A stretch of DNA of 64,000 bases, from the IMG/VR virus record IMGVR_UViG_3300048813_000256; one strand, written 5' to 3'. Numbering within the stretch: position 1 is the first letter of the stretch; each line of letters opens with the position of its first letter. Below, one piece after another: positions 1 through 64,000 of the stretch. A model generated the notes under the pieces. It did not search any database, was not told the DNA's origin, and saw nothing but the letters and a program-made list of their open reading frames with translations. A program made the position numbers and the translations under genes. This stretch comes from an uncultured virus (IMG/VR IMGVR_UViG_3300048813_000256). Its lineage: Duplodnaviria > Heunggongvirae > Uroviricota > Caudoviricetes.

Positions 1-168
1 GCCACGCTGGATATTTTTCCCAACCTGCGCGAAGCGCCGATCCCGGGCACGCCGCTGGTGCTGATCAATCCCACGGGAACCTTCCGTCTCGCGGAAAACC
101 GCCGCGAGGCGGCCGCCATGAAAACCAAGACTTTCAACTTTGCCATGAAGTGCCGCGAGGCGATTTGA
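1..168 (+). CDS. 3' end of a phage tail (distal-tail-like) gene, partial
   Basis: Open frame ATLDIFPNLRE...NPTGTFRL...FAMKCREAI*, directly upstream of tail-tip genes. Confidence 0.5.
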   Translation, partial: ATLDIFPNLREAPIPGTPLVLINPTGTFRLAENRREAAAMKTKTFNFAMKCREAI

Positions 169-178
169 AAACCGCTTC

Positions 179-205
179 TAGCTCTTAGCTATTAGCTCTT
201 AGCTC
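179..205. repeat. Heptamer tandem repeat (TAGCTCT/TAGCTAT) x4
   Basis: tagctct tagctat tagctct tagctc; another heptamer run (tcagttc) at ~13081-13111. Confidence 0.8.
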
Positions 206-258
206 AATCCCAAAACAGAGCGGGCGTCCAGCCCGCGCAGCGCGCCGCAGGAGCCGAT

Positions 259-501
259 ATGCCCTTGCCCACGGCAGTGACCCAGAGCGGTGTTGACGAA
301 AAGTTAGATCGCTGTGCTCAGGCTGCGTATGCCAGCTTTCTCGAAGACATGCGCGAGCTGGCCTCGCCGCTGATTGACCTGCAGCCGGAGTGGGCGCCCG
401 CGCCCGGCAGCGGAAAAAAGACCATGCCCGAAACCATGAAGCGGGTGTGGCGCAATTTGACGGCTGCGGCATTGCGCGAGTCCGGCAAAGGCGATGTCTG
501 A
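259..501 (+). CDS. Hypothetical protein (80 aa)
   Basis: AGGAG RBS; stop overlaps next ATG (TGATG). Confidence 0.6.
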   Translation: MPLPTAVTQSGVDEKLDRCAQAAYASFLEDMRELASPLIDLQPEWAPAPGSGKKTMPETMKRVWRNLTAAALRESGKGDV

Positions 502-1487
502 TGCCCAGAAACATGAGCCCGGCGGTTCTGGCGCAGACTCTTGCCGGCCAATTACAACCCGCGCTCCTGGTCCGCATCGCCTTCCTCACCGAAACGGTTT
601 ACCTGTGGAGTGGGCTGGGTTCGATCACGGCGCCGGGGCCGCCTTATGATCCTGCATCTACGTTTCCTTACGGGAGCGCCTTCACCGGCATCGGCTGGCT
701 GGGAACCATTCGCACTATCCCCGAAGTCACCGACGTGGTGGCATCCAATATCACGCTTGAAATGTCGGGGATCCCCGTCGATCTGGTGACCGACGCGATC
801 AACGCCGTCCGGCAAACCGCGATCGCCACGGTGTGGCTCGGCTTCCTGAGCATGGCGCCGGGGAATCCGCAAATCATCGGAGATCCCGTCCAGGTCTTTC
901 AGGGCGCGCTCGACGTTCCCACCATCACCGAGGGCGCGGCCACCTGCGCCATCGCCATTACCTGCGAAAATCCGCTGATCGATTTGAACCGCGCTCCGGA
1001 ACGGAGATTTACCGACGTCGACCAGCAGGTCGATTATCCCGGCGACACCGGCTTCTTTCAGGTGCAACTGCTGCAGGACTATCTGGTCTTGTGGCCGTCG
1101 CCCTACCAGAGCAATCCCAACCAGACGCAGCGACAGCCGAACTTTCTGACCATTCAGCCGGGGCAGTCCGGCCCCATCGCCATCGCGGTTGGCGAGACGG
1201 TGCAGCTCGTCGCCACCGTGACTTACAGCGATGGCACCACGCAGATAGTAATGGGGCCCGGCGGTCCTTCGGGCTGGGGATGCCAGGTATATTCAAGCGA
1301 TCAGAGCATCGCTCAGCTCGCGAATGGCGGGACGGGATCGGGCGGCGGCATTGTGACGGGATTGAAACAGGGCATGTGCGTGGTGACAGCGCGCTTCGTG
1401 TACGGAGCGTTTTTTGGCAGCGGAGTGACCAAGCCAACTACGCCAGTGACCGCTTCCGTCACCATCATCGTGACGGAAGCGGCCTAG
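501..1487 (+). CDS. Tail-tip assembly protein with C-terminal Ig-like (Big_2-type) domain
   Basis: YLWSGLG, FTGIGWLG, ITCENPL, RFTDVDQQVDYPGDTGF motifs typical of siphophage tail-tip genes; C-terminal VGETVQLVATVTYSDG..SSDQSIA. Confidence 0.75.
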   Translation: MPRNMSPAVLAQTLAGQLQPALLVRIAFLTETVYLWSGLGSITAPGPPYDPASTFPYGSAFTGIGWLGTIRTIPEVTDVVASNITLEMSGIPVDLVTDAINAVRQTAIATVWLGFLSMAPGNPQIIGDPVQVFQGALDVPTITEGAATCAIAITCENPLIDLNRAPERRFTDVDQQVDYPGDTGFFQVQLLQDYLVLWPSPYQSNPNQTQRQPNFLTIQPGQSGPIAIAVGETVQLVATVTYSDGTTQIVMGPGGPSGWGCQVYSSDQSIAQLANGGTGSGGGIVTGLKQGMCVVTARFVYGAFFGSGVTKPTTPVTASVTIIVTEAA

Positions 1488-1509
1488 CGGCCCCGATCTT
1501 TATTCCGAT

Positions 1510-2070
1510 CTACCAGCCCATGACCTGCACACTGACGTGCGCGCTGAGGTTGTCCGGGTTCAAAACCGGCATTGCAAAGACGAGGCTGGTGTTGGCTTTT
1601 ACGCGCACGGGGAAGATGACTACGTTTGGCCCCGCGTTGGGGACATCTCCATTCGCTGTGAGTTCGTGGAGCAACGGGCCATACTCATAACCCGCGCCGC
1701 AGTCGCCTCCGCCGGTTCCGGCTTTGCCCCAGGTGCAGTAGCCGCCTCCGACGTTGGGTGTGCTGTCCCCAAGTTGTTCATTGCCCACATCGTCGGTCCA
1801 GGTGAAGTAGGGCGCGAAGCTATCCGCGTTTGTGCCCGTTGGCGTCCCAGTCGCGCTTCCGTAGAAAAACACGGTGTACGTGGTATCGACGGTCGGCGTG
1901 ATCAGTGTGGTTGAGCTGATTGCGGAACTCGTTGTCCATTCTTCATTCCAGACCTCGTGCAAGGTACCGAGCGAAGCCTGAGCCGTATTGTGTGGGTTAA
2001 AGCGGGCCGCGAACGCTGCCAGCAGGATCGCGGCGACGAAAAGCGTGATGCGAGTTACTTGCTTCTTCAA
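1510..2070 (-). CDS. Secreted protein inserted antisense in the tail operon (moron-like)
   Basis: Signal peptide MKKQVTRITLFVAAILLAAFAA; GGAGG RBS; opposite strand to neighbours. Confidence 0.65.
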   Translation of the reverse strand: MKKQVTRITLFVAAILLAAFAARFNPHNTAQASLGTLHEVWNEEWTTSSAISSTTLITPTVDTTYTVFFYGSATGTPTGTNADSFAPYFTWTDDVGNEQLGDSTPNVGGGYCTWGKAGTGGGDCGAGYEYGPLLHELTANGDVPNAGPNVVIFPVRVKANTSLVFAMPVLNPDNLSAHVSVQVMGW

Positions 2071-2163
2071 TCGAAGGCCCTCCTTTGGGCTGCGTAGAAC
2101 CTAGCATGAGAAAGCCAGCGGCCAGGTTTCGCCGCGATCAATTTTCTTTGGGGAATTCCTGAA

Positions 2164-2610
2164 ATGAAACGCCTCCCAAATTGGCACGAGCTGCTGGCGG
2201 CGCACTTCGAGAAATCGCGGAAGGCGCGCTTCGAGTGGGGCAAATTCGATTGCGCCATGAGTGTCTGCGACGGCATTCAGGCGGTTGCCGGAGTGGATCC
2301 GGGCGCTCCCTTTCGCGGCCAGTATTCCAGCGAAGCCGAGGCCATGACCCTGATCGGTTCCGACCTTGGCAAGTTCGCCGCCGGCATCGCGCAGCAGCAC
2401 GGCTTTCCCGAGTGGGCCAGCAAGCAAGCGGAATCTCAGCCCCTGCCCAAGTTCGGCCGCCGCGGCGACGTGGCCCTGATTCAGGCTCGAGATCCCGGCC
2501 TCGCGCTGGGCACCATCGATCACAGCGGCCGCTTCGCCTGGTGCGCCAGCGAACGCGGCTTTATCCGCGTCCCCATGAGGTTCTGGCTGCGCGCGTGGAA
2601 GATCGCTTAG
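2164..2610 (+). CDS. NlpC/P60-like tail assembly protein (DUF6950-like)
   Basis: RLPNW..L..H, FEWGKFDC, FRGQYSS, RRGDVAL motifs. Confidence 0.8.
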   Translation: MKRLPNWHELLAAHFEKSRKARFEWGKFDCAMSVCDGIQAVAGVDPGAPFRGQYSSEAEAMTLIGSDLGKFAAGIAQQHGFPEWASKQAESQPLPKFGRRGDVALIQARDPGLALGTIDHSGRFAWCASERGFIRVPMRFWLRAWKIA

Positions 2611-2857
2611 GCCTCGCGACACTCCCTGCAGTGCGGACAGATGCATCTCCGGTCGTGAATGTTTGAAATGCACCGGCTGCACCAGAGTTCTGCCCAAGCG
2701 GTTTCAAAGCTTCACCCCGGCGCGATAACCCACCAACCCGATGCGGCTGGGTTCGCCGATGGTGTGATCCTTGCGGTCGCGGACGGAGAGCACGCCGCCG
2801 CCGCATTTCGCGCAACTTCCGATTTTGCGCCTCTGCGTCATCCCGAGATTTTAATCT

Positions 2858-5707
2858 ATGTCCAAAACCGCCGAAGAAATCGGAATGATCGCGGTCGGGG
2901 TGGCCCTGATGGTCGCCACCTACGGCGCCGCCTCGGGCGCGACGGTTGCCATCTGGGGAATGACTTTCTCCGAGAGCACGCTGTTTGCCGTGGGCCTGAG
3001 CGCCGGACTCACCGGCACTTTCGGGCTGTTGCAGTCGATCCTCAATCCCAATGACACCTCGGTTCCGGGGAGCCAGTCGAACGCGCAAGAGTCTGCCGCC
3101 TACCGCCGCGTGGTCTATGGGAACGTGGAAGTGGGCGGGGTCAAGACCTACGACAGCGCGCCCGCCGGGGATCAGCTCTACCAGAATGAGGGCCCGCAGG
3201 CCAACTGGCGGCATCTGGTTTTCACGCTTACCGGCCATCAGATCACGTCGTTCGGGCGCGGCGGGATCATGTGCGTCATCATCGACAACATTTACACCGA
3301 GTTGACGAACATCGGGAATGGCATCTGGGTGCCTTCGGACCCGCTCAATCCCTGGGGCGGCAACACCAACGACGGCGAGGAAAACGAGTTCCCCGGCTCC
3401 TACCACATCGCCTTTGAATTCGACGTGGGCAATCCCGCCTCGGTGCTGATCGAGAACGGAATTGTCGAGGGCATGCCCTTCCCCATGCTGAGCGGGGCCT
3501 GTCCGGATTGGGGGCTGAGTTGCTGCCAGGTGGGACGCGCCAAGGTCCACGTCGCCCTGCGCTACGACTATCTCGCGGATGGTTCGCAGATCGGAACGGG
3601 ACACAATCTCGCAACTTTCCAGCCGATCTTTGTCAATGGTTACGTTCCCACCATCCGCTTCCCGATCACGGGCAAGCCGATCCTCGACACGCGCATGTTG
3701 GGCGGCGGCGGTAGTCCCACCACCTGGCACCCTGACAGCTTCTACTCGTTTGCGAATTACATCATCGACGCCGCCAACCGGGTGGAATGGCAAACCAATG
3801 GGCCGGGTGGCAGCTTCCAGAGCGGGCCGGGGCCCAATCCGCCAGCCTTCGCGGGGCCGGGTTTTCCCACGGCCGACAATGAGGCGGAATGGCTGGACGC
3901 AGGGCCGCTTCAGTCCGGTGGGTGGCCGGGGCCGGAACGCACGATCCTATATCCCTACACCTTTACCGATCCCAACGGCAACCTGCAAACCCTGATGGAG
4001 CCGGCGTGCGGCGGATCGCCGCTCGAATTTGATACGGGGCCGAGCGAGCCGACCTGGGCCACGCAGCCCGGCCAGTACACGCCGGATGGCTCGACGATGA
4101 CGATTGTGAACGGCCTGGTTTCAACCAGCGTACAGAACGCCGGCAGCGGAGGCATCGACGGAACCTACACCATCTTCGTGCTGCAGCCGGGCAACCCCGG
4201 CGGTTACACCGCAGTGCTCTCCGTCGTGGTGTCGGGCGGCCGGATTGCCTCCTGCGCCATCGTGAATCCCGGCTACGGATATCTCGGCATTGGGCAATCT
4301 TTCCAGGTGATCAACGGCGCATCGCAGATCAGTCCGCCCACGGGCTTTCCGAATGGCGCAAGCATTCTGGCCACTGTGAACGTGATCAACCTGGGCCAGC
4401 AAGGTCCGACGCTGGGCGTGACGGCGATTTCGGTCCCCACTCCAGGCTCCGGCTTTAGCGCGCAACCTTTGTCGTTCCCGGTCTACGATTCGAGCGAACC
4501 GAACAATCAAGCGTACGCGGCTACAGCCACCGCCTATATGCGCTTGGGCGGCGGGGTGGCGGCTCCTTACAACTTCCAGATCGATCACGTCGTGGTCAAC
4601 AGCCCCGGCGCCACCTACACCGGAACCAGCTTCGATATCGTGATTCCCAACCAGATCGTGGGCGGGACGCCGGCCACGCTGCAATGCACCGTCGGCGACG
4701 TGAGCGGCGGCAGCGGCCAGAATCCGCAAGTGTGGCTGTGCCTGGGAGTTCCCACCGCGGGCATTGCGGCCACCAATCCCTCGAATCCGGCGCTGATCAT
4801 TTACGACTACCTCACCAACACCGACTATGGAGAGGGAGCCGATCCTTCGACCATCGACATGGACTCGATCAACGCGATGGCGAACCTGTGCGAAGAAACC
4901 GTCGTCGTCACGGTCGCCTCGAACGGGGGCACTGTCAGCGAGAATCGCTACAACTGCGATGGGGTATTCGATTACGGGACCGCGCGCGGAGACGTGCTCA
5001 AGGCGCTGGTGGCTTCCTGCGCCGGTGTGCTCGTGCCTCCGGGAGATCTGTGGCACCTGTTTGGCGGGGTCTACTCGCCGCCCGTGGTGGCCTTGACTGA
5101 TGCGGACCTGCGCGACTCCATCAAGTTCGATTTCAGGATCTCGCGGCGCGACATCTGCAACGGAGTGAAGGGCACCATCATGCCCTCGTTCGTTCCCACC
5201 AATACCACCGAAGCGCAGCCGGCGCCCTGGCGCTGGACCGACTTCCCGCCTTATCAGGGCAACGGGCTGCAGGGCCATCCCGATTACCTCACCGAGGACG
5301 GCGGACAAATCATTTGGAAGGAAGTGCGCTTCGGCTTCTGCACCTCCATCTGGCAAGCGCAGCGTCTCGCCAAGATCGTGCTAATGCTTTTGCGCTTTCA
5401 GGTCTCCGGGCATTTGGCCTGCAAATTGACTGCATTTCAAGTGCAGGCCGGGGACACCATCACCTTCACGCATGCACGCTGGGCAGCGCTGTTGCAGCCT
5501 CCGCCCATCACGTTCTTCGTGACCCAGGCCACGCAGGTGATCGAAGTGAAGAACGGCGCGCCCTGCATCGGCATCGACCTGGTGCTGCGCGAAACCGATC
5601 CCTCGATTTACGAATTCGCGGCGCCCACGCTCTACCAGCCGCCCAGCACGCCGTGGGTGGAAGGCGATGGCGAGTATTCGCAATACGGATCGCTGGGAGT
5701 GCTCTAA
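2858..5707 (+). CDS. Tail hub / host-specificity (J-like) protein
   Basis: RRVVYG, ITGKPILDTR, SNPALIIYDYLTN..YG, RYNCDG, NGVKG, QAQRLAKI; large central beta-rich insertion. Confidence 0.85.
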   Translation: MSKTAEEIGMIAVGVALMVATYGAASGATVAIWGMTFSESTLFAVGLSAGLTGTFGLLQSILNPNDTSVPGSQSNAQESAAYRRVVYGNVEVGGVKTYDSAPAGDQLYQNEGPQANWRHLVFTLTGHQITSFGRGGIMCVIIDNIYTELTNIGNGIWVPSDPLNPWGGNTNDGEENEFPGSYHIAFEFDVGNPASVLIENGIVEGMPFPMLSGACPDWGLSCCQVGRAKVHVALRYDYLADGSQIGTGHNLATFQPIFVNGYVPTIRFPITGKPILDTRMLGGGGSPTTWHPDSFYSFANYIIDAANRVEWQTNGPGGSFQSGPGPNPPAFAGPGFPTADNEAEWLDAGPLQSGGWPGPERTILYPYTFTDPNGNLQTLMEPACGGSPLEFDTGPSEPTWATQPGQYTPDGSTMTIVNGLVSTSVQNAGSGGIDGTYTIFVLQPGNPGGYTAVLSVVVSGGRIASCAIVNPGYGYLGIGQSFQVINGASQISPPTGFPNGASILATVNVINLGQQGPTLGVTAISVPTPGSGFSAQPLSFPVYDSSEPNNQAYAATATAYMRLGGGVAAPYNFQIDHVVVNSPGATYTGTSFDIVIPNQIVGGTPATLQCTVGDVSGGSGQNPQVWLCLGVPTAGIAATNPSNPALIIYDYLTNTDYGEGADPSTIDMDSINAMANLCEETVVVTVASNGGTVSENRYNCDGVFDYGTARGDVLKALVASCAGVLVPPGDLWHLFGGVYSPPVVALTDADLRDSIKFDFRISRRDICNGVKGTIMPSFVPTNTTEAQPAPWRWTDFPPYQGNGLQGHPDYLTEDGGQIIWKEVRFGFCTSIWQAQRLAKIVLMLLRFQVSGHLACKLTAFQVQAGDTITFTHARWAALLQPPPITFFVTQATQVIEVKNGAPCIGIDLVLRETDPSIYEFAAPTLYQPPSTPWVEGDGEYSQYGSLGVL

Positions 5708-5858
5708 ATTCGCCTCCGACTATTTGAGCCTTGTCCGCGTGGTCTTGGACACCAGACAGCTTTACCCGTCCTGTCTCAGATTGCCGCTCTGAGCCGCGGG
5801 GCGCAAGGGTTGTCGTCTTAGCGGCGAACTCTGCCCTCAACGGAAGGGATCATCTCAC

Positions 5859-6113
5859 ATGACCCTGCTCACCTTCCCGCCGAATCCCGGTGAGGAACTT
5901 GCGACCCGCGCGGATCACGAATTGCCCGTGACCGCGGCGCTGGCCGTGACCATCAAGCCGCGCCAGGGCAGCCCGGTCCGCGGCTTCTGCTACATCCACG
6001 CCGAGCGTGCCTTGTGCTTCCACGTTTCCGAATCGTCCGGGCGCTTCCTGCTGGTCGACCGGAAGGACGGCGGCTTCGATCTGATCGAGCTTTCGAAAGA
6101 GGACTCCCCATGA
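5859..6113 (+). CDS. Hypothetical protein
   Basis: ORF coupled to the lysin start (ATGA overlap). Confidence 0.55.
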   Translation: MTLLTFPPNPGEELATRADHELPVTAALAVTIKPRQGSPVRGFCYIHAERALCFHVSESSGRFLLVDRKDGGFDLIELSKEDSP

Positions 6114-6712
6114 ACCCACAGCAAAAAGAATTTCTGCAGACGGCCGCGGCCCAGGCGAAAAAGGCGGGGCACGTTTTCCCGGAGATGGCGGCGTGCGAAG
6201 CGGCCCTCGAGTCCGGCCATCCGGATCCAGTCACCAAGGTTTCCATCTACGGCGGAAGCCAGCTCGCGCGCGAGGGCAACAATCTTTTCGGCATGAAAGA
6301 GCACCGACACAACGCCTATGGCGTGATGCGGCTGCCGGCGCACGAGTTCGAAAACAGCGAGTGGATCGTCACCGAAACCGATTGGGAAAAATATCCCGAT
6401 TGGGCAAGCTGCTTTGCCGATCGCATGGCCACGCTGAGCCGGCTGTCATCGTTTCTGCCTCACTACGCCGCGGCGCTGGCTGCGAAGACTCCGGAAGAGT
6501 TCGTCAATCAGGTTTCCCAGAGTTGGTCGACGGATCCGGGCTGGCACTGCCGCTGCGGGATGGAGTTTATCCGCGAAGTCGACGCCAAAGCGCATGAGGT
6601 TGGACACGCCGCCACTTACGGAGTGTGTGAAGTGATCCCCGGCCTCGGCCGCGCGTTGAAGGTTCTTTCGATCTACAAGGCGTGTGCTGAGGATTGGAAC
6701 GCGACCGCCTGA
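6110..6712 (+). CDS. Endolysin, glucosaminidase (FlgJ/GH73-like)
   Basis: AALESG, NNLFGMK, Y..W..CFAD, WSTDP motifs; follows tail genes. Confidence 0.8.
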   Translation: MNPQQKEFLQTAAAQAKKAGHVFPEMAACEAALESGHPDPVTKVSIYGGSQLAREGNNLFGMKEHRHNAYGVMRLPAHEFENSEWIVTETDWEKYPDWASCFADRMATLSRLSSFLPHYAAALAAKTPEEFVNQVSQSWSTDPGWHCRCGMEFIREVDAKAHEVGHAATYGVCEVIPGLGRALKVLSIYKACAEDWNATA

Positions 6713-6769
6713 CCGCTACATAAGTTCCCCCGCAACATAAGTTCGCGATCTCTCTCAGGAGAAAAAAAC

Positions 6770-7198
6770 ATGCTGCTCTGGGTGATGTACTTCACCGGAA
6801 TCGTCCTGCACCTGTTCCTGCAGATACAGAACTCCGTGCGCTCCAATTCCAACGGACTCACAACCGGCTGGGCGGGGATGAAGAAGTGGCTGCAACTGCA
6901 GGCTGTGAGCGTTCTGGTGCGCCTGTTTTTTTCCGCCATCGTCTTTCCCGCCGCGTTGCAAGGGCCGCTGCACGCCCTGAGCGGAACCCTGGCCACGGCG
7001 GGCGTTGCGCTTCCTCCGTGGGGGCTGGCGGGTCTGGCCGGCTACAACGTCGATGCGCTGCTCAATCAGGTCTTCGGCCTGATTCCATGGATGCGCGCCG
7101 AGATTCCGCAGCTCGTGCCTCCCAACGTTCCGAGCTTGCCGAGCAACGATCCCAGTGTTCCCCCTAAACCACAACCCACCCTGCCGCCATCGGCGTAG
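6770..7198 (+). CDS. Holin-like membrane protein
   Basis: About three hydrophobic segments; directly after the endolysin. Confidence 0.55.
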   Translation: MLLWVMYFTGIVLHLFLQIQNSVRSNSNGLTTGWAGMKKWLQLQAVSVLVRLFFSAIVFPAALQGPLHALSGTLATAGVALPPWGLAGLAGYNVDALLNQVFGLIPWMRAEIPQLVPPNVPSLPSNDPSVPPKPQPTLPPSA

Positions 7199-7223
7199 AT
7201 GGCAGAAAAGAGATCACCGCATC

Positions 7224-7658
7224 ATGTCCTTCAAAACGTTTGTCGATAAAGTCGAAGCTGAGGCCAAGAAGCTGTTTGGTTCCACGACGTGGGAGAACAC
7301 GCTTTCCTCCGGCATCAGCTACACCGCTCCTTTCCTTGAGGTCCTCGTTGGCCTGGCCGCCGGCCAACCCGCCGAGCAGCTTGTGGCCGCCGCCGTCAAT
7401 ACGGCGCAGGCCGATCTCGCAACCATCAAAGCCCTGGTTTCAGGCGCCATGGTGCCAGCCGGATCTCCGGCCCTGGCCGTGGTCAAAGCCGCGCTGAACA
7501 GCCTCCAGAGCAATCTGGGCGGACTGCTCACGGCTGCCGAAGTCAAGAACTCCAAGACGTCGACGCAGATCACGAGCGTGGTCAATACCATCGTCGGCGA
7601 AGCCAACGCGCTGCTCACCAGAGCGCCCTCGGCAACGCCAGCGCCCGCGGCTGCTTAA
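7224..7658 (+). CDS. Ala-rich lysis-module protein
   Basis: ORF within the lysis cassette. Confidence 0.5.
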   Translation: MSFKTFVDKVEAEAKKLFGSTTWENTLSSGISYTAPFLEVLVGLAAGQPAEQLVAAAVNTAQADLATIKALVSGAMVPAGSPALAVVKAALNSLQSNLGGLLTAAEVKNSKTSTQITSVVNTIVGEANALLTRAPSATPAPAAA

Positions 7659-7713
7659 AGAAAATCGCGATCGGCTTTACGCAATCGCGGTTGGGGATGG
7701 CGGACTTTAGACA

Positions 7714-8394
7714 ATGAAAATTGCCCTCTTCATCGCGCTGTTCGCACTGCTCCTCGCGCTTACTGGAGGGGTCCTGGTGATCGTCCATGACGTTCACCGG
7801 GATCTCTCCGACTTTCACAGCGTTCTCGACCAAGTGGGCGGAGCCACGCGCGCCGTCGAGGGCACGGCAAAGAGCCTGGCGGGCTCGGCGCAGGACGTGC
7901 AGAAGATCGTGGGCGAAGAGCGGGCCGCGCAAAAGCGGCAGACCGACGAGTTTACCAAGACAATAGCTGACTTCCATGACCTCCTCATTCACACCGATAT
8001 TTCGCTGAACGGATCTAAGAGGCAGAGCGGGCTGCTGGCCCACGTCGACGGCATCCTGACTCACTTAGACGTCACCACCTTGCCCGCGCTCGATATGCAG
8101 ATTGTGGGGAACGGCGATCAGCTCCAGGACACGATTGCGCGCCTGGGCGATTCGGCCGATGGCATCACCGGCGCTGCCAAGACGCTGGACACGCAACTCA
8201 GCGACCCGCAGATCCCGCAACTCATCGGCCACTTCAACACCATCTCTGGGAACCTGGCCGACACGACCGGGGACGTCCAACACGAAATTCACAAGTTCGT
8301 CTATCCGCCCCCGCGCAAGTGGTGGCAGAAGTACATCACCGATCCCGCGAATGAACTCAGGGAAATGTTCAAGTTCACCCACCCCATCGGATAG
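7714..8394 (+). CDS. Membrane-anchored coiled-coil protein (spanin-like)
   Basis: N-terminal TM helix, long heptad region, lysis cassette position. Confidence 0.5.
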   Translation: MKIALFIALFALLLALTGGVLVIVHDVHRDLSDFHSVLDQVGGATRAVEGTAKSLAGSAQDVQKIVGEERAAQKRQTDEFTKTIADFHDLLIHTDISLNGSKRQSGLLAHVDGILTHLDVTTLPALDMQIVGNGDQLQDTIARLGDSADGITGAAKTLDTQLSDPQIPQLIGHFNTISGNLADTTGDVQHEIHKFVYPPPRKWWQKYITDPANELREMFKFTHPIG

Positions 8395-8676
8395 GGCTGG
8401 GATTTGCTAATATTTTACTGAGAGGGGGGAGGGCTCGCTCAGCGCCCGTGAACGGAACAGGTAAAACCGGTCAGGAGCTGATCTCCGCCCCCCCAGTCGC
8501 ATCCTACTCTCAATCTCCGCCTAAGCGCCGTGAGGCCGCTTCGACCCGGCGCACCGGCGCACCTCCCTCCTCGGCGCACTCGTAAGTTCGCTCCAGAACC
8601 GTTCCAGTAACTCCCCGGTCCTGATGGGCCGGGCATAGCATCTCTGCAAGTCTTTGCGTCCAAGGGACTTCCGGCG

Positions 8677-8690
8677 ATGTTATATAACAT
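8677..8690. promoter_or_regulatory. Perfect palindrome ATGTTATATAACAT, candidate operator over a -10 box
   Basis: 14-bp palindrome ~28 nt upstream of ORF 8718. Confidence 0.45.
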
Positions 8691-8717
8691 GTACAAGATC
8701 GATTAAGGATTCCAGCC

Positions 8718-9239
8718 ATGGCCACAGCCGCCAAGTCCGCGCCCAAAGCCGCCCCTCCGCTTCCGGCCGAAGTGGAGCAACTCGCGAAGGAATACCGCAA
8801 GCTCGAAAAGAAGATCGCCGCCATTGCGAAAAAGGCCGGCGATCAGGCCGCTCCTCACAAGGCGCGCCTCGATGAAATCTGGGACACGCTGCTCGGCCAA
8901 GTGCGGGAGTTCGGCTCGGTGCACTCGGAGAAATCGAAGCTGCTCTACGGGGTGAAGCTGGAAGTGATGGGCACGTTTGGCAGCAGCACAGCGATCGACG
9001 CTTCCGCAGTGGAAACCTTTCGGCTGGCGCTGGTGGAGGCCGATCAATCGCGCGTGATGGGCCACGTTTTCGAGAAGTCGATCCGCTGGACGCTTTCGCC
9101 GGAGGCTGCCAGCTTCCTCCGCAAAGAGCATGACGAAGGCAACTTTCCGGATGCGCTGTTCGTGCTCTATGCGCGCTGCAGCGTGCCCAAGGAACTGACG
9201 CCCAAGCTGGTAGTGCGGGAAAGAACGAAGGCGGCATGA
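8718..9239 (+). CDS. Coiled-coil phage protein (possibly Mu Gam-like)
   Basis: N-terminal coiled coil then a beta region; similarity by impression only. Confidence 0.4.
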   Translation: MATAAKSAPKAAPPLPAEVEQLAKEYRKLEKKIAAIAKKAGDQAAPHKARLDEIWDTLLGQVREFGSVHSEKSKLLYGVKLEVMGTFGSSTAIDASAVETFRLALVEADQSRVMGHVFEKSIRWTLSPEAASFLRKEHDEGNFPDALFVLYARCSVPKELTPKLVVRERTKAA

Positions 9240-9877
9240 GCGAGCCCCCGGTGCATCAACTGGCGCGCGAGCTGGTGGACCGGATCTTTGCCGTGTATAA
9301 CGCGGAGTATATCGAGCGCTGCCTGCGCGAGGAGCCGAAAAGCATGCTGGCCCTGGCGGGCCGTTTGCGGACCGCGCTCGATGCGGAGAAAAAAGAGTGA
9401 GCCTGGTCTTCAAGGAATTCGGCGCGGGCGGAGTTAGAATCGTCACCGAATGGCACGTCGGCGAACCGCTACCGGCACTCGAAGCGCGCGTGATCCATCT
9501 GTTCGCCGATGGCCACGAGCTGGACTTCCTGATCGACGCCATGAAAAGCGAGATCGACGCCATGAAGAAAACGGCCGCGCCGCCAGTGGGACCGGCGGCA
9601 GTGATCGATTTCCCGGAGCCGGGAAAATGAACGGGAACGCGAGAGCCAAGAGAGTTATCTTTTCGCTCGACGTGCTGGTGGACCTGTTCTGCGAAGGCCG
9701 CCACGTCGCGCCGTCGTATGTGGTGAGGAATGGCTTGCCGCGGGATGCGAAGCTGGTGGATGCGCGGTTCAACAAAACCATGGGCGGCGTGGAGATGGAC
9801 GTGGTGAGCGCATCCTTCCCGGAAGTTCCCGCCGGCGATATGCTGGAACTGCTCGACATGAAAGTGTCGCGCGTCTG

Positions 9878-10267
9878 ATGGAGAAAATTATGGATCGCCG
9901 AAAATTCTTTTCCTTCCTTGGTCTGGGCGGCGGCGCCGCCGTTAGCCTGAACGCGCTCAAGGCCATCGCGCCCCAGGCCGAAGCGATCGAGATTCGCCGC
10001 AACCGGCAATACGCGTTCCGCATGCCGCACCACGTTAGCCCGGAATCGCGCCAGGCGATCGCGCAGCGGCTCGCGGCGCTCGGCCTCCACAAACCCATCG
10101 TGCTCGATCCCGGCGTGGATATCTTCGAGCTGGAAGCTTCCGATGCGGCGGAGCACATCGAACTGAGTGTCCCGCCCATGGATGACCGAACTGTCGCTCG
10201 GGCGGTCGCGAGGATAAGCGAACTGCAGAAGCGCGGCGGCCACGGGACCTTTTCCACTTCCTCATGA
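9878..10267 (+). CDS. Small protein with twin-arginine-like N-terminus
   Basis: MDRRKFFSFLG; internal KPIVLDPGVD portal-like snippet. Confidence 0.55.
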   Translation: MEKIMDRRKFFSFLGLGGGAAVSLNALKAIAPQAEAIEIRRNRQYAFRMPHHVSPESRQAIAQRLAALGLHKPIVLDPGVDIFELEASDAAEHIELSVPPMDDRTVARAVARISELQKRGGHGTFSTSS

Positions 10268-10530
10268 ACCGGCGCGGCTTCCTGCGGGCGATGGTGGGCG
10301 GACTGGCCATTGCGGCCGCGCGGACTTATCCCTTTCGGGTATTCAGCTTCCCGACGGAAATCCGGCCTGCGTTTTCTGGCGGCCTCGATCTGGGCAGCAC
10401 CGGCGACTGGACAGCCTACAGCTTGATCTCGATATTGCCGGCGGACGCGGAGTTTCTGGAAAGCCGCTCTTTCATGGCGTCAGAAATCGCGGCTCAGTTC
10501 CGCGTGCCCTCGGAGCGGCTGCTGGCATAA
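10264..10530 (+). CDS. Twin-arginine-like mini-protein with terminase- and portal-like motifs
   Basis: MNRRGFL; GGLDLGSTGDWTA; DAEFLESRSF..SEIAAQFRVP. Confidence 0.6.
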   Translation: MNRRGFLRAMVGGLAIAAARTYPFRVFSFPTEIRPAFSGGLDLGSTGDWTAYSLISILPADAEFLESRSFMASEIAAQFRVPSERLLA

Positions 10531-10553
10531 TTTGCCTTCCCCACAACCCTCCA

Positions 10554-10597
10554 GCCCGGAGAGCCCCGCGAGGGCGATCCGGGCGCTTTTCTTTTTT
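10554..10597 (+). terminator. Intrinsic terminator
   Basis: gcccgga...tccgggc stem followed by a T-rich tract. Confidence 0.6.
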
Positions 10598-11809
10598 GGG
10601 AAGAAAAAAAGCCAGCCGCCGGCAAAAGGATCGTGCTAGACTCCGATCCCGTATGAGCGCACAGGATAACGATCACGTCGACGAACTGTTGCTGCGGGAA
10701 CACCGCCGGCAGGAAATAACCGAGAAAGTCTACTCCACCTTCCTGCAGTTGGCCGATGGCGTGCCGGAAGAGGAATGGCGGCTGCTGAACATTGGGTGCG
10801 TCACGCGTCTGGCTGGAGGCCTGGGCGCCAGCATCCGGGGAGACGCTTCGGCGCGTGAGTTTGGCTTGGCCCGCTGCGGTCATTGCGAAGCTCTGCTCTC
10901 GCCCAAGAGCGTGGCGAGTCACGTCTGCGATCCGGCGGATTTGGAGCGGATCAAAAAGGCATTGCTGGGCCGCGTCCCTCAGCTCGTGCGCCAGCAGGTA
11001 CGCGTTGCCCTCGACGAAGAAAACTTCCGCGCCCTGGTCGCCGGCGGCGAAGTGAAAATCGGCAACCCGCCGTATGCCTTGCTGATCCTGAGCGATATCG
11101 GTTTCCGCGTGATGAAGGATGCCATCCGCACAGCGGAGGAAAAAAGTGCTTGAGCTGTTCGCGTGGGTGGGCGAGAACGAACTTGACCCCGGCGACAAAA
11201 AGCTGGGACTGAAACAGGCGGTCGTTCCCGCTGGCACCGTGCCCATGGTGGCGGTGGACCGGGCGAAGATGGAAAAATATTGGCCGCAAGCCGAAGCTCA
11301 GGCCGCCCGCTACGGCAAGCGCATCCGGTTGGTGCGCTTCGTGTTCGCGGAGGTCCTGCGCGAAACCGAAAAGGGGAGCTGATGATGAACTGCCGACTCG
11401 CGCTCAACGCCTTCCACCGCTGGATCATCGTCAACGCGGAACAGGAAAACCTGGCGTGGAGCGGATCGCGCTGGGTTCCCGTCGACAAGCACGGCTTTCC
11501 CGCCGGCGACGTGCAGGTGTCGAACTTCGATTCCGCCGAACATGCGGCCGCGACTGCCAAATCTCAAGGGCTCGTAGTGCGCTCGCTCCTGGGCGCGCCC
11601 ACGATTGAGGGGCTTCCCAAACTAGGAGGGCCTCCGCAATGACGCTAACGATCCTGTGGCGCGGCATCTATCGCGCGGCGCTGTGCGCGGGCGTGGCGAT
11701 CGCCATTTGCCAGCTTCCCTCGCGCGTCATCGCAATTGCCGCGCTGCTCTGCTTGCTAGCTTTGATTCCGGCGCTCGGTCGCCTTGGGGGAGATGGGAGA
11801 TGAGGCGAG

Positions 11810-12316
11810 ATGCGCGATGCGATCGACACTGTGCGCCAGTTCAGCAGGCGGGTCTATCACAGTTATTGTTTCTACTGCGGCGTGCAGTTGGCGCACAAGA
11901 AGCTGAGCCGGTTTTCGCGCAAACCGGGCACGCCCCACAGCAGCCTGGCAAACGAGTTCTGGTGGGACACGGCAACCTTCGATCACTGGATTCCGAAATC
12001 GACCGGCGGCGGACACAAGCACAAAGTGCCGTGTTGCCTGCGCTGCAACCGGCAGAAGGTTGCGCTGGACGTCGAGGACTGGCGCGTGGTTTTCTTCGGC
12101 GCCCACGTCGGCAAGGTCGCGGAAATGATTTGCACTTGGGAAGCTCGCTGGTTTACTCCGAAGGGGTGGCGCGCAGGTCTGCCTCACCACACGCCGCTCT
12201 GCTCTTGGTGGCTCACGCGGCTGTTCTTCCGGCTGGTGCGCCGCGAATACTGCGGCGCCGCATGTCTCGTATGGTCTGAGCCGCGCTGCCAGCCACGCTC
12301 CGAGGCTGAACTATGA
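11810..12316 (+). CDS. HNH endonuclease
   Basis: CFYCG...TFDHWIPKSTGG...VPCCLRCNRQK. Confidence 0.8.
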   Translation: MRDAIDTVRQFSRRVYHSYCFYCGVQLAHKKLSRFSRKPGTPHSSLANEFWWDTATFDHWIPKSTGGGHKHKVPCCLRCNRQKVALDVEDWRVVFFGAHVGKVAEMICTWEARWFTPKGWRAGLPHHTPLCSWWLTRLFFRLVRREYCGAACLVWSEPRCQPRSEAEL

Positions 12317-12741
12317 GTGCAGCCAACCAGCTACCGGTGGCCCTCTTCGATGCCGAGATGGAACGGCGCTTCCCGCAGATCCAGTGGCGCGACCCGACCC
12401 ACATCTCCGTGACCAACGGCATCGACGGCTGGGGCTGCCGGCTCTGCATTGCGCGCTGTGGCTTCAAGGCGCAGGATGCGAAGCGTTTGCTGTTCCCCAC
12501 CTTGCTGGACTTTCAGATCCACCAGAAGAACGTGCATGCGGTGAACCTGCTGGCGGCCAGCGGATGATTCGCTCGGCAACGGAAACACAAAAGCGCCGCG
12601 GGCGTCACTGTTCCCGAGGCGCTTCTGCTTTAGGCCGCGAATTGATAGTCGGCTGTTGAACGTTTGCCCACGATCTAACCGAGCGCAAAATACAGCGACA
12701 ATCACCCGCCAACAAATGGACGCCTTCAAGTCTAACCCGCG

Positions 12742-13047
12742 CTAGGCGGCTTTGGGCGGATTGATGGCGTCCTTCACATTCTTTGCCACGCGGAACTTGA
12801 CCACGGTTTTGGCCGCGATCTTGATGGCTTCTCCGCTCTGCGGGTTGCGGCCCATGCGGGCTTTGCGGTGCGCCTTCACCAACCGGCCGATGCCGGGCAC
12901 AATGAAGACGCCGTTCTTCTTCGTCTCTTTGATGGCGAGTGTGGCCAGCTCGTCGAGGAAGGTGGCGACGGTTTTCTTCGCCATGGGTGGATCGAACGAT
13001 TCGGCAAGATGGGCGGTGAGCTGAGTCTTGGTCATGGAACCTGGCAT
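12742..13047 (-). CDS. hup: HU family DNA-binding protein
   Basis: MTKTQL, PGIGRL, RKARMGRNPQSGEAIKIAAKTVVKFR; GGAGG RBS. Confidence 0.93.
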   Translation of the reverse strand: MPGSMTKTQLTAHLAESFDPPMAKKTVATFLDELATLAIKETKKNGVFIVPGIGRLVKAHRKARMGRNPQSGEAIKIAAKTVVKFRVAKNVKDAINPPKAA

Positions 13048-13444
13048 GTTTACTACCTCCGAGGGGCAACGTAGCACAGATCAGTTCTCAGTTGCCAGTT
13101 CTCAGTTCTCAGCAACCCCGCGAATCTCAGGCATTTCCTCCGTGATAGGATCGCGGCCATGGATGAGTTCAAACCAAAAACGCCCAGCCCCGGATGGTTT
13201 GGAGGATCGTGCGGCGGCACGCTGATCTACCCGCCTAGCCACCTGCGGGGCATCAGCCGCGAAGAATTGGAAGCCGACTACCTGGCCACTCTCGCCATGC
13301 TGGTAGAGCGGGCCACTTGGCGGGATAGATGGTGCGCGCTCCGCCGGCCCGGACACTGGCTCAACGTGGCGCGCCGCGAACTGTTCCTCGCTGGGAAGGA
13401 AGGGCTGCGCGCCAAAAAATGAAAGGGCCAGCCGAAGCCGGGCC

Positions 13445-13578
13445 GAACTGCTGGCGTCCTGCTACGCGCAATACAAGCTGGCCGACGCCGAGATCGCTGA
13501 GCGCGGCATCACTTTCCAACCATGGGTGTCGAAGTAAATCCGGCGGTCCAAGTGCGCTCTGACGCGCTGCTCCAGATG
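13445..13578 (+). pseudogene. Frameshifted remnant of a P27-family terminase small subunit
   Basis: ELLASCYAQYKLADAEIAERGITF, then in another frame VEVNPAVQVRSDALLQM. Confidence 0.5.
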
Positions 13579-13735
13579 GTGGGTAGTGGGTTTATATGGC
13601 CCTCGCCTTGAAAGCGCCGTTATCTAGGGCTTTGTGAATTTGAGGATTGAGCTGACGGCGGTGCAACCCGGCGGCTGGCTTTTAGAATTTCCAGCTTGCC
13701 GCACAGCCCGATCCGGGATTAGGATTCGATCCTTC

Positions 13736-14359
13736 ATGAGCGAGCAGGGAACCTTTTGGAACGGAATCTCGACGCACCCTCATAAGCGGGGCGCTTCAGA
13801 AAGCCACAAAGCGGCGGACCGCCGCTACAGAAGGCGCAATCCTGAGAAGGTGCGGCAACGCAGGCGCGCTCCCGCAAAGAACAATCCCGAGAAAGCGGCG
13901 GCGGCGGCGGTGCGGGCGCGCAAATGGAGAAAGAACAATCCCGAGAAAGCGAGGCAGAAGGCAGCGCAGTACAGAAAGAACAATTCCGAGAAAGTGCGCG
14001 CCGCAGTGCGCGCCGCGCTGCGCCGGCGGCGCGGCGTAAAAAATGCGACGGGAGAAACGCGGGTGGGAAGCTGCCCGCTCTGCCTTAGGCCGGATGTCAA
14101 ACTCGTGCTCGATCACGACCACGAAACGGGGCTTATGCGCGGCTGGCTCTGCGATCGCTGCAACAGGGCCCTCGGGTTTTGGGAAACGCTGGAGAGGATC
14201 CGGGGGCGCGTTATCGCCTATCTGTTGGAAAGCTCGGTGCCTCTGGTGGTGGACGAGAAGACCAAGCCCGCGCCGAGGATGCCAGCGCGATCCCAGCGGC
14301 CAGCCGAAAAGCCGCTTTCGCTATTCCCCGCCCGCAGTGCCGGTGAGGTGCGGGAGTGA
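13736..14359 (+). CDS. Endonuclease VII-like His-Me nuclease with NPEK repeats
   Basis: CPLC...LDHDHETGLMRGWLCDRCNRALG. Confidence 0.85.
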   Translation: MSEQGTFWNGISTHPHKRGASESHKAADRRYRRRNPEKVRQRRRAPAKNNPEKAAAAAVRARKWRKNNPEKARQKAAQYRKNNSEKVRAAVRAALRRRRGVKNATGETRVGSCPLCLRPDVKLVLDHDHETGLMRGWLCDRCNRALGFWETLERIRGRVIAYLLESSVPLVVDEKTKPAPRMPARSQRPAEKPLSLFPARSAGEVRE

Positions 14360-15735
14360 CCGGCTCTGCGGCTGCCAAGCTGTTCGTTGTTCCGCAGGCG
14401 AGCGTTCCCGGACCCAAGCCTCAGCCTTCCGATGATCTAGGTTGGCTGGCGGATCTTTATCCGGCCCACGCGCAGAAGATCAGACGCCTCGTAGAAGCGG
14501 CCTCGTCCATAGCCCGGCTAGTCCCGTCCTCTCCCAGCCGTTTTGAAGAAAAAGAACCTTTCCGTCTCACCCCGCCCCATCCCTCTATGCCCACTCGCAA
14601 ATCCCACATGCGCGGCTCCGGCAGTCTGTATCCCCAGAAAGACTCACGCTTTCTGGGGATGCAGTACTACCGCGACGGCAGGCGCGTGCGCCAGACGACG
14701 GGCTGCGTAAAGCCGAAGGAAGCGCAGGAAGTGTTGCGCCGGAAGATGCGGGAGATCGATCTGGAAAAGGAAAAGCGCCGCGCCCAGGCCGGGGACGGCG
14801 GTGCCGGGCGAACCGGAGCCCAGCTTTGCGTTCGCGATCTTTACGAGTCGCTCGAACGCGACTATGTGATCAACCAGCGCAAGAGCCTCGACGACCTGAA
14901 AATCCGCTGGCGCAAGCATCTGGAAGCGAGCTTTGGGGCGCTGCCGGCCGCGAGCGTTTCGGCGGAACAGATCGACGCGTATGTGGCCCGGCGTCTGGAG
15001 GAAAAAGCCTGCAACGCGACCGTGAACCGGGAACTCGCGGCCCTGAAACGCTGCTACAAGCTGGCCATCAAAACCGGACGTCTGAAGATGGGCGAACAGC
15101 CCTACTTCTCGATGCTCAAGGAGCGCAACGTCCGCCAGGGGTTTGTGCAGGACGAGCAGTATCCGGCGCTGGTCCGCGCCACGGCGGCCATCGGCCCCTA
15201 CCTGCGCACGCTGTTCGAGATGGGCTACACCTACGGCTGGAGAAGTGGGGAGCTGCTGGGCCTGCGAGTGGCCCAGGTGGATATGGCGGAGCGCACCATC
15301 GTCCTCTATGCCGGCGAGACCAAAAACGACGACGCGCGCGTCGTGGCGATGACCAAGACCGTCTATGAACTGCTGGGCGGCGCGATCGCGGGCAAAGCGC
15401 CGGAGGACAGTCTCTTTACCCGAACAAACGGCCGCCCCGTCAAGGATTTCCGCAGGGCGTGGGCCAAGGCGACCGCGGCAGCAGGGTGTGCGCGGCTGCT
15501 CTTCCATGACCTGCGCCGGAGCGGGGTGCGGAACATGGTGCGGGACGGGGTGATGCAAAAAACGGCGATGATGATCAGCGGCCACAAGACCGCCGCCGTC
15601 TTCGAACGCTACAACATCGTGGACGAACGCGACATCCGGAAAGCGGCGTCCCTGCACGACAAAGCCGCGGCCGCCCGGCGCCAGGAAGCTCTGCTGGAGC
15701 GGCAGGCGAGGTTGCCGCTGACCCCAGGTTCGTAG
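14356..15735 (+). CDS. int: Tyrosine recombinase/integrase 1 (start may be 14587)
   Basis: GWRSGEL, TKND, FHDLRRS, SGHKT, RYNI catalytic set. Confidence 0.92.
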   Translation: MTGSAAAKLFVVPQASVPGPKPQPSDDLGWLADLYPAHAQKIRRLVEAASSIARLVPSSPSRFEEKEPFRLTPPHPSMPTRKSHMRGSGSLYPQKDSRFLGMQYYRDGRRVRQTTGCVKPKEAQEVLRRKMREIDLEKEKRRAQAGDGGAGRTGAQLCVRDLYESLERDYVINQRKSLDDLKIRWRKHLEASFGALPAASVSAEQIDAYVARRLEEKACNATVNRELAALKRCYKLAIKTGRLKMGEQPYFSMLKERNVRQGFVQDEQYPALVRATAAIGPYLRTLFEMGYTYGWRSGELLGLRVAQVDMAERTIVLYAGETKNDDARVVAMTKTVYELLGGAIAGKAPEDSLFTRTNGRPVKDFRRAWAKATAAAGCARLLFHDLRRSGVRNMVRDGVMQKTAMMISGHKTAAVFERYNIVDERDIRKAASLHDKAAAARRQEALLERQARLPLTPGS

Positions 15736-15746
15736 GCAGGAAGCGC

Positions 15747-16328
15747 ATGAGCAGGCACAACTACGGCAGCGATCCTCCCGGCCTCAGATGGTGCTCTGTC
15801 TGCAAGTTCTATCTGCCGATTGAGGACTTCTCCAAGAACAGGTCCCGCAAGGACGGGTTGGCATCCGGCTGCGGAGCATGCTCGACCGCCCGTGACGCCA
15901 AATGGACTGCGAAGTTCGGCTCTTACTCCCGGCACGTGCATAACGCCGTGGGGCGCGGACTGGAACCGTTGCCGCGGGCGGAATTTCACACGATCATCTG
16001 GCTGCCATGCGTGTTCGGCGGCGGTTGCCGCCCGGAGATTCTTGTCGGGGTGGACAGGATAGATAGCGGGCGCGGCTACCACGGGAACTCCCAGCCTTGC
16101 TGCCCTTTTCACAACTACATTAAGGGGACTTTTGAGGATGACCTTCTGCGGATCCATATCGAGAGGCACCCCGAACTCCAGGCCTGCCAGAATGGCGGAA
16201 TGTCTGCGGTGGCCACGAGATTGACAGGCGGAAGGATTTCGGAGGTCGCTGTTCCGCCGATTAAGCCTAAGCGCCTGGAACGCCGGCTTCCGCTTTTCGA
16301 GTCCGGGCCAGCGGGGAGGCTTCAATGA
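15747..16328 (+). CDS. HNH-like nuclease with N-terminal Zn finger
   Basis: CSVCK..FSKNRSRKDGL..CGAC; GVDRIDSGRGY..N..PCC..HNYIKG. Confidence 0.7.
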   Translation: MSRHNYGSDPPGLRWCSVCKFYLPIEDFSKNRSRKDGLASGCGACSTARDAKWTAKFGSYSRHVHNAVGRGLEPLPRAEFHTIIWLPCVFGGGCRPEILVGVDRIDSGRGYHGNSQPCCPFHNYIKGTFEDDLLRIHIERHPELQACQNGGMSAVATRLTGGRISEVAVPPIKPKRLERRLPLFESGPAGRLQ

Positions 16329-16359
16329 AACCTTCGAGCGGCCGAAAAATGGCCTCCAG

Positions 16360-16457
16360 AACAGCCATAGAACCGCCAGAGGCCGGTTGCCGGGGCTGTG
16401 CATTCAATCACTTAGGGGTGGGTTTGGCGGGGGCATCTGATTGAGAATCCGATGCAC
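16360..16457. repeat. 98-bp dispersed imperfect repeat, copy A (copy B at 59412-59509)
   Basis: Shared aacagccatagaaccgccagaggc, ggtgggtttggc, gcatc..gatt..aatccgatgcac with identical spacing. Confidence 0.8.
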
Positions 16458-16638
16458 ACCGGCGAATCGGGCGCGGTTCGTGGGCGGAATGGGTGCCAGA
16501 GCCGGGCCCGGTTCGCGAACGACAATCGAACCCAACCCCGCCCTGACGAAAGCCAGCGGGTGGCTCCCCAATCCCACCAAGCCCCTCCATCGAGCTGCTA
16601 GGCCCCTTTACGGCCCCGCATACCCCCTTAAAACCACT

Positions 16639-16665
16639 CCTCCCGCCCAGGCGGGAGGCTTTTTT
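16639..16665 (+). terminator. Intrinsic terminator
   Basis: cctcccgc-ccag-gcgggagg followed by ctttttt. Confidence 0.75.
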
Positions 16666-16682
16666 GCTGGGAGGCTTTTCCC

Positions 16683-19600
16683 ATGACCGACGCGAGAGCT
16701 ACGCTCGAACATTCCATCATCACCGGCCTGAGCCGGCGGGCCGACCTGACCGGCGTGACGATTACCGACGCCGACGTTCTGGTGCCGGATCTGATCGACG
16801 CGATATTTCACCCCTCGGTGCGGTGGGCGGTGCCGGCGTACCTCAAAGAACTGGAAGGCGGCGCTTCGCCGAAGGGTACGGTGCCATGAGTGGGGTGTGG
16901 GCCAAGTGCGTGCGGCGGGGCATCTGCGAATGCGGCTACCCGGTGCTCGAGGAAAGCGCGCCGCTGGGCAAAATGTATCTGGTGGATCCCAACACGATCG
17001 GGCCGGGGAGGATTGGTTGCGGCGGCTGTGGCAAGATAACGGCCTGCGACCTGATCGAAGTGTGGGATGAAGGCGCCGGACGCCAGGCCACGATGCCGCT
17101 GGGCGTTCTGCAGTTGGGAGAGGCAGCGTGAGGCCATGGTGGACCCATGACGCCGCTGGGCGCGCTGCGCGGAGAGGCGGAGTGAAATTCTTTCTGCGGC
17201 GCCGCGCTCCCGGGATCTGGTACGTCGCCGCTGAAAATCCGATCTATGAAGCCGGCGTCAAGTTCCACTGGTTTGATTCCTTCGACGAAGCCTGGGCATG
17301 GCTATGGCAGAGCCCGCCTTGGGCATCTCTGTGGAGTGCGCGATGAACGATCCGTTGGCCGATCTTCTGGAAGTCAAAACGCAGACGCCGGTGCGTCACT
17401 ACTTTGTCACCGTTTGCCCCGCAAACGTCCACGTCCTCGATGAAGGCATGGCCCTGAAAATTCTCCTGCCCGCCGCCAACCCCCGGCAGGCTCGACGGCG
17501 GGTTCGCCGCTACGCTCCGGGAAGAATTCAGGCGGTGCAGTTGGTCCGGTGGACGGAGCGATGAGCTATGATCGATCTCTCTTGCGGTGGTCGCACCCCG
17601 CGTCGGAGGGTAGGAGCGCAGAGCCAGGCCGGGACTCCCGGCCTCCTTCGGCTTTCCGAAATCCGGAAAATCAGAAAAATCCACGAAAGAGGACTTGCGG
17701 CGGACAAGATCGTGCGCTAGACTCCGATCCTGTCACCAAAGGCAGTAGTGGCTTTTTAGGCTGGTAGTGATGGCTTTCTCCGACAGCTCCGTATTCGATA
17801 ACTCGCAGAATGATCGCGGCTCCCGCGCGGAACATCTGGCCTGGTGTAAACAGCGCGCCCTGGAATACGTCGACCGAGGCGACCTTACCGGCGCTCTGGC
17901 CTCGATGACTTCCGATCTCCGCAAGCATGCCGAAACCCAAAGCAGCGTGACCCTCTGTGGCGAACTCGGCGTGGCGCTGGCCATGAGTGGCCACCTCAAC
18001 ACTCCTGAGAAAATGCGGAAGTGGATCGAGGGGTTCAACTGATGAGCCAAGCGAGAGAGAGATTGCTTCGGCTCCTGGAGCGGCTTCGCGATGTCGCGCC
18101 CCAGCCGCCGGGCTTGCACTATCGCCTCATGTGGGATTTCGTGCTGCGTCACGGCACCTGGTACGAGCCGCGCGCCTATCCGCCGAACCTGCCCGACGGA
18201 CGGATCAAACAGTGCTTCGGCAACTCCATCATGCTTTCGGCCGCCCGCGGTTATCGCTACATCGAAGGCTTCGCGCTCATGCCTGAGCCCTTCAATTCCT
18301 ATCTGCCCATGCACCATGCGTGGAATGCCGATGCCTTCGGCGCCCTGATCGATTCGACCTGGAACAATGAAGGGATCGCCTATCTCGGCGTGGAGTTCTC
18401 GGTCGAGCGCGCCGACGATGCGACCTGGAACGGCGATGCTTCCGTGCTCAACGATTTCAGGCGGGGCTTTCCGCTTTTCCGGGATCTGTGGCAGGGCGAG
18501 GATTGGGGCCGCGCGTGGCCGGCGAATGACCGCGTCCGTCTGGTGCGCGAAGGCAAGATCGAAGAAGCCTATCGGCTGATGACGGCGGAGCTTACATTCG
18601 CTCCGATGACGGCAAGCTCTCATCCGCAGTCGCCATCAGCCACGTCGAAATTTTGAAGCCGGGCGCGGAGACCGCGGCATGAAAAACATGCTGTACATGG
18701 GCGACTCGAAGATCTCCTCGGCGGAGCGCGATGCGCTGTTCCGCGACGGCGGCCACGCCGTGGGCGTCGATGAACTTTTGGAGTTGGCCGAAGCTGCCGG
18801 CACGAGGCACGCCGAGTTCTACGCGGAGATCAAACCGCGCATGACGCGGGAGCGAGCGGAGCGCGTCCGGCAACTGCGCTGTGACGACGGATGGAGTTAT
18901 CGCCGGCTCGCCGGCATCACCTATCTGGAATGGGGCCGGGACGGCACCTGGTATCCGGAAACCAATCAGCTTGCGGGCGTGGCGCTGTGCGAGGCCGCGG
19001 CGGAGCTGCTCGGCGAAGATTTTCAGCAGTACCCGTGGCAGGCGAATCAGGCATGAGCAATTTCGAGATCATCGACGCCGGCGAAGGCCGCATCATCAAA
19101 GCGTGGCGCAAAGGCGTGCGCTTCGAGGACAAGGCCATCGACCAGCTCAAGAACACGGCGCGGCTGCCCTTCATCTACAAGTGGATGGCGGCCATGCCCG
19201 ACACTCATTGGGGCATGGGATCGACCGTGGGCACGGTGCTGCCCACGCGCAATGCGGTTGTGCCGGCGGCGGTGGGCGTGGATATCGGCTGCGGAATGAT
19301 GGCGGTTCGCACGCAATTCCGGCGCGAACAAATTGCAGATCTGGCCGAAGTGCGCGCGGCGATCGAGAAGGCGGTCCCTCACGGCCGTACGAATAACGGC
19401 GCCGTGGGAGACGTTGGCGGCTGGGCGCGAACTCCGGAGAGCGTGGCTCCGGCGGCGATCGCCGAAGCCTGGAACTCAGAATTCTCCGCCGAGTACGGAA
19501 GCATCATTGCGAAGCATCCGGGAGCACAGGCCAAGAACACGCTCTCGCAACTCGGGACGCTGGGCACGGGAAATCACTTCATCGAAATCTGCGCCGACGA

Positions 19601-22600
19601 GCAAGAGCGCGTGTGGATCGTGCTGCACTCCGGCTCGCGCGGGCTGGGCAACAAGATTGGCGGCTATTTTACCGACGTCGCAAAAGACTTGTGCAAGCGC
19701 TGGTTTATCGAGTTGCCCGATCCCGACCTGGCCTTTCTACCGCGGGGCGAGGCGGCATTCGACGACTACCTGCACGCCGTCTCATTCGCGCAGCGCTTCG
19801 CCTGGCGCAACCGCGAGATCATGATGGAAAATATCGTAGCCGCCCTTTCTCCGTTGCTGGGGGCCGTCGGCGAAGAGTTCCGCGTCCACTGTCATCACAA
19901 TTACGTCGTGTGGGAAAGTCACTTCGGCGAAAACGTTCTGGTCACGCGCAAGGGAGCGGTTCGGGCGCGGCTGGGAGATCTGGGCATCATCCCCGGCAGC
20001 ATGGGCGCGCGGACCTACATCGTGCGCGGCCTCGGGAACACGGATTCTTTCCAGACCTGTTCGCACGGCGCCGGGCGCGCCATGGGGCGCAAAGAAGCGG
20101 TGCGGCAATTCAGCCTGGCCGATCACATCAAGGCGACGGAAGGCGTCGAGTGCCTGAAAGATGCCAGCGTGCTCGATGAGACTCCGGGCGCCTACAAAGA
20201 CATTGAAGCGGTGATGGCGGCGCAGTCCGACCTGGTGGAACCGGTGTACCGGCTCAAGCAGTTCGTGTGCGTCAAGGGCGGCGACGAAAAAATAGGCCGG
20301 AAGAAAGTCGAGAGCGCGCCGGCATGAGACTGCTCAGGTACATCATCGCGTGGCCGCGCTACGTTTGGGCGGGACTGGTTTTCGGCCGGGGATGCCAGCT
20401 CTTTCCGGGATCGCCGGCTCTCGGCCTGTGGCAGCGCGAAGTTGAGGAGCTGCGGCCGCGATGGAGGAAAAGTTAAAAGGAGAGAACTATGAAGCGGAAT
20501 TGGTTCCTGCTCGTCTTCGTTCTGGCCCTCAGCTCACTGGCCCTCGCGCAGGGGCGCTGGCGGCGCATCGACCTCGGTTCCACCAACCTCACGCTCAACG
20601 GCATCGACCCCACCTTCGGGGCACTCGGCGGATTTCTCGAAGTGATCGGCGCGAATAAGCGGATCGCGTCTGACCTTTACCGGGAAAAGCGTTACTCGCT
20701 GCGCTGCCACGAATGCGATCATGTACGGGAAATCTCGAAGCAGGAGTTCGCTGGGTATCTCGCCGGCGGCTGGCCGAAACACTGCGGCGTAACGATGACG
20801 CTTGAAAGCGAGCCGCGATGACGGAGGCCGACGATGTTCCAGCGGGCTATCGCCGAGAGTGGGTTGCCGATGAAGGCTGGAAGGTGGCCGATCTCGACCG
20901 GACGTGCCGGCAAAAGGGATGCCACGATCCGGCGGTCGCCGCGCTTCGCAGAAAGCACGGGACGGGTTTCCGCTGGTGGTATTACTGTGCGGCTCATCTT
21001 TACGGCCGCAAGATCGAAGATGGCGTGGTGAAGGTTGAGCGCCTGGTGGAGATAGCTGCATGACCCAGCTCTACAAGACGGAAGTGGACTACGCGGTGGA
21101 AATAGTGCGGAGCGAAATGCTGGCCAATCCGGGGCCGATTGCGCCGCGCCCGATGGCCTTCCCGCCGGAGACCGGCATCGAGCGCCCCTTTTCCACTCCG
21201 CTCCATCCCGAGATGATGGCGCACTGGAAGAGCAAGAACATCATCGGCAGCATCATCGTGAAGATTTTGTTTCAGGCGCACGCGCGCGTGATCGTGTTCT
21301 TTTCCGACGCGCTGTTTGCTTCGCCGCCGCCCGGCAAGACGTTTGCCGACATGCCCCGCAATCTTTGGGAATGGCCGAAGGCGCTCACCCACGAGGCCCT
21401 GCTGGTCAACGTAAACGCCATTGGGATGAAGGGCTATGGGCTCTCCTACGGTTACACTCGCGACGGACTGGACCGGCGCGTATTCAACGCGGCGGCGCCC
21501 GATGTGGAACTGGACACTGGCCGCTTCTGCTTCGACCTGACCGAAGCCACAGAGGAAGCGGCCACGCTGGACGCTCTTCACCGCAACCGCGAGGGAGAGC
21601 TGGAGCCGATTGCATGATGCACACAATGTTCACTATGTTTCGCTACGGGATCGACGCCTTCCTGATCGCGGTGGTGACCACAAACTACCTCGCGGGCCGC
21701 AAGACGCGCCGCGTACTCGCGGAAGTTACCGCCCTGCGCGAGAAGCTCAAGAAGTACCATGATGAGCGCGCGCCCATGCTGATCAACGCCATGGAGCACA
21801 TGGCCTCCGGTGCCTGCCCGCTGTGCGCGGTCGCGTCAGGGCGCGGCTCGATCACCACCCCGGAAGGGGAACTGACGGCGGAAGCGGAAATCAACGGAGA
21901 GCACGTCATTCGCATCACCTGCGAGGGCAACGTCGTGAACGATGGAGTCGCCGAGTGCCGCGCCGCCAGCATCCGCGCCGACGCCCGCAAGCTGTTCGCG
22001 GAGACGATGGAGGAGAAAACGGCCGCGTGAAAACTCCTTTAGAAATCGCCGCCGATAATTTCCACGCTCACCTGGACGTCTGCCAGCAGTGCGAAGGCCA
22101 TCCCTTCCAGCTTTGCCCCACCGGGCACGAGTTGCTGCTGGCTGTGGGCGAAGCGAGTCCGCTGAACCGCGCCGGTCCGCGGCCCGACGTGATGGATGTG
22201 CTGGAAGAGGCTATCCGCACCATCGCGAAGCGCAACGGGCTTACCGTCAACGAAGAAAGCATCCGGCGGTCGCGCGAATTCTGCGATCGCATGGTGGATC
22301 CCGAAACCGGAAAGGAAACCGATGGCGGATAAAGACGACCCTAACCTTTCGGCGTACGAACTGCAGCGCGTGGTGGATAAGATCGGCAAGCTTTCCGCCG
22401 CGTTGAGGTCCTCCGGCCTGGGCGTGGAAGTGACCGCGCATATCGCGCTGAGCTTCGAGGTCAAACTGACAGACCTAAGCGATGCTGGAAAGACGCGGAA
22501 AAAGCAGCGCCAATCGGGTGCAAAAGCATGAACGATGAAGCTAGGCCCACACCGGCCGTCATCTGCGCCCGCTGCACCGAAGCAATCCTCGAGGGCGAGG

Positions 22601-23826
22601 AGCGCATGCCCTTTAACGCCGGGCTCGTGTGGATGCACCGCAACTGCGGGCTGCGCGGAATCATCGGCTCGATCGCACACCTACAGGGCCGATGCTCCTG
22701 CTTCGTCCCCGGCTCAACTGCCGGAGATCCCGAAGGCATGACGCTGCGCCAGGCGGCCGATGCCGCGGTGGAAGAATGGAAGCGCCTCGAAAGCTTGCGG
22801 CGCGCGGTGGCCGGTTCGCCCATCGCGAAATGCGGAGGCCACGCATGACCATCACCATCACTCAGGAAAAGCTGGTCGCGCTTTTGGCGCTAGCCGGCTG
22901 CGTGCTGATCGTCTCCAACCATCCGCGCCCGGGCGCGGTCTGCGAACTGGTTGTCGTTGTGATCATCATTTTGGGGTGGCGAACATGAAGCTAGGAGAAT
23001 ACGTTGACGCCCACACCGATCGCGGAGAATGCAAATGCGGCCGCTGCATCGACGTGGGCACGAAGCCCGATCCAATCGGCCACACTGCCGACATGGTTTT
23101 CTTTTTGGTGGCGAAGAAAGACGAACCCAGCGCGGCCGAGTTCGAAGCCTTGACCAAAGCGCATCCGGGCGACTGGCAAGAGTGCGATCCGCTGGACGGC
23201 AAAGAGCATAGCTATCTTGAGCTGGGCGCGTGGCTCGGCGACCAAGGGGTGGCTCTGCGCTACATGGCCCTCGGTTCGCTGCTGGGAGTTTTCGATCTGC
23301 TCACTCCGCGCACCATGCTGCCCGCTCTCGATGAGGATCTGGTCATGGAGATGGCCGGCGCCGGCTACATCACGGTGCAACGCAAGGGCGCACAGAAAAC
23401 GACGGCGGCAGCATGATCCACATTGTGCAATGCCTTTGCCCCGATCGCCACTGCGTTATCGCAGTGGCCTATGACGATGCCGAAACCAGCGGTGAAGAAG
23501 CCCAGCGGCAGCTCCAGGCTTTGCTCAAGAACGCCGTCGACCAACGCGTGCTCAACCCGTGGTGTGGCATTTGCCTCTCGTGGGATCTGTACTACGAAGA
23601 CAGCGTGACCCGCTTTCGCACCATGGAAGAGGCGAAGCCGGCACTCGCGCAATGCCAGACAGACCAGTTTGCCAGCCGCGCCCTGATCGACGAAGCGCAG
23701 CGGGCTCCGCAGAACTGAGGAGAAAACGCGATGTTGCATCCGAACTTGCCGCCACTGCTCTCTCGAATGAAGCACCTGGCCGTCGAGTCTGCGGTTTTCG
23801 ATCAATCGAAGGAAGCGTTCTTCTGA
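16683..23826 (+). other. Run of ~20 small, translationally coupled hypothetical phage ORFs, many with CxxC pairs, surrounding rtcB
   Basis: Successive ATGA/GTGA overlaps on the + strand. Confidence 0.65.
19053..20327 (+). CDS. rtcB: RtcB RNA ligase
   Basis: MPDTH, PAAVGVDIGCGM, LGTLGTGNHFIE, HSGSRG, HCHHNY, RKGA, IIPGSMG, SHGAGR, DETPGAYKDI. Confidence 0.97.
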   Translation: MSNFEIIDAGEGRIIKAWRKGVRFEDKAIDQLKNTARLPFIYKWMAAMPDTHWGMGSTVGTVLPTRNAVVPAAVGVDIGCGMMAVRTQFRREQIADLAEVRAAIEKAVPHGRTNNGAVGDVGGWARTPESVAPAAIAEAWNSEFSAEYGSIIAKHPGAQAKNTLSQLGTLGTGNHFIEICADEQERVWIVLHSGSRGLGNKIGGYFTDVAKDLCKRWFIELPDPDLAFLPRGEAAFDDYLHAVSFAQRFAWRNREIMMENIVAALSPLLGAVGEEFRVHCHHNYVVWESHFGENVLVTRKGAVRARLGDLGIIPGSMGARTYIVRGLGNTDSFQTCSHGAGRAMGRKEAVRQFSLADHIKATEGVECLKDASVLDETPGAYKDIEAVMAAQSDLVEPVYRLKQFVCVKGGDEKIGRKKVESAPA

Positions 23827-23897
23827 TGGGCGGACGCGAATCGGCGGACACGGTGAGGGCGCGGAAGCAGCGGTGGATTAGAGCACTCGACTTTTAA
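23826..23897 (+). CDS. Candidate Arg/Lys-codon leader peptide overlapping tRNA-Lys
   Basis: MGGRESADTVRARKQRWIRALDF with CGC, AGG, CGG, CGG, AGA, AAG; TGATG-coupled to an upstream mini-ORF. Confidence 0.35.
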   Translation: MGGRESADTVRARKQRWIRALDF

Positions 23898-23935
23898 TCG
23901 AGTGGCAGCAGGTTCGATTCCTGTCACCCGCACCA
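23861..23935 (+). tRNA. tRNA-Lys(TTT), degenerate acceptor/D arm
   Basis: ctcga-cttttaa-tcgag, T loop ttcgatt, CCA; two acceptor mismatches. Confidence 0.65.
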
Positions 23936-23940
23936 GGTTG

Positions 23941-24015
23941 GGAGCCTTCATTCAACGGGATAGGATCAGGCCTTCTAAGCCTGAAATGGGTGTTCGAGTC
24001 ATCCAGGCTCTACCA
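23941..24015 (+). tRNA. tRNA-Arg(TCT)
   Basis: caggc-cttctaa-gcctg; cloverleaf with CCA. Confidence 0.88.
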
Positions 24016-24019
24016 AAGT

Positions 24020-24095
24020 GGGAGCGTCGTCCAACGGATCAGGGCACACGGCTACGGACCGTGGAATGCGGGTTCGATTCCTGCCGCTCCTGCCA
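24020..24095 (+). tRNA. tRNA-Arg(ACG)
   Basis: cacgg-ctacgga-ccgtg; CCA. Confidence 0.9.
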
Positions 24096-24108
24096 TTTTT
24101 TGTTTGCA

Positions 24109-24184
24109 GCCCGCGTAGTTCAACTGGAGAGAGCGGTCGCCTCCTAAGCGACAGACCTGAGTTCGAATCTCAGCGCGGGCACCA
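24109..24184 (+). tRNA. tRNA-Arg(CCT)
   Basis: gtcgc-ctcctaa-gcgac; CCA. Confidence 0.92.
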
Positions 24185-24187
24185 TGC

Positions 24188-24263
24188 GGGCGGCTGGTGC
24201 AACGGATGAGCACACGGTTTTCCGAAAGCCGGGATCAGAGTTCGATTCTCTGGCTGCCTGCCA
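24188..24263 (+). tRNA. tRNA-Arg(CCG)
   Basis: cggtt-ttccgaa-agccg; CCA. Confidence 0.85.
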
Positions 24264-24403
24264 TTTTGAGCGGTTCTCCGGGCGTGAGCGAAGCGGGAGC
24301 CCGGACGCGAAATCCTGAGCCGTTCTTTGGCGAAGGATCATTCGCAACCGTGTGAGCATGTTTACATGTTTACATGTTGCTTTTCGATCATGGCCTTTCG
24401 TTC

Positions 24404-24432
24404 TTGACGCGCTGCCTGCGGGACGGTACTCT
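24404..24432 (+). promoter_or_regulatory. Sigma70 promoter for tRNA block 2
   Basis: TTGACG-17 bp-TACTCT; predicted +1 falls on the GTG at 24439. Confidence 0.75.
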
Positions 24433-24438
24433 CGATCT

Positions 24439-24528
24439 GTGAATCTCTTCCAACATAGCGATTGCTTCGGCCACCAGCCGACACCCACTACGCCAGCCGC
24501 GTGGCAGGGGGAAGGCACGTTTATGTGA
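24439..24528 (+). CDS. Leaderless attenuator leader peptide (29 aa)
   Basis: MNLFQHSDCFGHQPTPTTPAAWQGEGTFM*; codons match the downstream tRNAs. Confidence 0.75.
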   Translation: MNLFQHSDCFGHQPTPTTPAAWQGEGTFM

Positions 24529-24587
24529 GGGGATTTCGAGAGCACCAACGCCATCGAAGCCCCTCCAACGAGGGGCTTAAGTTTTTT
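24527..24587 (+). terminator. Attenuator: antiterminator plus intrinsic terminator
   Basis: Terminator aagcccctc-caac-gaggggctt then aagtttttt; alternative pairing of gaggggatttcga (24527-24539) with tcgaagcccctc (24554-24565). Confidence 0.75.
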
Positions 24588-24589
24588 GC

Positions 24590-24663
24590 GGCGCATTCTG
24601 CTAGTGGCAGGCAGCCTGTCTCTCTAACAGGGAACCCGAGTTCGATTCTCGGATGCGCTACCA
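24590..24663 (+). tRNA. tRNA-Glu(CTC)
   Basis: cctgt-ctctcta-acagg; CCA. Confidence 0.88.
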
Positions 24664-24669
24664 GTTTGT

Positions 24670-24743
24670 GGGGTCATCTTCTAGTGGCAGGAAAACTGAC
24701 TTTCGATCAGAGAACCGGAGTTCGATTCTCCGTGGCCCTACCA
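24670..24743 (+). tRNA. tRNA-Glu(TTC)
   Basis: ctga-ctttcga-tcag; CCA. Confidence 0.85.
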
Positions 24744-24756
24744 AGAGAGGTCGGAG

Positions 24757-24936
24757 ATGTTGCAGGCATTCGGGGAAACCGTGAAGCTGACCGACGCTCT
24801 CGAATGCGAGCGTGGCGGGGATCATCGCAAGCTGATCTCGGATGCGAGGGTCGATTACCTGACCCGCGGCATGCTGCCGGATGACAAGTTCGTGCTGTGC
24901 GGCCGCTGCGTGAAGGCGGTGAGTTTGAAAATTTGA
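24757..24936 (+). CDS. 59-aa Cys-containing protein inside the tRNA array
   Basis: GGAG RBS; MLQAFGETVKLTDALECER...LCGRCVKAVSLKI*. Confidence 0.55.
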   Translation: MLQAFGETVKLTDALECERGGDHRKLISDARVDYLTRGMLPDDKFVLCGRCVKAVSLKI

Positions 24937-25011
24937 GGCCGGTTGGCCGAGTGGCTTAGGCGCTGGCCTTTGGATCCAGCTACGGGAGTTCAATTCTCTC
25001 ACCGGCTGCCA
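24937..25011 (+). tRNA. tRNA-Gln(TTG)
   Basis: Loop ctttgga; ggccggt/accggct acceptor; CCA. Confidence 0.82.
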
Positions 25012-25018
25012 ATTTTGT

Positions 25019-25093
25019 TGCGGCTTCGTTTAGTGGGAAAGACCCGGCGCTCTGGACGCCGAGAGCAGAGTTCGAATCTCTGAGCCGTTGCCA
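25019..25093 (+). tRNA. tRNA-Gln(CTG)
   Basis: cggcg-ctctgga-cgccg; CCA. Confidence 0.88.
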
Positions 25094-25114
25094 GTTCTTT
25101 GACAATTGATTTAC

Positions 25115-25192
25115 GGGGATGAGGGCAAAGTGGCCGAGCCGCCTCACTGTCACTGAGGAGTAAAGCGAGTTCGAGTCTCGTCATTCCCGCCA
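25115..25192 (+). tRNA. tRNA-Asp(GTC)
   Basis: cctca-ctgtcac-tgagg; GCCA end. Confidence 0.88.
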
Positions 25193-25193
25193 T

Positions 25194-25270
25194 AGGCCGC
25201 ATGACCCGACTGGAAGGGCGCTAGTCTCCAAAACTAGTTCTAGTGAGTTCGAATCTCACGCGGCCTGCCA
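25194..25270 (+). tRNA. tRNA-Trp(CCA)
   Basis: ctagt-ctccaaa-actag; CCA. Confidence 0.88.
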
Positions 25271-25274
25271 TTTT

Positions 25275-25381
25275 GCGTTCGCTGGAGTCGCAGGGCCGAC
25301 CGGGGAAAGCCCGGAGCAGGAAAGCAGTCTCCCGATCTGCGACGGGGAACGAGGCGTCGAGGACGCCTACAAAGCGAGCGC
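25275..25381 (+). ncRNA. Unidentified multibranch structured RNA
   Basis: Nested stems gcgttcgct/agcgagcgc, gtcgcagg/tctgcgac, ccggg/cccgg, aggcgtc/gacgcct. Confidence 0.5.
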
Positions 25382-25385
25382 GCGA

Positions 25386-25460
25386 GCGGGCGTGGTATAG
25401 CGGCTGGTGCCTTGGGCCTCCAACCCAATGACGCGAGTTCAACTCTCGCCGTCCGCTCCA
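25386..25460 (+). tRNA. tRNA-Gly(TCC)
   Basis: ttggg-cctccaa-cccaa (C33); TCCA end. Confidence 0.85.
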
Positions 25461-25468
25461 AATTTTGT

Positions 25469-25543
25469 GCTGGGATCGTCTAGCGGCCAGGATATTGCGT
25501 TGCCAACGCGATGACACGGGTTCGAGTCCCGTTCCCCGCACCA
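25469..25543 (+). tRNA. tRNA-Gly(GCC)
   Basis: ttgcg-ttgccaa-cgcga; CCA. Confidence 0.87.
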
Positions 25544-25549
25544 GGTTTC

Positions 25550-25623
25550 GGTCGGTTGTCCGAGCGGCCAGGTAGATGCCTGCAAAGCATCTGACGGGGG
25601 TTCAACTCCCTCACCGACCTCCA
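25550..25623 (+). tRNA. tRNA-Cys(GCA)
   Basis: gatgc-ctgcaaa-gcatc; TCCA end. Confidence 0.9.
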
Positions 25624-25624
25624 G

Positions 25625-25699
25625 GCCAGCGTAGCTCAACAGGCAGAGCGCCAGATTCGTACCCTGGTGATCGGCGTTCGATCCGTCGCGCTGGCTCCA
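25625..25699 (+). tRNA. tRNA-Thr(CGT)
   Basis: Loop ttcgtac; gccagcg/cgctggc acceptor; CCA. Confidence 0.87.
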
Positions 25700-25704
25700 T
25701 GTTT

Positions 25705-25780
25705 GCCGGTGAAGCACATGAGGATGTGCGCTCCCTTGGTAAGGGAGAGGCAGTCAGTTCGAATCTGATCGCTGGCTCCA
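25705..25780 (+). tRNA. tRNA-Thr(GGT)
   Basis: ctccc-ttggtaa-gggag; CCA. Confidence 0.88.
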
Positions 25781-25793
25781 GTTTTTTAGAAGT

Positions 25794-25869
25794 GCCGGTG
25801 TAGCTCAAAGGCAGAGCGGTCGATCTGTACTCGACAGGTTGCGGGTTCAACTCCACGCCGCCGGCTCCA
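25794..25869 (+). tRNA. tRNA-Thr(TGT)
   Basis: gtcga-tctgtac-tcgac (C33); CCA. Confidence 0.82.
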
Positions 25870-25883
25870 AGTTTAGTTTTTGA

Positions 25884-25958
25884 GTGGCCCAACCCAAACG
25901 GTGCGGGGCGTGTCTGTGGAACACGTTTTAGAGGGTTCGACTCCCTCGGGTCACCCCA
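25884..25958 (+). tRNA. tRNA-His(GTG)
   Basis: cgtgt-ctgtgga-acacg; C73 then CCA. Confidence 0.87.
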
Positions 25959-25961
25959 AGT

Positions 25962-26036
25962 GGGCGAGTGGTGTAAGTGGGAGCATAGACGGTTTGCACC
26001 CGTCAGGCGCGGCTTCGAGTGCCGCCTTGTCCACCA
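25962..26036 (+). tRNA. tRNA-Ala(TGC)
   Basis: gacgg-tttgcac-ccgtc; G3-U70 pair; ACCA end. Confidence 0.87.
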
Positions 26037-26103
26037 GATCTTGCAAGGGCTATCGCGCTAGCTTGCCGGGAAACGCGCGTGATGTAACCCGGCTCCAAAA
26101 TGT

Positions 26104-26179
26104 GGGAAGCTGGCGTAGCCGGTGCGCGCGCTGGCCTGAAAAGCCAGAGGATTCCGTTCGACTCGGAGGCTTCTCACCA
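26104..26179 (+). tRNA. tRNA-Phe(GAA)
   Basis: ctggc-ctgaaaa-gccag; CCA. Confidence 0.9.
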
Positions 26180-26180
26180 T

Positions 26181-26263
26181 CGGGGTGTCGGCTAGCGGCG
26201 AGGCCACCTGCCTTGGGAGCAGGTACACAAACACCAGAGGTTCGAGTCCTCTCACCCCGACCA
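26181..26263 (+). tRNA. tRNA-Pro(TGG), enlarged variable loop
   Basis: cctgc-cttggga-gcagg; cggggtg/caccccg acceptor; CCA. Confidence 0.87.
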
Positions 26264-26348
26264 TTTTTTGACGATGCGCTAATCGCCTGCGGATTGACCG
26301 GAAAATGAGCGATCTTCGGGCCACGCACTCCCGTGACCGCTTTTGCGA

Positions 26349-26377
26349 TTGACACCGCGGGGCGCTTCCGCTAGGTT
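26349..26377 (+). promoter_or_regulatory. Sigma70 promoter for tRNA block 3
   Basis: TTGACA-17 bp-TAGGTT, +1 near the tRNA-Met 5' end. Confidence 0.7.
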
Positions 26378-26382
26378 TGAGA

Positions 26383-26459
26383 GGCGCGGTAGTAGCGTAG
26401 GACAATACGGGAGGCTCATAACCTCCAGACGGTGCGTGCAAATCCACCCCGCGCAACCA
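26383..26459 (+). tRNA. tRNA-Met(CAT), initiator-like
   Basis: ggagg-ctcataa-cctcc; 1:72 mismatch; atypical T loop; ACCA end. Confidence 0.75.
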
Positions 26460-26468
26460 AAAACTTCG

Positions 26469-26528
26469 ATGTTCGCTCTACACTCATCCCGATTGTCGTT
26501 ACGACTCAGCATCCTGCTGGGTTATTAG
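26469..26528 (+). CDS. Leu/Ser/Tyr-rich leader peptide (19 aa)
   Basis: MFALHSSRLSLRLSILLGY* just before the Leu/Ser/Ser/Tyr/Leu tRNAs. Confidence 0.6.
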   Translation: MFALHSSRLSLRLSILLGY

Positions 26529-26542
26529 TCCCCACACAATTC

Positions 26543-26626
26543 AGGCCCATGGCGGAACGGCAGACGCAGCCGCCTCAAGAGCGGTCGCCTTCGGGCATGA
26601 GAGTTCAAATCTCTCTGGGCCTACCA
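26543..26626 (+). tRNA. tRNA-Leu(CAA)
   Basis: Loop ctcaaga; long variable arm; CCA. Confidence 0.9.
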
Positions 26627-26655
26627 AAGTTTCTTTGATCTTTGACAATTCAAAC

Positions 26656-26743
26656 GGAGAGTTGGGCGAGTGGCTTATGCCGCGATCCTGCTAAGATCGA
26701 GCGCCCAAGGGCGCCGCGAGTTCGAATCTCGCACTCTCCGCCA
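26656..26743 (+). tRNA. tRNA-Ser(GCT)
   Basis: cgatc-ctgctaa-gatcg; long variable arm; GCCA end. Confidence 0.92.
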
Positions 26744-26744
26744 C

Positions 26745-26834
26745 GGAGAAGTGGGCGAGTCCGGCTTATGCCAGCAGTCCCGAAAACTGCCACACCTGCG
26801 GGTGTCGTGAGTTCAAATCTCACCTTCTCCGCCA
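26745..26834 (+). tRNA. tRNA-Ser(CGA)
   Basis: gcagt-cccgaaa-actgc; long variable arm; GCCA end. Confidence 0.9.
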
Positions 26835-26838
26835 TTTT

Positions 26839-26929
26839 GCACAGATGCGTGAGCCCGGCTGAAACGGACCGGCTGTAACCCGGTTTCCCCGAGTGGGACG
26901 CGGAGGTTCAAATCCTTCTCTGTGCACCA
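26839..26929 (+). tRNA. tRNA-Tyr(GTA)
   Basis: accgg-ctgtaac-ccggt; long variable arm; ACCA end. Confidence 0.88.
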
Positions 26930-26931
26930 GT

Positions 26932-27007
26932 GGGCCCATGGTGTAATCGGCAAACACGGCTGCCTTAGGAGCAGCTTTTGAGGGTTCGAATCCTTCTGGG
27001 CCTACCA
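26932..27007 (+). tRNA. tRNA-Leu(TAG), short variable loop
   Basis: gctgc-cttagga-gcagc; variable region only tttt; CCA. Confidence 0.85.
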
Positions 27008-27025
27008 ATTTCTGAGGGGACTGTC

Positions 27026-27427
27026 ATGCACGACATCGACGTAATTGCGCGGCTGCTGGGCAACTTTGACGAAAACGAGTTCGCGCATGGGTGTCGATTC
27101 TGCATCCGCTGCGGGACCAAGAATTTGCAGCGCTCGGCGCGGACGACGAACCGCGAGGGCAAACCGCTGCAAGGGCGCGACTATTGGTGCACGCTGTGCG
27201 GTTTCAGCTTCAACGTGCGGATGAGCGTGGAGTGGGCGTTGGCGCTGGATCTGTTTCGCGACCATCGCCGCAACCGGACGATGCCTCGCTATCAGGAACA
27301 ATACGTCGACCCCGAAGTCATGGCGGCGTGGAAGGAAGAATACGAGAAACCGACCGCAGCGACGACCTGGCCGGCGGCCAGCCGGTGGAGTCTGGGTGAG
27401 AAGCTGAAAGCGGCTCTGTCCGGCTAG
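27026..27427 (+). CDS. Zn-finger protein closing the tRNA array
   Basis: CIRCG and CTLCG pairs; GAGGG RBS. Confidence 0.6.
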   Translation: MHDIDVIARLLGNFDENEFAHGCRFCIRCGTKNLQRSARTTNREGKPLQGRDYWCTLCGFSFNVRMSVEWALALDLFRDHRRNRTMPRYQEQYVDPEVMAAWKEEYEKPTAATTWPAASRWSLGEKLKAALSG

Positions 27428-27569
27428 GCCGCCAACAATATTTTAGATTTCCACCGTTTCCACTGTGATCCACAGGGGATCGCCGACTATAGCATGGCCG
27501 TGCGCCGGTGGATCAGGCGGCCCGATCTGAGCGTTTGAAACCGCATGCGGGCCCGCTTATCCTCAACAA

Positions 27570-28712
27570 ATGCCAGCCGCCGGCTTTGGAAAACCTGTGG
27601 AAGTTTCGGATATCAGCGTTGAGCGCCGGGGGCCGCGCAAGTGTGTTCGCCGCCCCCGCGTGCTCCTCGTGAACGCCAGCCATCCCGCCTACAACCTGGG
27701 ACTCGAGAAAGCCGCCCGCTGGTGGCAGCGCGTGCATGGCGCCGAGATCTTCCGGGCCTCCGACGTCACCCCGCTGTTTGGCTTCGACGCGGTTTGGATC
27801 AGCGCGGTTTTCTCCTGGCACGTCCCGACGCTGATTTCCACGGCGTCGATGGCGCAGGCGTTCGGCCAGCCCGTGGAAGTGGGTGGCCCTGGAACCTTCG
27901 GAGTGCGGCAGGCCATTTTCGAGAAGCTGGGGATCTGGCCGCAGAGCACCCCGGACGTCCGCTTCGAACGCGAGCCCGGAGACTACAAGATGGTTTTCTG
28001 GTCGCGGGGCTGTCCCGCCAAGAACTGCACCCTGGGCTTCCCTCGCGATGGCAAGCCGCCCATCTGCTCGGTGCCGGAAATGGAAGGCTGGCGCTATACG
28101 CTCTACCCCGACGCTTGTCCCGCCCGGCTGATCTCCGACAACAATCTCTCGGCGTTGCCGCGGGCCCATCAAGAGCTGATTGTGGAGCGCACGCTGGCGG
28201 CCGGCTTTCCCACGGTGGATGCAAACAGCGGATTCGAGCCGCGGTCGCTGGCTACGCGCTCCTGGGCGATCGAGCTGTGGCGGCGTCTGCCGCTGGTGGC
28301 GTGGCGCTTTGCCTATGACGAAGCGGGAGAGCGGGACGCGGTGCTGCAGGTTATCGGGTTGCTGGATGAGGCGGGAATCAGCCGCTCCCGGCTGCACATC
28401 TACTGCCTCGCCGGCAACGAGCCTTTGGAACAATGCGAGGCCCGGGTCCACGAAATCAACGAGTGGGGCGCCATTCCCATTGTGCAGGCGCGAACCCCGC
28501 TCGATTACATGGAAGGCCCGCTGCCCTGCCTGCACGATTGGACCAGCGAGAAACTCAAGGCATTCCGGCGCTGGGGCAATCGCTTTGGCAAAGGCATGCC
28601 GTTTTCCGAGTACCGGCACAACTTCGCGGAAAAGCCCTACCGCGGTGAGGATCTGTTCGCAGGCCCGCAGATGGAAGAGGACCTGGTACCGCAACTGAGG
28701 CTGTTCGGATGA
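27570..28712 (+). CDS. Radical SAM-like protein (phage type)
   Basis: YNLGLEK, ISAVFSW, VGGPG, SRGCPAKNC...C.VPEMEG, DNN, RFAYD. Confidence 0.75.
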   Translation: MPAAGFGKPVEVSDISVERRGPRKCVRRPRVLLVNASHPAYNLGLEKAARWWQRVHGAEIFRASDVTPLFGFDAVWISAVFSWHVPTLISTASMAQAFGQPVEVGGPGTFGVRQAIFEKLGIWPQSTPDVRFEREPGDYKMVFWSRGCPAKNCTLGFPRDGKPPICSVPEMEGWRYTLYPDACPARLISDNNLSALPRAHQELIVERTLAAGFPTVDANSGFEPRSLATRSWAIELWRRLPLVAWRFAYDEAGERDAVLQVIGLLDEAGISRSRLHIYCLAGNEPLEQCEARVHEINEWGAIPIVQARTPLDYMEGPLPCLHDWTSEKLKAFRRWGNRFGKGMPFSEYRHNFAEKPYRGEDLFAGPQMEEDLVPQLRLFG

Positions 28713-29752
28713 GAGGAACGATGGCAGAACGGAATTTCCCCAAGACGGTGCTTATCACCTTCGATCCCAACCGAGATCCTGCGCGGCCGCCGGAGTTTCT
28801 GGCCCACCTTAGCGTGAGCGCGGCAATCGAAGACGACGGGCCCACCGTGGTGGCGGAGTATCGCCTGGTGCGCTCCCGGCGTTACCGCAAGAACACGGTC
28901 GATGCCGATACCGGCGAAGAGGCCGACTGAGCATGGGCGATCTTCTCCAAGTCGAATACACCTGCCACGGCTGTGGCGTAGGCGAGGGCGAAGGCGGCCG
29001 CGCCAAAGTCACGGTGCGCCATCGCCGGGAGAATCAGGACATCGTGGATTGGGTCAACGACTGCGCCCGGCTGGTTTCGATCGATCATCACGGGCGTTCG
29101 CCGAATTGTACAGCCGGGAAGTGCGACCTGATGATCCCGGTGAGCAAGGATGCGGAAGGCAACGAATTTCTGGGCTACAATCGCGCGATCGGCGAATAAG
29201 CGACCGTTTCATTCCGCCCGGAGGATCCGCGTGAGGTTTCGAGGTTCGAGATATGGAGAAATTCTGGTCTGACGATTTCGACATGGATCTGCTCAAGCTC
29301 TTCCCCGATCTGCCGGAGACGCTGGGCGGGACGGCGGAGCGCGCGCTGTGGACGGTGGGGCACGCGACCTATGGGCGCCTGAATCATCCGGCGGTGTGGA
29401 ATTCCACCGGCGCCCTCGGGGAGCTGGGTGCCTGGGTTTGGACCCGGAAGCCGAACTTGCAGCGTGACCGCCACGGTTGGTTCAACCTGGAAGGCGGCTG
29501 CGCTTCGGACGACCCCGAAATCGGATGCACCTGGCTGGAGCTGCTGCGCGACCAGTGGGCGCACCGCTATGGCTTTGTCCTGCTGCCGGCGAAGTCTATC
29601 TTCACGCCCGCGCCCCTGGCAGAGTTTGACACGATCATGTACGACCTGCGGGGTTGGCGGAAAGATGCAAAGGCGCTCCCCGCGCGCACCGTGGTGATGG
29701 CGTGGATTCTCCGGGCCAACCGGCAACTGGAAGAGGAATGCAGGCGGGCAGC

Positions 29753-29959
29753 ATGATCCGGCCGCTGGCGGAAATCGAAAGGGATACGGTTCTAGCGGCG
29801 ATCCGCGAAGTAAAAAATATACCGGAGGCGGCGCGGCAATTGGGGATCGGACAGACGACCATCTATCGGAAGTTGCGGGAGTACGGCTATGTGGCGGGAA
29901 CGAGCGCGAAGTTGGGTCGCGATCTGTTGGACCAGATTTGCCCGCATCTGGAGACGTAA
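29753..29959 (+). CDS. Stand-alone Fis-type HTH protein
   Basis: PLAEIERDTV...AARQLGIGQTTIYRKLREYG. Confidence 0.8.
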   Translation: MIRPLAEIERDTVLAAIREVKNIPEAARQLGIGQTTIYRKLREYGYVAGTSAKLGRDLLDQICPHLET

Positions 29960-31460
29960 AGGGAAAGAGGCTGGGGTTGACCAAACGATGAGCGAATTCA
30001 ATTTCTACACGCGGAGCCAATACTATTGCGGGGCCTGCGGAGAACCGCTTCTGCGGATGCGGCGCGTCGACGAGGGCATGGTGTTCATCCATCCCGACAC
30101 GTCCTGCGAACTCTCGGGCAAGGCGTTCTCTCCCCCGACCGTGCCGCTGGCCGAGATCAAGGGGCGCGTCTCTGACGGACGCTTCGTTCCCGAGGGCGTG
30201 CCCGCGCCAGAAATGGTGCGGCACACGTTCGGCGGAGTGGGAGCATGAGGACACTTGCCGAGCTGCAGGCCTGGCGCGATAAGGCAACCGAAATTCTGGG
30301 CGATCCCGCCGCGACGTGCGGTGTCGCCTTCTTCCGCTATGTGCGCTCCGGCCCGCTCTTCGACCCTGATTTGATTTTCAGCGACGAGGGCAGCGACTTG
30401 CTCTTGCGCTTCGAACGCCGCTCCGCGCCGTTGCGAATCTCGATCTCAAGAGAGGGCCCGAAGATGCTGGCCGGCGAGCTGGTGGAGTTTGGCGTCGACC
30501 GCATCGCGCCCGGCCTGTGGGTGCTGAACCCCTCGCTGAATATTCCCGGCGTGCTCCATGCCTTCATCGCTCTCTACGACGTTCCGGATCCGGCTCCGTG
30601 GGAAGGCGGCCTGATCCTGCTAACGGGATGATCGTCAAAGACGAGACTCCCGATCCTTTGTCGTCGAACCTGATTGAGTTCACGCGCAAGAAGCGTGAGC
30701 CATTGCTGGGGACGGTGCGCGCCGGCTATCAGTCCTGCCGTCATCCCCGAGTGTCGGTGAATGAGGAGAAGCGCATCGTCTCCTGCCGCGACTGCGATGC
30801 GGAACTTGATCCCTTTCAGGTGCTTTGGGAGATGGCGGTCCACGAACGCCGGTGGCTGGATGACCTGGAAGCGTGGGAGGCGATGCGGGATTCCCGTCTC
30901 TCCGATCGCTACGACGCGGAGTGGCAGCGCCACGTCGATGACATCGTTGAACCTCCGGCCGACCGCCGGCTCCGGGAAATCTGGGAAACCTTTCATGCGG
31001 TGCTGGGAGACAAATTCTGCGCCATGTACCATCGCAAGCGGCGGAAACGTCGGGGGCCGGAGTGGTACGGCCGCGACACTCGCGGCAGTTGCGTCTCGCT
31101 GCAGTATGCGCGCAGCCTTCTGGTTCCGAAGGTCGTTCCGGTGAAGGCGCAATGAGGCCGGGCGAGAAAAAGCCGATGCCGGCGGGGATCGAGGATCTCG
31201 CGGATGTGCTGGTCGCGCGGGTGCGCGAGTACGAGCGCAACTGCCGCTGTCCCAAGTGCCACGGCCACATGGCTTCGGGACGCAGCGGGCCGCTGCAGTG
31301 CGTCGATTGCGACTTCTGCCTCGCCAACCTGCGGAAGCTGATGCTGGGCGAGTTGGGCAGCTCGATCTTCTTCCCAGAACGGGAGCGGGGCGGAAGCCAG
31401 CCGGTGGCAAGCGAAGATTTTGCTTGCGTGCCGGAACGGATCGGCGGTAATCTGCTGGCC

Positions 31461-32141
31461 ATGAAACCAAAAACCCGCAAGACCAAGCTCGCTGCGAAAG
31501 CCGCCGGCTCAAAAACCGCTAAGGCAAAATCGAAGGCCAAGCCGAAGAGCAAGATCGGGAAGGCCGCGCCCGCCCGCAAGGCCCCGAAAGTTACCGCGCG
31601 GAAGGCGGTTGGGAAGAAGGCCGCTGGCAAGAAGGCTGTTGCGAAGAAGGCCATTGCCAAGAAGCCCGCGAAAAAGACCGTCGCGAAAGCTCGGCCGCTG
31701 GTCAAAGCCGGCCACGCCGCCAGCGATGCGGGACGCATCGGGGTGTTCGTCCGCTTCGAGACTGCCGCCGACAAGGAACTCGCCGCGAAAGCCGCCGACG
31801 TAGCCAAGGCCAACAGCTTGAGCGCCTACAGCGCGCATTTCGCGCTGGAAGCGGCCCAGGCCGGCAAGAAGATGGAACTGAAACCGCGCGCCGTTCCTCC
31901 GCAAAGCCGGGAAAAGGGCGAAAAGAAGCCGAGCGAGGGATCGTCGGAATATGACCGGCGCAACTTCACCCGCTTCGCCAACCCGACTCAGAAGGGGATT
32001 GTGGCGAAGGCGGCGAAGGCTACCGGAGTCAGCTTGAGCGCCTACATCGTCCACTTCACGATGGAGGCGGCGAGGGCCAAGGCGAAGCTGCCGGAGAAAG
32101 AACAAGAGCCAGAGACGGCGACCGCCGCCACTGGCACTTAG
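31461..32141 (+). CDS. Histone-H1-like Lys/Ala-rich protein with two RHH-like repeats (frame open from 31152)
   Basis: KKAAGKKAVAKKAIAKKPAKK, then two RF...AKAA....SLSAY..HF..EAA units. Confidence 0.65.
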   Translation: MKPKTRKTKLAAKAAGSKTAKAKSKAKPKSKIGKAAPARKAPKVTARKAVGKKAAGKKAVAKKAIAKKPAKKTVAKARPLVKAGHAASDAGRIGVFVRFETAADKELAAKAADVAKANSLSAYSAHFALEAAQAGKKMELKPRAVPPQSREKGEKKPSEGSSEYDRRNFTRFANPTQKGIVAKAAKATGVSLSAYIVHFTMEAARAKAKLPEKEQEPETATAATGT

Positions 32142-34373
32142 CATCGCGCAAAGCGCGTTCCGGTGACTCGCAAGCCATCTTGCGGAAAACCGGGAACGCT
32201 AGAAAGTCCCCATCGCGCAAAGCGGGCGGTGATCCACTCCGAGAGGAATGGAACTCACCGCCCGTTTATTTATCCCTCGTTTTCGGGAGAGTCATCGTCG
32301 CTTTTTCGCGGCTTCCGCTTGCCGCGTTCGCCGCCCTCACTCTGGTCGACGGCGCGGCGGTCCATCTCCTGGTCCTGATCGGAGCGGGCCGTGCTCAAGC
32401 GCGCCGCATCGGTGTGGCCGCGGGCCGCCATCTCCCGCTTCATGCGGGCACGGCGGGATTCAGGGGCCGGCTTGAGCTGCAGCAGCGATATTCCGCGCCG
32501 CTGGGCCTCGGCGATCAGCCTTTCGGTGCTGACCCCTACCAGCGGGCGGACCGCGCGCGGCGCACGTTTCTTCCATTGGTGCGCGCTGATGGCCTCGGCG
32601 CCGGGCGGACAGTCTTCCCGCCACAGCCGCCGAAGCTGGCGGATGGGTATGTAGGCAAGGTTGGGACAGAGATCAGAATGAGCTGCATCCAAACTCAGGG
32701 TCGCAAGCCAAGCCTCGAAATTGAGGTTGGACATGAAAACACTCCACAGATGCCCGATTTTCCCAGCCGAAAGGCACTCCCCGGTAGTTACCGAAGTTCT
32801 GAGAGCAGGCAACCTGCCTCCGGCGGCCCTCCCCCAGGAGCGCCGGAGGCTGGATGGTCGGAAGGTTAGGCGGCTTGTAGTCGGCGTTGCTCGTCTCTCG
32901 CCGATATGAGCGCCTTGTTGCTCAGGTGCTCCGCCACCCAAACCGCCGAGATGAGGGTGACTGGCGTTTTGCCGCCGTCGAACGAGGTGTGATACACGGC
33001 GAGAACGTCGGTCTGGCCGGCCACGGGCTCGATGCGCGAGCCTCCGTTGAGGATGCGCTGAATGGTTTCTTTGAGGATGTTGGGATCGGGCGCGGTCAGC
33101 TCGCCCGTGAAACCGTTGGGCAATTCCAGCTTGGCGGAGTATTGTTTAACCGGGTTCGTGTTCATGGTGTTTTCAGAGCCTCTTTCCTTTGCGATTTTCA
33201 GAATCAGGGCAAAACGACGCGCCCCGCAGCCGACACTCTCCACCAGACCGGGAGGAAGTAACAGGACATCAAACAGGAAAACCCCCCTTGCTGGGCTCTC
33301 CGGAAGATTGCCGGCTGCGCGGCGCGGCGCATAGTTAACCCGCTGGATAAGCCAGTAATCCAAGCGGCACGCGTGGGGCGCGCCTCCTTTGTACGCTGCC
33401 GGCCATGGCCGGTCTGTTCACTTTTGACCACTCCCACGAACCCGGTGTTGAGGTTGGTGCCATTGATGTTCAGGCCGGAATAGGAGCAAGCTCGGCCTCG
33501 GCTTCTGCAACTGCCGAATCCTGCACGTAGCCACCTTCGACGACGTCGGTAGCGGCGCCGGCATCCCGCAGGGCCTGCTGAATAGCCCCGCGCTGCTCAA
33601 GCTGTCTCCGGGCGATCCGGGGATCCAATGGCGCGGAACCCCCGGCCTGGTGCAGTATTCCGACAACTACGTCGACCGCTGCCAGTGGAACCTTTCGGAA
33701 TAATTTTTCAAAAATCCGCGAAAAAATCAAGAGCGGAGAGTGTCCTGGTTTCGGACATAATCCACAGATTGCCGTTGGTGCGTGTGGAAAACCTAGCGCC
33801 GCTGAGTTGCGCGGGCAAGCGTTATCAGGCGTCACATCCTGGGAATGCGTATCCGAAGGAGTTCCAGCAGCCCGCGGGAATGGACCAGCACGCGCCGGCT
33901 GCGCTGTTGCTGGGCCTGATGCCGCAGATACATTTCGAAGCTCTGCTTGCGGGCCATGCGGCACCAGAGGGCCAGGGCTTCGATGGGGACTTATATACTT
34001 AACTCCCTAAACACAATGAAATCAGCCATCAACATCGGCCAACAGTTCCGGCGTAACTTTCGCTATGGCGTAGGCGTCGGTCAGGTCGCACACTCCGCCT
34101 TCGCAGTGCCATCGGTCATCAAGGCTCAAATAATTCAGCAGCCGAGCGGCTTCGGGTGTGGTCATCGTTACGGCACTCCAGCACCAATTACCGACCCATT
34201 CGTGCTTTCCGCTAAGAACCTCAAAGCGTCGGCGCGACAGACACAGGAAGTTACCACTGAACGAGTACCGAGGCTCCGATCCTCTCTCGCCCCACTGGAG
34301 ATCAATCTCGTCTCCGATCTGCACAGCAGATACGCGTCCAGTGTCGATTCCGTGTTCGTCATTCGTCGCCAGA

Positions 34374-34496
34374 CTAACTATTACGTTCACGTTTTGCCTT
34401 CTTTCGCTTTCGGGGTTTCTTGCGCTTCGACTTCGGACGGTAAGCCAGTACCACATCCGCAATCGCGTCTAGGACGGGGGGAGTTTTGCGCTTCAT
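34374..34496 (-). CDS. Small basic ORF conserved in both IS1595 copies
   Basis: MKRKTPPVLDAIADVVLAYRPKSK..., homologous to 48840-48977. Confidence 0.6.
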   Translation of the reverse strand: MKRKTPPVLDAIADVVLAYRPKSKRKKPRKRKKAKRERNS

Positions 34497-34590
34497 GAGA
34501 TTCCCTTTTTACACTTCGCACAGACAGCGAGAATGTACAGTGTGGCTGTCCGCAACCGTCCACCACATATCCGGCAGAACGATGCCTTCT

Positions 34591-35508
34591 TCATGCGGTC
34601 AACCCTTCATAGGTCAGCCGCTTGCCGACTACGGCCAGAACAAAGCTATCCAGCCGCTCAAGAGTGTGGTACTTCACGTTGCCGACGTTCAGCCGGAAGG
34701 TGAACTCGTCAACGTACTTGGCAAGATGCTTCTTGCTTATTTGGTGATAGACGCCGTACACGCCGCGTTTCAGGACTGCCCAAACGCTCTCGATTCCGTT
34801 CGTGCTCGCCTGACCCAGCCGGTACTCGCCCGCCATGTGATTGACGCTCTGGTGACGGAAGAAAAGACCATCAAGGCCGATGTATCCGGGTGCCTCATCC
34901 GTGAAGATCGTAGAGCCGACTTCCACATTGGCGTGGATGGCGGATTGCAAACTGACTTGGTCGGTAGCTTCCAGCGGCATTGCAATAGTGCGTCCGCCGC
35001 GCTCCCTGAGTCCTACAACGGCAGTCTTGCCCACGGAGCCACGCCCAGCCTTGAGCTTTTTGTGCTCGTGCTTGTTGCGCTCTTTCCCGCCGATAAAACA
35101 TTCGTCAATTTCGACCATGCCGCGAAGTTTGTCCAGCTTCCCGCCGCACGCCTCCCGAAGCCGATGCAGAACGAACCACGCCGACTTCTGCGTAATGCCG
35201 ATTTCCTTGGCAAGCTGCATCGAACTGATGCCTTTTCGCGCTGTGACGAGCAGGTACATGGCATAGAGCCACTTGTGCAGAGGAATGTGGCTGCGCTCGA
35301 AGATCGTGCCTGTACGGATGGTGAAATCCAATTGGCAGGCATTGCAGCGATAGAAGCCGCCCTTGCGAGTTGTGATGCGTTCAGTGGCTTTGCAGGTCGG
35401 GCAAGTGACGCCGTTTTCCCAGAGACGGGATTCCAGATAGAGCCGTGCGGACTCCGCGTCGGGAAACATCTCGAAAAGCTGGAATGTGCTGATCGTGCTC
35501 TTACTCAT
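34591..35508 (-). CDS. IS1595-family DDE transposase
   Basis: Zn ribbon CPTC/CNAC, GTIFERSHIPL, VEIDEC, FTDE, STNGIESVW, YVDEFTFRLN. Confidence 0.95.
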   Translation of the reverse strand: MSKSTISTFQLFEMFPDAESARLYLESRLWENGVTCPTCKATERITTRKGGFYRCNACQLDFTIRTGTIFERSHIPLHKWLYAMYLLVTARKGISSMQLAKEIGITQKSAWFVLHRLREACGGKLDKLRGMVEIDECFIGGKERNKHEHKKLKAGRGSVGKTAVVGLRERGGRTIAMPLEATDQVSLQSAIHANVEVGSTIFTDEAPGYIGLDGLFFRHQSVNHMAGEYRLGQASTNGIESVWAVLKRGVYGVYHQISKKHLAKYVDEFTFRLNVGNVKYHTLERLDSFVLAVVGKRLTYEGLTA

Positions 35509-35512
35509 TGCG

Positions 35513-35683
35513 TTACCCCTCGCATCCCATCTGGTAATAGCCGCCACAGTCCTGGGAGCAGAAATCTATCGTTTGCGTGCGAACCTCTTGCTTTTGGCGA
35601 GCGGGATTCCATGCTCGGTCGATTATCTTTCGCGGTACAGGTGTCTCGATTGGCTTCCCGCAGTAAGGGCATTTGGCTGTCAT
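35513..35683 (-). CDS. YdaE-like Zn-finger passenger (56 aa)
   Basis: MTAKCPYCGKPI...FCSQDC..YQM; GGAGG RBS. Confidence 0.55.
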   Translation of the reverse strand: MTAKCPYCGKPIETPVPRKIIDRAWNPARQKQEVRTQTIDFCSQDCGGYYQMGCEG

Positions 35684-36166
35684 TTTGTCAAAACCTCCGT
35701 CAAAACTTTACAAAACGGCGTAAACATTCAAGAGCGGATTTCACACTTCTGGTGGAATTGGCAATCGCCGGTGCTCAACTACGGCAAGTTCCCCAGCGTG
35801 GAGTCTGCCATAGCAAGAGCAATCCTTACTTGGCGGGTGGTTGCAGCATAGATAGCGCCCATCCGCCCCAATCCACGCCTGATGCGTGTAGTCGTAATGT
35901 TCCGACCTTAGTGTCCGCTCCGCCGCATCCGTGGTTAGCCTTGCGTATCGAATGGTGCTCACAGTTGACCTCCGATCAAGATAGGGTGTTTCACAAGTAC
36001 TACGCAAAACATGCGCTCGAAAGCGTTGCGAGGAGCTAATGTTCGCTTATTCAGGTAAGAGATCACGTTCGCGAGCTTCAGTGACCCCACATAATTGCCT
36101 TCTGCCTCGCACTCTCTCAGCAACTCTAAACAAATACTGTAGGCCATTTGTAAGGGAACTATATAC

Positions 36167-36878
36167 TTAACTCCCTAACTGCCGAGTTTCAACATTGCAC
36201 ACAGCTTCCGCATAATCGACAATACAGCTCGCCAGCTCAGGAGGAATGGTTGCCGCTACGCCACTACAGTTAGCGCGACCGCCGGCCAATCTCTCGCTCT
36301 CTTGCTGCCACCGATTACGCCAGTCCTGCACACTGATGTCCTGCGGACGCTTCTCCATCCATGCGCCAGGAGCTCCACGAAAGCCCTTGCCTTTAATAAT
36401 CCCTTGCGGCATGAGCGGCGGTACTCCGCTGCCCCACAGGTAGAACGGGCCGCAATGATGGACTGCATTGCCCACAAACTGCTGCGCCGCTCTGACGTTC
36501 TCCATGACGAAGGGAATGCCGGATGCCATGCACAATTCACGGGTGTGATTGAAGAGCCTAATACCTTGCGTTGGGTAAGGGGGGCTTGGGTGAAAGCACT
36601 TCATGCCGTGTACAGAAAACTCTTCACAGGGAGAGGAGGCACAGATGAAATCGAACTGTTCCGACCAGTGGCAAGCAAACCGATCTTGGAGCATTACATA
36701 ACCGTTTCCCGATGCTGCAAAATTAAGCACGTCCTCTTTCAGGAAGTACAATCCCTGCGGAACCTCTGGGGGGTTCAACTAAGTCAACCGCAACGACATT
36801 CCAGCCTCGCGACAAAAATGGTTTCGACCATCCGAGTCGCCCGCAAAAGAGATCAAGCATCCGTTTCATGTTTGGCAT
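36167..36878 (-). pseudogene. C5-cytosine methyltransferase-like gene, frameshifted in a C6 tract
   Basis: LDLFCG in one frame; ASSPC and MENV in another; junction at the G6 run 36768-36773. Confidence 0.7.
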
Positions 36879-36917
36879 CCTAGCACCCCAGAAAAGGGAG
36901 TTAACTATATAATTCCC

Positions 36918-37206
36918 CTTCGATGGGGGCGGCGCGCAGGACCTCGACGTGCACGGCCAGCGCCGCCGCCTGGCGGAGCACGCCCGCATCCGCGCGTTCC
37001 CCATTGCCGTTTCGCAGCTCGCGGGCGCTGCGCCAGAAATTCACTTCAACCGGGACCAGGTAAGGGGTGGCTCGGGCGGCGTGAGCGTGATGATGGACGG
37101 GCAGACCTTCCAGCCGTTCCCAGCGTTGCGCGGTGCTGATCGAGCAATTGAGAAAGGCGGCGATCTCTTTCCATCCACTGATGCGGCAGTCGGTGCCGTT
37201 TTCCAA
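36918..37206 (-). pseudogene. HTH gene interrupted by the IS1595 element
   Basis: GWKEIAAFLN..ISTAQRWERLEGLPVH; frame continues below 33978 once the IS and one TSD copy are removed. Confidence 0.6.
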
Positions 37207-37576
37207 GGTGGGGGAGCCTCACCCAATCCCCGAATATAGCAGCCTCGCCCGCTTTTTAAGTGTCGCCGTTGGTGCGCGGGAGAGGCACGGGATCGGGCAG
37301 GGGTTCCTGGTCCGCGACCCGTAGGTAGTGGGAAAACTCAGGCAGCCTGGGACGGACCTCGAAAATCTGGATGGTGTCGTCGGTGAAGCGCAGTTCCACT
37401 TCGTCGGGTTCGGTGGTATCGGGGTTGCCCAGGCGCACTTCGGCGCTGGCGATCGTTCGTCCGGCCAGTTCGGGGAATTTGTGAATCAAGGATCACCTCG
37501 CGCCTGATCTTTAGCAGAAAAGCCACCTGCTGGCAACGTGTCTTTTGGTCGTAGCTGCTTGTGGAAAACCGATCTT

Positions 37577-38992
37577 TCAGGGGTACAGCGGAGTGAACCC
37601 GGCGTCAAGATAGACGTCCTCGTTCTGCTGATCTTGCTGATCTTCCGCGTCCTGTGGCCGAGGCAGGTCCTCCAGCGTGTCACGAGAGAAACTGTCCCGA
37701 GGCTTTTGCTCTGGATGGTGGCCGTGCCAGCCGGCCTGTTGGGCGCGCTTGCGCTGAACCTTGCGAATTTTTCTCTTGCCGAAACCCTTAAAGAGAACGA
37801 AGGCCCCCGTGTGCTGACTATTTGGAGCAGGGGCTTCTTCAGCCTTGATGACCTGCTCGCGCCACCACGTATCGCTCAACTTCCGTCCCCTATCCCGCTC
37901 TCCGTTGTGTTCAAAAACCGTGCGCTCGTGAGAGTACGGAATCTCCCAACCCGGCATCGAAGTGAACAGGGGGATCGGGATGTCGCCCGTGCCGTAGACA
38001 TCGCCGCGATCGAGCGCCCGCCATTCCATCGACCACTTGAACTCGAAAAAATGCTCGTGATAGCGGCACTTGGCGCTGCCGTCCGCATGTGGGAAGGGAC
38101 AGGCTTTCTCGGAACACTTCGCGCGGCGGGGTAACGCGAGAAACTCCAGATCGGCCGCGCTCAGGGGCTGCCCATAGGTCTTATGCTGGAACTTCCGCAT
38201 GTGGCGGCGCAGAGTCTCAACATTGGGCCGGTAGACCCGGCGCGAGAAGATCGCTGCTCTCAGCTCGGGGAAATTGTGGATGGTAGTGCGCTTCATGTGC
38301 TCGGCATCGGAAACCAGCTCCAGATTCGAGAGGGCGCAGTTTCCGTGATCGCGGTCCTTCCACCAGATACGGCAGTCGGCTGGAACGGGACCGTGGGCCT
38401 GCTCCCAGACCAGCTTGTGAACCCACTCCCAGCCGTCGTTGGGCTTCGGGGCCGGCTTCCCGGTTTTGAGCATGAGGTAGCCCATGGAATTAAACCGGAA
38501 GCTCCACAGCGGCATCTCGTTGTGCGGGCGCTGGCCTTTGCGGAACTGCGTCTCGCGCATGCGGCCGCGAAAATATCCGGGACGCCGGAGGCCTTTGTTC
38601 TGCGAGACATGGCCTTTTTGGAAGCGGCGGGCAGCGCCCCGCGTGTCTCCCGGCCGCGTGCGTCCGGAGTCTGGGCCGTCGAGGAAGATCTGGCTCTTGT
38701 GCAGCCCGAGCTGGTGGGCGCGCCGGTAGAGCGCAAACACGGTGCATCCCAGGCGCCGCGCGAGGATGTCGTTGCGAAGGTGCGGATAGAAGGCGCGAAG
38801 CATCCACGCATCGGCGGCGGTCCACTCCTTGCGCTGCTTCGCCTTCATAAGGCGGAGCACCAGGGCGCGGCTCTTTACGGCATGCGCCGAACGCCCGAAC
38901 TGCGGGGCGATATCGCGCGTCATAGCGAACGGGTAGACTTCGCGCAAACGCGCTTCCTCCTCGGCCGACCAGGGCGTGCCTTTGCCCTTCAT
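37577..38992 (-). CDS. HNH (HNH_3-like) protein with C-terminal extension
   Basis: WSAEEE repeats, FQKGH, WVHKLVWEQAHGPVP..KDRDHGNC.LSNLELVS. Confidence 0.75.
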   Translation of the reverse strand: MKGKGTPWSAEEEARLREVYPFAMTRDIAPQFGRSAHAVKSRALVLRLMKAKQRKEWTAADAWMLRAFYPHLRNDILARRLGCTVFALYRRAHQLGLHKSQIFLDGPDSGRTRPGDTRGAARRFQKGHVSQNKGLRRPGYFRGRMRETQFRKGQRPHNEMPLWSFRFNSMGYLMLKTGKPAPKPNDGWEWVHKLVWEQAHGPVPADCRIWWKDRDHGNCALSNLELVSDAEHMKRTTIHNFPELRAAIFSRRVYRPNVETLRRHMRKFQHKTYGQPLSAADLEFLALPRRAKCSEKACPFPHADGSAKCRYHEHFFEFKWSMEWRALDRGDVYGTGDIPIPLFTSMPGWEIPYSHERTVFEHNGERDRGRKLSDTWWREQVIKAEEAPAPNSQHTGAFVLFKGFGKRKIRKVQRKRAQQAGWHGHHPEQKPRDSFSRDTLEDLPRPQDAEDQQDQQNEDVYLDAGFTPLYP

Positions 38993-38994
38993 GC

Positions 38995-39207
38995 TCACAG
39001 CTCTCTCCTGAGTTTGAGATCGCACAACTCCTGCAGCCGGCGCAAAGCGGCCGCATTGCAGGGATGGCGGAGTTTGCGAAGCGCGTTCTGATACAGCATC
39101 CACGCGCCGCCGCGCGTGATGCCCAGAGCGCGGCCGATTTCCTCGAAGGACGCGGCGGCTCCGTCGTGCGGCGAACGCCCGGCGGTGTCTTCGGCGAAAT
39201 GCTTCAC
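38995..39207 (-). CDS. Stand-alone sigma70 region 4-like protein
   Basis: SFEEIGRALGITR...NALRKLRHP. Confidence 0.6.
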   Translation of the reverse strand: MKHFAEDTAGRSPHDGAAASFEEIGRALGITRGGAWMLYQNALRKLRHPCNAAALRRLQELCDLKLRREL

Positions 39208-40994
39208 GCGGTTGCCTCTTCCGTGCTGACGGGATGGCCGATCACTGACGGCGGCCCGCTGGTCTTTGCGCTGCGGCCTTTGAGGAACGCCTCCGCCAGC
39301 TTCTTCACATGATTGGGATCGAGCTGTAGCTCCTCGATCATCTCCGCGTCGGGATCGCGGATGCCGGTGAGCTGTTGCGCCTTGACGCCGGCGACGTCGG
39401 CGACGGTGGGGTCGCTGCCTTCTTCCGCGACCAGGAAGTACAGGAAAACCGGCCAGAGCTGGCCATCGCGGTCGAGGCGGCCGCCGAACTGCTCGTGCAC
39501 CGCCGGACACCAATCCAGCTCCGCCACCACTCCCAGGGAACACGCTCGCTGGATGCCGTCGGTCCCGGCGCCGGCGCGCAGCGACATCAGCATCACGCGC
39601 GATTTCCCGCTAATAAATTCGCCCAGGTTCCGCGCCTTCTGGGACGGAGTCTCGCTGCCGGTGTACATGGTGGGATGGAACTCGGCCAGCAGTTGCATGA
39701 GGATGTCGTAGACCCGGCGATGCCAGCAGGCGACCAGCACCTTTTCGTCCTCGTCCCCGGTTTCGAGCAGCATGCGCACAAACGCCGCCACATAGGGCGC
39801 TTTGGCGATGCCGGTGGCCTGGCGCAGCCGCATGTCAAATTCGCCCGCAGCCTGCATCTTCCGTCCCTTGCGGCTTTCTCCGGCCGCCAGGATGGTGCGG
39901 GCGAGGTCCGCACACGACACGGTTTCGCGTTCCAGAAGATCGGAATCGGTTTCGATGGTTTCGACGATGCTCTGCGCCGGCGGCAACTCAATCTTGAGTT
40001 CCTTGCGGGTGCGCCGGAGAAAGGTCCCGGAGCGTCGCAGGTAGCTGCCCAGCGCCCTCGGCTGCTTCACCACTTCGCCGCGGCCGCCGCACCATTCCGT
40101 CGAAAATTCTTCGCGGCTGCCCAGCACTTCGTCGTCGATGCACTGGTAGACGTTCCACATCTCGATCCCGTAGTTGTGCATGGGGGTGTGGCTGGCGCCC
40201 ATGCGGAACTCGACCGCATCGGCAATCGTCTTGGCCGCGAAATATTTGTTGGTGCCGGGATGGCGAAGCTCCTGGCATTCATCCCAGACCACGCTTTTCA
40301 GCAGGGGAGCGAGCGTTCCCGCCCAGCCGGTCAGCTTCTCATAGTTGGTGATGATCACCTGGGGCAGTCCGTCGCCTCGCAGGCAGACCAAGCGGTCGCC
40401 GCGGATGACGTGGAAGCGGCCGGTGAGATCGTACGGCGTTCCTTTTTGCAGGATGTGGACGTTCAAATGGGGTGCGAATCGCCTGAAAAACTTTAGAAAC
40501 TGCCGGGTGAGATGGGGATAGCACACGATCAACGCGGGCTGCAGGCGGGGATCCACGATGCCGGTAATGGCGGTGATGCTTTTGCCGCTGCCCAGATCGT
40601 CGGCCAGAAGCAGTCCGCCGCTCACCTTCCATAATTCGGCGGCGGTGATCTGATACGGGCGCGGCGGCTCGGCCATCGGGTAGGCGATGGCGTCCACGAT
40701 CCCGGCCAGCATGCGCGCGACCAGCGCCTCTTTCTCGCGATGCTCGCGCGATCGCTTCTTGAGACGCCGCCTTACCGCGTCCTCGACCTGGTGGGGATAG
40801 CGTTCGAGAAACCATTCGATCTCGCGGGCGTTCTCCGGAGTGTCGGAGAGCTGGAGCCAGCCCTGCCGTTGCGGAGAGATTTTGGGGAAGATGCGCTTGA
40901 GGCGCAGCGCGACGTGGGGCTGAGTGGAAATCATCCACCCCAGCGCAGGCACAAAAGCGATTTTGCCGAAGCTGGAGATGGTCGCGGGCGTCAT
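39204..40994 (-). CDS. SNF2-family helicase
   Basis: LLADDLGSGKS, WDECQE, HTPMHN, SLRAGAGTDG, DWCPAVHEQ..GRLDRDGQ. Confidence 0.9.
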   Translation of the reverse strand: MTPATISSFGKIAFVPALGWMISTQPHVALRLKRIFPKISPQRQGWLQLSDTPENAREIEWFLERYPHQVEDAVRRRLKKRSREHREKEALVARMLAGIVDAIAYPMAEPPRPYQITAAELWKVSGGLLLADDLGSGKSITAITGIVDPRLQPALIVCYPHLTRQFLKFFRRFAPHLNVHILQKGTPYDLTGRFHVIRGDRLVCLRGDGLPQVIITNYEKLTGWAGTLAPLLKSVVWDECQELRHPGTNKYFAAKTIADAVEFRMGASHTPMHNYGIEMWNVYQCIDDEVLGSREEFSTEWCGGRGEVVKQPRALGSYLRRSGTFLRRTRKELKIELPPAQSIVETIETDSDLLERETVSCADLARTILAAGESRKGRKMQAAGEFDMRLRQATGIAKAPYVAAFVRMLLETGDEDEKVLVACWHRRVYDILMQLLAEFHPTMYTGSETPSQKARNLGEFISGKSRVMLMSLRAGAGTDGIQRACSLGVVAELDWCPAVHEQFGGRLDRDGQLWPVFLYFLVAEEGSDPTVADVAGVKAQQLTGIRDPDAEMIEELQLDPNHVKKLAEAFLKGRSAKTSGPPSVIGHPVSTEEATA

Positions 40995-41377
40995 AGCCCT
41001 AGGCCTCCGATCAGGGCGACGGCCAGGGCTTTGCCATTCAGGGAATCGGGCATCTGCGCCGCCTGCAGCCGGCGGGTGGTAACCAGCACCAGCCCGGCGA
41101 TGAATTCGTGTCCCGCGTAGCGTTCGAGCTGGCGGAGGACCTCCGCCGTGCGGCCCTTGATTTTGATTTCAATGGCGATGCTGGAATCGGTCAGCAGGAA
41201 GTCGAGGCGATCCCGCGCGGTCAACCGGAATTCCCGCTGGTAGGCGATGCGGCCGCGGTCCAGAATTTCGGCGATGGCCAGCTGCACATCGCCCTCGTCG
41301 GCAAAGCGGATGCGGAAGCCGCCCAGCAGGCCGGCGACGGAAGCTGGCGTTAGCGCGGGACGGGCCATGGTGCTCAT
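40991..41377 (-). CDS. PD-(D/E)xK nuclease-like protein
   Basis: YQREFRL...RLDFLL...IAIEIKIKG..QLERY. Confidence 0.65.
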   Translation of the reverse strand: MSTMARPALTPASVAGLLGGFRIRFADEGDVQLAIAEILDRGRIAYQREFRLTARDRLDFLLTDSSIAIEIKIKGRTAEVLRQLERYAGHEFIAGLVLVTTRRLQAAQMPDSLNGKALAVALIGGLGL

Positions 41378-42033
41378 GTTTGCCTCCGTCTGAGATTGCC
41401 GTCGCGGTCCATCTCCATCGAACCGAGCGGATAGAATTCCTGCGGAAATCGCCCGTGCCACTTGCCGGTAAAACACGCGCTGCAATACTCGCCGTTGGGA
41501 TCGAGCCCCTTCTTGACGAGTTCTTCCGGCGCGATCCTGTGGGCGAGATAGCCGCCCTCGGATAGCGCCGTGTTCTCGCGCCCGCCGCACTTGGAACACT
41601 GAAACAGACTCACGCTGCTGCCTCCGCCGCTTTGTCGAGAAAATGTCTGGGGCGTCCGCGTTCGCGCATCGCCTCTAAATGATTGGCCTGGTCGTTGGTC
41701 AGCAGATCCATGAACCAAAGCTGGTGCGGACCTGCTCATCCATCGCCGGCGTCCAGTGGGCTTCCGCCGGCATTTTGGAGTGCTGCATTTCTTCATGCTC
41801 GAATCCCTAGCACGCCACGCTCCTCTGGCGCCTCGTCCTCGGCACGAAGGTGCGGTCGCTCCGCATCTGGCGGTCGAGATTGATTTTCCCGATGAGCCGG
41901 AACTTCACCGTGAACCGGCGCTCCTTGCCACGCGGCTTACCTATGCGCTCCACACGCAGCAGACGGCGCTTTTCGTAGAACAGATCGCCGCGCTGCAGCT
42001 TCTCGCCCTCGGTTTTGACTTCGACTTCGAAGA

Positions 42034-42285
42034 TCATGCCGCCTTGACCTTCCTCCGCAGATAGTCCACCGCGTCCTGCACGGTGACGATTCTTTCCGCG
42101 TCCTCGTCGCCGATGATGATCTCGAATTTTTCCTCGAACTCCATCACCAGCTCCACGGTGTCGAGCGAGTCCGCACCCAGGTCGTCCACGAATTTTGCGG
42201 TTGGCGTTACGTCTGATTCGTCAACCCCGAGTTGCTGCACGATGATCTCGCGCACTTTGTCGAAGAGTGTGTCTTTGCTGCTCAT
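42034..42285 (-). CDS. acpP: Acyl carrier protein
   Basis: [48 protein letters not shown]. Confidence 0.95.
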
Positions 42286-43229
42286 GCCGCTACCGCCTTT
42301 CTTTTTTTCTGTCGTTGCAGCCGGATCACTTCGTGACCGGGATAGGGTTTGGGGAACTCGCGCCACTCGCGGCCGTCGAGCACGGCGCCGGAGTGCTTCT
42401 TGCCCACGCGGAGCATGTAAGCGCCGCCCTTCTCGCGCCAGCCCGGATCGAGCATGCCCTTTCCGCCGCCAGGATGCTCTCGCTCCTGATAACTTCCCCA
42501 CTCGCCCCACTGCTTGAAAAAGAAGGGGACGCCGGCAGCAACACACTGATCGCGCAGCGATCGCACCCAATCGGGGTGCATGGGACGCGCGCCCCGGCCG
42601 CTTTCCCCTCCGGCAATTGCCCAGCCAATCCCCTGCAAATTGACTTCGCCCAGATCCTCGAGCAGCGGTTCGAAGCTCACCATGCGGACGGCCGCCGGCG
42701 CTTCGCGCAAGCGATCGAGACGGTAGAGATAGCGCCGGCTTTCGACCGAGACTCCGGGCCAGAAGTTGGGCAGCGGCCAGCGCCACACTTCGGCGGGACC
42801 CCCGTAGGAGCTGGCCTGGGGCATGCGCGGTGCCAGAGATTTCAGGGCAAAGCTCTGGAAATATTCCAGCATGCGGTCGGCGCGCTTGGTCAGTGCCTGA
42901 TAGGTGATCCTTCGCGTGCACGCGACGGTGTACAGAACACTGGCAATGAAAGAGAAGGGCACGTCCTCGTGGAAGAGATCGGCCATGGAGTTGATGAAGC
43001 ACAGGCGGGGCGCGCGCCAGTGGAGCGGAATCTCCAGGCGGTCAGGCCAGCATTGCACCTGCTCGAAGGGCACGGAATACTGCGCCGGCATTTTCTTCCC
43101 GTTGAGCCACGCCTTATGCCGCATGTCGTGTAGCGCCTTGGCATAGCAGCGAGTGCAGCCGGGCGAGATCTTGTCGCATCCCGTGACCGGGTTCCAGGTT
43201 TCGTCGGTCCACTCAATCGTTGTGCTCAT
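42282..43229 (-). CDS. DUF5131 (Gp37Gp68) radical-SAM-like protein
   Basis: [56 protein letters not shown]. Confidence 0.93.
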
Positions 43230-43941
43230 GCTTGGCCTCGTCTTCCGGATTTCTGGGATGCACATAGCCCCAATTCATGCCCAGCGGAGTGATATCGAAT
43301 TCCTCGCGCAGCCGCGGCCACGCTTCGTTCGTCCAGTGGCACATCACCTGCGCGCGGTAGGGATTCGGACCGCCTTCGCCGATGGTTCCCTGACAGCTCG
43401 CGTCCGTACGCACGCCCGGAATGGTGTTGAGATAGACCACCAGGTCCGCGATGCCGAGATCGGCGTCGACCCAAACCTGCACTGGACGGGTTTTGTGGGG
43501 CAGGCTCACCGCTTCGCCTCCACGCCGTCTTTGCGCGCCTTGGTAGGTTCGCACCAGCTCACCCCCGCTGTACATGTAGACCGTTGCCATGATCTTCTCC
43601 TGAAAGCTCCTCTCCTGAAAGCCACTCTTCCTCGCCCTTCTTCGGCTTCGCCGGTGGCTGCGGCTTTGCAACCGGCGCGGGCAGCACGTCCAGTTTGCCC
43701 GGCGCCATGACCACGGCCGCTTCGGGATGCGGCGCCGAGAACATCGCGCCCAGCTCCCAAGTCGGAACCTGCGCCAGGTACGCATCGTCCAACCGGCGCG
43801 GATCGCACTCCACGAAGGGCTGCAATTTTGTCCGGCCATTTGTCCGGGATTTTGTCGCCGCCTTTGGCGCGGGCCTCGTCAGTCCCGCCAGTTTTCGAAC
43901 TGGCAGATCGGTAATCACTGGCGGGTTGGTGCTGCTGCGTT

Positions 43942-44406
43942 TCATGCGCTCTTCGCGGGATGATTCTTCGCCCGCAGCTGCTTCTGCTGATTTTCCTCGA
44001 ACGCCTGATAGACCGTTTTGCCGTCCGCTTGTACGGCGTAGGGCAGGAATACTTCGGCGAGCTGGGCTGCGCCCGCTTCGACAATCGCCATCTGTGCCGC
44101 CACCCAATCCTTCAAAATGCGCCACGCCACTTTGCGGGGCTGATCCACCGAGCGCCCGCCTTTCTGATGGGAACGGGCAGCCACGCCCTGCCGCTCCATC
44201 GCCGCGCCGACGCCTTCGACGTTCGCTGGCAGCCGGAAGTGAATCATCTGGCCGGCCACGGGGAAATTGAAGCCCACGCCCTCGGCCTTGCCCGTGCCGT
44301 CGTAATCCACCTGCACGCTGCGCGCTCCGTGCGAGGCCAGCATGGAACTGATCTCGCCGATGGTGCGGTCTACGCCGACTTCCGTGGTGTAGTTCTTAAT
44401 GGGCAC
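43942..44406 (-). CDS. Conserved phage hypothetical protein
   Basis: MPIKNYTT..TIGEI..HGA, FRLPAN, VAWRILKDWV.AQMA, EVFLPY. Confidence 0.75.
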   Translation of the reverse strand: MPIKNYTTEVGVDRTIGEISSMLASHGARSVQVDYDGTGKAEGVGFNFPVAGQMIHFRLPANVEGVGAAMERQGVAARSHQKGGRSVDQPRKVAWRILKDWVAAQMAIVEAGAAQLAEVFLPYAVQADGKTVYQAFEENQQKQLRAKNHPAKSA

Positions 44407-44408
44407 GC

Positions 44409-45488
44409 TTATGCCTCCTGCTTCTCCGGCACCGTCGCCTCTGCTTTCTCAGGCTGGGGTGGTTTCGCCAGCTCCGCCTCGCGCTCCATGACGCGGCGCC
44501 CGGCATCGATCTGGCGCTGCCGGATTTCCTCGTCGGTCAACGTGTGGCCGGCTTCGCTCTCCATGCGCGCGCGGATAAAGTCGTGCTCTCGTTTTCTGCG
44601 TTCTGCCCGCTCCGCGTCACTCAGCGGCGAAGGTTTGGGTTTGGGTGGATCAGCCTTTAGTTCCTCGGGGAGAGAGCCCGCCATCTGCATCCTGGCCAGC
44701 ATGCCGGTTATGCCCGGAACATTCGCCAGCTTCGCTAGAGGATCGATCTCCCGATAAGCGACCTCGCCGGTCAGCAGCCCTTTCGCTTCTGCCGCCGGCA
44801 GCATGTGCGCGAAGTCATTACGCCGTTCGCCGGGGACAAACTGGATCGCGGCGTCCAGGCTGATGCGTTTCTCCTGCACGGCCGCGGCCAGCGCCGACAA
44901 GCGCTGCTCAACGTCGAAGCCGGCGCTGATCGTCCATTCCACAGGCCTGCCCTGGGAGCGCGCTTGCGCCAGTTCTTTTTCGTAGCGTTCCTTGAAAGCC
45001 ATGCGCGCGCCGATCTGGTCACCCTCCAAAAGCAAACTACGGCACGCGAAGTAGGCGGCGCGTTCTTCCTCGCGCCACACGATTGTGTCGTCCTCCATGC
45101 GATCGCCCTTGGGCATTCTGGCCCACGCTTCCTCCGGGCCCGGGCGTCCATCCGCGTGTGGCCCGGCGCCGGCCATCTTGCGGATATAGCTTACCGGCGG
45201 AAGCTTGGGATACTCGTATTCGCGCCGCACTTTTACGAACGCCAGGGCCAGCGCGTCGCGGGGAATGTCGGCAAGATCCTCGGCACAGGTTTCCAGGCGT
45301 TCGGTGGTCACAGCATCGCCGAGAGAGATGGCGACCAGAGTCAATTGTTCAACGATCCAAATCTTGAAACTCGACTGCATTTTGCAACTCGCCCGCTCTT
45401 CATCCTCCACCGTGTCGCCGACGGATGTTTGCTTTGGCCTGCTCGCAGGCATCGAGCGCTCGTTCGGCCTGAGTAAGTTTTCTTCCAT
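44409..45488 (-). CDS. Replication-associated (helicase loader-like) protein
   Basis: Follows the initiator; GRPGPEEAWA, GDQIGARMAFKERY motifs. Confidence 0.6.
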   Translation of the reverse strand: MEENLLRPNERSMPASRPKQTSVGDTVEDEERASCKMQSSFKIWIVEQLTLVAISLGDAVTTERLETCAEDLADIPRDALALAFVKVRREYEYPKLPPVSYIRKMAGAGPHADGRPGPEEAWARMPKGDRMEDDTIVWREEERAAYFACRSLLLEGDQIGARMAFKERYEKELAQARSQGRPVEWTISAGFDVEQRLSALAAAVQEKRISLDAAIQFVPGERRNDFAHMLPAAEAKGLLTGEVAYREIDPLAKLANVPGITGMLARMQMAGSLPEELKADPPKPKPSPLSDAERAERRKREHDFIRARMESEAGHTLTDEEIRQRQIDAGRRVMEREAELAKPPQPEKAEATVPEKQEA

Positions 45489-46212
45489 TTCCACTGCCTC
45501 CCTGACGCCACTTCGTGTCTTCGAAATACCACTTGTTGATGGCCACGCCCCGGCGCTGGTCGTCGAGCGCGGCGTGTGCGATCGCTCGCGCCGTCTCCTC
45601 GATGTCACGACCGGAGAATTTGGCTTCCGCCACGATGCCGGCTTCGACTCTGCTTTGATTCCCCGTAGTGATGGGCATGCCGATCATCTCCATCACGCGC
45701 ACTGCTGCCTGTTGCAACTTCGGAATCTCGATCTCGGGCACTTGGTCCTCCTGGGCTGGAATTTCGTCGGGCGCGGTATTCTTTCCCTTGGGATCTTTGG
45801 CTTGCTCTAGACCTTTCCCTTCTTCCTTATTGCCCCCCCCGATTTTGTCGCACGGCTCCGGTTGATTTTGTCGCACGGCTCCGGCTGATTTTGTCGCACG
45901 GCTCGAGGTTGCAGAGGGAAGCTCGAAGAGGAAAACGTATTGCGCCTCGCGGAAACGCTGGCTGGAAACCGCCCGCGGCTGCTGGCGTTTGATAGCGCCC
46001 CAAGCCACCAGTTGGTCGACCGCCCGGTCGACAGTCCGCACGCTGCGGCCGCAGTAGCTGGCAATCGCCTTACGCTCCGGCCAGCAGTTCCCGGTGCGGC
46101 GATTGCGGTGGGCCAGCAGGCAGGACATCACAGCCGTGTGCAGCGGCTTCCAAGCGGAGCCGTGCTGGGCGGCGAGACGCGCGATCACCTTCACTTCCAG
46201 AGCACCGAGCAT
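45400..46212 (-). CDS. Phage replication initiator (wHTH) with internal iterons
   Basis: HRNRRTGNCWP...IA..CGRSVRTVDRAVDQL. Confidence 0.75.
   Translation of the reverse strand: MLGALEVKVIARLAAQHGSAWKPLHTAVMSCLLAHRNRRTGNCWPERKAIASYCGRSVRTVDRAVDQLVAWGAIKRQQPRAVSSQRFREAQYVFLFELPSATSSRATKSAGAVRQNQPEPCDKIGGGNKEEGKGLEQAKDPKGKNTAPDEIPAQEDQVPEIEIPKLQQAAVRVMEMIGMPITTGNQSRVEAGIVAEAKFSGRDIEETARAIAHAALDDQRRGVAINKWYFEDTKWRQGGSGNGRKLTQAERALDACEQAKANIRRRHGGG
45841..45904. repeat. Three tandem 23-bp-period iterons (putative origin)
   Basis: gattttgtcgcacggctc at 45841, 45864 and 45887. Confidence 0.85.
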
Positions 46213-46760
46213 TTTGTCCAGGAGAGCCGGGAGCCAGTACTGGCTTTTTCCGACCGGGGCAGGAATATCAGTTTGTCAAGCTTTGGGGAAGAGGCAGAAG
46301 CGGTTCCTGGTGGAGATGCTGTTGGAAAAAGAAAAAAGCTGTGGATTGCCGGGGAAAACCAGTTTCCAATCGAGGCAAAATGGGCCGAATCCCGCTGCGG
46401 GCGATCTTTCATTGCGTCGGTCCGGGCAAGCCACTACTGGGTTTTCCTCACCGGATCACAGGTGTGCACAGCAAATAGCGGGAATCAGAATGTCGCGGCT
46501 GTGCTAGAGTGCGTCCACTGTGCCCGATCTCAAGATAGCATCCTTGGCGGCGATTCTCTCGGCGCGCTTCCTCTCTCGGGGCGCGGCCCGAAGAATCTCC
46601 AGCGCGCCTCCACACCGCCAGCGCGCCATCGCGTCGACCGGCTGCTCGAGGCGGAGGCGGAATGGTGCTTGCGGGCCGAGACCGGCGAACTGCTGGATTG
46701 GTGGTACGGCGACGGCAGAGGCGCGCACAGCCACAACTGAGCGGGGACTCTCGACAGTTT

Positions 46761-46979
46761 CTATGGCGTGGTGGCTGGCGCCGCCTTGCGCTTTCTGGCC
46801 TTCTTCCTCGGGCGTCCGCCTTTCCGTCCCCAGCGCGCGAGTTGCTCGTGAGTATATTTGATGGCGGTGGCGGCGCCGCCTTTAGAGGCGATGCAGCGCG
46901 GGCATACCAGGAGAGTGAGGGGATGGATGGGACAGCAGATCTCTTCTTCGGCCTCGGCGCCCTGCAAGACTTCCCACAC
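46761..46979 (-). CDS. Small Zn-finger/KGG-like basic protein
   Basis: CPIH..LVCPRC..KGG..WGRKGGRPRK; similar to ORF 62127-62402. Confidence 0.5.
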   Translation of the reverse strand: MWEVLQGAEAEEEICCPIHPLTLLVCPRCIASKGGAATAIKYTHEQLARWGRKGGRPRKKARKRKAAPATTP

Positions 46980-47451
46980 GGCGCGCTAACAATTGCACGC
47001 CGTCCGGCTTGGCTAGAAGATGGGCTAGTGTCGGGAAACGGTCTACTACCGCGGTTTGAAAAGAGGCACGCCAGACCTCGAAAGTTTCGCTGGCGGCCGG
47101 CTTCTCGCGGCCCATGGAGCTCGCCCCCCTTCCCGGGAATAAAAAACAGCTCCCGTGGTACAGAAGGCCCCAGGGATCGTCGTTGCTCTTATATACCACA
47201 TTCGGTGATCCTAGAAGCCAGCCGGAGGCTTGTTATTTTACGTTCCATTTTCCGGAAAGGCGCGGCGGGCACGTCTCGTCCTCTGCCGAGATTTCGGCAC
47301 GGTGCCGACGAATCGGCACTTTGGCGAGAAGGGAACTCCTTGAAAAGGGGAATTATATACATGAGTCGCTAACCCTTTCAGAACAAAACGACTAAAGTTC
47401 TTGACAAAATGCAGCGAGTTATCTACTATATAGGAAGTTGAGGAGAACGAA

Positions 47452-47913
47452 ATGGCTGAGATAACTGGGTATATCCACTGCACCGGATGCGGATTGTTAA
47501 TCGAGAGGGATCGAGGTATCACCTGCCACCCCCAATGCAAATCGGAGACCGCGAGACGGGAAGATGATGATCTGACCCTAATCCTAACTCCGAAACTTTG
47601 CCCACATCCAAGGTGCGAAGAATTGCTTGATGGTAATGGCTTGATCTACTGGTGCGGGTCAGGGCATATCTTCGATGCTGAACCATTGCATTCATCAGGC
47701 GGTCATTCCTCTGTGGAAGCTGGTTGGTTGATAGAAAAACGCCCTGCTTTGTATGGTGGCGCCCCGCAATGGCTGATAGCGAGTTGGACTTTTGAATGGA
47801 CAACGGATTCTGCAAAGGCCATCCGGTTTTGCCGACGCGAAGATGCAGAACAGATTGCTTCCATGCTGGAATCGGAGGAAGTGAGCATTACGGAACACCA
47901 GTGGGGAAGTTAA
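47452..47913 (+). CDS. IS passenger protein, Cys-rich
   Basis: GAGGAG RBS; lies inside the TIRs. Confidence 0.6.
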   Translation: MAEITGYIHCTGCGLLIERDRGITCHPQCKSETARREDDDLTLILTPKLCPHPRCEELLDGNGLIYWCGSGHIFDAEPLHSSGGHSSVEAGWLIEKRPALYGGAPQWLIASWTFEWTTDSAKAIRFCRREDAEQIASMLESEEVSITEHQWGS

Positions 47914-47916
47914 GTT

Positions 47917-48843
47917 ATGAGCAAATCTACAATCAGCACCTTTCAACTTTTCGAGATGTTCCCGACCCCTGAGTCGGCACGGCTCTATCTCGAATCGCGG
48001 ATTTGGCCCGATGGTCCGTTCTGCCCTGAATGTAAGAACCGTGAGCGCATCGGCAAGCAACCCAAGGTTGGCTTCTATCGCTGCAATGCCTGTTCTCTCG
48101 ATTTCACGATCCGTACAGGGACGATCTTCGAGCGCAGCCATATTCCGTTGCACAAATGGCTCTATGCCATGTACCTGCTCGTAACCGCACGCAAGGGCAT
48201 CTCCAGCTTGCAATTGGGGAAAGAGATCGGTGTTACCCAGAAGTCGGCATGGTTCATGCTCCAACGTCTCCGCGAGGCGTGCGGCTCTGGCGATGACCTT
48301 GACAAGTTGCGCGGCATCGTCGAAGTAGACGAATGCTTCATCGGTGGAAAAGAGCGCAACAAGCACGAACACAAAAAACTCAAGGCCGGACGTGGAAGCG
48401 TCGGGAAGACGGCTGTCGTAGGACTCAGGGAGCGCGGCGGACGCACCGTAGCGATGCCGATTGAGGCTACCGACATGGCCGCGCTGCAATCGGCTGTCCA
48501 TGCCAACGTCGAAGTAGGTTCCACGATCTTTACGGACGAAGCGACCGGATACGTCGGCCTTGACGGTCTGTTCTTTCGGCACGAAGCGATCAATCACACG
48601 GCTGGAATCTACTCCGAGAACGGCGTTAGCACGAACAGCATTGAATCCGTTTGGGCCGTACTCAAGCGCGGAGTGTATGGCGTTTACCATCAGGTTTCCA
48701 AGAAGCATCTGCACCGCTACGTGGATGAGTTTACGTTCCGCCTGAACGTCGGCAATGTGAGCCGTCACACTCTGGAGCGGCTGGATTCGTTCGTAGTCGC
48801 GGTAGTCGGAAAGCATCTCACCTACAAGGAACTGACAGCATGA
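47917..48843 (+). CDS. IS1595-family DDE transposase
   Basis: Same motifs as 34591-35508; closely related but not identical. Confidence 0.95.
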   Translation: MSKSTISTFQLFEMFPTPESARLYLESRIWPDGPFCPECKNRERIGKQPKVGFYRCNACSLDFTIRTGTIFERSHIPLHKWLYAMYLLVTARKGISSLQLGKEIGVTQKSAWFMLQRLREACGSGDDLDKLRGIVEVDECFIGGKERNKHEHKKLKAGRGSVGKTAVVGLRERGGRTVAMPIEATDMAALQSAVHANVEVGSTIFTDEATGYVGLDGLFFRHEAINHTAGIYSENGVSTNSIESVWAVLKRGVYGVYHQVSKKHLHRYVDEFTFRLNVGNVSRHTLERLDSFVVAVVGKHLTYKELTA

Positions 48844-48977
48844 AAACTCCCCCAGAGCTAGATCGAATCGCGGACAAAGTTCTCTCGTATCGTCCGAAAC
48901 CCAAGACCAAAGCGGCCAAGCGCCGGAAGCGGAGAGATCAGTATGCAAAGCGTCGAAGGAGCGAGTCATCTATATAA
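48840..48977 (+). CDS. Small basic IS-associated ORF
   Basis: MKTPPELDRIADKVLSYRPKPK...; ATGA overlap with the transposase stop. Confidence 0.6.
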   Translation: MKTPPELDRIADKVLSYRPKPKTKAAKRRKRRDQYAKRRRSESSI

Positions 48978-49469
48978 TTCCCTTGAAAAGATTAGGGACG
49001 GGCTGGCGGCGAGATCGACAGCATCCAGATTGTCTTGTTACGAAATCCGAAAAAAGGGCCAAGCCAGCGGGTGCGTTTTTGACCTAGCCAGCCGGTGCCT
49101 TTCGGCTGGAAAATGGACGAAAGCCAGCGGCTAGGTTGGGGGCAGGCGTGTGCGCCGAAAGCCACCTGTGGCTAGATCGCGCTGTGGAAACTGCAGCACC
49201 TTCCTGGCAAAGGCTTTAGGGGAGATTCACAGCGGCGAACGATCCTCGATTTCCACAACTTATTCACTCCGACATACGCTAGATTTGCACGATTCGCAGA
49301 CTCGGCTATTTCCGCGATTGACAGACTTTTGTGCGAGGGCGTAAAGTGAGCCGCATCTGATCCTCGAGCTGTTCCGCTCACTGGGAAGTCAGAAAAGAAC
49401 AATCTGAGTGGCCGTGGTCGGCACGCCTAGGGTGACCACCCAAACTCTTTTGGAACAGGAGCCACGAGT

Positions 49470-49796
49470 ATGCCCAGCCTCGCGGCTGAGCGCAAGACAG
49501 CGCCAGCATCGAACGTCCCGTCCCCGCCACCTCTCACCATCAGCGAGATCGCCGTACAATGGAACGTGAGTTATGACACGGTCCGGCGCCAGTTCCTCAA
49601 CGAGCCGGGCGTGCTGCACTTCGGCGAAAGCAGCCGTCTGCTGCGCGGCCGCAAACAAAAATACAAGCGCGGTTACCAGGTGTTGCGCATTCCGCACGCG
49701 GTCTTTCTGCGCGTGCAGGCCCGCCTGATGCGGTATGCGCCGGAGTCCGCCTTCGTGGCCCCGGCCGCTCCCGCGGAAAGGATGGCTGCCTCGTGA
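49470..49796 (+). CDS. HTH DNA-binding protein
   Basis: LTISEIAVQWNVSYDTVRRQFLNEPGV...LRIP. Confidence 0.7.
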   Translation: MPSLAAERKTAPASNVPSPPPLTISEIAVQWNVSYDTVRRQFLNEPGVLHFGESSRLLRGRKQKYKRGYQVLRIPHAVFLRVQARLMRYAPESAFVAPAAPAERMAAS

Positions 49797-50038
49797 GCGC
49801 GGCCCTGGCCAGCAAACTGATGGATCCGGCGGAAAGAAAACGGCCCTCGGCCCCGGTGCGGCGGAGAATGCTGAAAACCCGCGAAGCGGCGGAATACCTG
49901 GGAATCAGCGCGTGGACGATCCGCGATCTCGCGAAAACCGGCAAGCTGCCGTACCTGCAGAATGGGGACGGCTGGCTCACCTTCGATCTCCGCGATCTTG
50001 ACGCCTACGTGGACCGCAACAAGCGCGTCGGGACCTGA
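49793..50038 (+). CDS. xis: Excisionase-type HTH protein
   Basis: MLKTREAAEYLGISAWTIRDL..GKLP...DLDAYV; directly upstream of the integrase. Confidence 0.8.
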   Translation: MSAALASKLMDPAERKRPSAPVRRRMLKTREAAEYLGISAWTIRDLAKTGKLPYLQNGDGWLTFDLRDLDAYVDRNKRVGT

Positions 50039-50166
50039 GACGGGAATCGAAGGGACGTAGCGCGCGTAGTTCATCGTAGCTTATGCGGGTGATCTCGTTT
50101 ACACTGGGCGCGGCTCGGCGGGATCGTCTGTCTCCGGGCCTATTCCGAGAGCAAGGAGCGCCAGAC

Positions 50167-51450
50167 GTGCCAGTGCAAAAGCAGCAGGAAAAGCAACGCA
50201 GGCGTAAAGGCGAGGGTTCGGTGTACCGCAAGGCTTCCTCGCCCTTCTGGATTTTGCAGTTCGTCCATCAAGGGCGCGCCTACATCGAGTCGAGCGAGAC
50301 CACGGATGAGCACAAAGCGTACGGCAAGCTCGAAGAGTTGAAAGCGCGGGTGCGCGGCGGGGTGGCGGGAACGCCCCAGACGCGGCAGGTACGGATCAAC
50401 GATTTGTTTCTGTTGGTGAAAGAGGACTGGCATCGCATGGGACGCGCGTCGATCGAAAACGGAGTGCAGCGCTGGGAACGCAATCTGGCGCCCTTCTTCG
50501 GTCCCATGCGGGCGCAGGATGTGTCGAACGACATGGTGCTGCGCTACGTGCGCAAGCGCGAGGCGGAACACGTCGAGGGCGCGACCATCGGGCGCGAGCT
50601 GAACATCCTGCGGCGCTGCTTCAAGCTGGGCACGCGGGGCAACCCGCCGCTGATTCGCACCATGCCCTACTTCCCGAGCTTCGCCGACAACAAGCGCGAA
50701 GGCTTCATGGAGACGGGCTTCCACGATGCGTTTGCGGCGGCCTGCCGCACGGTGCGGCGGGGCGGGGCCTGGCTCGAAGGCGTGTTTGAAGTGGCGTACA
50801 CCTACGGCTGGCGTCACAGCGAAGTGGTGAAGCTGGTGGTTTCGCAGGTGCGCTTCATCAGCCCGCACGAGGGGCTGATCCGGCTGCCGGGGGACAAGAG
50901 CAAGAACCGCGAAGCCCGCGACGTTCCCTTTCACAGCAAGTGGTGTCCGCGGCTGGTCGAGATCCTGCGCGAGGCGGTGCGGGGCAAGGGTCCGGAGGAT
51001 CGCCTGTTCACGCGAGGCAAAGAGGCGGACCGGGAAGTGAAGCGCTTCGATAAATTGTGGCGGCTGGTGACGGCGATGGCGGGCATGACGCAACGCCTGC
51101 TGGTGCACGATCTGCGCCGCACCGCGACCCGCAACATGCTGGAAGCCGGGATGACCCGAGAGGACATCAAGGTCATCTGCGGCTGGAAGACCGACTCGAT
51201 GTTCAACCGCTATGCGCTGCGCAACCCGGAGCGGCTCAAGCGGGAGATGCACAAGCTGGGCGAATACCGGGAGCAGGAACGCAAGGGACGCGCGGATGTG
51301 GTAAAACAGGAGAAGATGCAGGGTTTGGCGGGGAAACATAAGCTACGAATAAGCTACGATCCCCGAAAAACTCCGCAGCGAGCGACGGCGATGTCGCCCC
51401 GGCTGGCTCCTGTAAGACATAAACAAATCAGGGGGTTAGCAGGGAAATGA
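50167..51450 (+). CDS. int: Tyrosine integrase 2
   Basis: RRKGEGSVY arm-binding N-terminus; GWRHSE, SKN, HDLRRT, GWKT, NRY. Confidence 0.92.
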   Translation: MPVQKQQEKQRRRKGEGSVYRKASSPFWILQFVHQGRAYIESSETTDEHKAYGKLEELKARVRGGVAGTPQTRQVRINDLFLLVKEDWHRMGRASIENGVQRWERNLAPFFGPMRAQDVSNDMVLRYVRKREAEHVEGATIGRELNILRRCFKLGTRGNPPLIRTMPYFPSFADNKREGFMETGFHDAFAAACRTVRRGGAWLEGVFEVAYTYGWRHSEVVKLVVSQVRFISPHEGLIRLPGDKSKNREARDVPFHSKWCPRLVEILREAVRGKGPEDRLFTRGKEADREVKRFDKLWRLVTAMAGMTQRLLVHDLRRTATRNMLEAGMTREDIKVICGWKTDSMFNRYALRNPERLKREMHKLGEYREQERKGRADVVKQEKMQGLAGKHKLRISYDPRKTPQRATAMSPRLAPVRHKQIRGLAGK

Positions 51451-51625
51451 AGGCAATGTGGGCGCGTAGCTCAGTTGGTAGAGCAATGCCCTTTTAAGGG
51501 AAGTACCCTCTTGCTGGCATGGCCTGTTTTCTTGTGTTTGCAACGACTTAGAAACCCCCTGACAGACGGAACGTGAGTGGATTTAGGGTCTTTTTGGATC
51601 ACATAAGCTACGAATAAGCTACGAT
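51336..51625 (+). other. attP-like site with tRNA-Lys(TTT) 5'-half core (51460-51498) and arm-type repeats
   Basis: gggcgcgtagctcagttggtagagcaatgcccttttaag with no T arm; ACATAAGCTACGAATAAGCTACGAT at 51336 and 51601. Confidence 0.8.
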
Positions 51626-54327
51626 TTCCAAAAGGAGCCACTTCCCCTCGGGCGTTCGCTGAGGGTGGTTTCTCATGGCTGCTGAGGCTCCCAGCGCCTG
51701 CAAATTCTGCGCGTGTACCGAACGCCGGGCCTGCCGGCTGATCGAAGTCCAGATCTCCCCGGACCTCGACCCGCTCATCCTTCCCCCTGGCCGCACCGAC
51801 GCCCTGGTGACGGCTCCCCCCTTCTGCCGCATCGTTCCCTGCCAGTGGATCCAGCCTGACGTCTGCTCGAACCCTCTGTGTGTTGAAAAGGCTTATCTCG
51901 AGGCCCGCGAACTCGCCGAGGAGCTGACTATTCGGCAGCAGATTCGTGGCAATTTGGTTGATCCCGCCATGCTCGATCAAGCGATCGACTGGTTTGTCAA
52001 TCACGGAACGGAGTACCCATGAAAAGCTCCCGCAACGGCAGCAACGGCCACGGCGCGCGCGTTGATGTCCACGATGCCGCGGCCCACTATCAGCTCGCTC
52101 GCACCTTCACCGAGATCAGCCAGACCGTGGTGTCGAGCGTGGTATCGACGCCCTGCCGCCTGATCGATGTGCTCGAACACCGCGACGAGGGCAATCTCGT
52201 CACCCCTGCGCGAAACCGAGTTCCATGGCAGCTCAGCCGGCGGGGTGAGCGTGCAGCATCTTCGCTTGCGCCTCCACGAGCTGGAGCGGCTGCATACCGT
52301 CATCGGCGCGATCCTGCGGGAGCGCACTTCCGCGGATGCGGCGGATGCGGCGCCTGAGAAGAAGCCAGCGCCAGAAAGGAGGCCAGCCGCATGAGCGTCG
52401 TGATCTATGCGGACTATGACGACATGGGGCACAAGCACAAATGCCCTAACGACGGCGTGGTCTGGGCTCACAGCTCGCTCGATGAGGAGCGCACGCACAT
52501 CTGCACCGTCTGCGGCATGGCTACCTTCGAAATTTATTCCGGCCCCGATCCGGTGACGCCCCCCGAAGCCATCGCCGCGATGCGGCTGGCGAGATCACAG
52601 GTCATGGGTGCGGCGGTGCCGGCATGACGACTGCCCTGAGCGTGGCGCTAGCGATCACTGTGCCGTTTGCCATCTATGCCGTGTGGCGCTGGCACCCGCG
52701 GGTTTACCTGGTGCGCGGTCCCTCCGTCGAACCGCGGTGGCCTGACCCGGAGCCGCAACCCATCAAGGTTCTGCTGGAGCCTTGCCTGAGCTGCGGGCAC
52801 AGCAAGCCTCCCGACGCCGCGTGCCCGCACTGCGGCTTTTGCGGCATGGTCTTTGCCGATCCTCAAAACTTTTTCTCTCACCCCCCCCAGAGCGGCCGCC
52901 TTGTGAACGAGGGGATGCCGGCCGGTGCGAACGAAGCCAAGGATAGTTCGCGGCGCGAGGCTGCCTCATGAGCGCGGCGGAGAGAGCGCAGGCCTGGATG
53001 GAGTTCATGGCCACGGAATGTTGCATCTGCCAGGGCGCCAAGCCGCCCAAAAACGGCTTCTGCCGGGGCTGCTATCACGCCCTCCCGAAGCCCATGCAGC
53101 GTGCGCTCTGGCAGCGTTTTGGTGAGGGGTACGAGGAAGCGCATGCGGCCGCGCGGGAGTGGCTGCAGAAACGCGCCAGCGCGCGTGCCGGCGGGCCGGT
53201 CCAGCAGATCCTACCGGGTGCGGGAAAGGCTGCTTCATGAGCGGCAAACCGTACTTCAAGAAGCTGGAACACGGCGTCGTCGTAAACGGCCGCTTCAAAG
53301 CGGGGCGCAACGACTTGACGGACTTCCCGCGGGTGGCGCGAGAGATGATCTTCCGCGCCTGCGATCTGGAAGCGCGCTTCGACCTGATCGACGCGGCCGA
53401 GCGGGAGTATGACCTGGACAACAAGGAAGGCGCTTGCACGCTCTTCCATGCCGAAATGTATCTGAAAGATCGGCGCGCCTACGAGCTGAGCCCGCCGCCG
53501 TTCAAGACCGCGATGCCGGTGGAATTCCTCTTCCCCGCCGAGACGGAGGCGATCCAGTGAGCCGACATCGCGCCTCCGGTGTGCGCCGCCGGCTTCATCT
53601 CGCGCTGACTGAGCCGACCATCGCCTATCTCACGGGCTGGCGCGATGAGAGTGACGGTTTCAAGAACAATCGAACGCTGGGCATTGGGGAAGCGATCGAG
53701 GAGCTGGTCGCCTTCGCAAGATCCCGCAACCTGCAATTCCGGGAGCCGGGTGTGGTGACCATCGGCCCCGTGCCGCCACGGAGCCACGGAGAGGCAATCC
53801 AGCAACCCGCGAGGGGAGCTGCGTTAGTTGGAAAGGGCGCCCGCGCCCAGGGCACGGGCGATCCGTTATCCCGAGAGTCCGGACGCGACTTCTCTGTGGC
53901 TCCGCGGCCGCATGGCGGGGCCAATGTTGTTTGACTGGCAGTTAACTTTGATCGAAGAGAGGAGACGGGCAATGACGACGGGAGTTATGTCGCGCTCGGA
54001 ACAAGTTCCGGGCGAGCGACTGGTGGTGAATCTGGTGAACGGGCCGCGCGCCAAAGTGGACCTGATCGAATTCCGCGGGGCCAAAGAGGACGAGCGGTAT
54101 TTCTTCATACGCAAGATGGTCTTCAAAGCGCCAGGCAACGTGGACGGTTTCGAGATCAAGCTGAGTCTTGAAGTAGCGGCGCTGCTGCGCGTGTCGCTGA
54201 AAAAGGAATTGGAAGGGGACGGCGATGCCAAGCAGCCCGCCGGCACCGACCCACAGGCACAAGATAATCGGCCGCACGCGGTGCGATCGGCCTCGGCCTA
54301 ACTCGCAAATCAGGTTCGGAGGAAAAC

Positions 54328-54831
54328 ATGAAGTATCTCAATCTGCTCGGCTACCGCGTGACCGACCGCATCACCGGTTTCAGCGGCGTTGTCGAATCCG
54401 TCTCCTACGATCTCTACGGCTGCATTCAGCCGTGGGTCACTCCATCCATCGACGACAAAGGAAAGCTGGAAGGCGGGCGCTTTTTTGACGGCGGACGGCT
54501 GGAGAAATCAGGCACGCAGCCCGTGGTGCCAGTTCCCCCATTTAGCGATGCGGCGGGGAGTCTCGCGCTGCTCGGCTACCAAGCGACGGACGCCATAACC
54601 GGCTTCCAGGGCGTCGTCGAGGCGGTCAACTTCGATCTCACCGGCCGCGTCGATGTGACGCTGCGCCCGCCCATCGACAAGGAAAAGAAAACGCTGGAGA
54701 GTTCGCACTGGTTCCACGTCTCGAGGGTCACCAAGGCCGGCGGCGACAATGCCGAGCGGGTGATGGTGCCGCCAATCGCCTTCGCGGAAGAGGAGCAAGA
54801 ACCGGGCCCGGCTGACAAGCCGGGGCGCTAA
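54328..54831 (+). CDS. Protein with an internally duplicated domain
   Basis: LLGYRVTDRITGFSGVVE / LLGYQATDAITGFQGVVE; GGAGG RBS. Confidence 0.7.
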   Translation: MKYLNLLGYRVTDRITGFSGVVESVSYDLYGCIQPWVTPSIDDKGKLEGGRFFDGGRLEKSGTQPVVPVPPFSDAAGSLALLGYQATDAITGFQGVVEAVNFDLTGRVDVTLRPPIDKEKKTLESSHWFHVSRVTKAGGDNAERVMVPPIAFAEEEQEPGPADKPGR

Positions 54832-55400
54832 GAGTTTTGCGGCGTAACCCGCCGCAGAAGGTAAACCATCTCGACGAGCTGCTGGGGCTTCCCCTCGGAC
54901 GCGCGCCGATGTGATTTACGAATTCGGAGAGGAAAGGAGGTCGCGGAGAATCGCCAGAGCCATTGTCCGGTCGCAGTTTTGCCTGTTTCTGCGGCCCGGC
55001 CAATGAACAGACCACCAGAACCGGCCATGCCGACAGACAGCGGTGACCGTTACCGTGCCTCCGGCTTTGGCCCTGGCTCCTCCGGGATTAGAACGGCCTT
55101 GAATGAACGCAGCACACCCTATCGATCGTCGCGGGGAGTCCGCTCTGCTCTCCGTAAAACACCCCGTCCTTGGCAGCGATCTGTCGATCGGGGCGCAAAC
55201 CATTCGCATCGGCCCGGAGCAATACCTGGCGCTGGTGGACACGCTATGCAACCTGTCGTTACTCGCTCCCCGGTTGGTTCCTCACGTTCAAGCCTTGGCC
55301 GCTGATCTCAAACTTCCCGAGGTCACGCAGTACATCGCCTGGATGGAGGAAGCCGACAAAAAGGCGGCGGCGCGGGTGTCGGGAAGGACTGAGGAGACTT

Positions 55401-55766
55401 ATGGAATCGAGATTGATGATCGGCCAGCTAGCCCAGCAGATGTTGCTGGCAGGCATGACTCCGGGCGAGGGCGCCAGAGAACTCAAAAAGGAAATGATCG
55501 AGATCTCGCTGCAGCAACACCGCGGCAATATGTGCCGCACGGCGCAGGCGCTGGGAATGCACCGCAACACCCTGAGCCGCGCGGTGGAGGAGCTGGGCAT
55601 TGCCGGCCTGCCGAAAGAGATTCGATTGGGACTCCGCCGGTTGCCGCAGCAGAGGAGTTTCGAGTACAGGGCGCCGGACGCCAAGAGATCGCGTAACCGC
55701 GATCGTGCGACTTCGATCATCCCCAGGGAACGTCAGGCTGAGAGGAAAGAAAGCCGGGTGGCGTGA
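55401..55766 (+). CDS. Second Fis-type HTH protein
   Basis: ELKKEMI..SLQQHRGNMCRTAQALGMHRNTLSR. Confidence 0.75.
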   Translation: MESRLMIGQLAQQMLLAGMTPGEGARELKKEMIEISLQQHRGNMCRTAQALGMHRNTLSRAVEELGIAGLPKEIRLGLRRLPQQRSFEYRAPDAKRSRNRDRATSIIPRERQAERKESRVA

Positions 55767-56827
55767 TGGCGCGGTATGGGGACGAGGTAACGAAGTGGGA
55801 AGTGGCGCGGCCGCCTTACATGCGCGAGGCGGAGCCGTTGGCCCATCCCTCGGTGTGGCCGAGCCAGGGCGTGGGCTTTGTCGACCGGGCGGAGCAGGCC
55901 TATAATCGCCAGCTCTTCCGCGAAGGACGCAACCGCAAGCAGCCGGCTCAAGCGCCGGTCATGGGCGCGGCCGAAAACGAACGCAAGGGGAGCGAGTGAG
56001 CCACATCTATTACGGGCGGCACTGCGCCGTCTGCCGCGAGCAGTGTGGCCAGAGCCTTGTCTGCCTGCAATGTCTCATCCTTGACCTCGGAACCAGGGTT
56101 TACGAGCCGCATTTCGATACGATGCCCCGGACAAGGGACTGCATGGAGGAACTCCTGCACCTGCTCACGGATCGTCCCGAGAAGCCGCAGATTCGCCTGT
56201 TGGTATCGGGCTGCACTACCGCAATGAGCCGCAATTGCAAGAACGGCTTGCCCTGGCCGCTCCCCAAGCCTACGAAGCCGGAGCCGCGGGCCAGCGGCGG
56301 AGGTGCGCTGCAGGAGCCTAACCGCACCAATCCGGGGCAGACTGTGGAGCGGGGTTCGAAACAATGATCTCATTTTCCTGCGACGTTTGTACCGAACCTT
56401 GCGCCGGCGACGGCGCTGCGCGGCGTCCCTGCGTGCTGATCGAGCGCGCTGCCATGCTGCTGATTTCGAACGGCCGCTGGGTCAAGGGAATCACCATCAT
56501 GGGGTGGGACGATGCCGCGGCCGGCACGGGCCGCTATCATCACGTCCACGCGGACAAGTGCCTGCCCACATGGATCTCGCGCAACGCGCAAGGCGCGCTG
56601 CAGAATGCGCTCGAAGCGGTGGCCACGTATTCGGGGAAACCGGATCAGTTGCCGCTGGCCAGTGAGGGCTATGAAAAGACATTGCAGGACGCATGGCCTA
56701 AGGGCACGCCGCGCAGAGATCGCGGACGCGGGGCTGCTTCGCGGCCGCGTTCGGCGGCGCTGGCGCTGGACTAGCGACTTTTCAATTGCGGATTTGTTGT
56801 AAATCTAATTTGTGAGGATGAAGGATC

Positions 56828-57610
56828 ATGGCAAAGTTGCACGAGCTGCTGGCGGTTGAATCGAATCTCTCCACGCAAGCCAACAAGACGCGCGGAGAGC
56901 TAATTGAAACCTTCCACAAGAAGCGCCACCTGTTCGAGGAAAAAAGAGTGACGTTCACTCCCAACTCCGAGAACGCCCAGGCGGTGACGGAAACGCAGTC
57001 CGATATCCAGTCGACGGTGCTGAAAGAGATCACATGGATTACGGGCGTGATGGCGAAGGCCTGGGACGTGGCCCACCAAGTCGACGTCGCGAACACCGAG
57101 GCGATTGCCGACGTGGTGACCGAAGATGGATCCACGCTGCTCACCGGAATTCCGGCCACGTCGCTGCTGCAACTGGAAAAGCGGATCAAAGAAGTCTCGG
57201 ACCTGGTGGCGGCGATTCCCACGCTGGACCCGGCCAAAGGCTTTCAGCCGGACACACAGCGCGGGAAGGGCATCTACCAGGCGCGGCTGGTCAACAAGAC
57301 GAGAACTAAGAAAGAGCCGAAAGTTCTCGAGCTGGCGCCGGCCACCAAGGAACATCCGCGGCAGACGCAGGTCTACAACGAGGACGTTCCGGTGGGCGCG
57401 ATCCAAGAGCTGGAATGGTCTGCTATGCTCACTCCTGCCATGAAGTCGGACTTGCTCGATCGCTGCGACATGCTGCTGCGCGCGGTGCGGAAAGCGCGGG
57501 CCAAAGCCAACGAGACGGACGTGGAAGTGGCGGGCAACAAGATTGGCAAGAAGCTGCTGGATTACGTGTTTCAGCCGGTGTTCGAAGCGGGAGCCCAGCA
57601 GTCAGCCTAA
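56828..57610 (+). CDS. Coiled-coil protein of unknown function (possibly DUF7873-like, unverified)
   Basis: MAKLHELLAVE, PATSLLQLEK, IPTLDPA, RTKK.PKV..LAPATKEHP.Q, AVRKARAKAN. Confidence 0.8.
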   Translation: MAKLHELLAVESNLSTQANKTRGELIETFHKKRHLFEEKRVTFTPNSENAQAVTETQSDIQSTVLKEITWITGVMAKAWDVAHQVDVANTEAIADVVTEDGSTLLTGIPATSLLQLEKRIKEVSDLVAAIPTLDPAKGFQPDTQRGKGIYQARLVNKTRTKKEPKVLELAPATKEHPRQTQVYNEDVPVGAIQELEWSAMLTPAMKSDLLDRCDMLLRAVRKARAKANETDVEVAGNKIGKKLLDYVFQPVFEAGAQQSA

Positions 57611-57994
57611 CGAGTGGGGTGACCCGCAAGGGTTATCCAGATTCAGGGTGCGGCTCAGACTCAGGATGAAGAGGGCGCTGGAAGGCGCTCTGGTCAGGCT
57701 ATCACCCCGAAGGATCACAGCAGGAAAGGCGGCAACGGACGTGCAAATTCTAGAAATGGTGCGCGTGGGTTCGAATCCCACCGCCGGCCCCAAAAACAAA
57801 TGCCGGCGTAGCTCAGTGGTAGAGCAGCCAGATCAGGGTGGAGTTTGTAGCGGGCCGGGAAGCGCCGATGTCAGACTGCGACCTACTGTCATAGCTCATT
57901 GGCAGAGCACCTGACTCATAATCAGGAGGTAGGCGGTTCGACTCCGCCTGACTCGACAGGGGGCTGGCTGCAGGCACGCGGCTGGCCCCCGACA
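57611..57994 (+). ncRNA. ~380-nt structured RNA with a permuted tRNA-like module and a CAT-anticodon tRNA-like module
   Basis: T arm, loop-closed acceptor, D arm at 57757-57830; cloverleaf without CCA at 57885-57959; flanking hairpins. Confidence 0.75.
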
Positions 57995-59411
57995 ATTTGC
58001 GGAGGCGCGCGATGGAGAATGGAAAGTTCGTCCTGGAGCTGACTCACTCCCAGCAGATGGCGCTGATCGACCTGATCTCTGGCTCTCTGCGCTGCCGATG
58101 CGACGGCCGCGTGGAAGAGTACGTCGACTGTTCCCAGCAACCCTCCGTGGTTACCACGCCGGGCCAACTGCTGCGGCTGGTTTCGGAGGCGAAACCCGTG
58201 CCAAACGGGGAGAATGCCCGCCAAACGGCATAAGTGGCGAGGCTGGTTCGCCACGAATTCCGGGGCAGCACTTTCGTAACCTGTTATACTCGGCGAAAAA
58301 CAGGAAGAATCTGGGTCGCGACCCGGTTCAACGCATACGTTCTTCCTGTGGCTTCATCCTTCCTGTTGCTCCTGTCGCTGAAAGCTGAAAGCTAGGTAAG
58401 AGCCGGTCGCCTCCCGAATGGGCGGCGTCGACGCCCCGGCAACCCAAGGCGCATCTCTGGCGCTACCCGTCCGTCCACGGGCATCTCCGCTTCAACTCCT
58501 GAAAAATCCTATGAATCCCCATCAATGCAATCGTGATTGCCGAAGGCACGGGTGCGCCCACCTGCGCCTGGGAAAGCGGGAGCGTCTCGCCCTCGCCCTA
58601 GCGACCGCGGCCACCGCTCCGGCGGTTACCGGCGTGCCCCTGTTCTACATCGATCAGAACCAGAGCCTTCCCACGCCTTATTCGGTGACCCAGGCGCAGG
58701 CCGATGCCATGAAAGCGGCGGGACGCGGGCGCTACATCAACCGCTGCAAGGCGTTCCAGCTCTGCGAGCTGGCGCCGGTGTCGCCGCGGTTCACTCCCAG
58801 CCAGACTCCGGACAGCGCGGCCAGCATTTCGCTGGCGGAGATGGAAGCGAACGTGGGCATCGCGGGCGATCTCAAAGACTGGCGCGAGGAAGCGCCGGCG
58901 CCGCGGCATTTGGTGCAGCGCGCGCAACAGAAAGTGAAAGCCATCGGACGTCGCGAGAAAGACACGTTCGACGACAAGGCCACGCTGGCCTTCGGCGGGC
59001 ACGCTTATGCGGACCGCTGGAAAGCATTTTCTTCGCGCGGATCTTATCTGGCTCCTGCCACCAGCGATGCGCCGCCGGACGCTCGTCGAGATAGCGTGGC
59101 GAATCCTCGCCCTGGCGATGACAGCCGGCCCTCAGCGGTGTGTGAGTAAGATGTGTCTCCCAAGAAGGCTAACAGCAGCTCCGGGCCGCCGGCGGGACGT
59201 TTCCGAACTCCGCCGGGCTGCACGTTCATGGGATGGTGTATGGCCGCGGTCGACGTCGCGTTTCTCAGAGCTACGCCAGGGGGAAGCGATCTCTCCAGTG
59301 AAATGCTGCTGATGCTGGCGCTAGTGGTCTACAACGATTACGGACTGTTCCCGACGCCGGCGCCGCCGGCGAAGCGGTTGGGTTCCGAACTGGGCACGAT
59401 TCCGGGGGCGA

Positions 59412-59509
59412 AACAGCCATAGAACCGCCAGAGGCGGGTTTCCCCGCCTGTGCGCTCAATCAAATAGCGGTGGGTTTGGCTAGAGCATCGGATTCGAAAT
59501 CCGATGCAC
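59412..59509. repeat. 98-bp dispersed imperfect repeat, copy B
   Basis: Colinear with 16360-16457. Confidence 0.8.
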
Positions 59510-59534
59510 GTACGACTCAAAAAGCAGGTAAGCC

Positions 59535-59876
59535 ATGGATTTGGATCCCAAACCGGTTCCCGAGAGCACGAACCCCGACCGCAAGAATCAGTATCGGGAC
59601 TCTTCTCCCGCGGTGCTGCGCGACCAGCTCAACGAGAACTGGCGGCAACTTCGAATTCTCAGCGCGGCCGTTGGCGACCGCGACAGGATCATTGCCTCGC
59701 AGCATTTGTCGATCAGCGAGCGCGATACCACCATCAAGCTGCTGAACAGCCGGCTGAGCTACAGCAAGATCCGCGTGGCGCTGCTCTACGCGCTGGTGGG
59801 CGGCGCCGCGGCCAAAGGCGCGGAAGTCGGTATCCTGGCGCTCGGGCATTTTCTGGCGAAGGCGCTTTTGCAATGA
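59535..59876 (+). CDS. Coiled-coil protein with C-terminal TM segment
   Basis: Hydrophobic C-terminus; coupled to ORF 59873-60166. Confidence 0.55.
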   Translation: MDLDPKPVPESTNPDRKNQYRDSSPAVLRDQLNENWRQLRILSAAVGDRDRIIASQHLSISERDTTIKLLNSRLSYSKIRVALLYALVGGAAAKGAEVGILALGHFLAKALLQ

Positions 59877-60184
59877 GAGGCATTCCCCATCGCCGGGCGT
59901 TGCCGGCCGGCTGGCGCAAGAATGTTGTCTTCCACGTCATCCTGCTCGACGGCACGCGGTTTCGGCATCCGATGCGGACGAAGCCGGGAAGGTTCCTCAC
60001 TCCCAACGACGTGGAGAAGCTGCTGGAATCGGAAGCCAAAACCGTGGAGAGGTTTTTTCCCGGCCAAGAGTTCCGCCTGGTCCCGCTGCGCGGTGGTAAC
60101 TTCAACCTGGTGGAAGTGAAGCCCAATGCTGAGCCTGCCCCCGAAACCGTCGCCGCGGCCGGATAGAATTCCGGTTCGCCGCTG

Positions 60185-61131
60185 GCCACGCTGGATATTT
60201 TTCCCAACCTGCGCGAAGCGCCGATCCCGGGCACGCCGCTGGTGCTGATCAATCCCACGGGAACCTTCCGTCTCGCGGAAAACCGCCGCGAGGCGGCCGC
60301 CATGAAAACCAAGACTTTCAACTTTGCCATGAAGTGCCGCGAGGCGATTTGAAAACCGCTTCTAGCTCTTAGCTATTAGCTCTTAGCTCAATCCCAAAAC
60401 AGAGCGGGCGTCCAGCCCGCGCAGCGCGCCGCAGGAGCCGATATGCCCTTGCCCACGGCAGTGACCCAGAGCGGTGTTGACGAAAAGTTAGATCGCTGTG
60501 CTCAGGCTGCGTATGCCAGCTTTCTCGAAGACATGCGCGAGCTGGCCTCGCCGCTGATTGACCTGCAGCCGGAGTGGGCGCCCGCGCCCGGCAGCGGAAA
60601 AAAGACCATGCCCGAAACCATGAAGCGGGTGTGGCGCAATTTGACGGCTGCGGCATTGCGCGAGTCCGGCAAAGGCGATGTCTGATGCCCAGAAACATGA
60701 GCCCGGCGGTTCTGGCGCAGACTCTTGCCGGCCAATTACAACCCGCGCTCCTGGTCCGCATCGCCTTCCTCACCGAAACGGTTTACCTGTGGAGTGGGCT
60801 GGGTTCGATCACGGCGCCGGGGCCGCCTTATGATCCTGCATCTACGTTTCCTTACGGGAGCGCCTTCACCGGCATCGGCTGGCTGGGAACCATTCGCACT
60901 ATCCCCGAAGTCACCGACGTGGTGGCATCCAATATCACGCTTGAAATGTCGGGGATCCCCGTCGATCTGGTGACCGACGCGATCAACGCCGTCCGGCAAA
61001 CCGCGATCGCCACGGTATGGCTCGGCTTCCTCAGCATGGCGCCGGGGAATCCGCAAATCATCGGAGATCCTGTCCAGGTCTTTCAGGGCGCGCTCGACGT
61101 TCCCACCATCACCGAGGGCGCGGCCACCTGC
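60185..61131 (+). repeat. Near-exact duplicate of bases 1-947 (truncated tail genes)
   Basis: Offset 60184; differences seen only at 61017, 61032 and 61071. Confidence 0.95.
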
Positions 61132-61284
61132 TACGTCGATCTGCTGACTGATTCGGGGCTGGTGGGGAGAGCCGATCTACGCGGCCTACGTGGAATTTGG
61201 CGGGGCAGCGGGAGGCGGAAAGCGCACGGGCACTAACAACGGTGTGGTCGAAACCCTTTTCGGATATCCGGTCTTCTATCAGCG

Positions 61285-61911
61285 ATGACAGCTCCTGCAC
61301 ATTACGTGGAATTTGGCGGCGGTCGCGGCGGAAAGAGCGCGGGCGGCGCTCTCGGAACCGTGCTCTCGCTGGCTCCTCTGGGAAGCGACGACTACGCCCA
61401 CTTCCAGTTGACCAAACTGGAACGGCGCGATCACCGGCAGCCGGACGATGTGACCTGTCTCGACAGCCCGCACACGGCCATGTTGCTGCGGGCCAGCCAG
61501 CCGCGGTACAGAATCGAAGGATTGCTGAACGGTCCGCGCGCCTGGGCGCTGGCGCATTGCATCGACCTGGACTTGCCTTGCAGCTACAAGATCACGATGC
61601 TGGACGGCGTGGCGTTGACTGGAACCTGTTACGTGACGCGGGCCAGCGTCGATCCCCGCTCTGGCACCTTCGACCTTGAATTGCTGGTCACGAAGGAAGT
61701 GCTGCCCATCACCGAAGTAAGCCGGCTGTCGATCGATGGGAAGGAAATTCCCAAGGGCAGCTTTGCCGTGATTCATCCACGCCGGCGGCTGCTGCCCGCT
61801 GCCCCTCAGCCCGCGATTGCTACGGTCGAGGATCTTCCGACTGTGGAGGATTTTGGTACGGTCGAGGATCTTCCGACTGCGGCCGATTTTGCTCTGAGCT
61901 TTGAAGCGTAG
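61285..61911 (+). CDS. Tail-tube-like mosaic protein
   Basis: HYVEFGGGRGGKS; ALGTVLSL, DDVTCLDSP, YKITMLDG...YVT; C-terminal TVEDLP repeats. Confidence 0.55.
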   Translation: MTAPAHYVEFGGGRGGKSAGGALGTVLSLAPLGSDDYAHFQLTKLERRDHRQPDDVTCLDSPHTAMLLRASQPRYRIEGLLNGPRAWALAHCIDLDLPCSYKITMLDGVALTGTCYVTRASVDPRSGTFDLELLVTKEVLPITEVSRLSIDGKEIPKGSFAVIHPRRRLLPAAPQPAIATVEDLPTVEDFGTVEDLPTAADFALSFEA

Positions 61912-63317
61912 GCATTTCCAGTCCGTGTTTCTGCGCGAAGCTTTCGGCGTGACGCCGGCATGCGGCCCGCGCCATGCGTCTGACGATCTTGCTGGGACCG
62001 CCTCCTCGCTTCCACAGGTACTCGAACGAAGTGAGGTATTCGGCGTTCGCTTCGCAATTCTTCGACGGGCAACCCTGCGGGGGACGGTCCTGCGGCCACG
62101 CTTCGATGGTGTAGCTCTCCGCCATTTCAGGCTCTCGCCTTCCGTCGTTTGCGCTTCCGCGCGTCGTACTCGCAGCGCGGGCAGCCAACGGTTGGCAGCT
62201 TGCCGAAGGACGCACCGTCGCGCACTGCGTTGCATTCCGGGGAATGCTTCGGCGGACGCCCGCCCAGGAGCCCATTGCGGGCGCTGGCCGGCTTGGGGAC
62301 TCCGGCGCCGCGCGCGCCTACGCACGCGGGACAGACCAGCTTGACGTGTTCGTGACCTGGGACGGTACAGGTCGGCGCGCGTCTTCGTTTCGTTGCAGGC
62401 ATGATCTCCGATCCTATCACTACCATGCCGGCAGCGCCGCGATTTCGCGGTCGGTGCGGGCAATGATTTTGGCGCATCGTTCCTGATTCGGTTTGGTGGT
62501 GGGCGGGCTGCTCAGGCAAAGGGAATAGAGTGCGGCGTCGGTGTCCCCGTGCAGGTGGCGGACGATTTCGATGTGGTGGTAGACAATCTCGGCTTCGTCG
62601 GCGGCAAGCTTCCGCGCGGCCCAGACCGGCATGTCTTCGGCCTTGGGTTGGGGCGCGGTCGCGCAGCCAGCCGTGGTTAGCACGGCCAGCAGCGCGATTG
62701 AGGCGGTTATCCGGCGATTCATCAGTTCCTCCCGGTGCCGGCGATCAGCTCGCCGTGCTGGTTGTACATCTCCCGCTCGTCCATGCGTCCGTTCAAGAAC
62801 GTGGTGACGATGACGGCGGCAGCTCCCGGTTCTTCGCTGGGAAAAGTCAGCACGCGGACCATGACGTCGACCTGGTTGTAGGCTTCCATCAGCGGCCGCC
62901 TTTCAGGCTGGGATTCTCCGCGCACACGGCGCGATCGAATCGAGCGTTGCCAACGGCGTTGCGGGTGCGCTCCTCAGTCTGGCCGGCGAGCTCGGGCTGC
63001 TGCATCGCGCCTTTGGCGATGCGGGCGGCTTGGCGGGTCATGGCGTCGGCGTCTCCGTCGTCGCACAGCGCGGCGATCTGGCGCAGGGCGGCGTCGATGG
63101 CTCCGCGCTCCGAGAGTCCGGCGATCATCTTGCGGTAATCGCTGATGCTGATTTCTACGGTGCCTTCGTTGTCAATGAGGCGCTGAATCGCCTTCTCGTC
63201 GGCGGCGATGGCGCGGGCTAGGGTTGGGGCGTTGCGTCGGCGCTGGATGGCGCGGGCGCTGGGCGCTGGGTTGGTTCGCTTGGTTGCTTTCATCGGTGCG
63301 TGTGGCTCCCTTCGGTT

Positions 63318-63373
63318 TTTAGCTGCTCAGGATCGCGCCAACCTTGCGGCGGGCGCGATGCTCAGAAGCTAGG
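63318..63373. repeat. 56-bp intergenic hairpin repeat, copy 1
   Basis: Identical to 63682-63737. Confidence 0.9.
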
Positions 63374-63681
63374 CATTCATGTGTTGCACGCTGCGGGCCT
63401 TAATGCGGTCATCGGCGGCGGTGCGCTGCTTTTCCGCCCGCTCTTTGGTTCTGGCCTTTGCCACGCGGGTTTGAATTTCCTCATACAAGGCCGGCCACTG
63501 GCTGCGAATGTGGGCGCGGGTGGCTTTGTCTTTGCCGCCCCAATACTCCACGGGGTCGTCGTCGAAGTCGTCGCGGTCGAACGTGTCCCATTGTTGATTG
63601 GCGCGGGCGGTCACTTCCTGCACGCATCCGCCTTCCACGATTACGAGAATGGTCTGCATCGGTTCCTCTTTCGGTTTTGGA

Positions 63682-63737
63682 TTTAGCTGCTCAGGATCGC
63701 GCCAACCTTGCGGCGGGCGCGATGCTCAGAAGCTAGG
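63682..63737. repeat. 56-bp intergenic hairpin repeat, copy 2
   Basis: tttagctgctcaggatcgcgccaaccttgcggcgggcgcgatgctcagaagctagg. Confidence 0.9.
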
Positions 63738-64000
63738 ACTAAGCCCGCTGCTGCACGTCGTCTAAGAACGCTCCCACGGAGTTGCGGAGTTGGCAGATGC
63801 GGGTGTAGTCGTCCTGGGTAAATCCCTTGCCCTCCTCTCCGTGGATCATTCCGGCTGCGCTGGTCAGTGCGCTCTCGGCGGTTTGCAGGTTGCGGGTGAT
63901 ATAGTCCCGCGTCGATGTGGGTGCGCTCATCGACCGCCCCGCGGTTTCCGCTCGTATAGAAAATGCTCGTTGGCCCGCATGTCCTGATGCTCGAATCCGA

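Follow-up and report, generated by a model that had tools for sequence, protein, structure and literature searches.

The leaders trpL, hisL, pheL and leuL are leader-peptide transcription attenuators of amino acid biosynthetic operons. Multivalent attenuators sense more than one amino acid via repeated codons, e.g. the ilvGMEDA leader senses Ile, Leu and Val, and the thr leader senses Thr and Ile. T-box riboswitches bind uncharged tRNA directly and regulate synthetase and amino acid genes. Cys-rich small open reading frames reportedly respond to the cleavage of tRNA-Cys by VapC4 of M. tuberculosis. The reasons for which phages carry tRNA genes, and the control of such genes, have been under debate for decades.

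The window, i.e. the whole 64,000 nt stretch of DNA that was analyzed, carries an array of about 27 tRNA genes from a peat-soil phage, and this array encloses a candidate attenuator at positions 24404–24589. The parts found there are a promoter-like site, a 29-codon open reading frame, an intrinsic terminator and a competing antiterminator. The favored reading, with a probability of roughly 0.6, is that a ribosome-mediated (leader-peptide) transcription attenuator gates a phage block with 16 genes for tRNAs and one for a small protein. The lineages compared are from metagenomes and are four in number (the window together with L087, then L088, L089 and L090), of which only three are diverged. 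The features are as follows.

23861–24263, plus strand: upstream tRNA block, Lys-TTT (23861–23932) and four Arg genes, ending 5′ of the leader
24404–24432, plus strand: promoter-like site, −35 TTGACG (24404–24409), 17-nt spacer, −10 TACTCT (24427–24432)
24439–24528, plus strand: leader micro-ORF of 29 codons plus TGA, MNLFQHSDCFGHQPTPTTPAAWQGEGTFM then stop, translated as (V/M)NLFQHSDCFGHQPTPTTPAAWQGEGTFM then stop
24441–24450, plus strand: region 1, leader 5′ end, predicted partner of region 2 in the unoccupied ORF
24527–24539, plus strand: region 2, antiterminator 5′ strand GAGGGGATTTCGA, overlapping the stop codon
24552–24565, plus strand: region 3, TCGAA plus AAGCCCCTC, used both as 3′ strand of the antiterminator and as 5′ arm of the terminator
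24570–24587, plus strand: region 4, terminator 3′ arm GAGGGGCTT, AAG and T6, the T-run ending 2 nt before tRNA-Glu
24590–26263, plus strand: tRNA block behind the leader, 16 genes (two Glu, two Gln, Asp, Trp, two Gly, Cys, three Thr, His, Ala, Phe, Pro)
24757–24936, plus strand: gene for a 59 aa Cys/His-rich protein within the tRNA block, GGAG 4 nt 5′ of its ATG
26349–26377, plus strand: promoter-like site of the next block, TTGACA, 17-nt spacer, TAGGTT, conserved in L088
26469–26528, plus strand: second micro-ORF, MFALHSSRLSLRLSILLGY then stop, before the Leu/Ser/Ser/Tyr/Leu block
26543–27007: downstream tRNA block Leu/Ser/Ser/Tyr/Leu, preceded by a Met-like tRNA

The initial annotation counted 16 tRNAs after the leader and this number holds. 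ARAGORN at its default setting finds 15 in 24590–26263, and the sixteenth, tRNA-His at 25884–25958, is called at the relaxed threshold only; the His tRNA at the equivalent array position in L088 and L089 is called by default ARAGORN. The order of the block is the same in L087, L088 (which has an extra Pro-CGG) and L089, and every lineage with a visible tRNA block displays the same set of 11 amino acids. The 59 aa protein has 14 homologue clusters at 66%–98% identity (alignment A1). It belongs to no Pfam or PHROG family, and the protein atlas gives no match at 0.9 or above. A Pfam search of 20 neighboring open reading frames matched no family. An RtcB ligase gene is located 3.5 kb upstream of the leader, and a protein encoded about 3 kb downstream matches only a PHROG radical SAM family (phrog_9298, E = 1.6e-6) and no Pfam family.

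An RNA-library contig (run X10) spans 24619–26261 without differences. In one RNA library the three tRNA blocks are covered by separate contigs with depths of 3.2, 31 and 84, and adapter sequence is found immediately after 26261 and after 27039 in the RNA-library contigs; both observations count in favor of the attenuator. The stretch 24335–24588, which includes the leader, is outside of the X10 contigs, a gap that speaks neither for nor against the attenuator. RNA runs X20 and X17 gave short pieces of other organisms only.

The promoter TTGACG-17-TACTCT and the GTG-started 29 aa open reading frame of the initial annotation can be read directly at 24404–24528. The −35 hexamer is conserved in L088, L089 and L090 as TTGACG or TTGACA. 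The −10 hexamer is TACTCT or TAAGGT across the lineages, with T1, A2 and T6 invariant; a consensus scan missed the site because its −10 agrees at only these 3 of 6 positions. The GTG at 24439 is 6 nt 3′ of the −10 hexamer. In three lineages the start codon follows the −10 hexamer by 6, 6 and 7 nt, which fits a leaderless mRNA; in L089 the ATG follows it by 20 nt. Transcription may start at or near GTG 24439. No Shine-Dalgarno sequence is found upstream of the leader in any of the four lineages, and the 59 aa gene in the block does have one (GGAG). Translation of the leader would thus depend on leaderless or otherwise Shine-Dalgarno-independent initiation, with a GTG start in two lineages. The leader frame is open further upstream to GTG 24352 (58 aa); this extension falls in an insert that is absent from L088.

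The open reading frame between the promoter-like site and tRNA-Glu (24590) is kept in all four lineages. The start (GTG or ATG) aligns at a homologous position, as does the stop (TGA or TAA), all indels preserve the frame, and in L088, L089 and L090 the start is the first in-frame start codon of the gap. The lengths are 87, 75, 72 and 75 nt. The L087 sequence is identical to that of the window and L088 has a 12-nt in-frame deletion. Besides this indel, the window and L088 differ within the open reading frame by one substitution, which is synonymous (GGC to GGT), and a 1-nt indel is located outside of it. The peptide is MKTFGHFDCTTPATEQPWQDGGFM then stop in L089 and MTLFTHCAPAAPAPGEGWQDEGTRM then stop in L090. 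The leader peptides are only 38%–50% identical (9–12 identical residues). The neighboring 59 aa protein is 60%–98% identical in the same four lineages. In the favored reading the leader would be translated.

The foremost alternative, and an unlikely one, is an RNA switch that operates without a translating ribosome, e.g. through an antitermination protein of phage or host, a small RNA or direct tRNA binding, the frame being incidental. The homologous start and stop positions, the in-frame indels and the synonymous nature of the sole window-L088 substitution stand against it, as do the tests of codon composition given below, which oppose an incidental frame. The lack of a Shine-Dalgarno sequence and the GTG start in two lineages do fit such a switch. 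In addition, a second frame is open across the leader in all lineages, and the invariant GTGGCAGG in the leader resembles the D-loop of both tRNA-Glu genes. However no known element of this type scored above threshold. The T-box covariance model gives no match at E up to 1 in 22000–30000 or at E up to 10 in 24255–24595. Rfam leaders, the His, Trp, Thr and Leu families included, are sub-threshold only: Ysr49 scores 20 bits against a threshold of 95 (E = 0.1), the rnk leader 16 against 55 and the serC leader 11 against 35. An origin of the leader from a pseudo-tRNA was also considered and rejected, as no tRNA model matches in 24264–24589.

The codon content of the leader follows that of the tRNA block. 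Codons for the 11 amino acids of the block account for 24 of 28, 20 of 24, 21 of 23 and 21 of 24 leader codons in the four lineages. Their share is 83%–91% compared with a background of 55%. All 11 amino acids occur in the leader peptide of every lineage, and Arg, Lys, Tyr, Val and Ile are not found in the window peptide; these counts confirm the composition noted in the initial annotation. With standard wobble, 15, 15, 15 and 16 of the 16 block tRNAs have a cognate leader codon. The exception in the window is Glu-CTC, which has no cognate codon there because GAA is the sole Glu codon.

In a six-frame null, 24 or more codons of the set are found in 110 of 76,092 stop-free 28-codon windows and all 11 amino acids in addition in just two, both of which are the leader itself; the 11 amino acid set was defined after the sequence had been inspected. 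When the background excludes the array, the joint count is 0 of 73,009 windows. A 23-codon background gives P = 6.4e-4 for all 11 amino acids and P = 6.3e-5 for 15 or more tRNAs. Codon-position shuffles reach the observed number of set codons in 0 of 7,857, 2 of 9,584, 0 of 5,364 and 20 of 13,166 cases in the four lineages. Peptide positions that are not identical between lineages still belong to the set in 10 of 11, 13 of 14 and 13 of 15 cases (binomial 0.013, 0.0028 and 0.010).

These data also bear on an attenuator that is coupled to translation but reads out its overall speed or the availability of ribosomes, where the amino acid match has some other cause and the supply of particular tRNAs is not what is sensed. 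This explanation ranks next and is likewise unlikely. For the switch geometry it is enough that a ribosome is timely or late at the stop codon. Each regulatory codon occurs 1–4 times and singly, without the tandem runs of classical attenuators, and the leaders accommodate residues outside of the set (N, L, S, K, R and M). Against a speed sensor stand a composition that survives sequence turnover and exceeds that of codon-position shuffles, the sampling of all three Thr isoacceptor classes in the leaders of every lineage, and a second open reading frame of different composition that matches a different block (below).

The predicted secondary structures would supply the switch. A terminator scan finds a stem at 24557–24578 with 9 pairs (6 G-C) and a loop of 4, followed by AAGTTTTTTG. 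In every lineage the hairpin is at −16.6 to −17.0 kcal/mol; L089 and L090 carry compensatory changes in it, and it adjoins the first tRNA in three of the four lineages. The T-run ends 2 nt before this tRNA, which leaves no space for a separate promoter. Folding reproduces the proposed pairing of GAGGGGATTTCGA at the stop codon with the 5′ arm of the terminator. Counted from the first stop codon base, the best Watson-Crick complement of this arm begins after 1, 1, 5 and 4 nt in the four lineages. Region 3 is CCCCTC, GCCTCTCC (L089) or GGCTCCC (L090), regions 2 and 4 change to match, and the terminator arm has co-varying perfect complements that are 6, 8 and 8 bp long. Shuffled sequences have an equal or longer complement 0–6 nt after the stop codon in 28, 32, 5 and 1 of 5,000 cases (four lineages); for the window, 621 of 5,000 shuffles have a complement at some position upstream, so that its presence alone is no rarity. 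The switch arms were tabulated from per-sequence folds, as MAFFT alignment A4 put one L090 arm off by a column.

When the open reading frame is masked, the antiterminator is predicted in the window, L088 and L090, and the minimum-free-energy fold of L089 keeps the terminator. The minimum-free-energy fold of the full leader displays the pairing of region 1 with region 2 plus the terminator (−58.8 kcal/mol, z = −3.5). A similar long-range pairing is also present in the folds of L088, L090 and L089, where L089 uses a different partner segment. Thr, Ala, Trp and Glu codons are confined to the second half of the leader, so region 1, as predicted, would stay free when a ribosome stalls at one of them.

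The micro-ORF could be a gene for a small peptide with its own function, with the hairpin as its terminator and the tRNAs transcribed via leaky read-through. The conserved peptide residues F4, H6, C, WQ and the C-terminal M would agree with this, and so would the phrog_9298 (radical SAM family) match encoded about 3 kb downstream. Most positions are however conserved in set membership and not in identity, the terminator and the antiterminator strand at the stop codon have changed together, and the terminator abuts the first tRNA in three of the four lineages; a separate peptide gene is improbable.

Among GenBank phages, blastn with the leader gives no match and megablast of 20000–30000 gives one trivial 66-nt match. 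IMG/VR shows no matches to the exact leader 42-mer, the 59 aa protein, the 59 aa alignment, the open reading frame downstream of the array or the tRNA-Glu 24-mer; the upstream 218 aa open reading frame finds 6 loci there, none with an array. RtcB relatives (L001–L080) are at most 57% identical, and the order of this array is absent from the 40 loci that were tRNA-scanned (L001–L040) and from the blocks called on all 80. A genome collection searched with alignment A1 gives three weak partial matches, none with tRNAs.

A second micro-ORF, rich in Leu, Ser and Tyr, precedes the Leu/Ser/Ser/Tyr/Leu block. Leu, Ser or Tyr make up 11 of its 18 codons and all five tRNAs are sampled, a joint result found in 0 of 86,501 background windows. 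The L088 sequence has an 18-nt in-frame insertion and Leu, Ser or Tyr at 15 of 24 codons. The two micro-ORFs tested against the two amino acid sets give a Fisher p = 2.6e-5. No U-tract terminator is found after the second micro-ORF. A candidate leader for the upstream Lys/Arg block, the open reading frame at 23731–23826, was rejected, as it is unmatched with Lys or Arg at 3 of 30 codons.

A generality screen started from 181 tRNA blocks in the loci of RtcB relatives (L001–L080), of which 39 have at least 3 tRNAs; 33 remained once those whose upstream sequence was a duplicate or shorter than 150 nt had been dropped. In these 33 unrelated blocks the rank of a block's own amino acid set against the other sets averages 0.55 (one-sided Wilcoxon p = 0.09), a weak overall signal that does not amount to a general one. 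L043, L038 and L011 stood out in this screen.

Chance, i.e. a spacer open reading frame of lucky composition beside an ordinary terminator, is very improbable: open reading frames of such length are common at 61.5% G+C, the set was defined post hoc, and 3 of 181 random open reading frames of 24–34 codons sample all 11 amino acids and 15 tRNAs, but the joint statistic is nil in the background, and the match recurs both in diverged lineages and before another block.

The proposal of a codon-sampling leader wired to a terminator and antiterminator is thus supported by conservation of the open reading frame, sequence turnover within the set, co-variation of strands and the second micro-ORF. In the attenuator model, transcription would begin at or near the GTG and a ribosome would read the 29-codon leader as RNA polymerase proceeds. 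With fast decoding, the ribosome at the TGA would mask region 2, the 3:4 terminator would form and transcription would stop 2 nt before tRNA-Glu. A ribosome stalled within the leader would permit the 2:3 antiterminator, and polymerase would enter the tRNA block. If no ribosome is present, region 2 is predicted to be sequestered by the leader's 5′ end, again resulting in termination. As the leader consists almost entirely of codons for the amino acids of the block and sits in a stop/go switch, the block is probably transcribed only when ribosomes decode the leader codons slowly. The direction and size of the read-through response to stalling, and the physiological trigger, are what we infer for a switch of this kind. 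Because its codons cover 11 amino acids and nearly all isoacceptors, the leader would work as an OR-gate, and shortage of any one charged tRNA of the set would switch on resupply in a negative feedback loop.

The purpose may be to counter anticodon nucleases, for which the nearby RtcB ligase gene is circumstantial evidence. A wider scheme is tentative: phage arrays may be built of separately gated modules, each behind a test peptide of its own codons, where loss of any tRNA, e.g. to a host anticodon nuclease or to tRNA decay that the phage induces, would cause a stall and then transcription of the matching block, and which together with RtcB would sense, repair and replace parts of the translation apparatus.

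If the attenuator reading is correct, feedback by translational attenuation would be described here for tRNA genes for the first time; a literature search found no published equivalent of a multi-codon attenuator over a tRNA array, in agreement with the initial annotation. Attenuators that sense one to three amino acids would be joined by an OR-gate with eleven inputs. These phage tRNAs would be made on demand as decoding falters, which would tie the arrays to host tRNA-targeting defenses and to RtcB-like repair. The element is compact (about 150 nt) and could be a natural design for an in vivo reporter of tRNA availability.

The leader shares with trpL/hisL-type attenuators its position between promoter and genes, the terminator, the mutually exclusive antiterminator, a stop codon at which a ribosome would mask the antiterminator strand and a predicted 1:2 pairing that would terminate transcription when the leader is untranslated. 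It differs in that it gates tRNAs and not enzymes, has single codons in place of tandem runs, covers 11 amino acids, is phage-borne and is apparently leaderless without a Shine-Dalgarno sequence. As in T-box riboswitches, the choice between terminator and antiterminator would report tRNA status. T-boxes bind tRNA directly, however, and the phage leader has no T-box match; conservation of the leader open reading frame indicates the ribosome as the sensor. The Cys-rich open reading frames linked to VapC4 are similar in that a ribosome stalled on a small open reading frame signals that a tRNA nuclease has depleted a particular tRNA, but they belong to a host stress regulon, respond to one amino acid and do not control tRNA genes. 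With the multivalent attenuators ilvGMEDA and thr the phage leader would have in common an OR-gate by which one leader senses several amino acids. The amino acids sensed by those leaders are related and number two or three, whereas the phage leader would sense 11 unrelated ones and nearly every isoacceptor.

The tRNA array consists of about 27 genes on the plus strand of a phage stretch that has a G+C content of 61.5% and is present in peat and soil metagenomes. Genes for tail proteins, a tail fibre, an endolysin, endonuclease VII, HNH endonucleases, a helicase and integrase-family proteins are found in the window. A leader at positions 24404–24589, which precedes the largest tRNA block, is best read as a ribosome-mediated attenuator. 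The features of the region are as follows.

18891–20327: RtcB tRNA/RNA ligase gene (phrog_1075, E = 1.4e-134), 3.5 kb upstream of the array
23861–23932, plus strand: tRNA-Lys (TTT), detected by Rfam only (39.5 bits) and missed by default ARAGORN
ending at 24263, plus strand: four tRNA-Arg genes that follow tRNA-Lys
326-nt gap, plus strand, between the Arg tRNAs and tRNA-Glu: holds the leader
24590–26263, plus strand: 16 tRNA genes (Glu x2, Gln x2, Asp, Trp, Gly x2, Cys, Thr x3, His, Ala, Phe, Pro)
24757–24936: gene for a 59-aa protein inside the block, in the tRNA-Glu/tRNA-Gln interval, with a GGAG ribosome-binding site
25884–25958: tRNA-His (GTG), found only with a relaxed ARAGORN threshold and missed by default
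279-nt gap 3′ of the 16-tRNA block: holds a weak Met-like tRNA preceded by a promoter-like site
26386–26452: Met-like tRNA with a CAT anticodon (Rfam 27.2 bits, gathering score 29), missed by default ARAGORN
26469–26528: second micro-ORF, MFALHSSRLSLRLSILLGY*, directly before the next block
ending at 27007, plus strand: tRNAs Leu-CAA, Ser-GCT, Ser-CGA, Tyr and Leu-TAG
27570–28712: protein whose sole match is the PHROG radical SAM family phrog_9298, with no Pfam family, just 3′ of the array

In two relatives, default ARAGORN does call tRNA-His at the corresponding place in the array. The Met-like tRNA is directly 3′ of the promoter-like site (TTGACA, 17-nt spacer, TAGGTT). The RtcB gene and the phrog_9298 protein flank the array, an arrangement suggestive of a neighbourhood devoted to tRNA repair and supply. 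The 59-aa protein has 14 homologue clusters at 66–98% identity and displays invariant residues C17, H23, C48 and C51; Pfam, PHROG and atlas searches gave it no assignment.

The initial annotation described a promoter, a micro-ORF predicted to be leaderless, a terminator and an antiterminator strand in this gap, and the sequence of each of these elements is present as listed. The promoter-like site reads TTGACG, a 17-nt spacer, TACTCT and then 6 nt to the GTG at 24439. Its weak −10 hexamer agrees with the consensus at 3 of 6 positions, and the site is for this reason absent from the consensus-scan list. The ORF has 29 codons and terminates with TGA at 24526–24528. A 9-bp hairpin followed by T6 ends 2 nt before tRNA-Glu, and GAGGGGATTTCGA at the stop codon pairs with the 5′ arm of this terminator in folding predictions. 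The leader frame is also open upstream to position 24352 in the window. This extension is within an insert of about 120 nt located 5′ of the promoter, and the homologous contig L088 is without the insert.

The same insert carries a tandem 8-mer, CATGTTTA, repeated 2.75 times at 24357–24378, upstream of the leader promoter. DNA sequencing run X8 has two additional copies (16 nt inserted behind 24356), thus the copy number varies between populations. Further upstream, positions 24266–24320, just 3′ of tRNA-Arg (CCG), match contigs of other organisms with 3–8 differences, at high depth in DNA run X17 (bin depth 168) and RNA run X20 (49.9). This segment has no Rfam family match and may be host-like DNA beside the tRNA-Arg gene.

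The composition of the leader peptide, MNLFQHSDCFGHQPTPTTPAAWQGEGTFM*, is as first reported: 24 of the 28 codons after the GTG start specify an amino acid from the 11-member set of the downstream block (in-set codons), and every member of the set is present. A cognate codon is found for 15 of the 16 block tRNAs. Among 181 ordinary window ORFs of 24–34 codons, three also have all 11 amino acids with 15 tRNAs sampled, and none reaches the in-set fraction of the leader. Of 76,092 stop-free 28-codon windows, 110 have at least 24 in-set codons, and only the leader itself also has all 11 amino acids; excluding the array from the background gives a joint count of 0/73,009. Base shuffles within each codon position, which preserve position-specific base bias, reach the observed in-set count in none of 7,857 valid shuffles. 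Because the amino acid set was chosen after inspection of the sequence, the statistics had to be replicated independently.

No match to the leader was found among GenBank phages or in IMG/VR. Homologous arrays were obtained from metagenome contigs by alignment of the 59-aa protein. These are L087 (identical leader), L088 (98%), L089 (76%) and L090 (60%); a fifth contig, L091, is cut before the leader. The array order is identical in L087, L088 and L089, and the same 11-amino-acid set is found in all blocks visible among the lineages. The L088 peptide, MNLFQHSDCPTPTTPAAWQGEGTFM*, differs from that of the window by a 12-nt in-frame deletion and one synonymous change (GGC to GGT), and the 1-nt indel between the two lies in the loop of the antiterminator, beyond the ORF. 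The peptides of L089 (MKTFGHFDCTTPATEQPWQDGGFM, ATG start, TAA stop) and L090 (MTLFTHCAPAAPAPGEGWQDEGTRM, ATG start) are more distant. In L088, L089 and L090 the leader start is the first in-frame start codon within the gap.

Only 9–12 residues are identical between the leader peptides, but none of the 11 amino acids is missing from any of them. In-set codons number 20/24 in L088, 21/23 in L089 and 21/24 in L090, and the tRNAs sampled are 15/16, 15/16 and 16/16, respectively; L090 was scored with the tRNA set of the window since its contig ends after the third tRNA. The background probability of all 11 amino acids is 6.4e-4 for 23 codons and 1.0e-3 for 24 codons, and that of at least 15 tRNAs sampled is 6.3e-5 and 1.2e-4. 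Shared ancestry was allowed for by counting only the non-identical residues of pairwise alignments. These are in-set at 10/11 positions for L089 and L088 (binomial tail 0.013), 13/14 for L090 and L088 (0.0028) and 13/15 for L090 and L089 (0.010), where the background in-set fraction is 0.548. Asp and Glu shift position among lineages and are never lost, and codons for all three Thr isoacceptors are present in every lineage.

The terminator/antiterminator switch is conserved and co-varies among lineages. Where the 5′ arm of the terminator has a different sequence, matching differences are found in its 3′ arm and in the upstream strand located at the stop codon.

For each lineage: 5′ arm of the terminator; its complementary strand at the stop codon; offset of that strand from the stop codon's first base; and shuffles in which a complement of equal or greater length occurs at this position
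Window: AAGCCCCTC; GAGGGG; 1 nt; 28/5,000
L088: AAGCCCCTC; GAGGGG; 1 nt; 32/5,000
L089: AAGCCTCTCCA; GGAGAGGC; 5 nt; 5/5,000
L090: AAGGCTCCC; GGGAGCCT; 4 nt; 1/5,000

If its position is disregarded, an equally long upstream complement is no rarity in the window (621/5,000 shuffles), so it is the placement of the strand and its co-variation that carry the argument. In minimum free energy folds of the full leader, the 5′ part of the ORF pairs with the antiterminator 5′ strand (24527–24539) and the terminator is intact (window z = −3.5). When the ORF is masked, the antiterminator is predicted for the window, L088 and L090; the terminator of L089, with 11 bp, is still thermodynamically favoured.

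On the attenuator reading, a ribosome that reached the stop codon in time would melt the antiterminator 5′ strand and the terminator would form. A ribosome stalled within the leader would leave this strand to pair with positions 24552–24565, and polymerase would enter the tRNA block. As the leader samples the codons of its own block, the result would be negative feedback on tRNA supply. Several points weaken the reading. The ORF is not preceded by a Shine-Dalgarno sequence, thus initiation must be leaderless or Shine-Dalgarno independent, and L089 has 20 nt between the −10 hexamer and the ATG. The regulatory codons are single and not in runs, and a stall towards the end of the ORF would free the pairing region predicted at the leader 5′ end (24441–24450). 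The amino acid set is also the same in all visible blocks, and unrelated blocks gave no general signal in the screen described below.

Metatranscriptome library X10 has separate contigs on three regions: 23872–24176 (depth 3.2), 24619–26261 (1,663 nt, depth 31, no differences) and 26400–27039 (depth 84). Adapter sequence is found directly after 26261, the end of tRNA-Pro, and directly after 27039, 32 nt past the last tRNA-Leu. The contigs match the three tRNA blocks in extent, although as assembled contigs they do not prove single transcripts, starts or ends. The leader falls between these contigs, a gap that counts neither for nor against the model. The differing depths hint at separate transcription or processing units.

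The second micro-ORF shows a similar codon match to its own block. Leu, Ser or Tyr account for 11 of 18 codons, against a background mean of 17% (P of at least 11 = 3.5e-5), and 5/5 tRNAs are sampled; the joint background count is 0/86,501 windows. In L088 the comparable ORF (2520–2597) has an 18-nt in-frame insertion that adds Leu and Ser codons, giving 15/24. Comparison of the two micro-ORFs with the two amino acid sets gives a Fisher p of 2.6e-5. No U-tract terminator is present 3′ of the second micro-ORF, thus its mechanism, if any, must differ and is possibly Rho- or processing-linked.

A screen of 33 unrelated tRNA blocks, in which the amino acid set of each block was ranked against the other sets, shows no general leader signal (mean rank 0.55, one-sided Wilcoxon p = 0.09). 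One block, in the unrelated viral contig L043, is strikingly similar in promoter, matched ORF, hairpins and tRNA layout. Its leader-like region (1103–1283) has TTGACA, a 17-nt spacer and TATAGT, followed by the ORF MTYGFTKRDRRRGEERGFTS*, where 14 of 19 codons specify K, G, D, E, R or F, the amino acids served by the 11-tRNA block downstream. One hairpin spans the stop codon; another, with TTTGTCTT after it, lies just before the first tRNA (fold z = −3.1).

Rfam leader and T-box models do not match the window leader, and no paper on leader-peptide attenuation of tRNA genes was found in full-text searches of the literature. Attenuation by leader peptides is a textbook class of mechanism. What would be new here is the target, the tRNA genes, together with the design of a sensor with 11 inputs.

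What the first reader, a model, noticed from the sequence alone, without database searches (positions are those of the whole stretch)
61148..61911. Second motif-collage locus: gp10 + Walker A + capsid + tail-tube snippets
Seen: frame 61148-61288 reads YAAYVEFGGAAGGGKRTG...TLFGYPV and is ATGA-coupled to an ORF starting HYVEFGGGRGGKS with tail-tube-like segments. From family knowledge YA.YVEFG is an HK97-gp10 motif, GGAAGGGK/GGRGGKS are TerL Walker A motifs, and TL.GYPV is an HK97 capsid motif. The YVEFG-to-Walker A junction occurs twice in diverged form, which suggests selection rather than debris (inference). The first ORF has no clear start and lies just after the duplication junction.
Basis: partly seen in the sequence, partly recalled or inferred. 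Interest (0 to 1): 0.7.

Follow-up and report, generated by a model that had tools for sequence, protein, structure and literature searches.

The report
Phage genes stitched from structural motifs
A peat-bog phage carries two adjacent small genes spliced together from the signature stretches of several unrelated virion-building proteins, an arrangement that may act as a decoy for bacterial immune sensors or may be leftover recombination debris.

Summary
Frame 61148-61288 joins an HK97-gp10 8-mer (YAAYVEFG; all 44 IMG/VR matches look like gp10, 41 confirmed) to a large-terminase Walker A 9-mer (FGGAAGGGK; 118 of 119 matches are TerL). The two overlap at a shared FG, a join seen in none of the natural proteins. 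The third motif (TLFGYPV) is capsid-compatible but not diagnostic (7 of 119 hits). The coupled 208-aa ORF has a tail-tube fold at residues about 20-140 (Foldseek E 2e-5; VIA Z 11.4). Its three known relatives lack the gp10/Walker A piece; two carry a portal-like insert elsewhere. So it is a tail-tube scaffold with exchangeable motif inserts. Corrections: the two junction copies come from one event plus duplication (8 of 8 shared codons). The first ORF probably starts at ATC 61175. The upstream 947-bp duplication is a recent insertion of the phage's own tail DNA, absent from one strain contig. Best reading (0.4): selected mimics of conserved morphogenesis features that blunt host sensors. Rivals: debris on a tail-tube paralogue (0.33), poison subunit against other phages (0.17). 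Function is untested. I found no paper describing such genes.

The parts
61175..61288 (+). 37-codon micro-ORF (open frame from 61148); probable non-ATG start at ATC 61175; gp10 motif + TerL Walker A + probable capsid motif
   Evidence: GGGGAG lies 5 nt before the ATC, the same spacing as before ATG 60443. Codon log-odds 8.6 in this frame against -2.6 and -21.2 in the other two. The start is inferred.
61162..61169 (+). Ribosome-binding-site-like GGGGAGAG
   Evidence: Read from sequence; function inferred
61178..61200 (+). HK97-gp10/Neck1 signature YAAYVEFG
   Evidence: 41 of 44 matches linked to confirmed gp10 with the motif masked
61196..61222 (+). TerL Walker A signature FGGAAGGGK, overlapping the gp10 motif at FG; followed by R, where 116 of 119 natural matches have S or T
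61253..61273 (+). TLFGYPV, compatible with the HK97-type major capsid motif; not diagnostic
   Evidence: 7 of 119 GTDB hits are capsids. A capsid profile that included five of them scored it above 300 of 300 shuffles; a profile without them did not find it.
61285..61911 (+). 208-aa ORF: tail-tube-fold scaffold with exchangeable inserts; start overlaps the stop of the micro-ORF (ATGA)
   Evidence: three relatives at 50-54% identity; codon log-odds 33 against -84 and -85
61294..61341 (+). Lineage-specific in-frame insert (residues 4-19): second gp10/Walker A join, AHYVEFG + GGRGGKS
   Evidence: Absent from P0002-P0004. gp10 profile: 0 of 300 shuffles reach its score; TerL profile: 10 of 300 (both profiles built from motif-selected proteins). 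80% nt identity to 61187-61231.
61345..61704 (+). Tail-tube (gpV/Hcp-like) fold, residues about 21-140
   Evidence: AF2 block pLDDT mostly 69-86 with a dip to 45-52 in the hairpin loop; Foldseek E 2e-5 to monocin tube, 2.5e-4 to lambda gpV; VIA Z 11.4, rmsd 4.2, 114 aligned to 8qhs; Atlas PF16461
61705..61911 (+). Low-confidence C-terminal part, conserved in relatives at both ends; three 18-nt tandem units at 61817-61888; origin unassigned
   Evidence: (D9). Only hit: phrog_23818, unknown function, E 0.014.
60185..61131 (+). 947-bp insertion copied from the phage's own tail module (end of the gene upstream of window 1, an 80-aa gene, and the first ~149 codons of the phrog_2048 tail gene)
   Evidence: 3 differences from window 1-947. 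L001 spans the right junction at 100%. An X9 contig spans the left junction. One X22 contig (depth 2.95, 38 letters on the short side) joins 60181 to 61128. CTGC is shared at the right junction.
60685..61236 (+). Truncated copy of the tail gene, running off into another frame over the micro-ORF's 5' half
   Evidence: phrog_2048, E 1.8e-17, residues 3-145
1..947 (+). Donor copy of the insertion, inside the intact tail module
59535..59876 (+). 113-aa ORF whose relatives lie about 1.5-2 kb upstream of a terminase-like gene in two other phages; marks this as a pre-terminase position
   Evidence: tblastn E 4e-11 and 5e-10, gene order. The terminase there was read from its Walker A and length, not profile-scanned.
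10264..10530 (+). Sister collage gene elsewhere in this genome: twin-arginine-like leader + TerL-like + portal pieces
   Evidence: phrog_12 portal E 2.1e-4, phrog_9 TerL E 0.12; family

Best explanation
A two-gene accessory unit in a temperate peat siphophage, built by in-frame splicing of pieces of morphogenesis genes and kept because its products imitate conserved features of those proteins. Origin (partly shown): stretches of structural-gene DNA are copied into this position (the 947-bp insertion is a recent case) and joined or trimmed at microhomologies. The gp10/TerL join overlaps at the FG codons both motifs share, which keeps the frame. The join was then duplicated onto the N-terminus of an orphan tail-tube paralogue, whose relatives picked up a portal motif instead. 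Function (inferred, untested): the products cannot package DNA or build a head. They present terminase, neck, capsid, portal and tail-tube features and most likely bind host pattern-recognition sensors of phage structural proteins without triggering them, buying time for the real proteins.
For: Shown: diagnostic motifs of two unrelated families overlap in frame at a shared dipeptide, a join absent from 44 gp10 and 119 TerL matches. The same scaffold carries a different signature insert in P0002/P0003 (12 of 16 residues identical to a portal; the only annotated one of four weak hits among 50,697 phage records, E 7). 3 of 4 listed strain differences in the ORF are synonymous against 25% expected (P about 0.05, my arithmetic). 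The sister family in this genome shows the same habit: 8 of 24 variable tails match reference proteins at 26 bits or more, against 16 of 960 shuffles and 2 of 95 other-frame translations; 6 of the 8 match two capsid clusters that make up 4.3% of the reference. Known biology: Avs families sense terminase, portal, capsid, head-tail connector and tail tube (PMC13581612), and Upx is modelled to bind unfolded terminase ATPase strands including beta-1 (PMC13601566).
Against: No binding, expression or phenotype data. Avs sensors are described as recognising core folds over extended interfaces, so 8-10-residue pieces should bind poorly, and an intact tail-tube fold could trigger an Avs16-type sensor instead of blocking it. 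gp10/Neck1 is not named in the list of sensed proteins I read. The micro-ORF has no ATG, its Walker A ends in KR, and it is overlapped by the run-off frame of the inserted tail gene. P0003 and P0006 have in-frame deletions in predicted core strands and P0004 lacks the portal-like stretch. The strain differences rest on one contig of depth 4.3, and 1 of its 5 differences was not listed. Only three relatives were found, with no DNA context. The join was not found elsewhere in IMG/VR.
Confidence: 0.4

Rival explanations
1. Recombination debris: this position accepts stray structural-gene DNA, and the micro-ORF and the N-terminal insert are neutral leftovers riding on a tail-tube paralogue that is itself drifting or has a function unrelated to the motifs. 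We notice signature motifs because only those are recognisable.
For: A 947-bp, 99.7%-identical, three-gene piece with no motif bias sits at the same spot and varies between strains. No ATG, broken Walker A, one origin for both joins. Deletions in core strands of relatives. The finding was picked for its recognisable motifs.
Against: Most of the 37 codons (about 20) are motif, from two or three donor families, all sense and in frame. A ribosome-binding-site-like element and ATGA coupling flank it. A different motif sits in frame in relatives. The sister family is enriched for in-frame capsid pieces about 20-fold over shuffles and 15-fold over other frames.
Confidence: 0.33
2. Poison subunits for phage-phage competition: the tail-tube paralogue co-assembles into the tails of superinfecting or co-infecting phages and stalls them, with the motifs acting as assembly-interface handles; expressed from the prophage or late in infection.
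For: Whole tail-tube fold outside the tail module. The phage has two integrases. Prophage-encoded blockers of tail assembly exist (Tab, PMC10884400; Tai, PMC11364771; abstracts).
Against: Walker A and the gp10 motif are not obvious tail-assembly handles. The genes read in the same direction as a pre-terminase gene, where they would meet the phage's own tail. No counter-defence partner was identified.
Confidence: 0.17
3. Deliberate trigger: the products activate host sensors (abortive infection) at a time that suits the phage, for example to defend the lysogen against other phages.
For: An intact tail-tube fold is the kind of target Avs16 binds. A terminase-ATPase-like paralogue of T4, vs.8, was toxic with EcAvs2.
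Against: Late-operon position and orientation would kill the phage's own infection. Short motifs are unlikely to activate fold sensors.
Confidence: 0.06
4. An ordinary but divergent structural tail-tube gene, with the motifs arising by chance or from an assembly error.
For: The phage's real tail-tube gene is not in the window and could not be seen. The IMG/VR record G001 is a circle closed at the repeat, so this region does trouble assemblers.
Against: The gene lies about 55 kb from the tail tip genes, next to an oppositely oriented block. The motifs are family-diagnostic. L001 carries both ORFs at 100%, and contigs of runs X4, X5, X9 and X22 cover all or part of the region.
Confidence: 0.04

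Closest known systems
Siphophage tail tube proteins (lambda gpV, monocin MttP, Hcp; Pfam PF16461)
   Same: Residues about 20-140 adopt this fold, with the DVT-x-LD hairpin motif (the motif label is recalled).
   Different: Outside the tail module, no sequence-level family hit, and decorated with terminase/gp10 or portal motifs.
HK97-gp10/Neck1 (PF04883, phrog_5) and large terminase (PF03237, phrog_2)
   Same: Exact 8- and 9-residue signatures.
   Different: Only the signatures are present; no domain, no Walker B, no nuclease, and K is followed by R in copy 1.
Orphan paralogues of structural domains, such as T4 vs.8 (terminase-ATPase-like; PMC13601566, passages seen)
   Same: A stand-alone copy of a sensed structural fold in an accessory position.
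   Different: vs.8 is one whole domain and activated EcAvs2; here pieces of several families are spliced together.
Tab and Tai tail-assembly blockers (PMC10884400, PMC11364771; abstracts seen)
   Same: Small accessory genes of prophages that act on virion assembly; a possible functional analogue.
   Different: No sequence test linked them to this ORF; the abstracts do not describe them as built from structural-gene pieces.
Phage genome mosaicism by recombination between diverged or microhomologous sequences (PMC2327257, search listing only) and moron genes (recalled)
   Same: In-frame joins at a few shared bases; extra genes inserted at operon edges.
   Different: Classic mosaics swap genes or domains between homologous positions; here motif-sized pieces of non-homologous genes are concatenated.
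Twin-arginine-leader mini-proteins with capsid/portal/terminase pieces
   Same: Same building principle and same donor families; two such leaders occur in this genome at 9878 and 10264.
   Different: This locus has no twin-arginine leader, so its products would stay in the cytoplasm; it uses a tail-tube scaffold and includes gp10.

Membership tests
Tail tube protein (gpV/Hcp fold) | Tail-tube beta-sandwich with one helix | tested here: met
   Foldseek E 2e-5; VIA Z 11.4, rmsd 4.2, 114 aligned; Atlas PF16461
Tail tube protein (gpV/Hcp fold) | Sequence match to a tail-tube family profile | tested here: not met
   No PHROGs or Pfam tail-tube hit at E 10; no PDB sequence hit
Tail tube protein (gpV/Hcp fold) | Gene lies in the tail operon between terminator and chaperone genes | tested here: not met
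   Neighbours are the micro-ORF and an opposite-strand block
Tail tube protein (gpV/Hcp fold) | Forms hexameric rings and is part of the virion | not tested
   No complex prediction was obtained; virion content needs experiment
HK97-gp10/Neck1 | YxxYVE[FY]G(T) motif | tested here: met
   the T that follows in 40 of 44 is replaced by the Walker A
HK97-gp10/Neck1 | Whole ~80-residue PF04883 domain | tested here: not met
   No Pfam or PHROGs hit
Large terminase | Walker A GxxxxGK[ST] | tested here: inconclusive
   Copy 2 fits (GGGRGGKS); copy 1 has the exact 9-mer but R after K, seen in 0 of 119
Large terminase | Full ATPase and nuclease domains, about 400 aa or more after the P-loop | tested here: not met
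   ORFs of 37 and 208 aa, the second with another fold
HK97-type major capsid protein | TL[LF]G[YI]PV motif about 80-100 aa from the C-terminus | tested here: inconclusive
   Motif string present; 7 of 119 hits are capsids
HK97-type major capsid protein | HK97 fold, whole PF05065 domain | tested here: not met
   37-aa ORF, no profile hit
Twin-arginine-leader fragment proteins | N-terminal RRxF[LIF] leader | tested here: not met
   Regex finds it at 9878 and 10264 (and once in an unrelated ORF at 49566), not at 61148-61911; the empty-site reading shows none
Anti-defence decoy of Avs/Upx sensors | Binds a sensor and blocks its activation | not testable with these tools
   Needs co-expression or binding assays; host and its sensors are unknown
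Tab/Tai assembly blockers | Blocks tail assembly of incoming phages | not testable with these tools
   Needs plating assays and electron microscopy

The most novel reading that the evidence does not exclude
Phages keep a combinatorial library of epitope-collage genes. They splice the least mutable motifs of terminase, portal, capsid, neck and tail proteins onto carriers (an export-like leader, or here a spare tail-tube fold and a bare micro-ORF) to jam the bacterial receptors that target exactly those unchangeable features. This locus would be the cytoplasmic, leaderless form, caught next to a fresh insertion of raw material.
Probability: 0.35. Interest if true: 0.9.

Novelty: categorically new. 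Interest (0 to 1): 0.64.

Why it matters
Bacterial sensors target the parts of phage structural proteins that cannot easily mutate, and how phages cope with that is open. Genes built from those very parts would be a general answer, testable at once with existing sensor-trigger toxicity screens, and their inserts would map which features are watched, including ones not yet tied to a sensor (gp10/Neck1). If they are only debris, the locus still shows gene birth by in-frame splicing of non-homologous genes, and warns that motif-based annotation can mislabel such ORFs as terminase, portal or capsid. The novelty label refers to the architecture, which fits no family I tested and no paper I found; the function is not shown.

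Tried and rejected
Relatives with DNA context: none in IMG/VR, GTDB, 5 single records, or 401 genomes of the order of an Acidobacteriaceae MAG (8 chance-level hits, best E 0.004, 13-18% identity). The metagenome scan gave only L001, the same sequence. The 97-aa upstream ORF had no relative in IMG/VR. The join elsewhere: 0 hits with one pattern, 3 hits with a looser one, all out of frame or unrelated; both patterns fixed the first Tyr codon to TAC. The 46-aa frame found nothing among longer proteins, annotated phages or PDB sequences. PHROGs on sub-segments gave no structural hit. On the twin-arginine family it gave two weak capsid hits among 21 proteins (E 0.015, 0.49), a weak small-terminase hit (E 0.24) and unrelated ones, and none among 5 more. 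My guess that residues 141-165 or the ATVEDL repeats come from a head-tail adaptor was not supported for the window protein (P0002 reached 4 of 300 shuffles). The Atlas gave nothing usable for the C-terminal part of P0003. No promoter-like site in 59000-62600. RNA run X9 has contigs over the region, but contigs cannot show expression. No complex prediction was obtained, so ring formation is open. No reverse transcriptase or annealing recombinase among 84 scanned window ORFs; the other half of the genome is not held. The phage is not an intact 60-kb circle: G001 matches only up to 61131 and is best read as closed at the repeat. Literature searches that found no description of such genes: (open-access library only; supplements not consulted, and they could list such ORFs). 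bioRxiv 10.1101/2023.04.06.535777 (12 passages) concerns host-side decoys and was set aside.

Full report
Setting. The window is about half of a temperate, tailed phage. It holds tail hub and tip genes at 0.5-5.7 kb, an endolysin, two integrases, a helicase and a replication initiator and 24 tRNAs. Runs holding the stretch are mostly peat metagenomes. The two proteins of interest occur on a 117,946-bp contig that I could not read. The host is unknown.

What is there. Frame 61148-61288 lies between two TGA codons and has no ATG. It reads YAAYVEFG-GAAGGGK-RTG...ETLFGYPVFYQR, and its stop overlaps the ATG of a 208-aa ORF at 61285-61911. GGGGAG lies 5 nt before ATC 61175, the same spacing as before ATG 60443, and that ATC directly precedes the first motif residue. 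I therefore read a 37-codon micro-ORF; this start is inferred. Codon use favours this frame (8.6 against -2.6 and -21.2), which may simply be inherited from the donor genes.

Library profiles miss them because they are too short, so I asked which natural proteins carry them. The YAAYVEFG pattern matched 44 places in IMG/VR, all in 93-210-aa ORFs that look like gp10. Four of five tested hit PF04883 and the fifth phrog_5, and 41 of 44 link to these with the motif masked. In these terminases the residue before F is L in 93 and never E, and K is followed by S or T in 116. No gp10 match has GGK nearby and no terminase match has Y[VI]E before F. The window sequence is thus a join of two families that overlap at the FG they share, so a crossover there stays in frame. 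The third motif is weaker. T[LF]FGYPV[FY] gave 119 hits in GTDB, of which 7 are HK97-type capsids. A profile containing five of those scored the window peptide above all 300 shuffles, but a capsid profile without them did not find it.

The 208-aa ORF. Two searches found only three relatives, at 50-54% identity. AlphaFold2 on the four-row alignment models residues about 21-140 with block pLDDT mostly 69-86. The model matches tail tubes: monocin tube E 2e-5, lambda gpV E 2.5e-4, phage tail proteins in BFVD, Z 11.4 to 8qhs and to Hcp. The Atlas model agrees. The relatives lack residues 4-19, the second gp10/Walker A join. P0002 and P0003 instead carry an insert after the fold that matches a portal at 12 of 16 residues. 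That portal was the only annotated one of four weak hits among 50,697 phage records (E 7), and a portal profile that included it was reached by 0 and 1 of 300 shuffles. So the scaffold is shared and the inserts differ. Against a tightly kept fold, P0003 and P0006 have in-frame deletions of 9 and 6 residues in predicted strands.

The repeated join. The two copies are 80% identical over 46 nt and share all 8 codons of YVEFG and GGK, which has P about 0.002 under the phage's codon use. They are one event and a duplication, not two events. They differ in the middle (GAAG against GGR), and both stay in frame. Two DNA patterns found the join nowhere else in IMG/VR.

The duplication. 60185-61131 copies window 1-947 with 3 differences. 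L001 shows the donor's true upstream gene and spans the right junction at 100%; an X9 contig spans the left junction. One contig of soil run X22 joins 60181 to 61128, an empty site (depth 2.95, 38 letters on the short side). X22 also covers the start of the 208-aa ORF, so the collage is probably older than the insertion. CTGC is shared by donor and target at the right end. The insertion brought no start and removed none that I can see. It shows that structural-gene DNA is copied into this spot without regard to motifs. Of the four X22 differences listed in the ORF, three are synonymous, against 25% expected; this is one low-depth contig. Relatives of the 113-aa gene at 59535 lie 1.5-2 kb before a terminase-like gene in two phages, so the unit sits at the likely head of a late operon.

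A wider habit. The gene at 10264 joins a twin-arginine-like leader to portal (E 2.1e-4) and terminase-like (E 0.12) pieces. Its leader defines a family: 5 other proteins and 25 IMG/VR loci with unrelated tails. I tested 24 tails: 19 of the 25 loci (four duplicates and two with a different leader dropped) and 5 of 6 proteins (one near-duplicate dropped). Against 297 reference proteins from fetched loci, 8 of 24 scored 26 bits or more, against 16 of 960 shuffles and 2 of 95 other-frame translations. Six hits are to two capsid clusters (P22-type coat; and a cluster in which one of three tested members hits phrog_14242), at 25-56% identity, one to the terminase Walker A (partly circular) and one to an unverified cluster. 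Sixteen tails found no such match, and PHROGs gave only weak support. After this test I saw that earlier AI notes of this scan list 25 such leader-plus-fragment findings (8 shown). They are unchecked and are not evidence. None matched this locus by place or sequence.

How it most likely works. Shown: motif identity for gp10 and terminase, the overlap at FG, the tail-tube fold, exchangeable inserts, and a recent copy-in event. Inferred: joining at microhomologies, translation from the ATC, and selection on the motifs. My preferred function (0.4) is mimicry that blunts host sensors. PMC13581612 (abstract and 10 passages) lists Avs sensors for capsid, portal, head-tail connector, tail tube and others, but says they read core folds over extended interfaces, which argues against short motifs working well. 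PMC13601566 (abstract and 11 passages) models Upx binding unfolded terminase strands including beta-1, which leaves room for linear decoys, and reports that the T4 terminase-like paralogue vs.8 activates Avs2. That Avs3 contacts terminase active-site residues is recalled, not read. Rivals are neutral debris on a tail-tube paralogue (0.33), a poison subunit against other phages in the manner of Tab or Tai (0.17; abstracts only), a deliberate trigger (0.06) and an ordinary tail gene or artefact (0.04).

Comparison and novelty. The ORFs work like, at most, pieces of gp10, terminase and capsid; they fail membership of all three. The 208-aa protein has the tail-tube fold but not the family's sequence profile or gene position. 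Seven literature searches found no description of such genes, nor did 12 passages of a 2026 review of phage countermeasures (PMC13728456); subscription papers and supplements were not covered. Mosaicism by recombination is known (PMC2327257, search listing only). Concatenating signature motifs of non-homologous structural genes is not a kind I could name, so I rate the architecture as categorically new, with about a one-in-three chance that it is only debris.

Verdict. A real feature, correctly seen, with one argument overstated. Interest 0.64; the boldest reading has probability 0.35 and would deserve 0.9.

Noticed in passing
window 9878-10267 and 10264-10530: Two adjacent twin-arginine-like leader genes; the second carries portal and terminase-like pieces and belongs to a family with a constant ~33-aa leader and capsid-derived variable tails.
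   Followed up: partly
L016:10001-10309 and 10744-11121: Two tandem leader genes identical for about 60 codons and then entirely different; a tail swap apparently caught soon after duplication.
   Followed up: no
L029:10001-10294: Leader gene just downstream of the capsid gene, with a terminase Walker A (YGGARGGGK) followed by a stretch that by eye resembles its own capsid protein.
   Followed up: partly
G001 (60,309 bp record): IMG/VR lists this as a complete genome with terminal repeats, but it matches the query only up to 61131; it is probably a circle closed at the 947-bp repeat, about half the phage.
   Followed up: partly
L001:1-2876: Joins the donor's upstream tail gene to the copy-2 alleles and the collage locus; either an assembly chimera at the repeat or a recombinant that has lost the 60 kb between the repeats. 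An X4 contig shows a matching left part.
   Followed up: partly
window 63318-63373 and 63682-63737: Two identical 56-nt partly palindromic repeats flank a 96-aa gene; an X9 contig skips the 364 bp between them, as if a cassette were lost or gained.
   Followed up: no
window 23941-27007: Cluster of 24 tRNA genes, with an RtcB tRNA ligase gene at 19053-20327.
   Followed up: no
window 16360-16457 and 59412-59509: 98-nt repeat at 83% identity ending in a palindrome, once near the first integrase region and once before the 59535 gene; possible regulatory site.
   Followed up: no
window 34594-35547 (-) and 47917-48843 (+): Two inverted, 74-86% identical ORFs that look like IS1595-type transposases (label recalled; PHROGs says unknown function), with a shared 25-nt end repeat.
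   Followed up: no
window 59873-60166: 97-aa ORF of no family containing LTPNDV..LLE, which resembles the portal motif LTPNEAR (E 3.4 only); possibly a third collage.
   Followed up: partly
window 59002-59119: One X22 contig skips 116 bp here, inside the ORF ending at 59149.
   Followed up: no
window 42037-42285 (-) and 12742-13077 (-): Phage-encoded acyl carrier protein and a DNA-binding protein that looks HU-like (HU label recalled).
   Followed up: no
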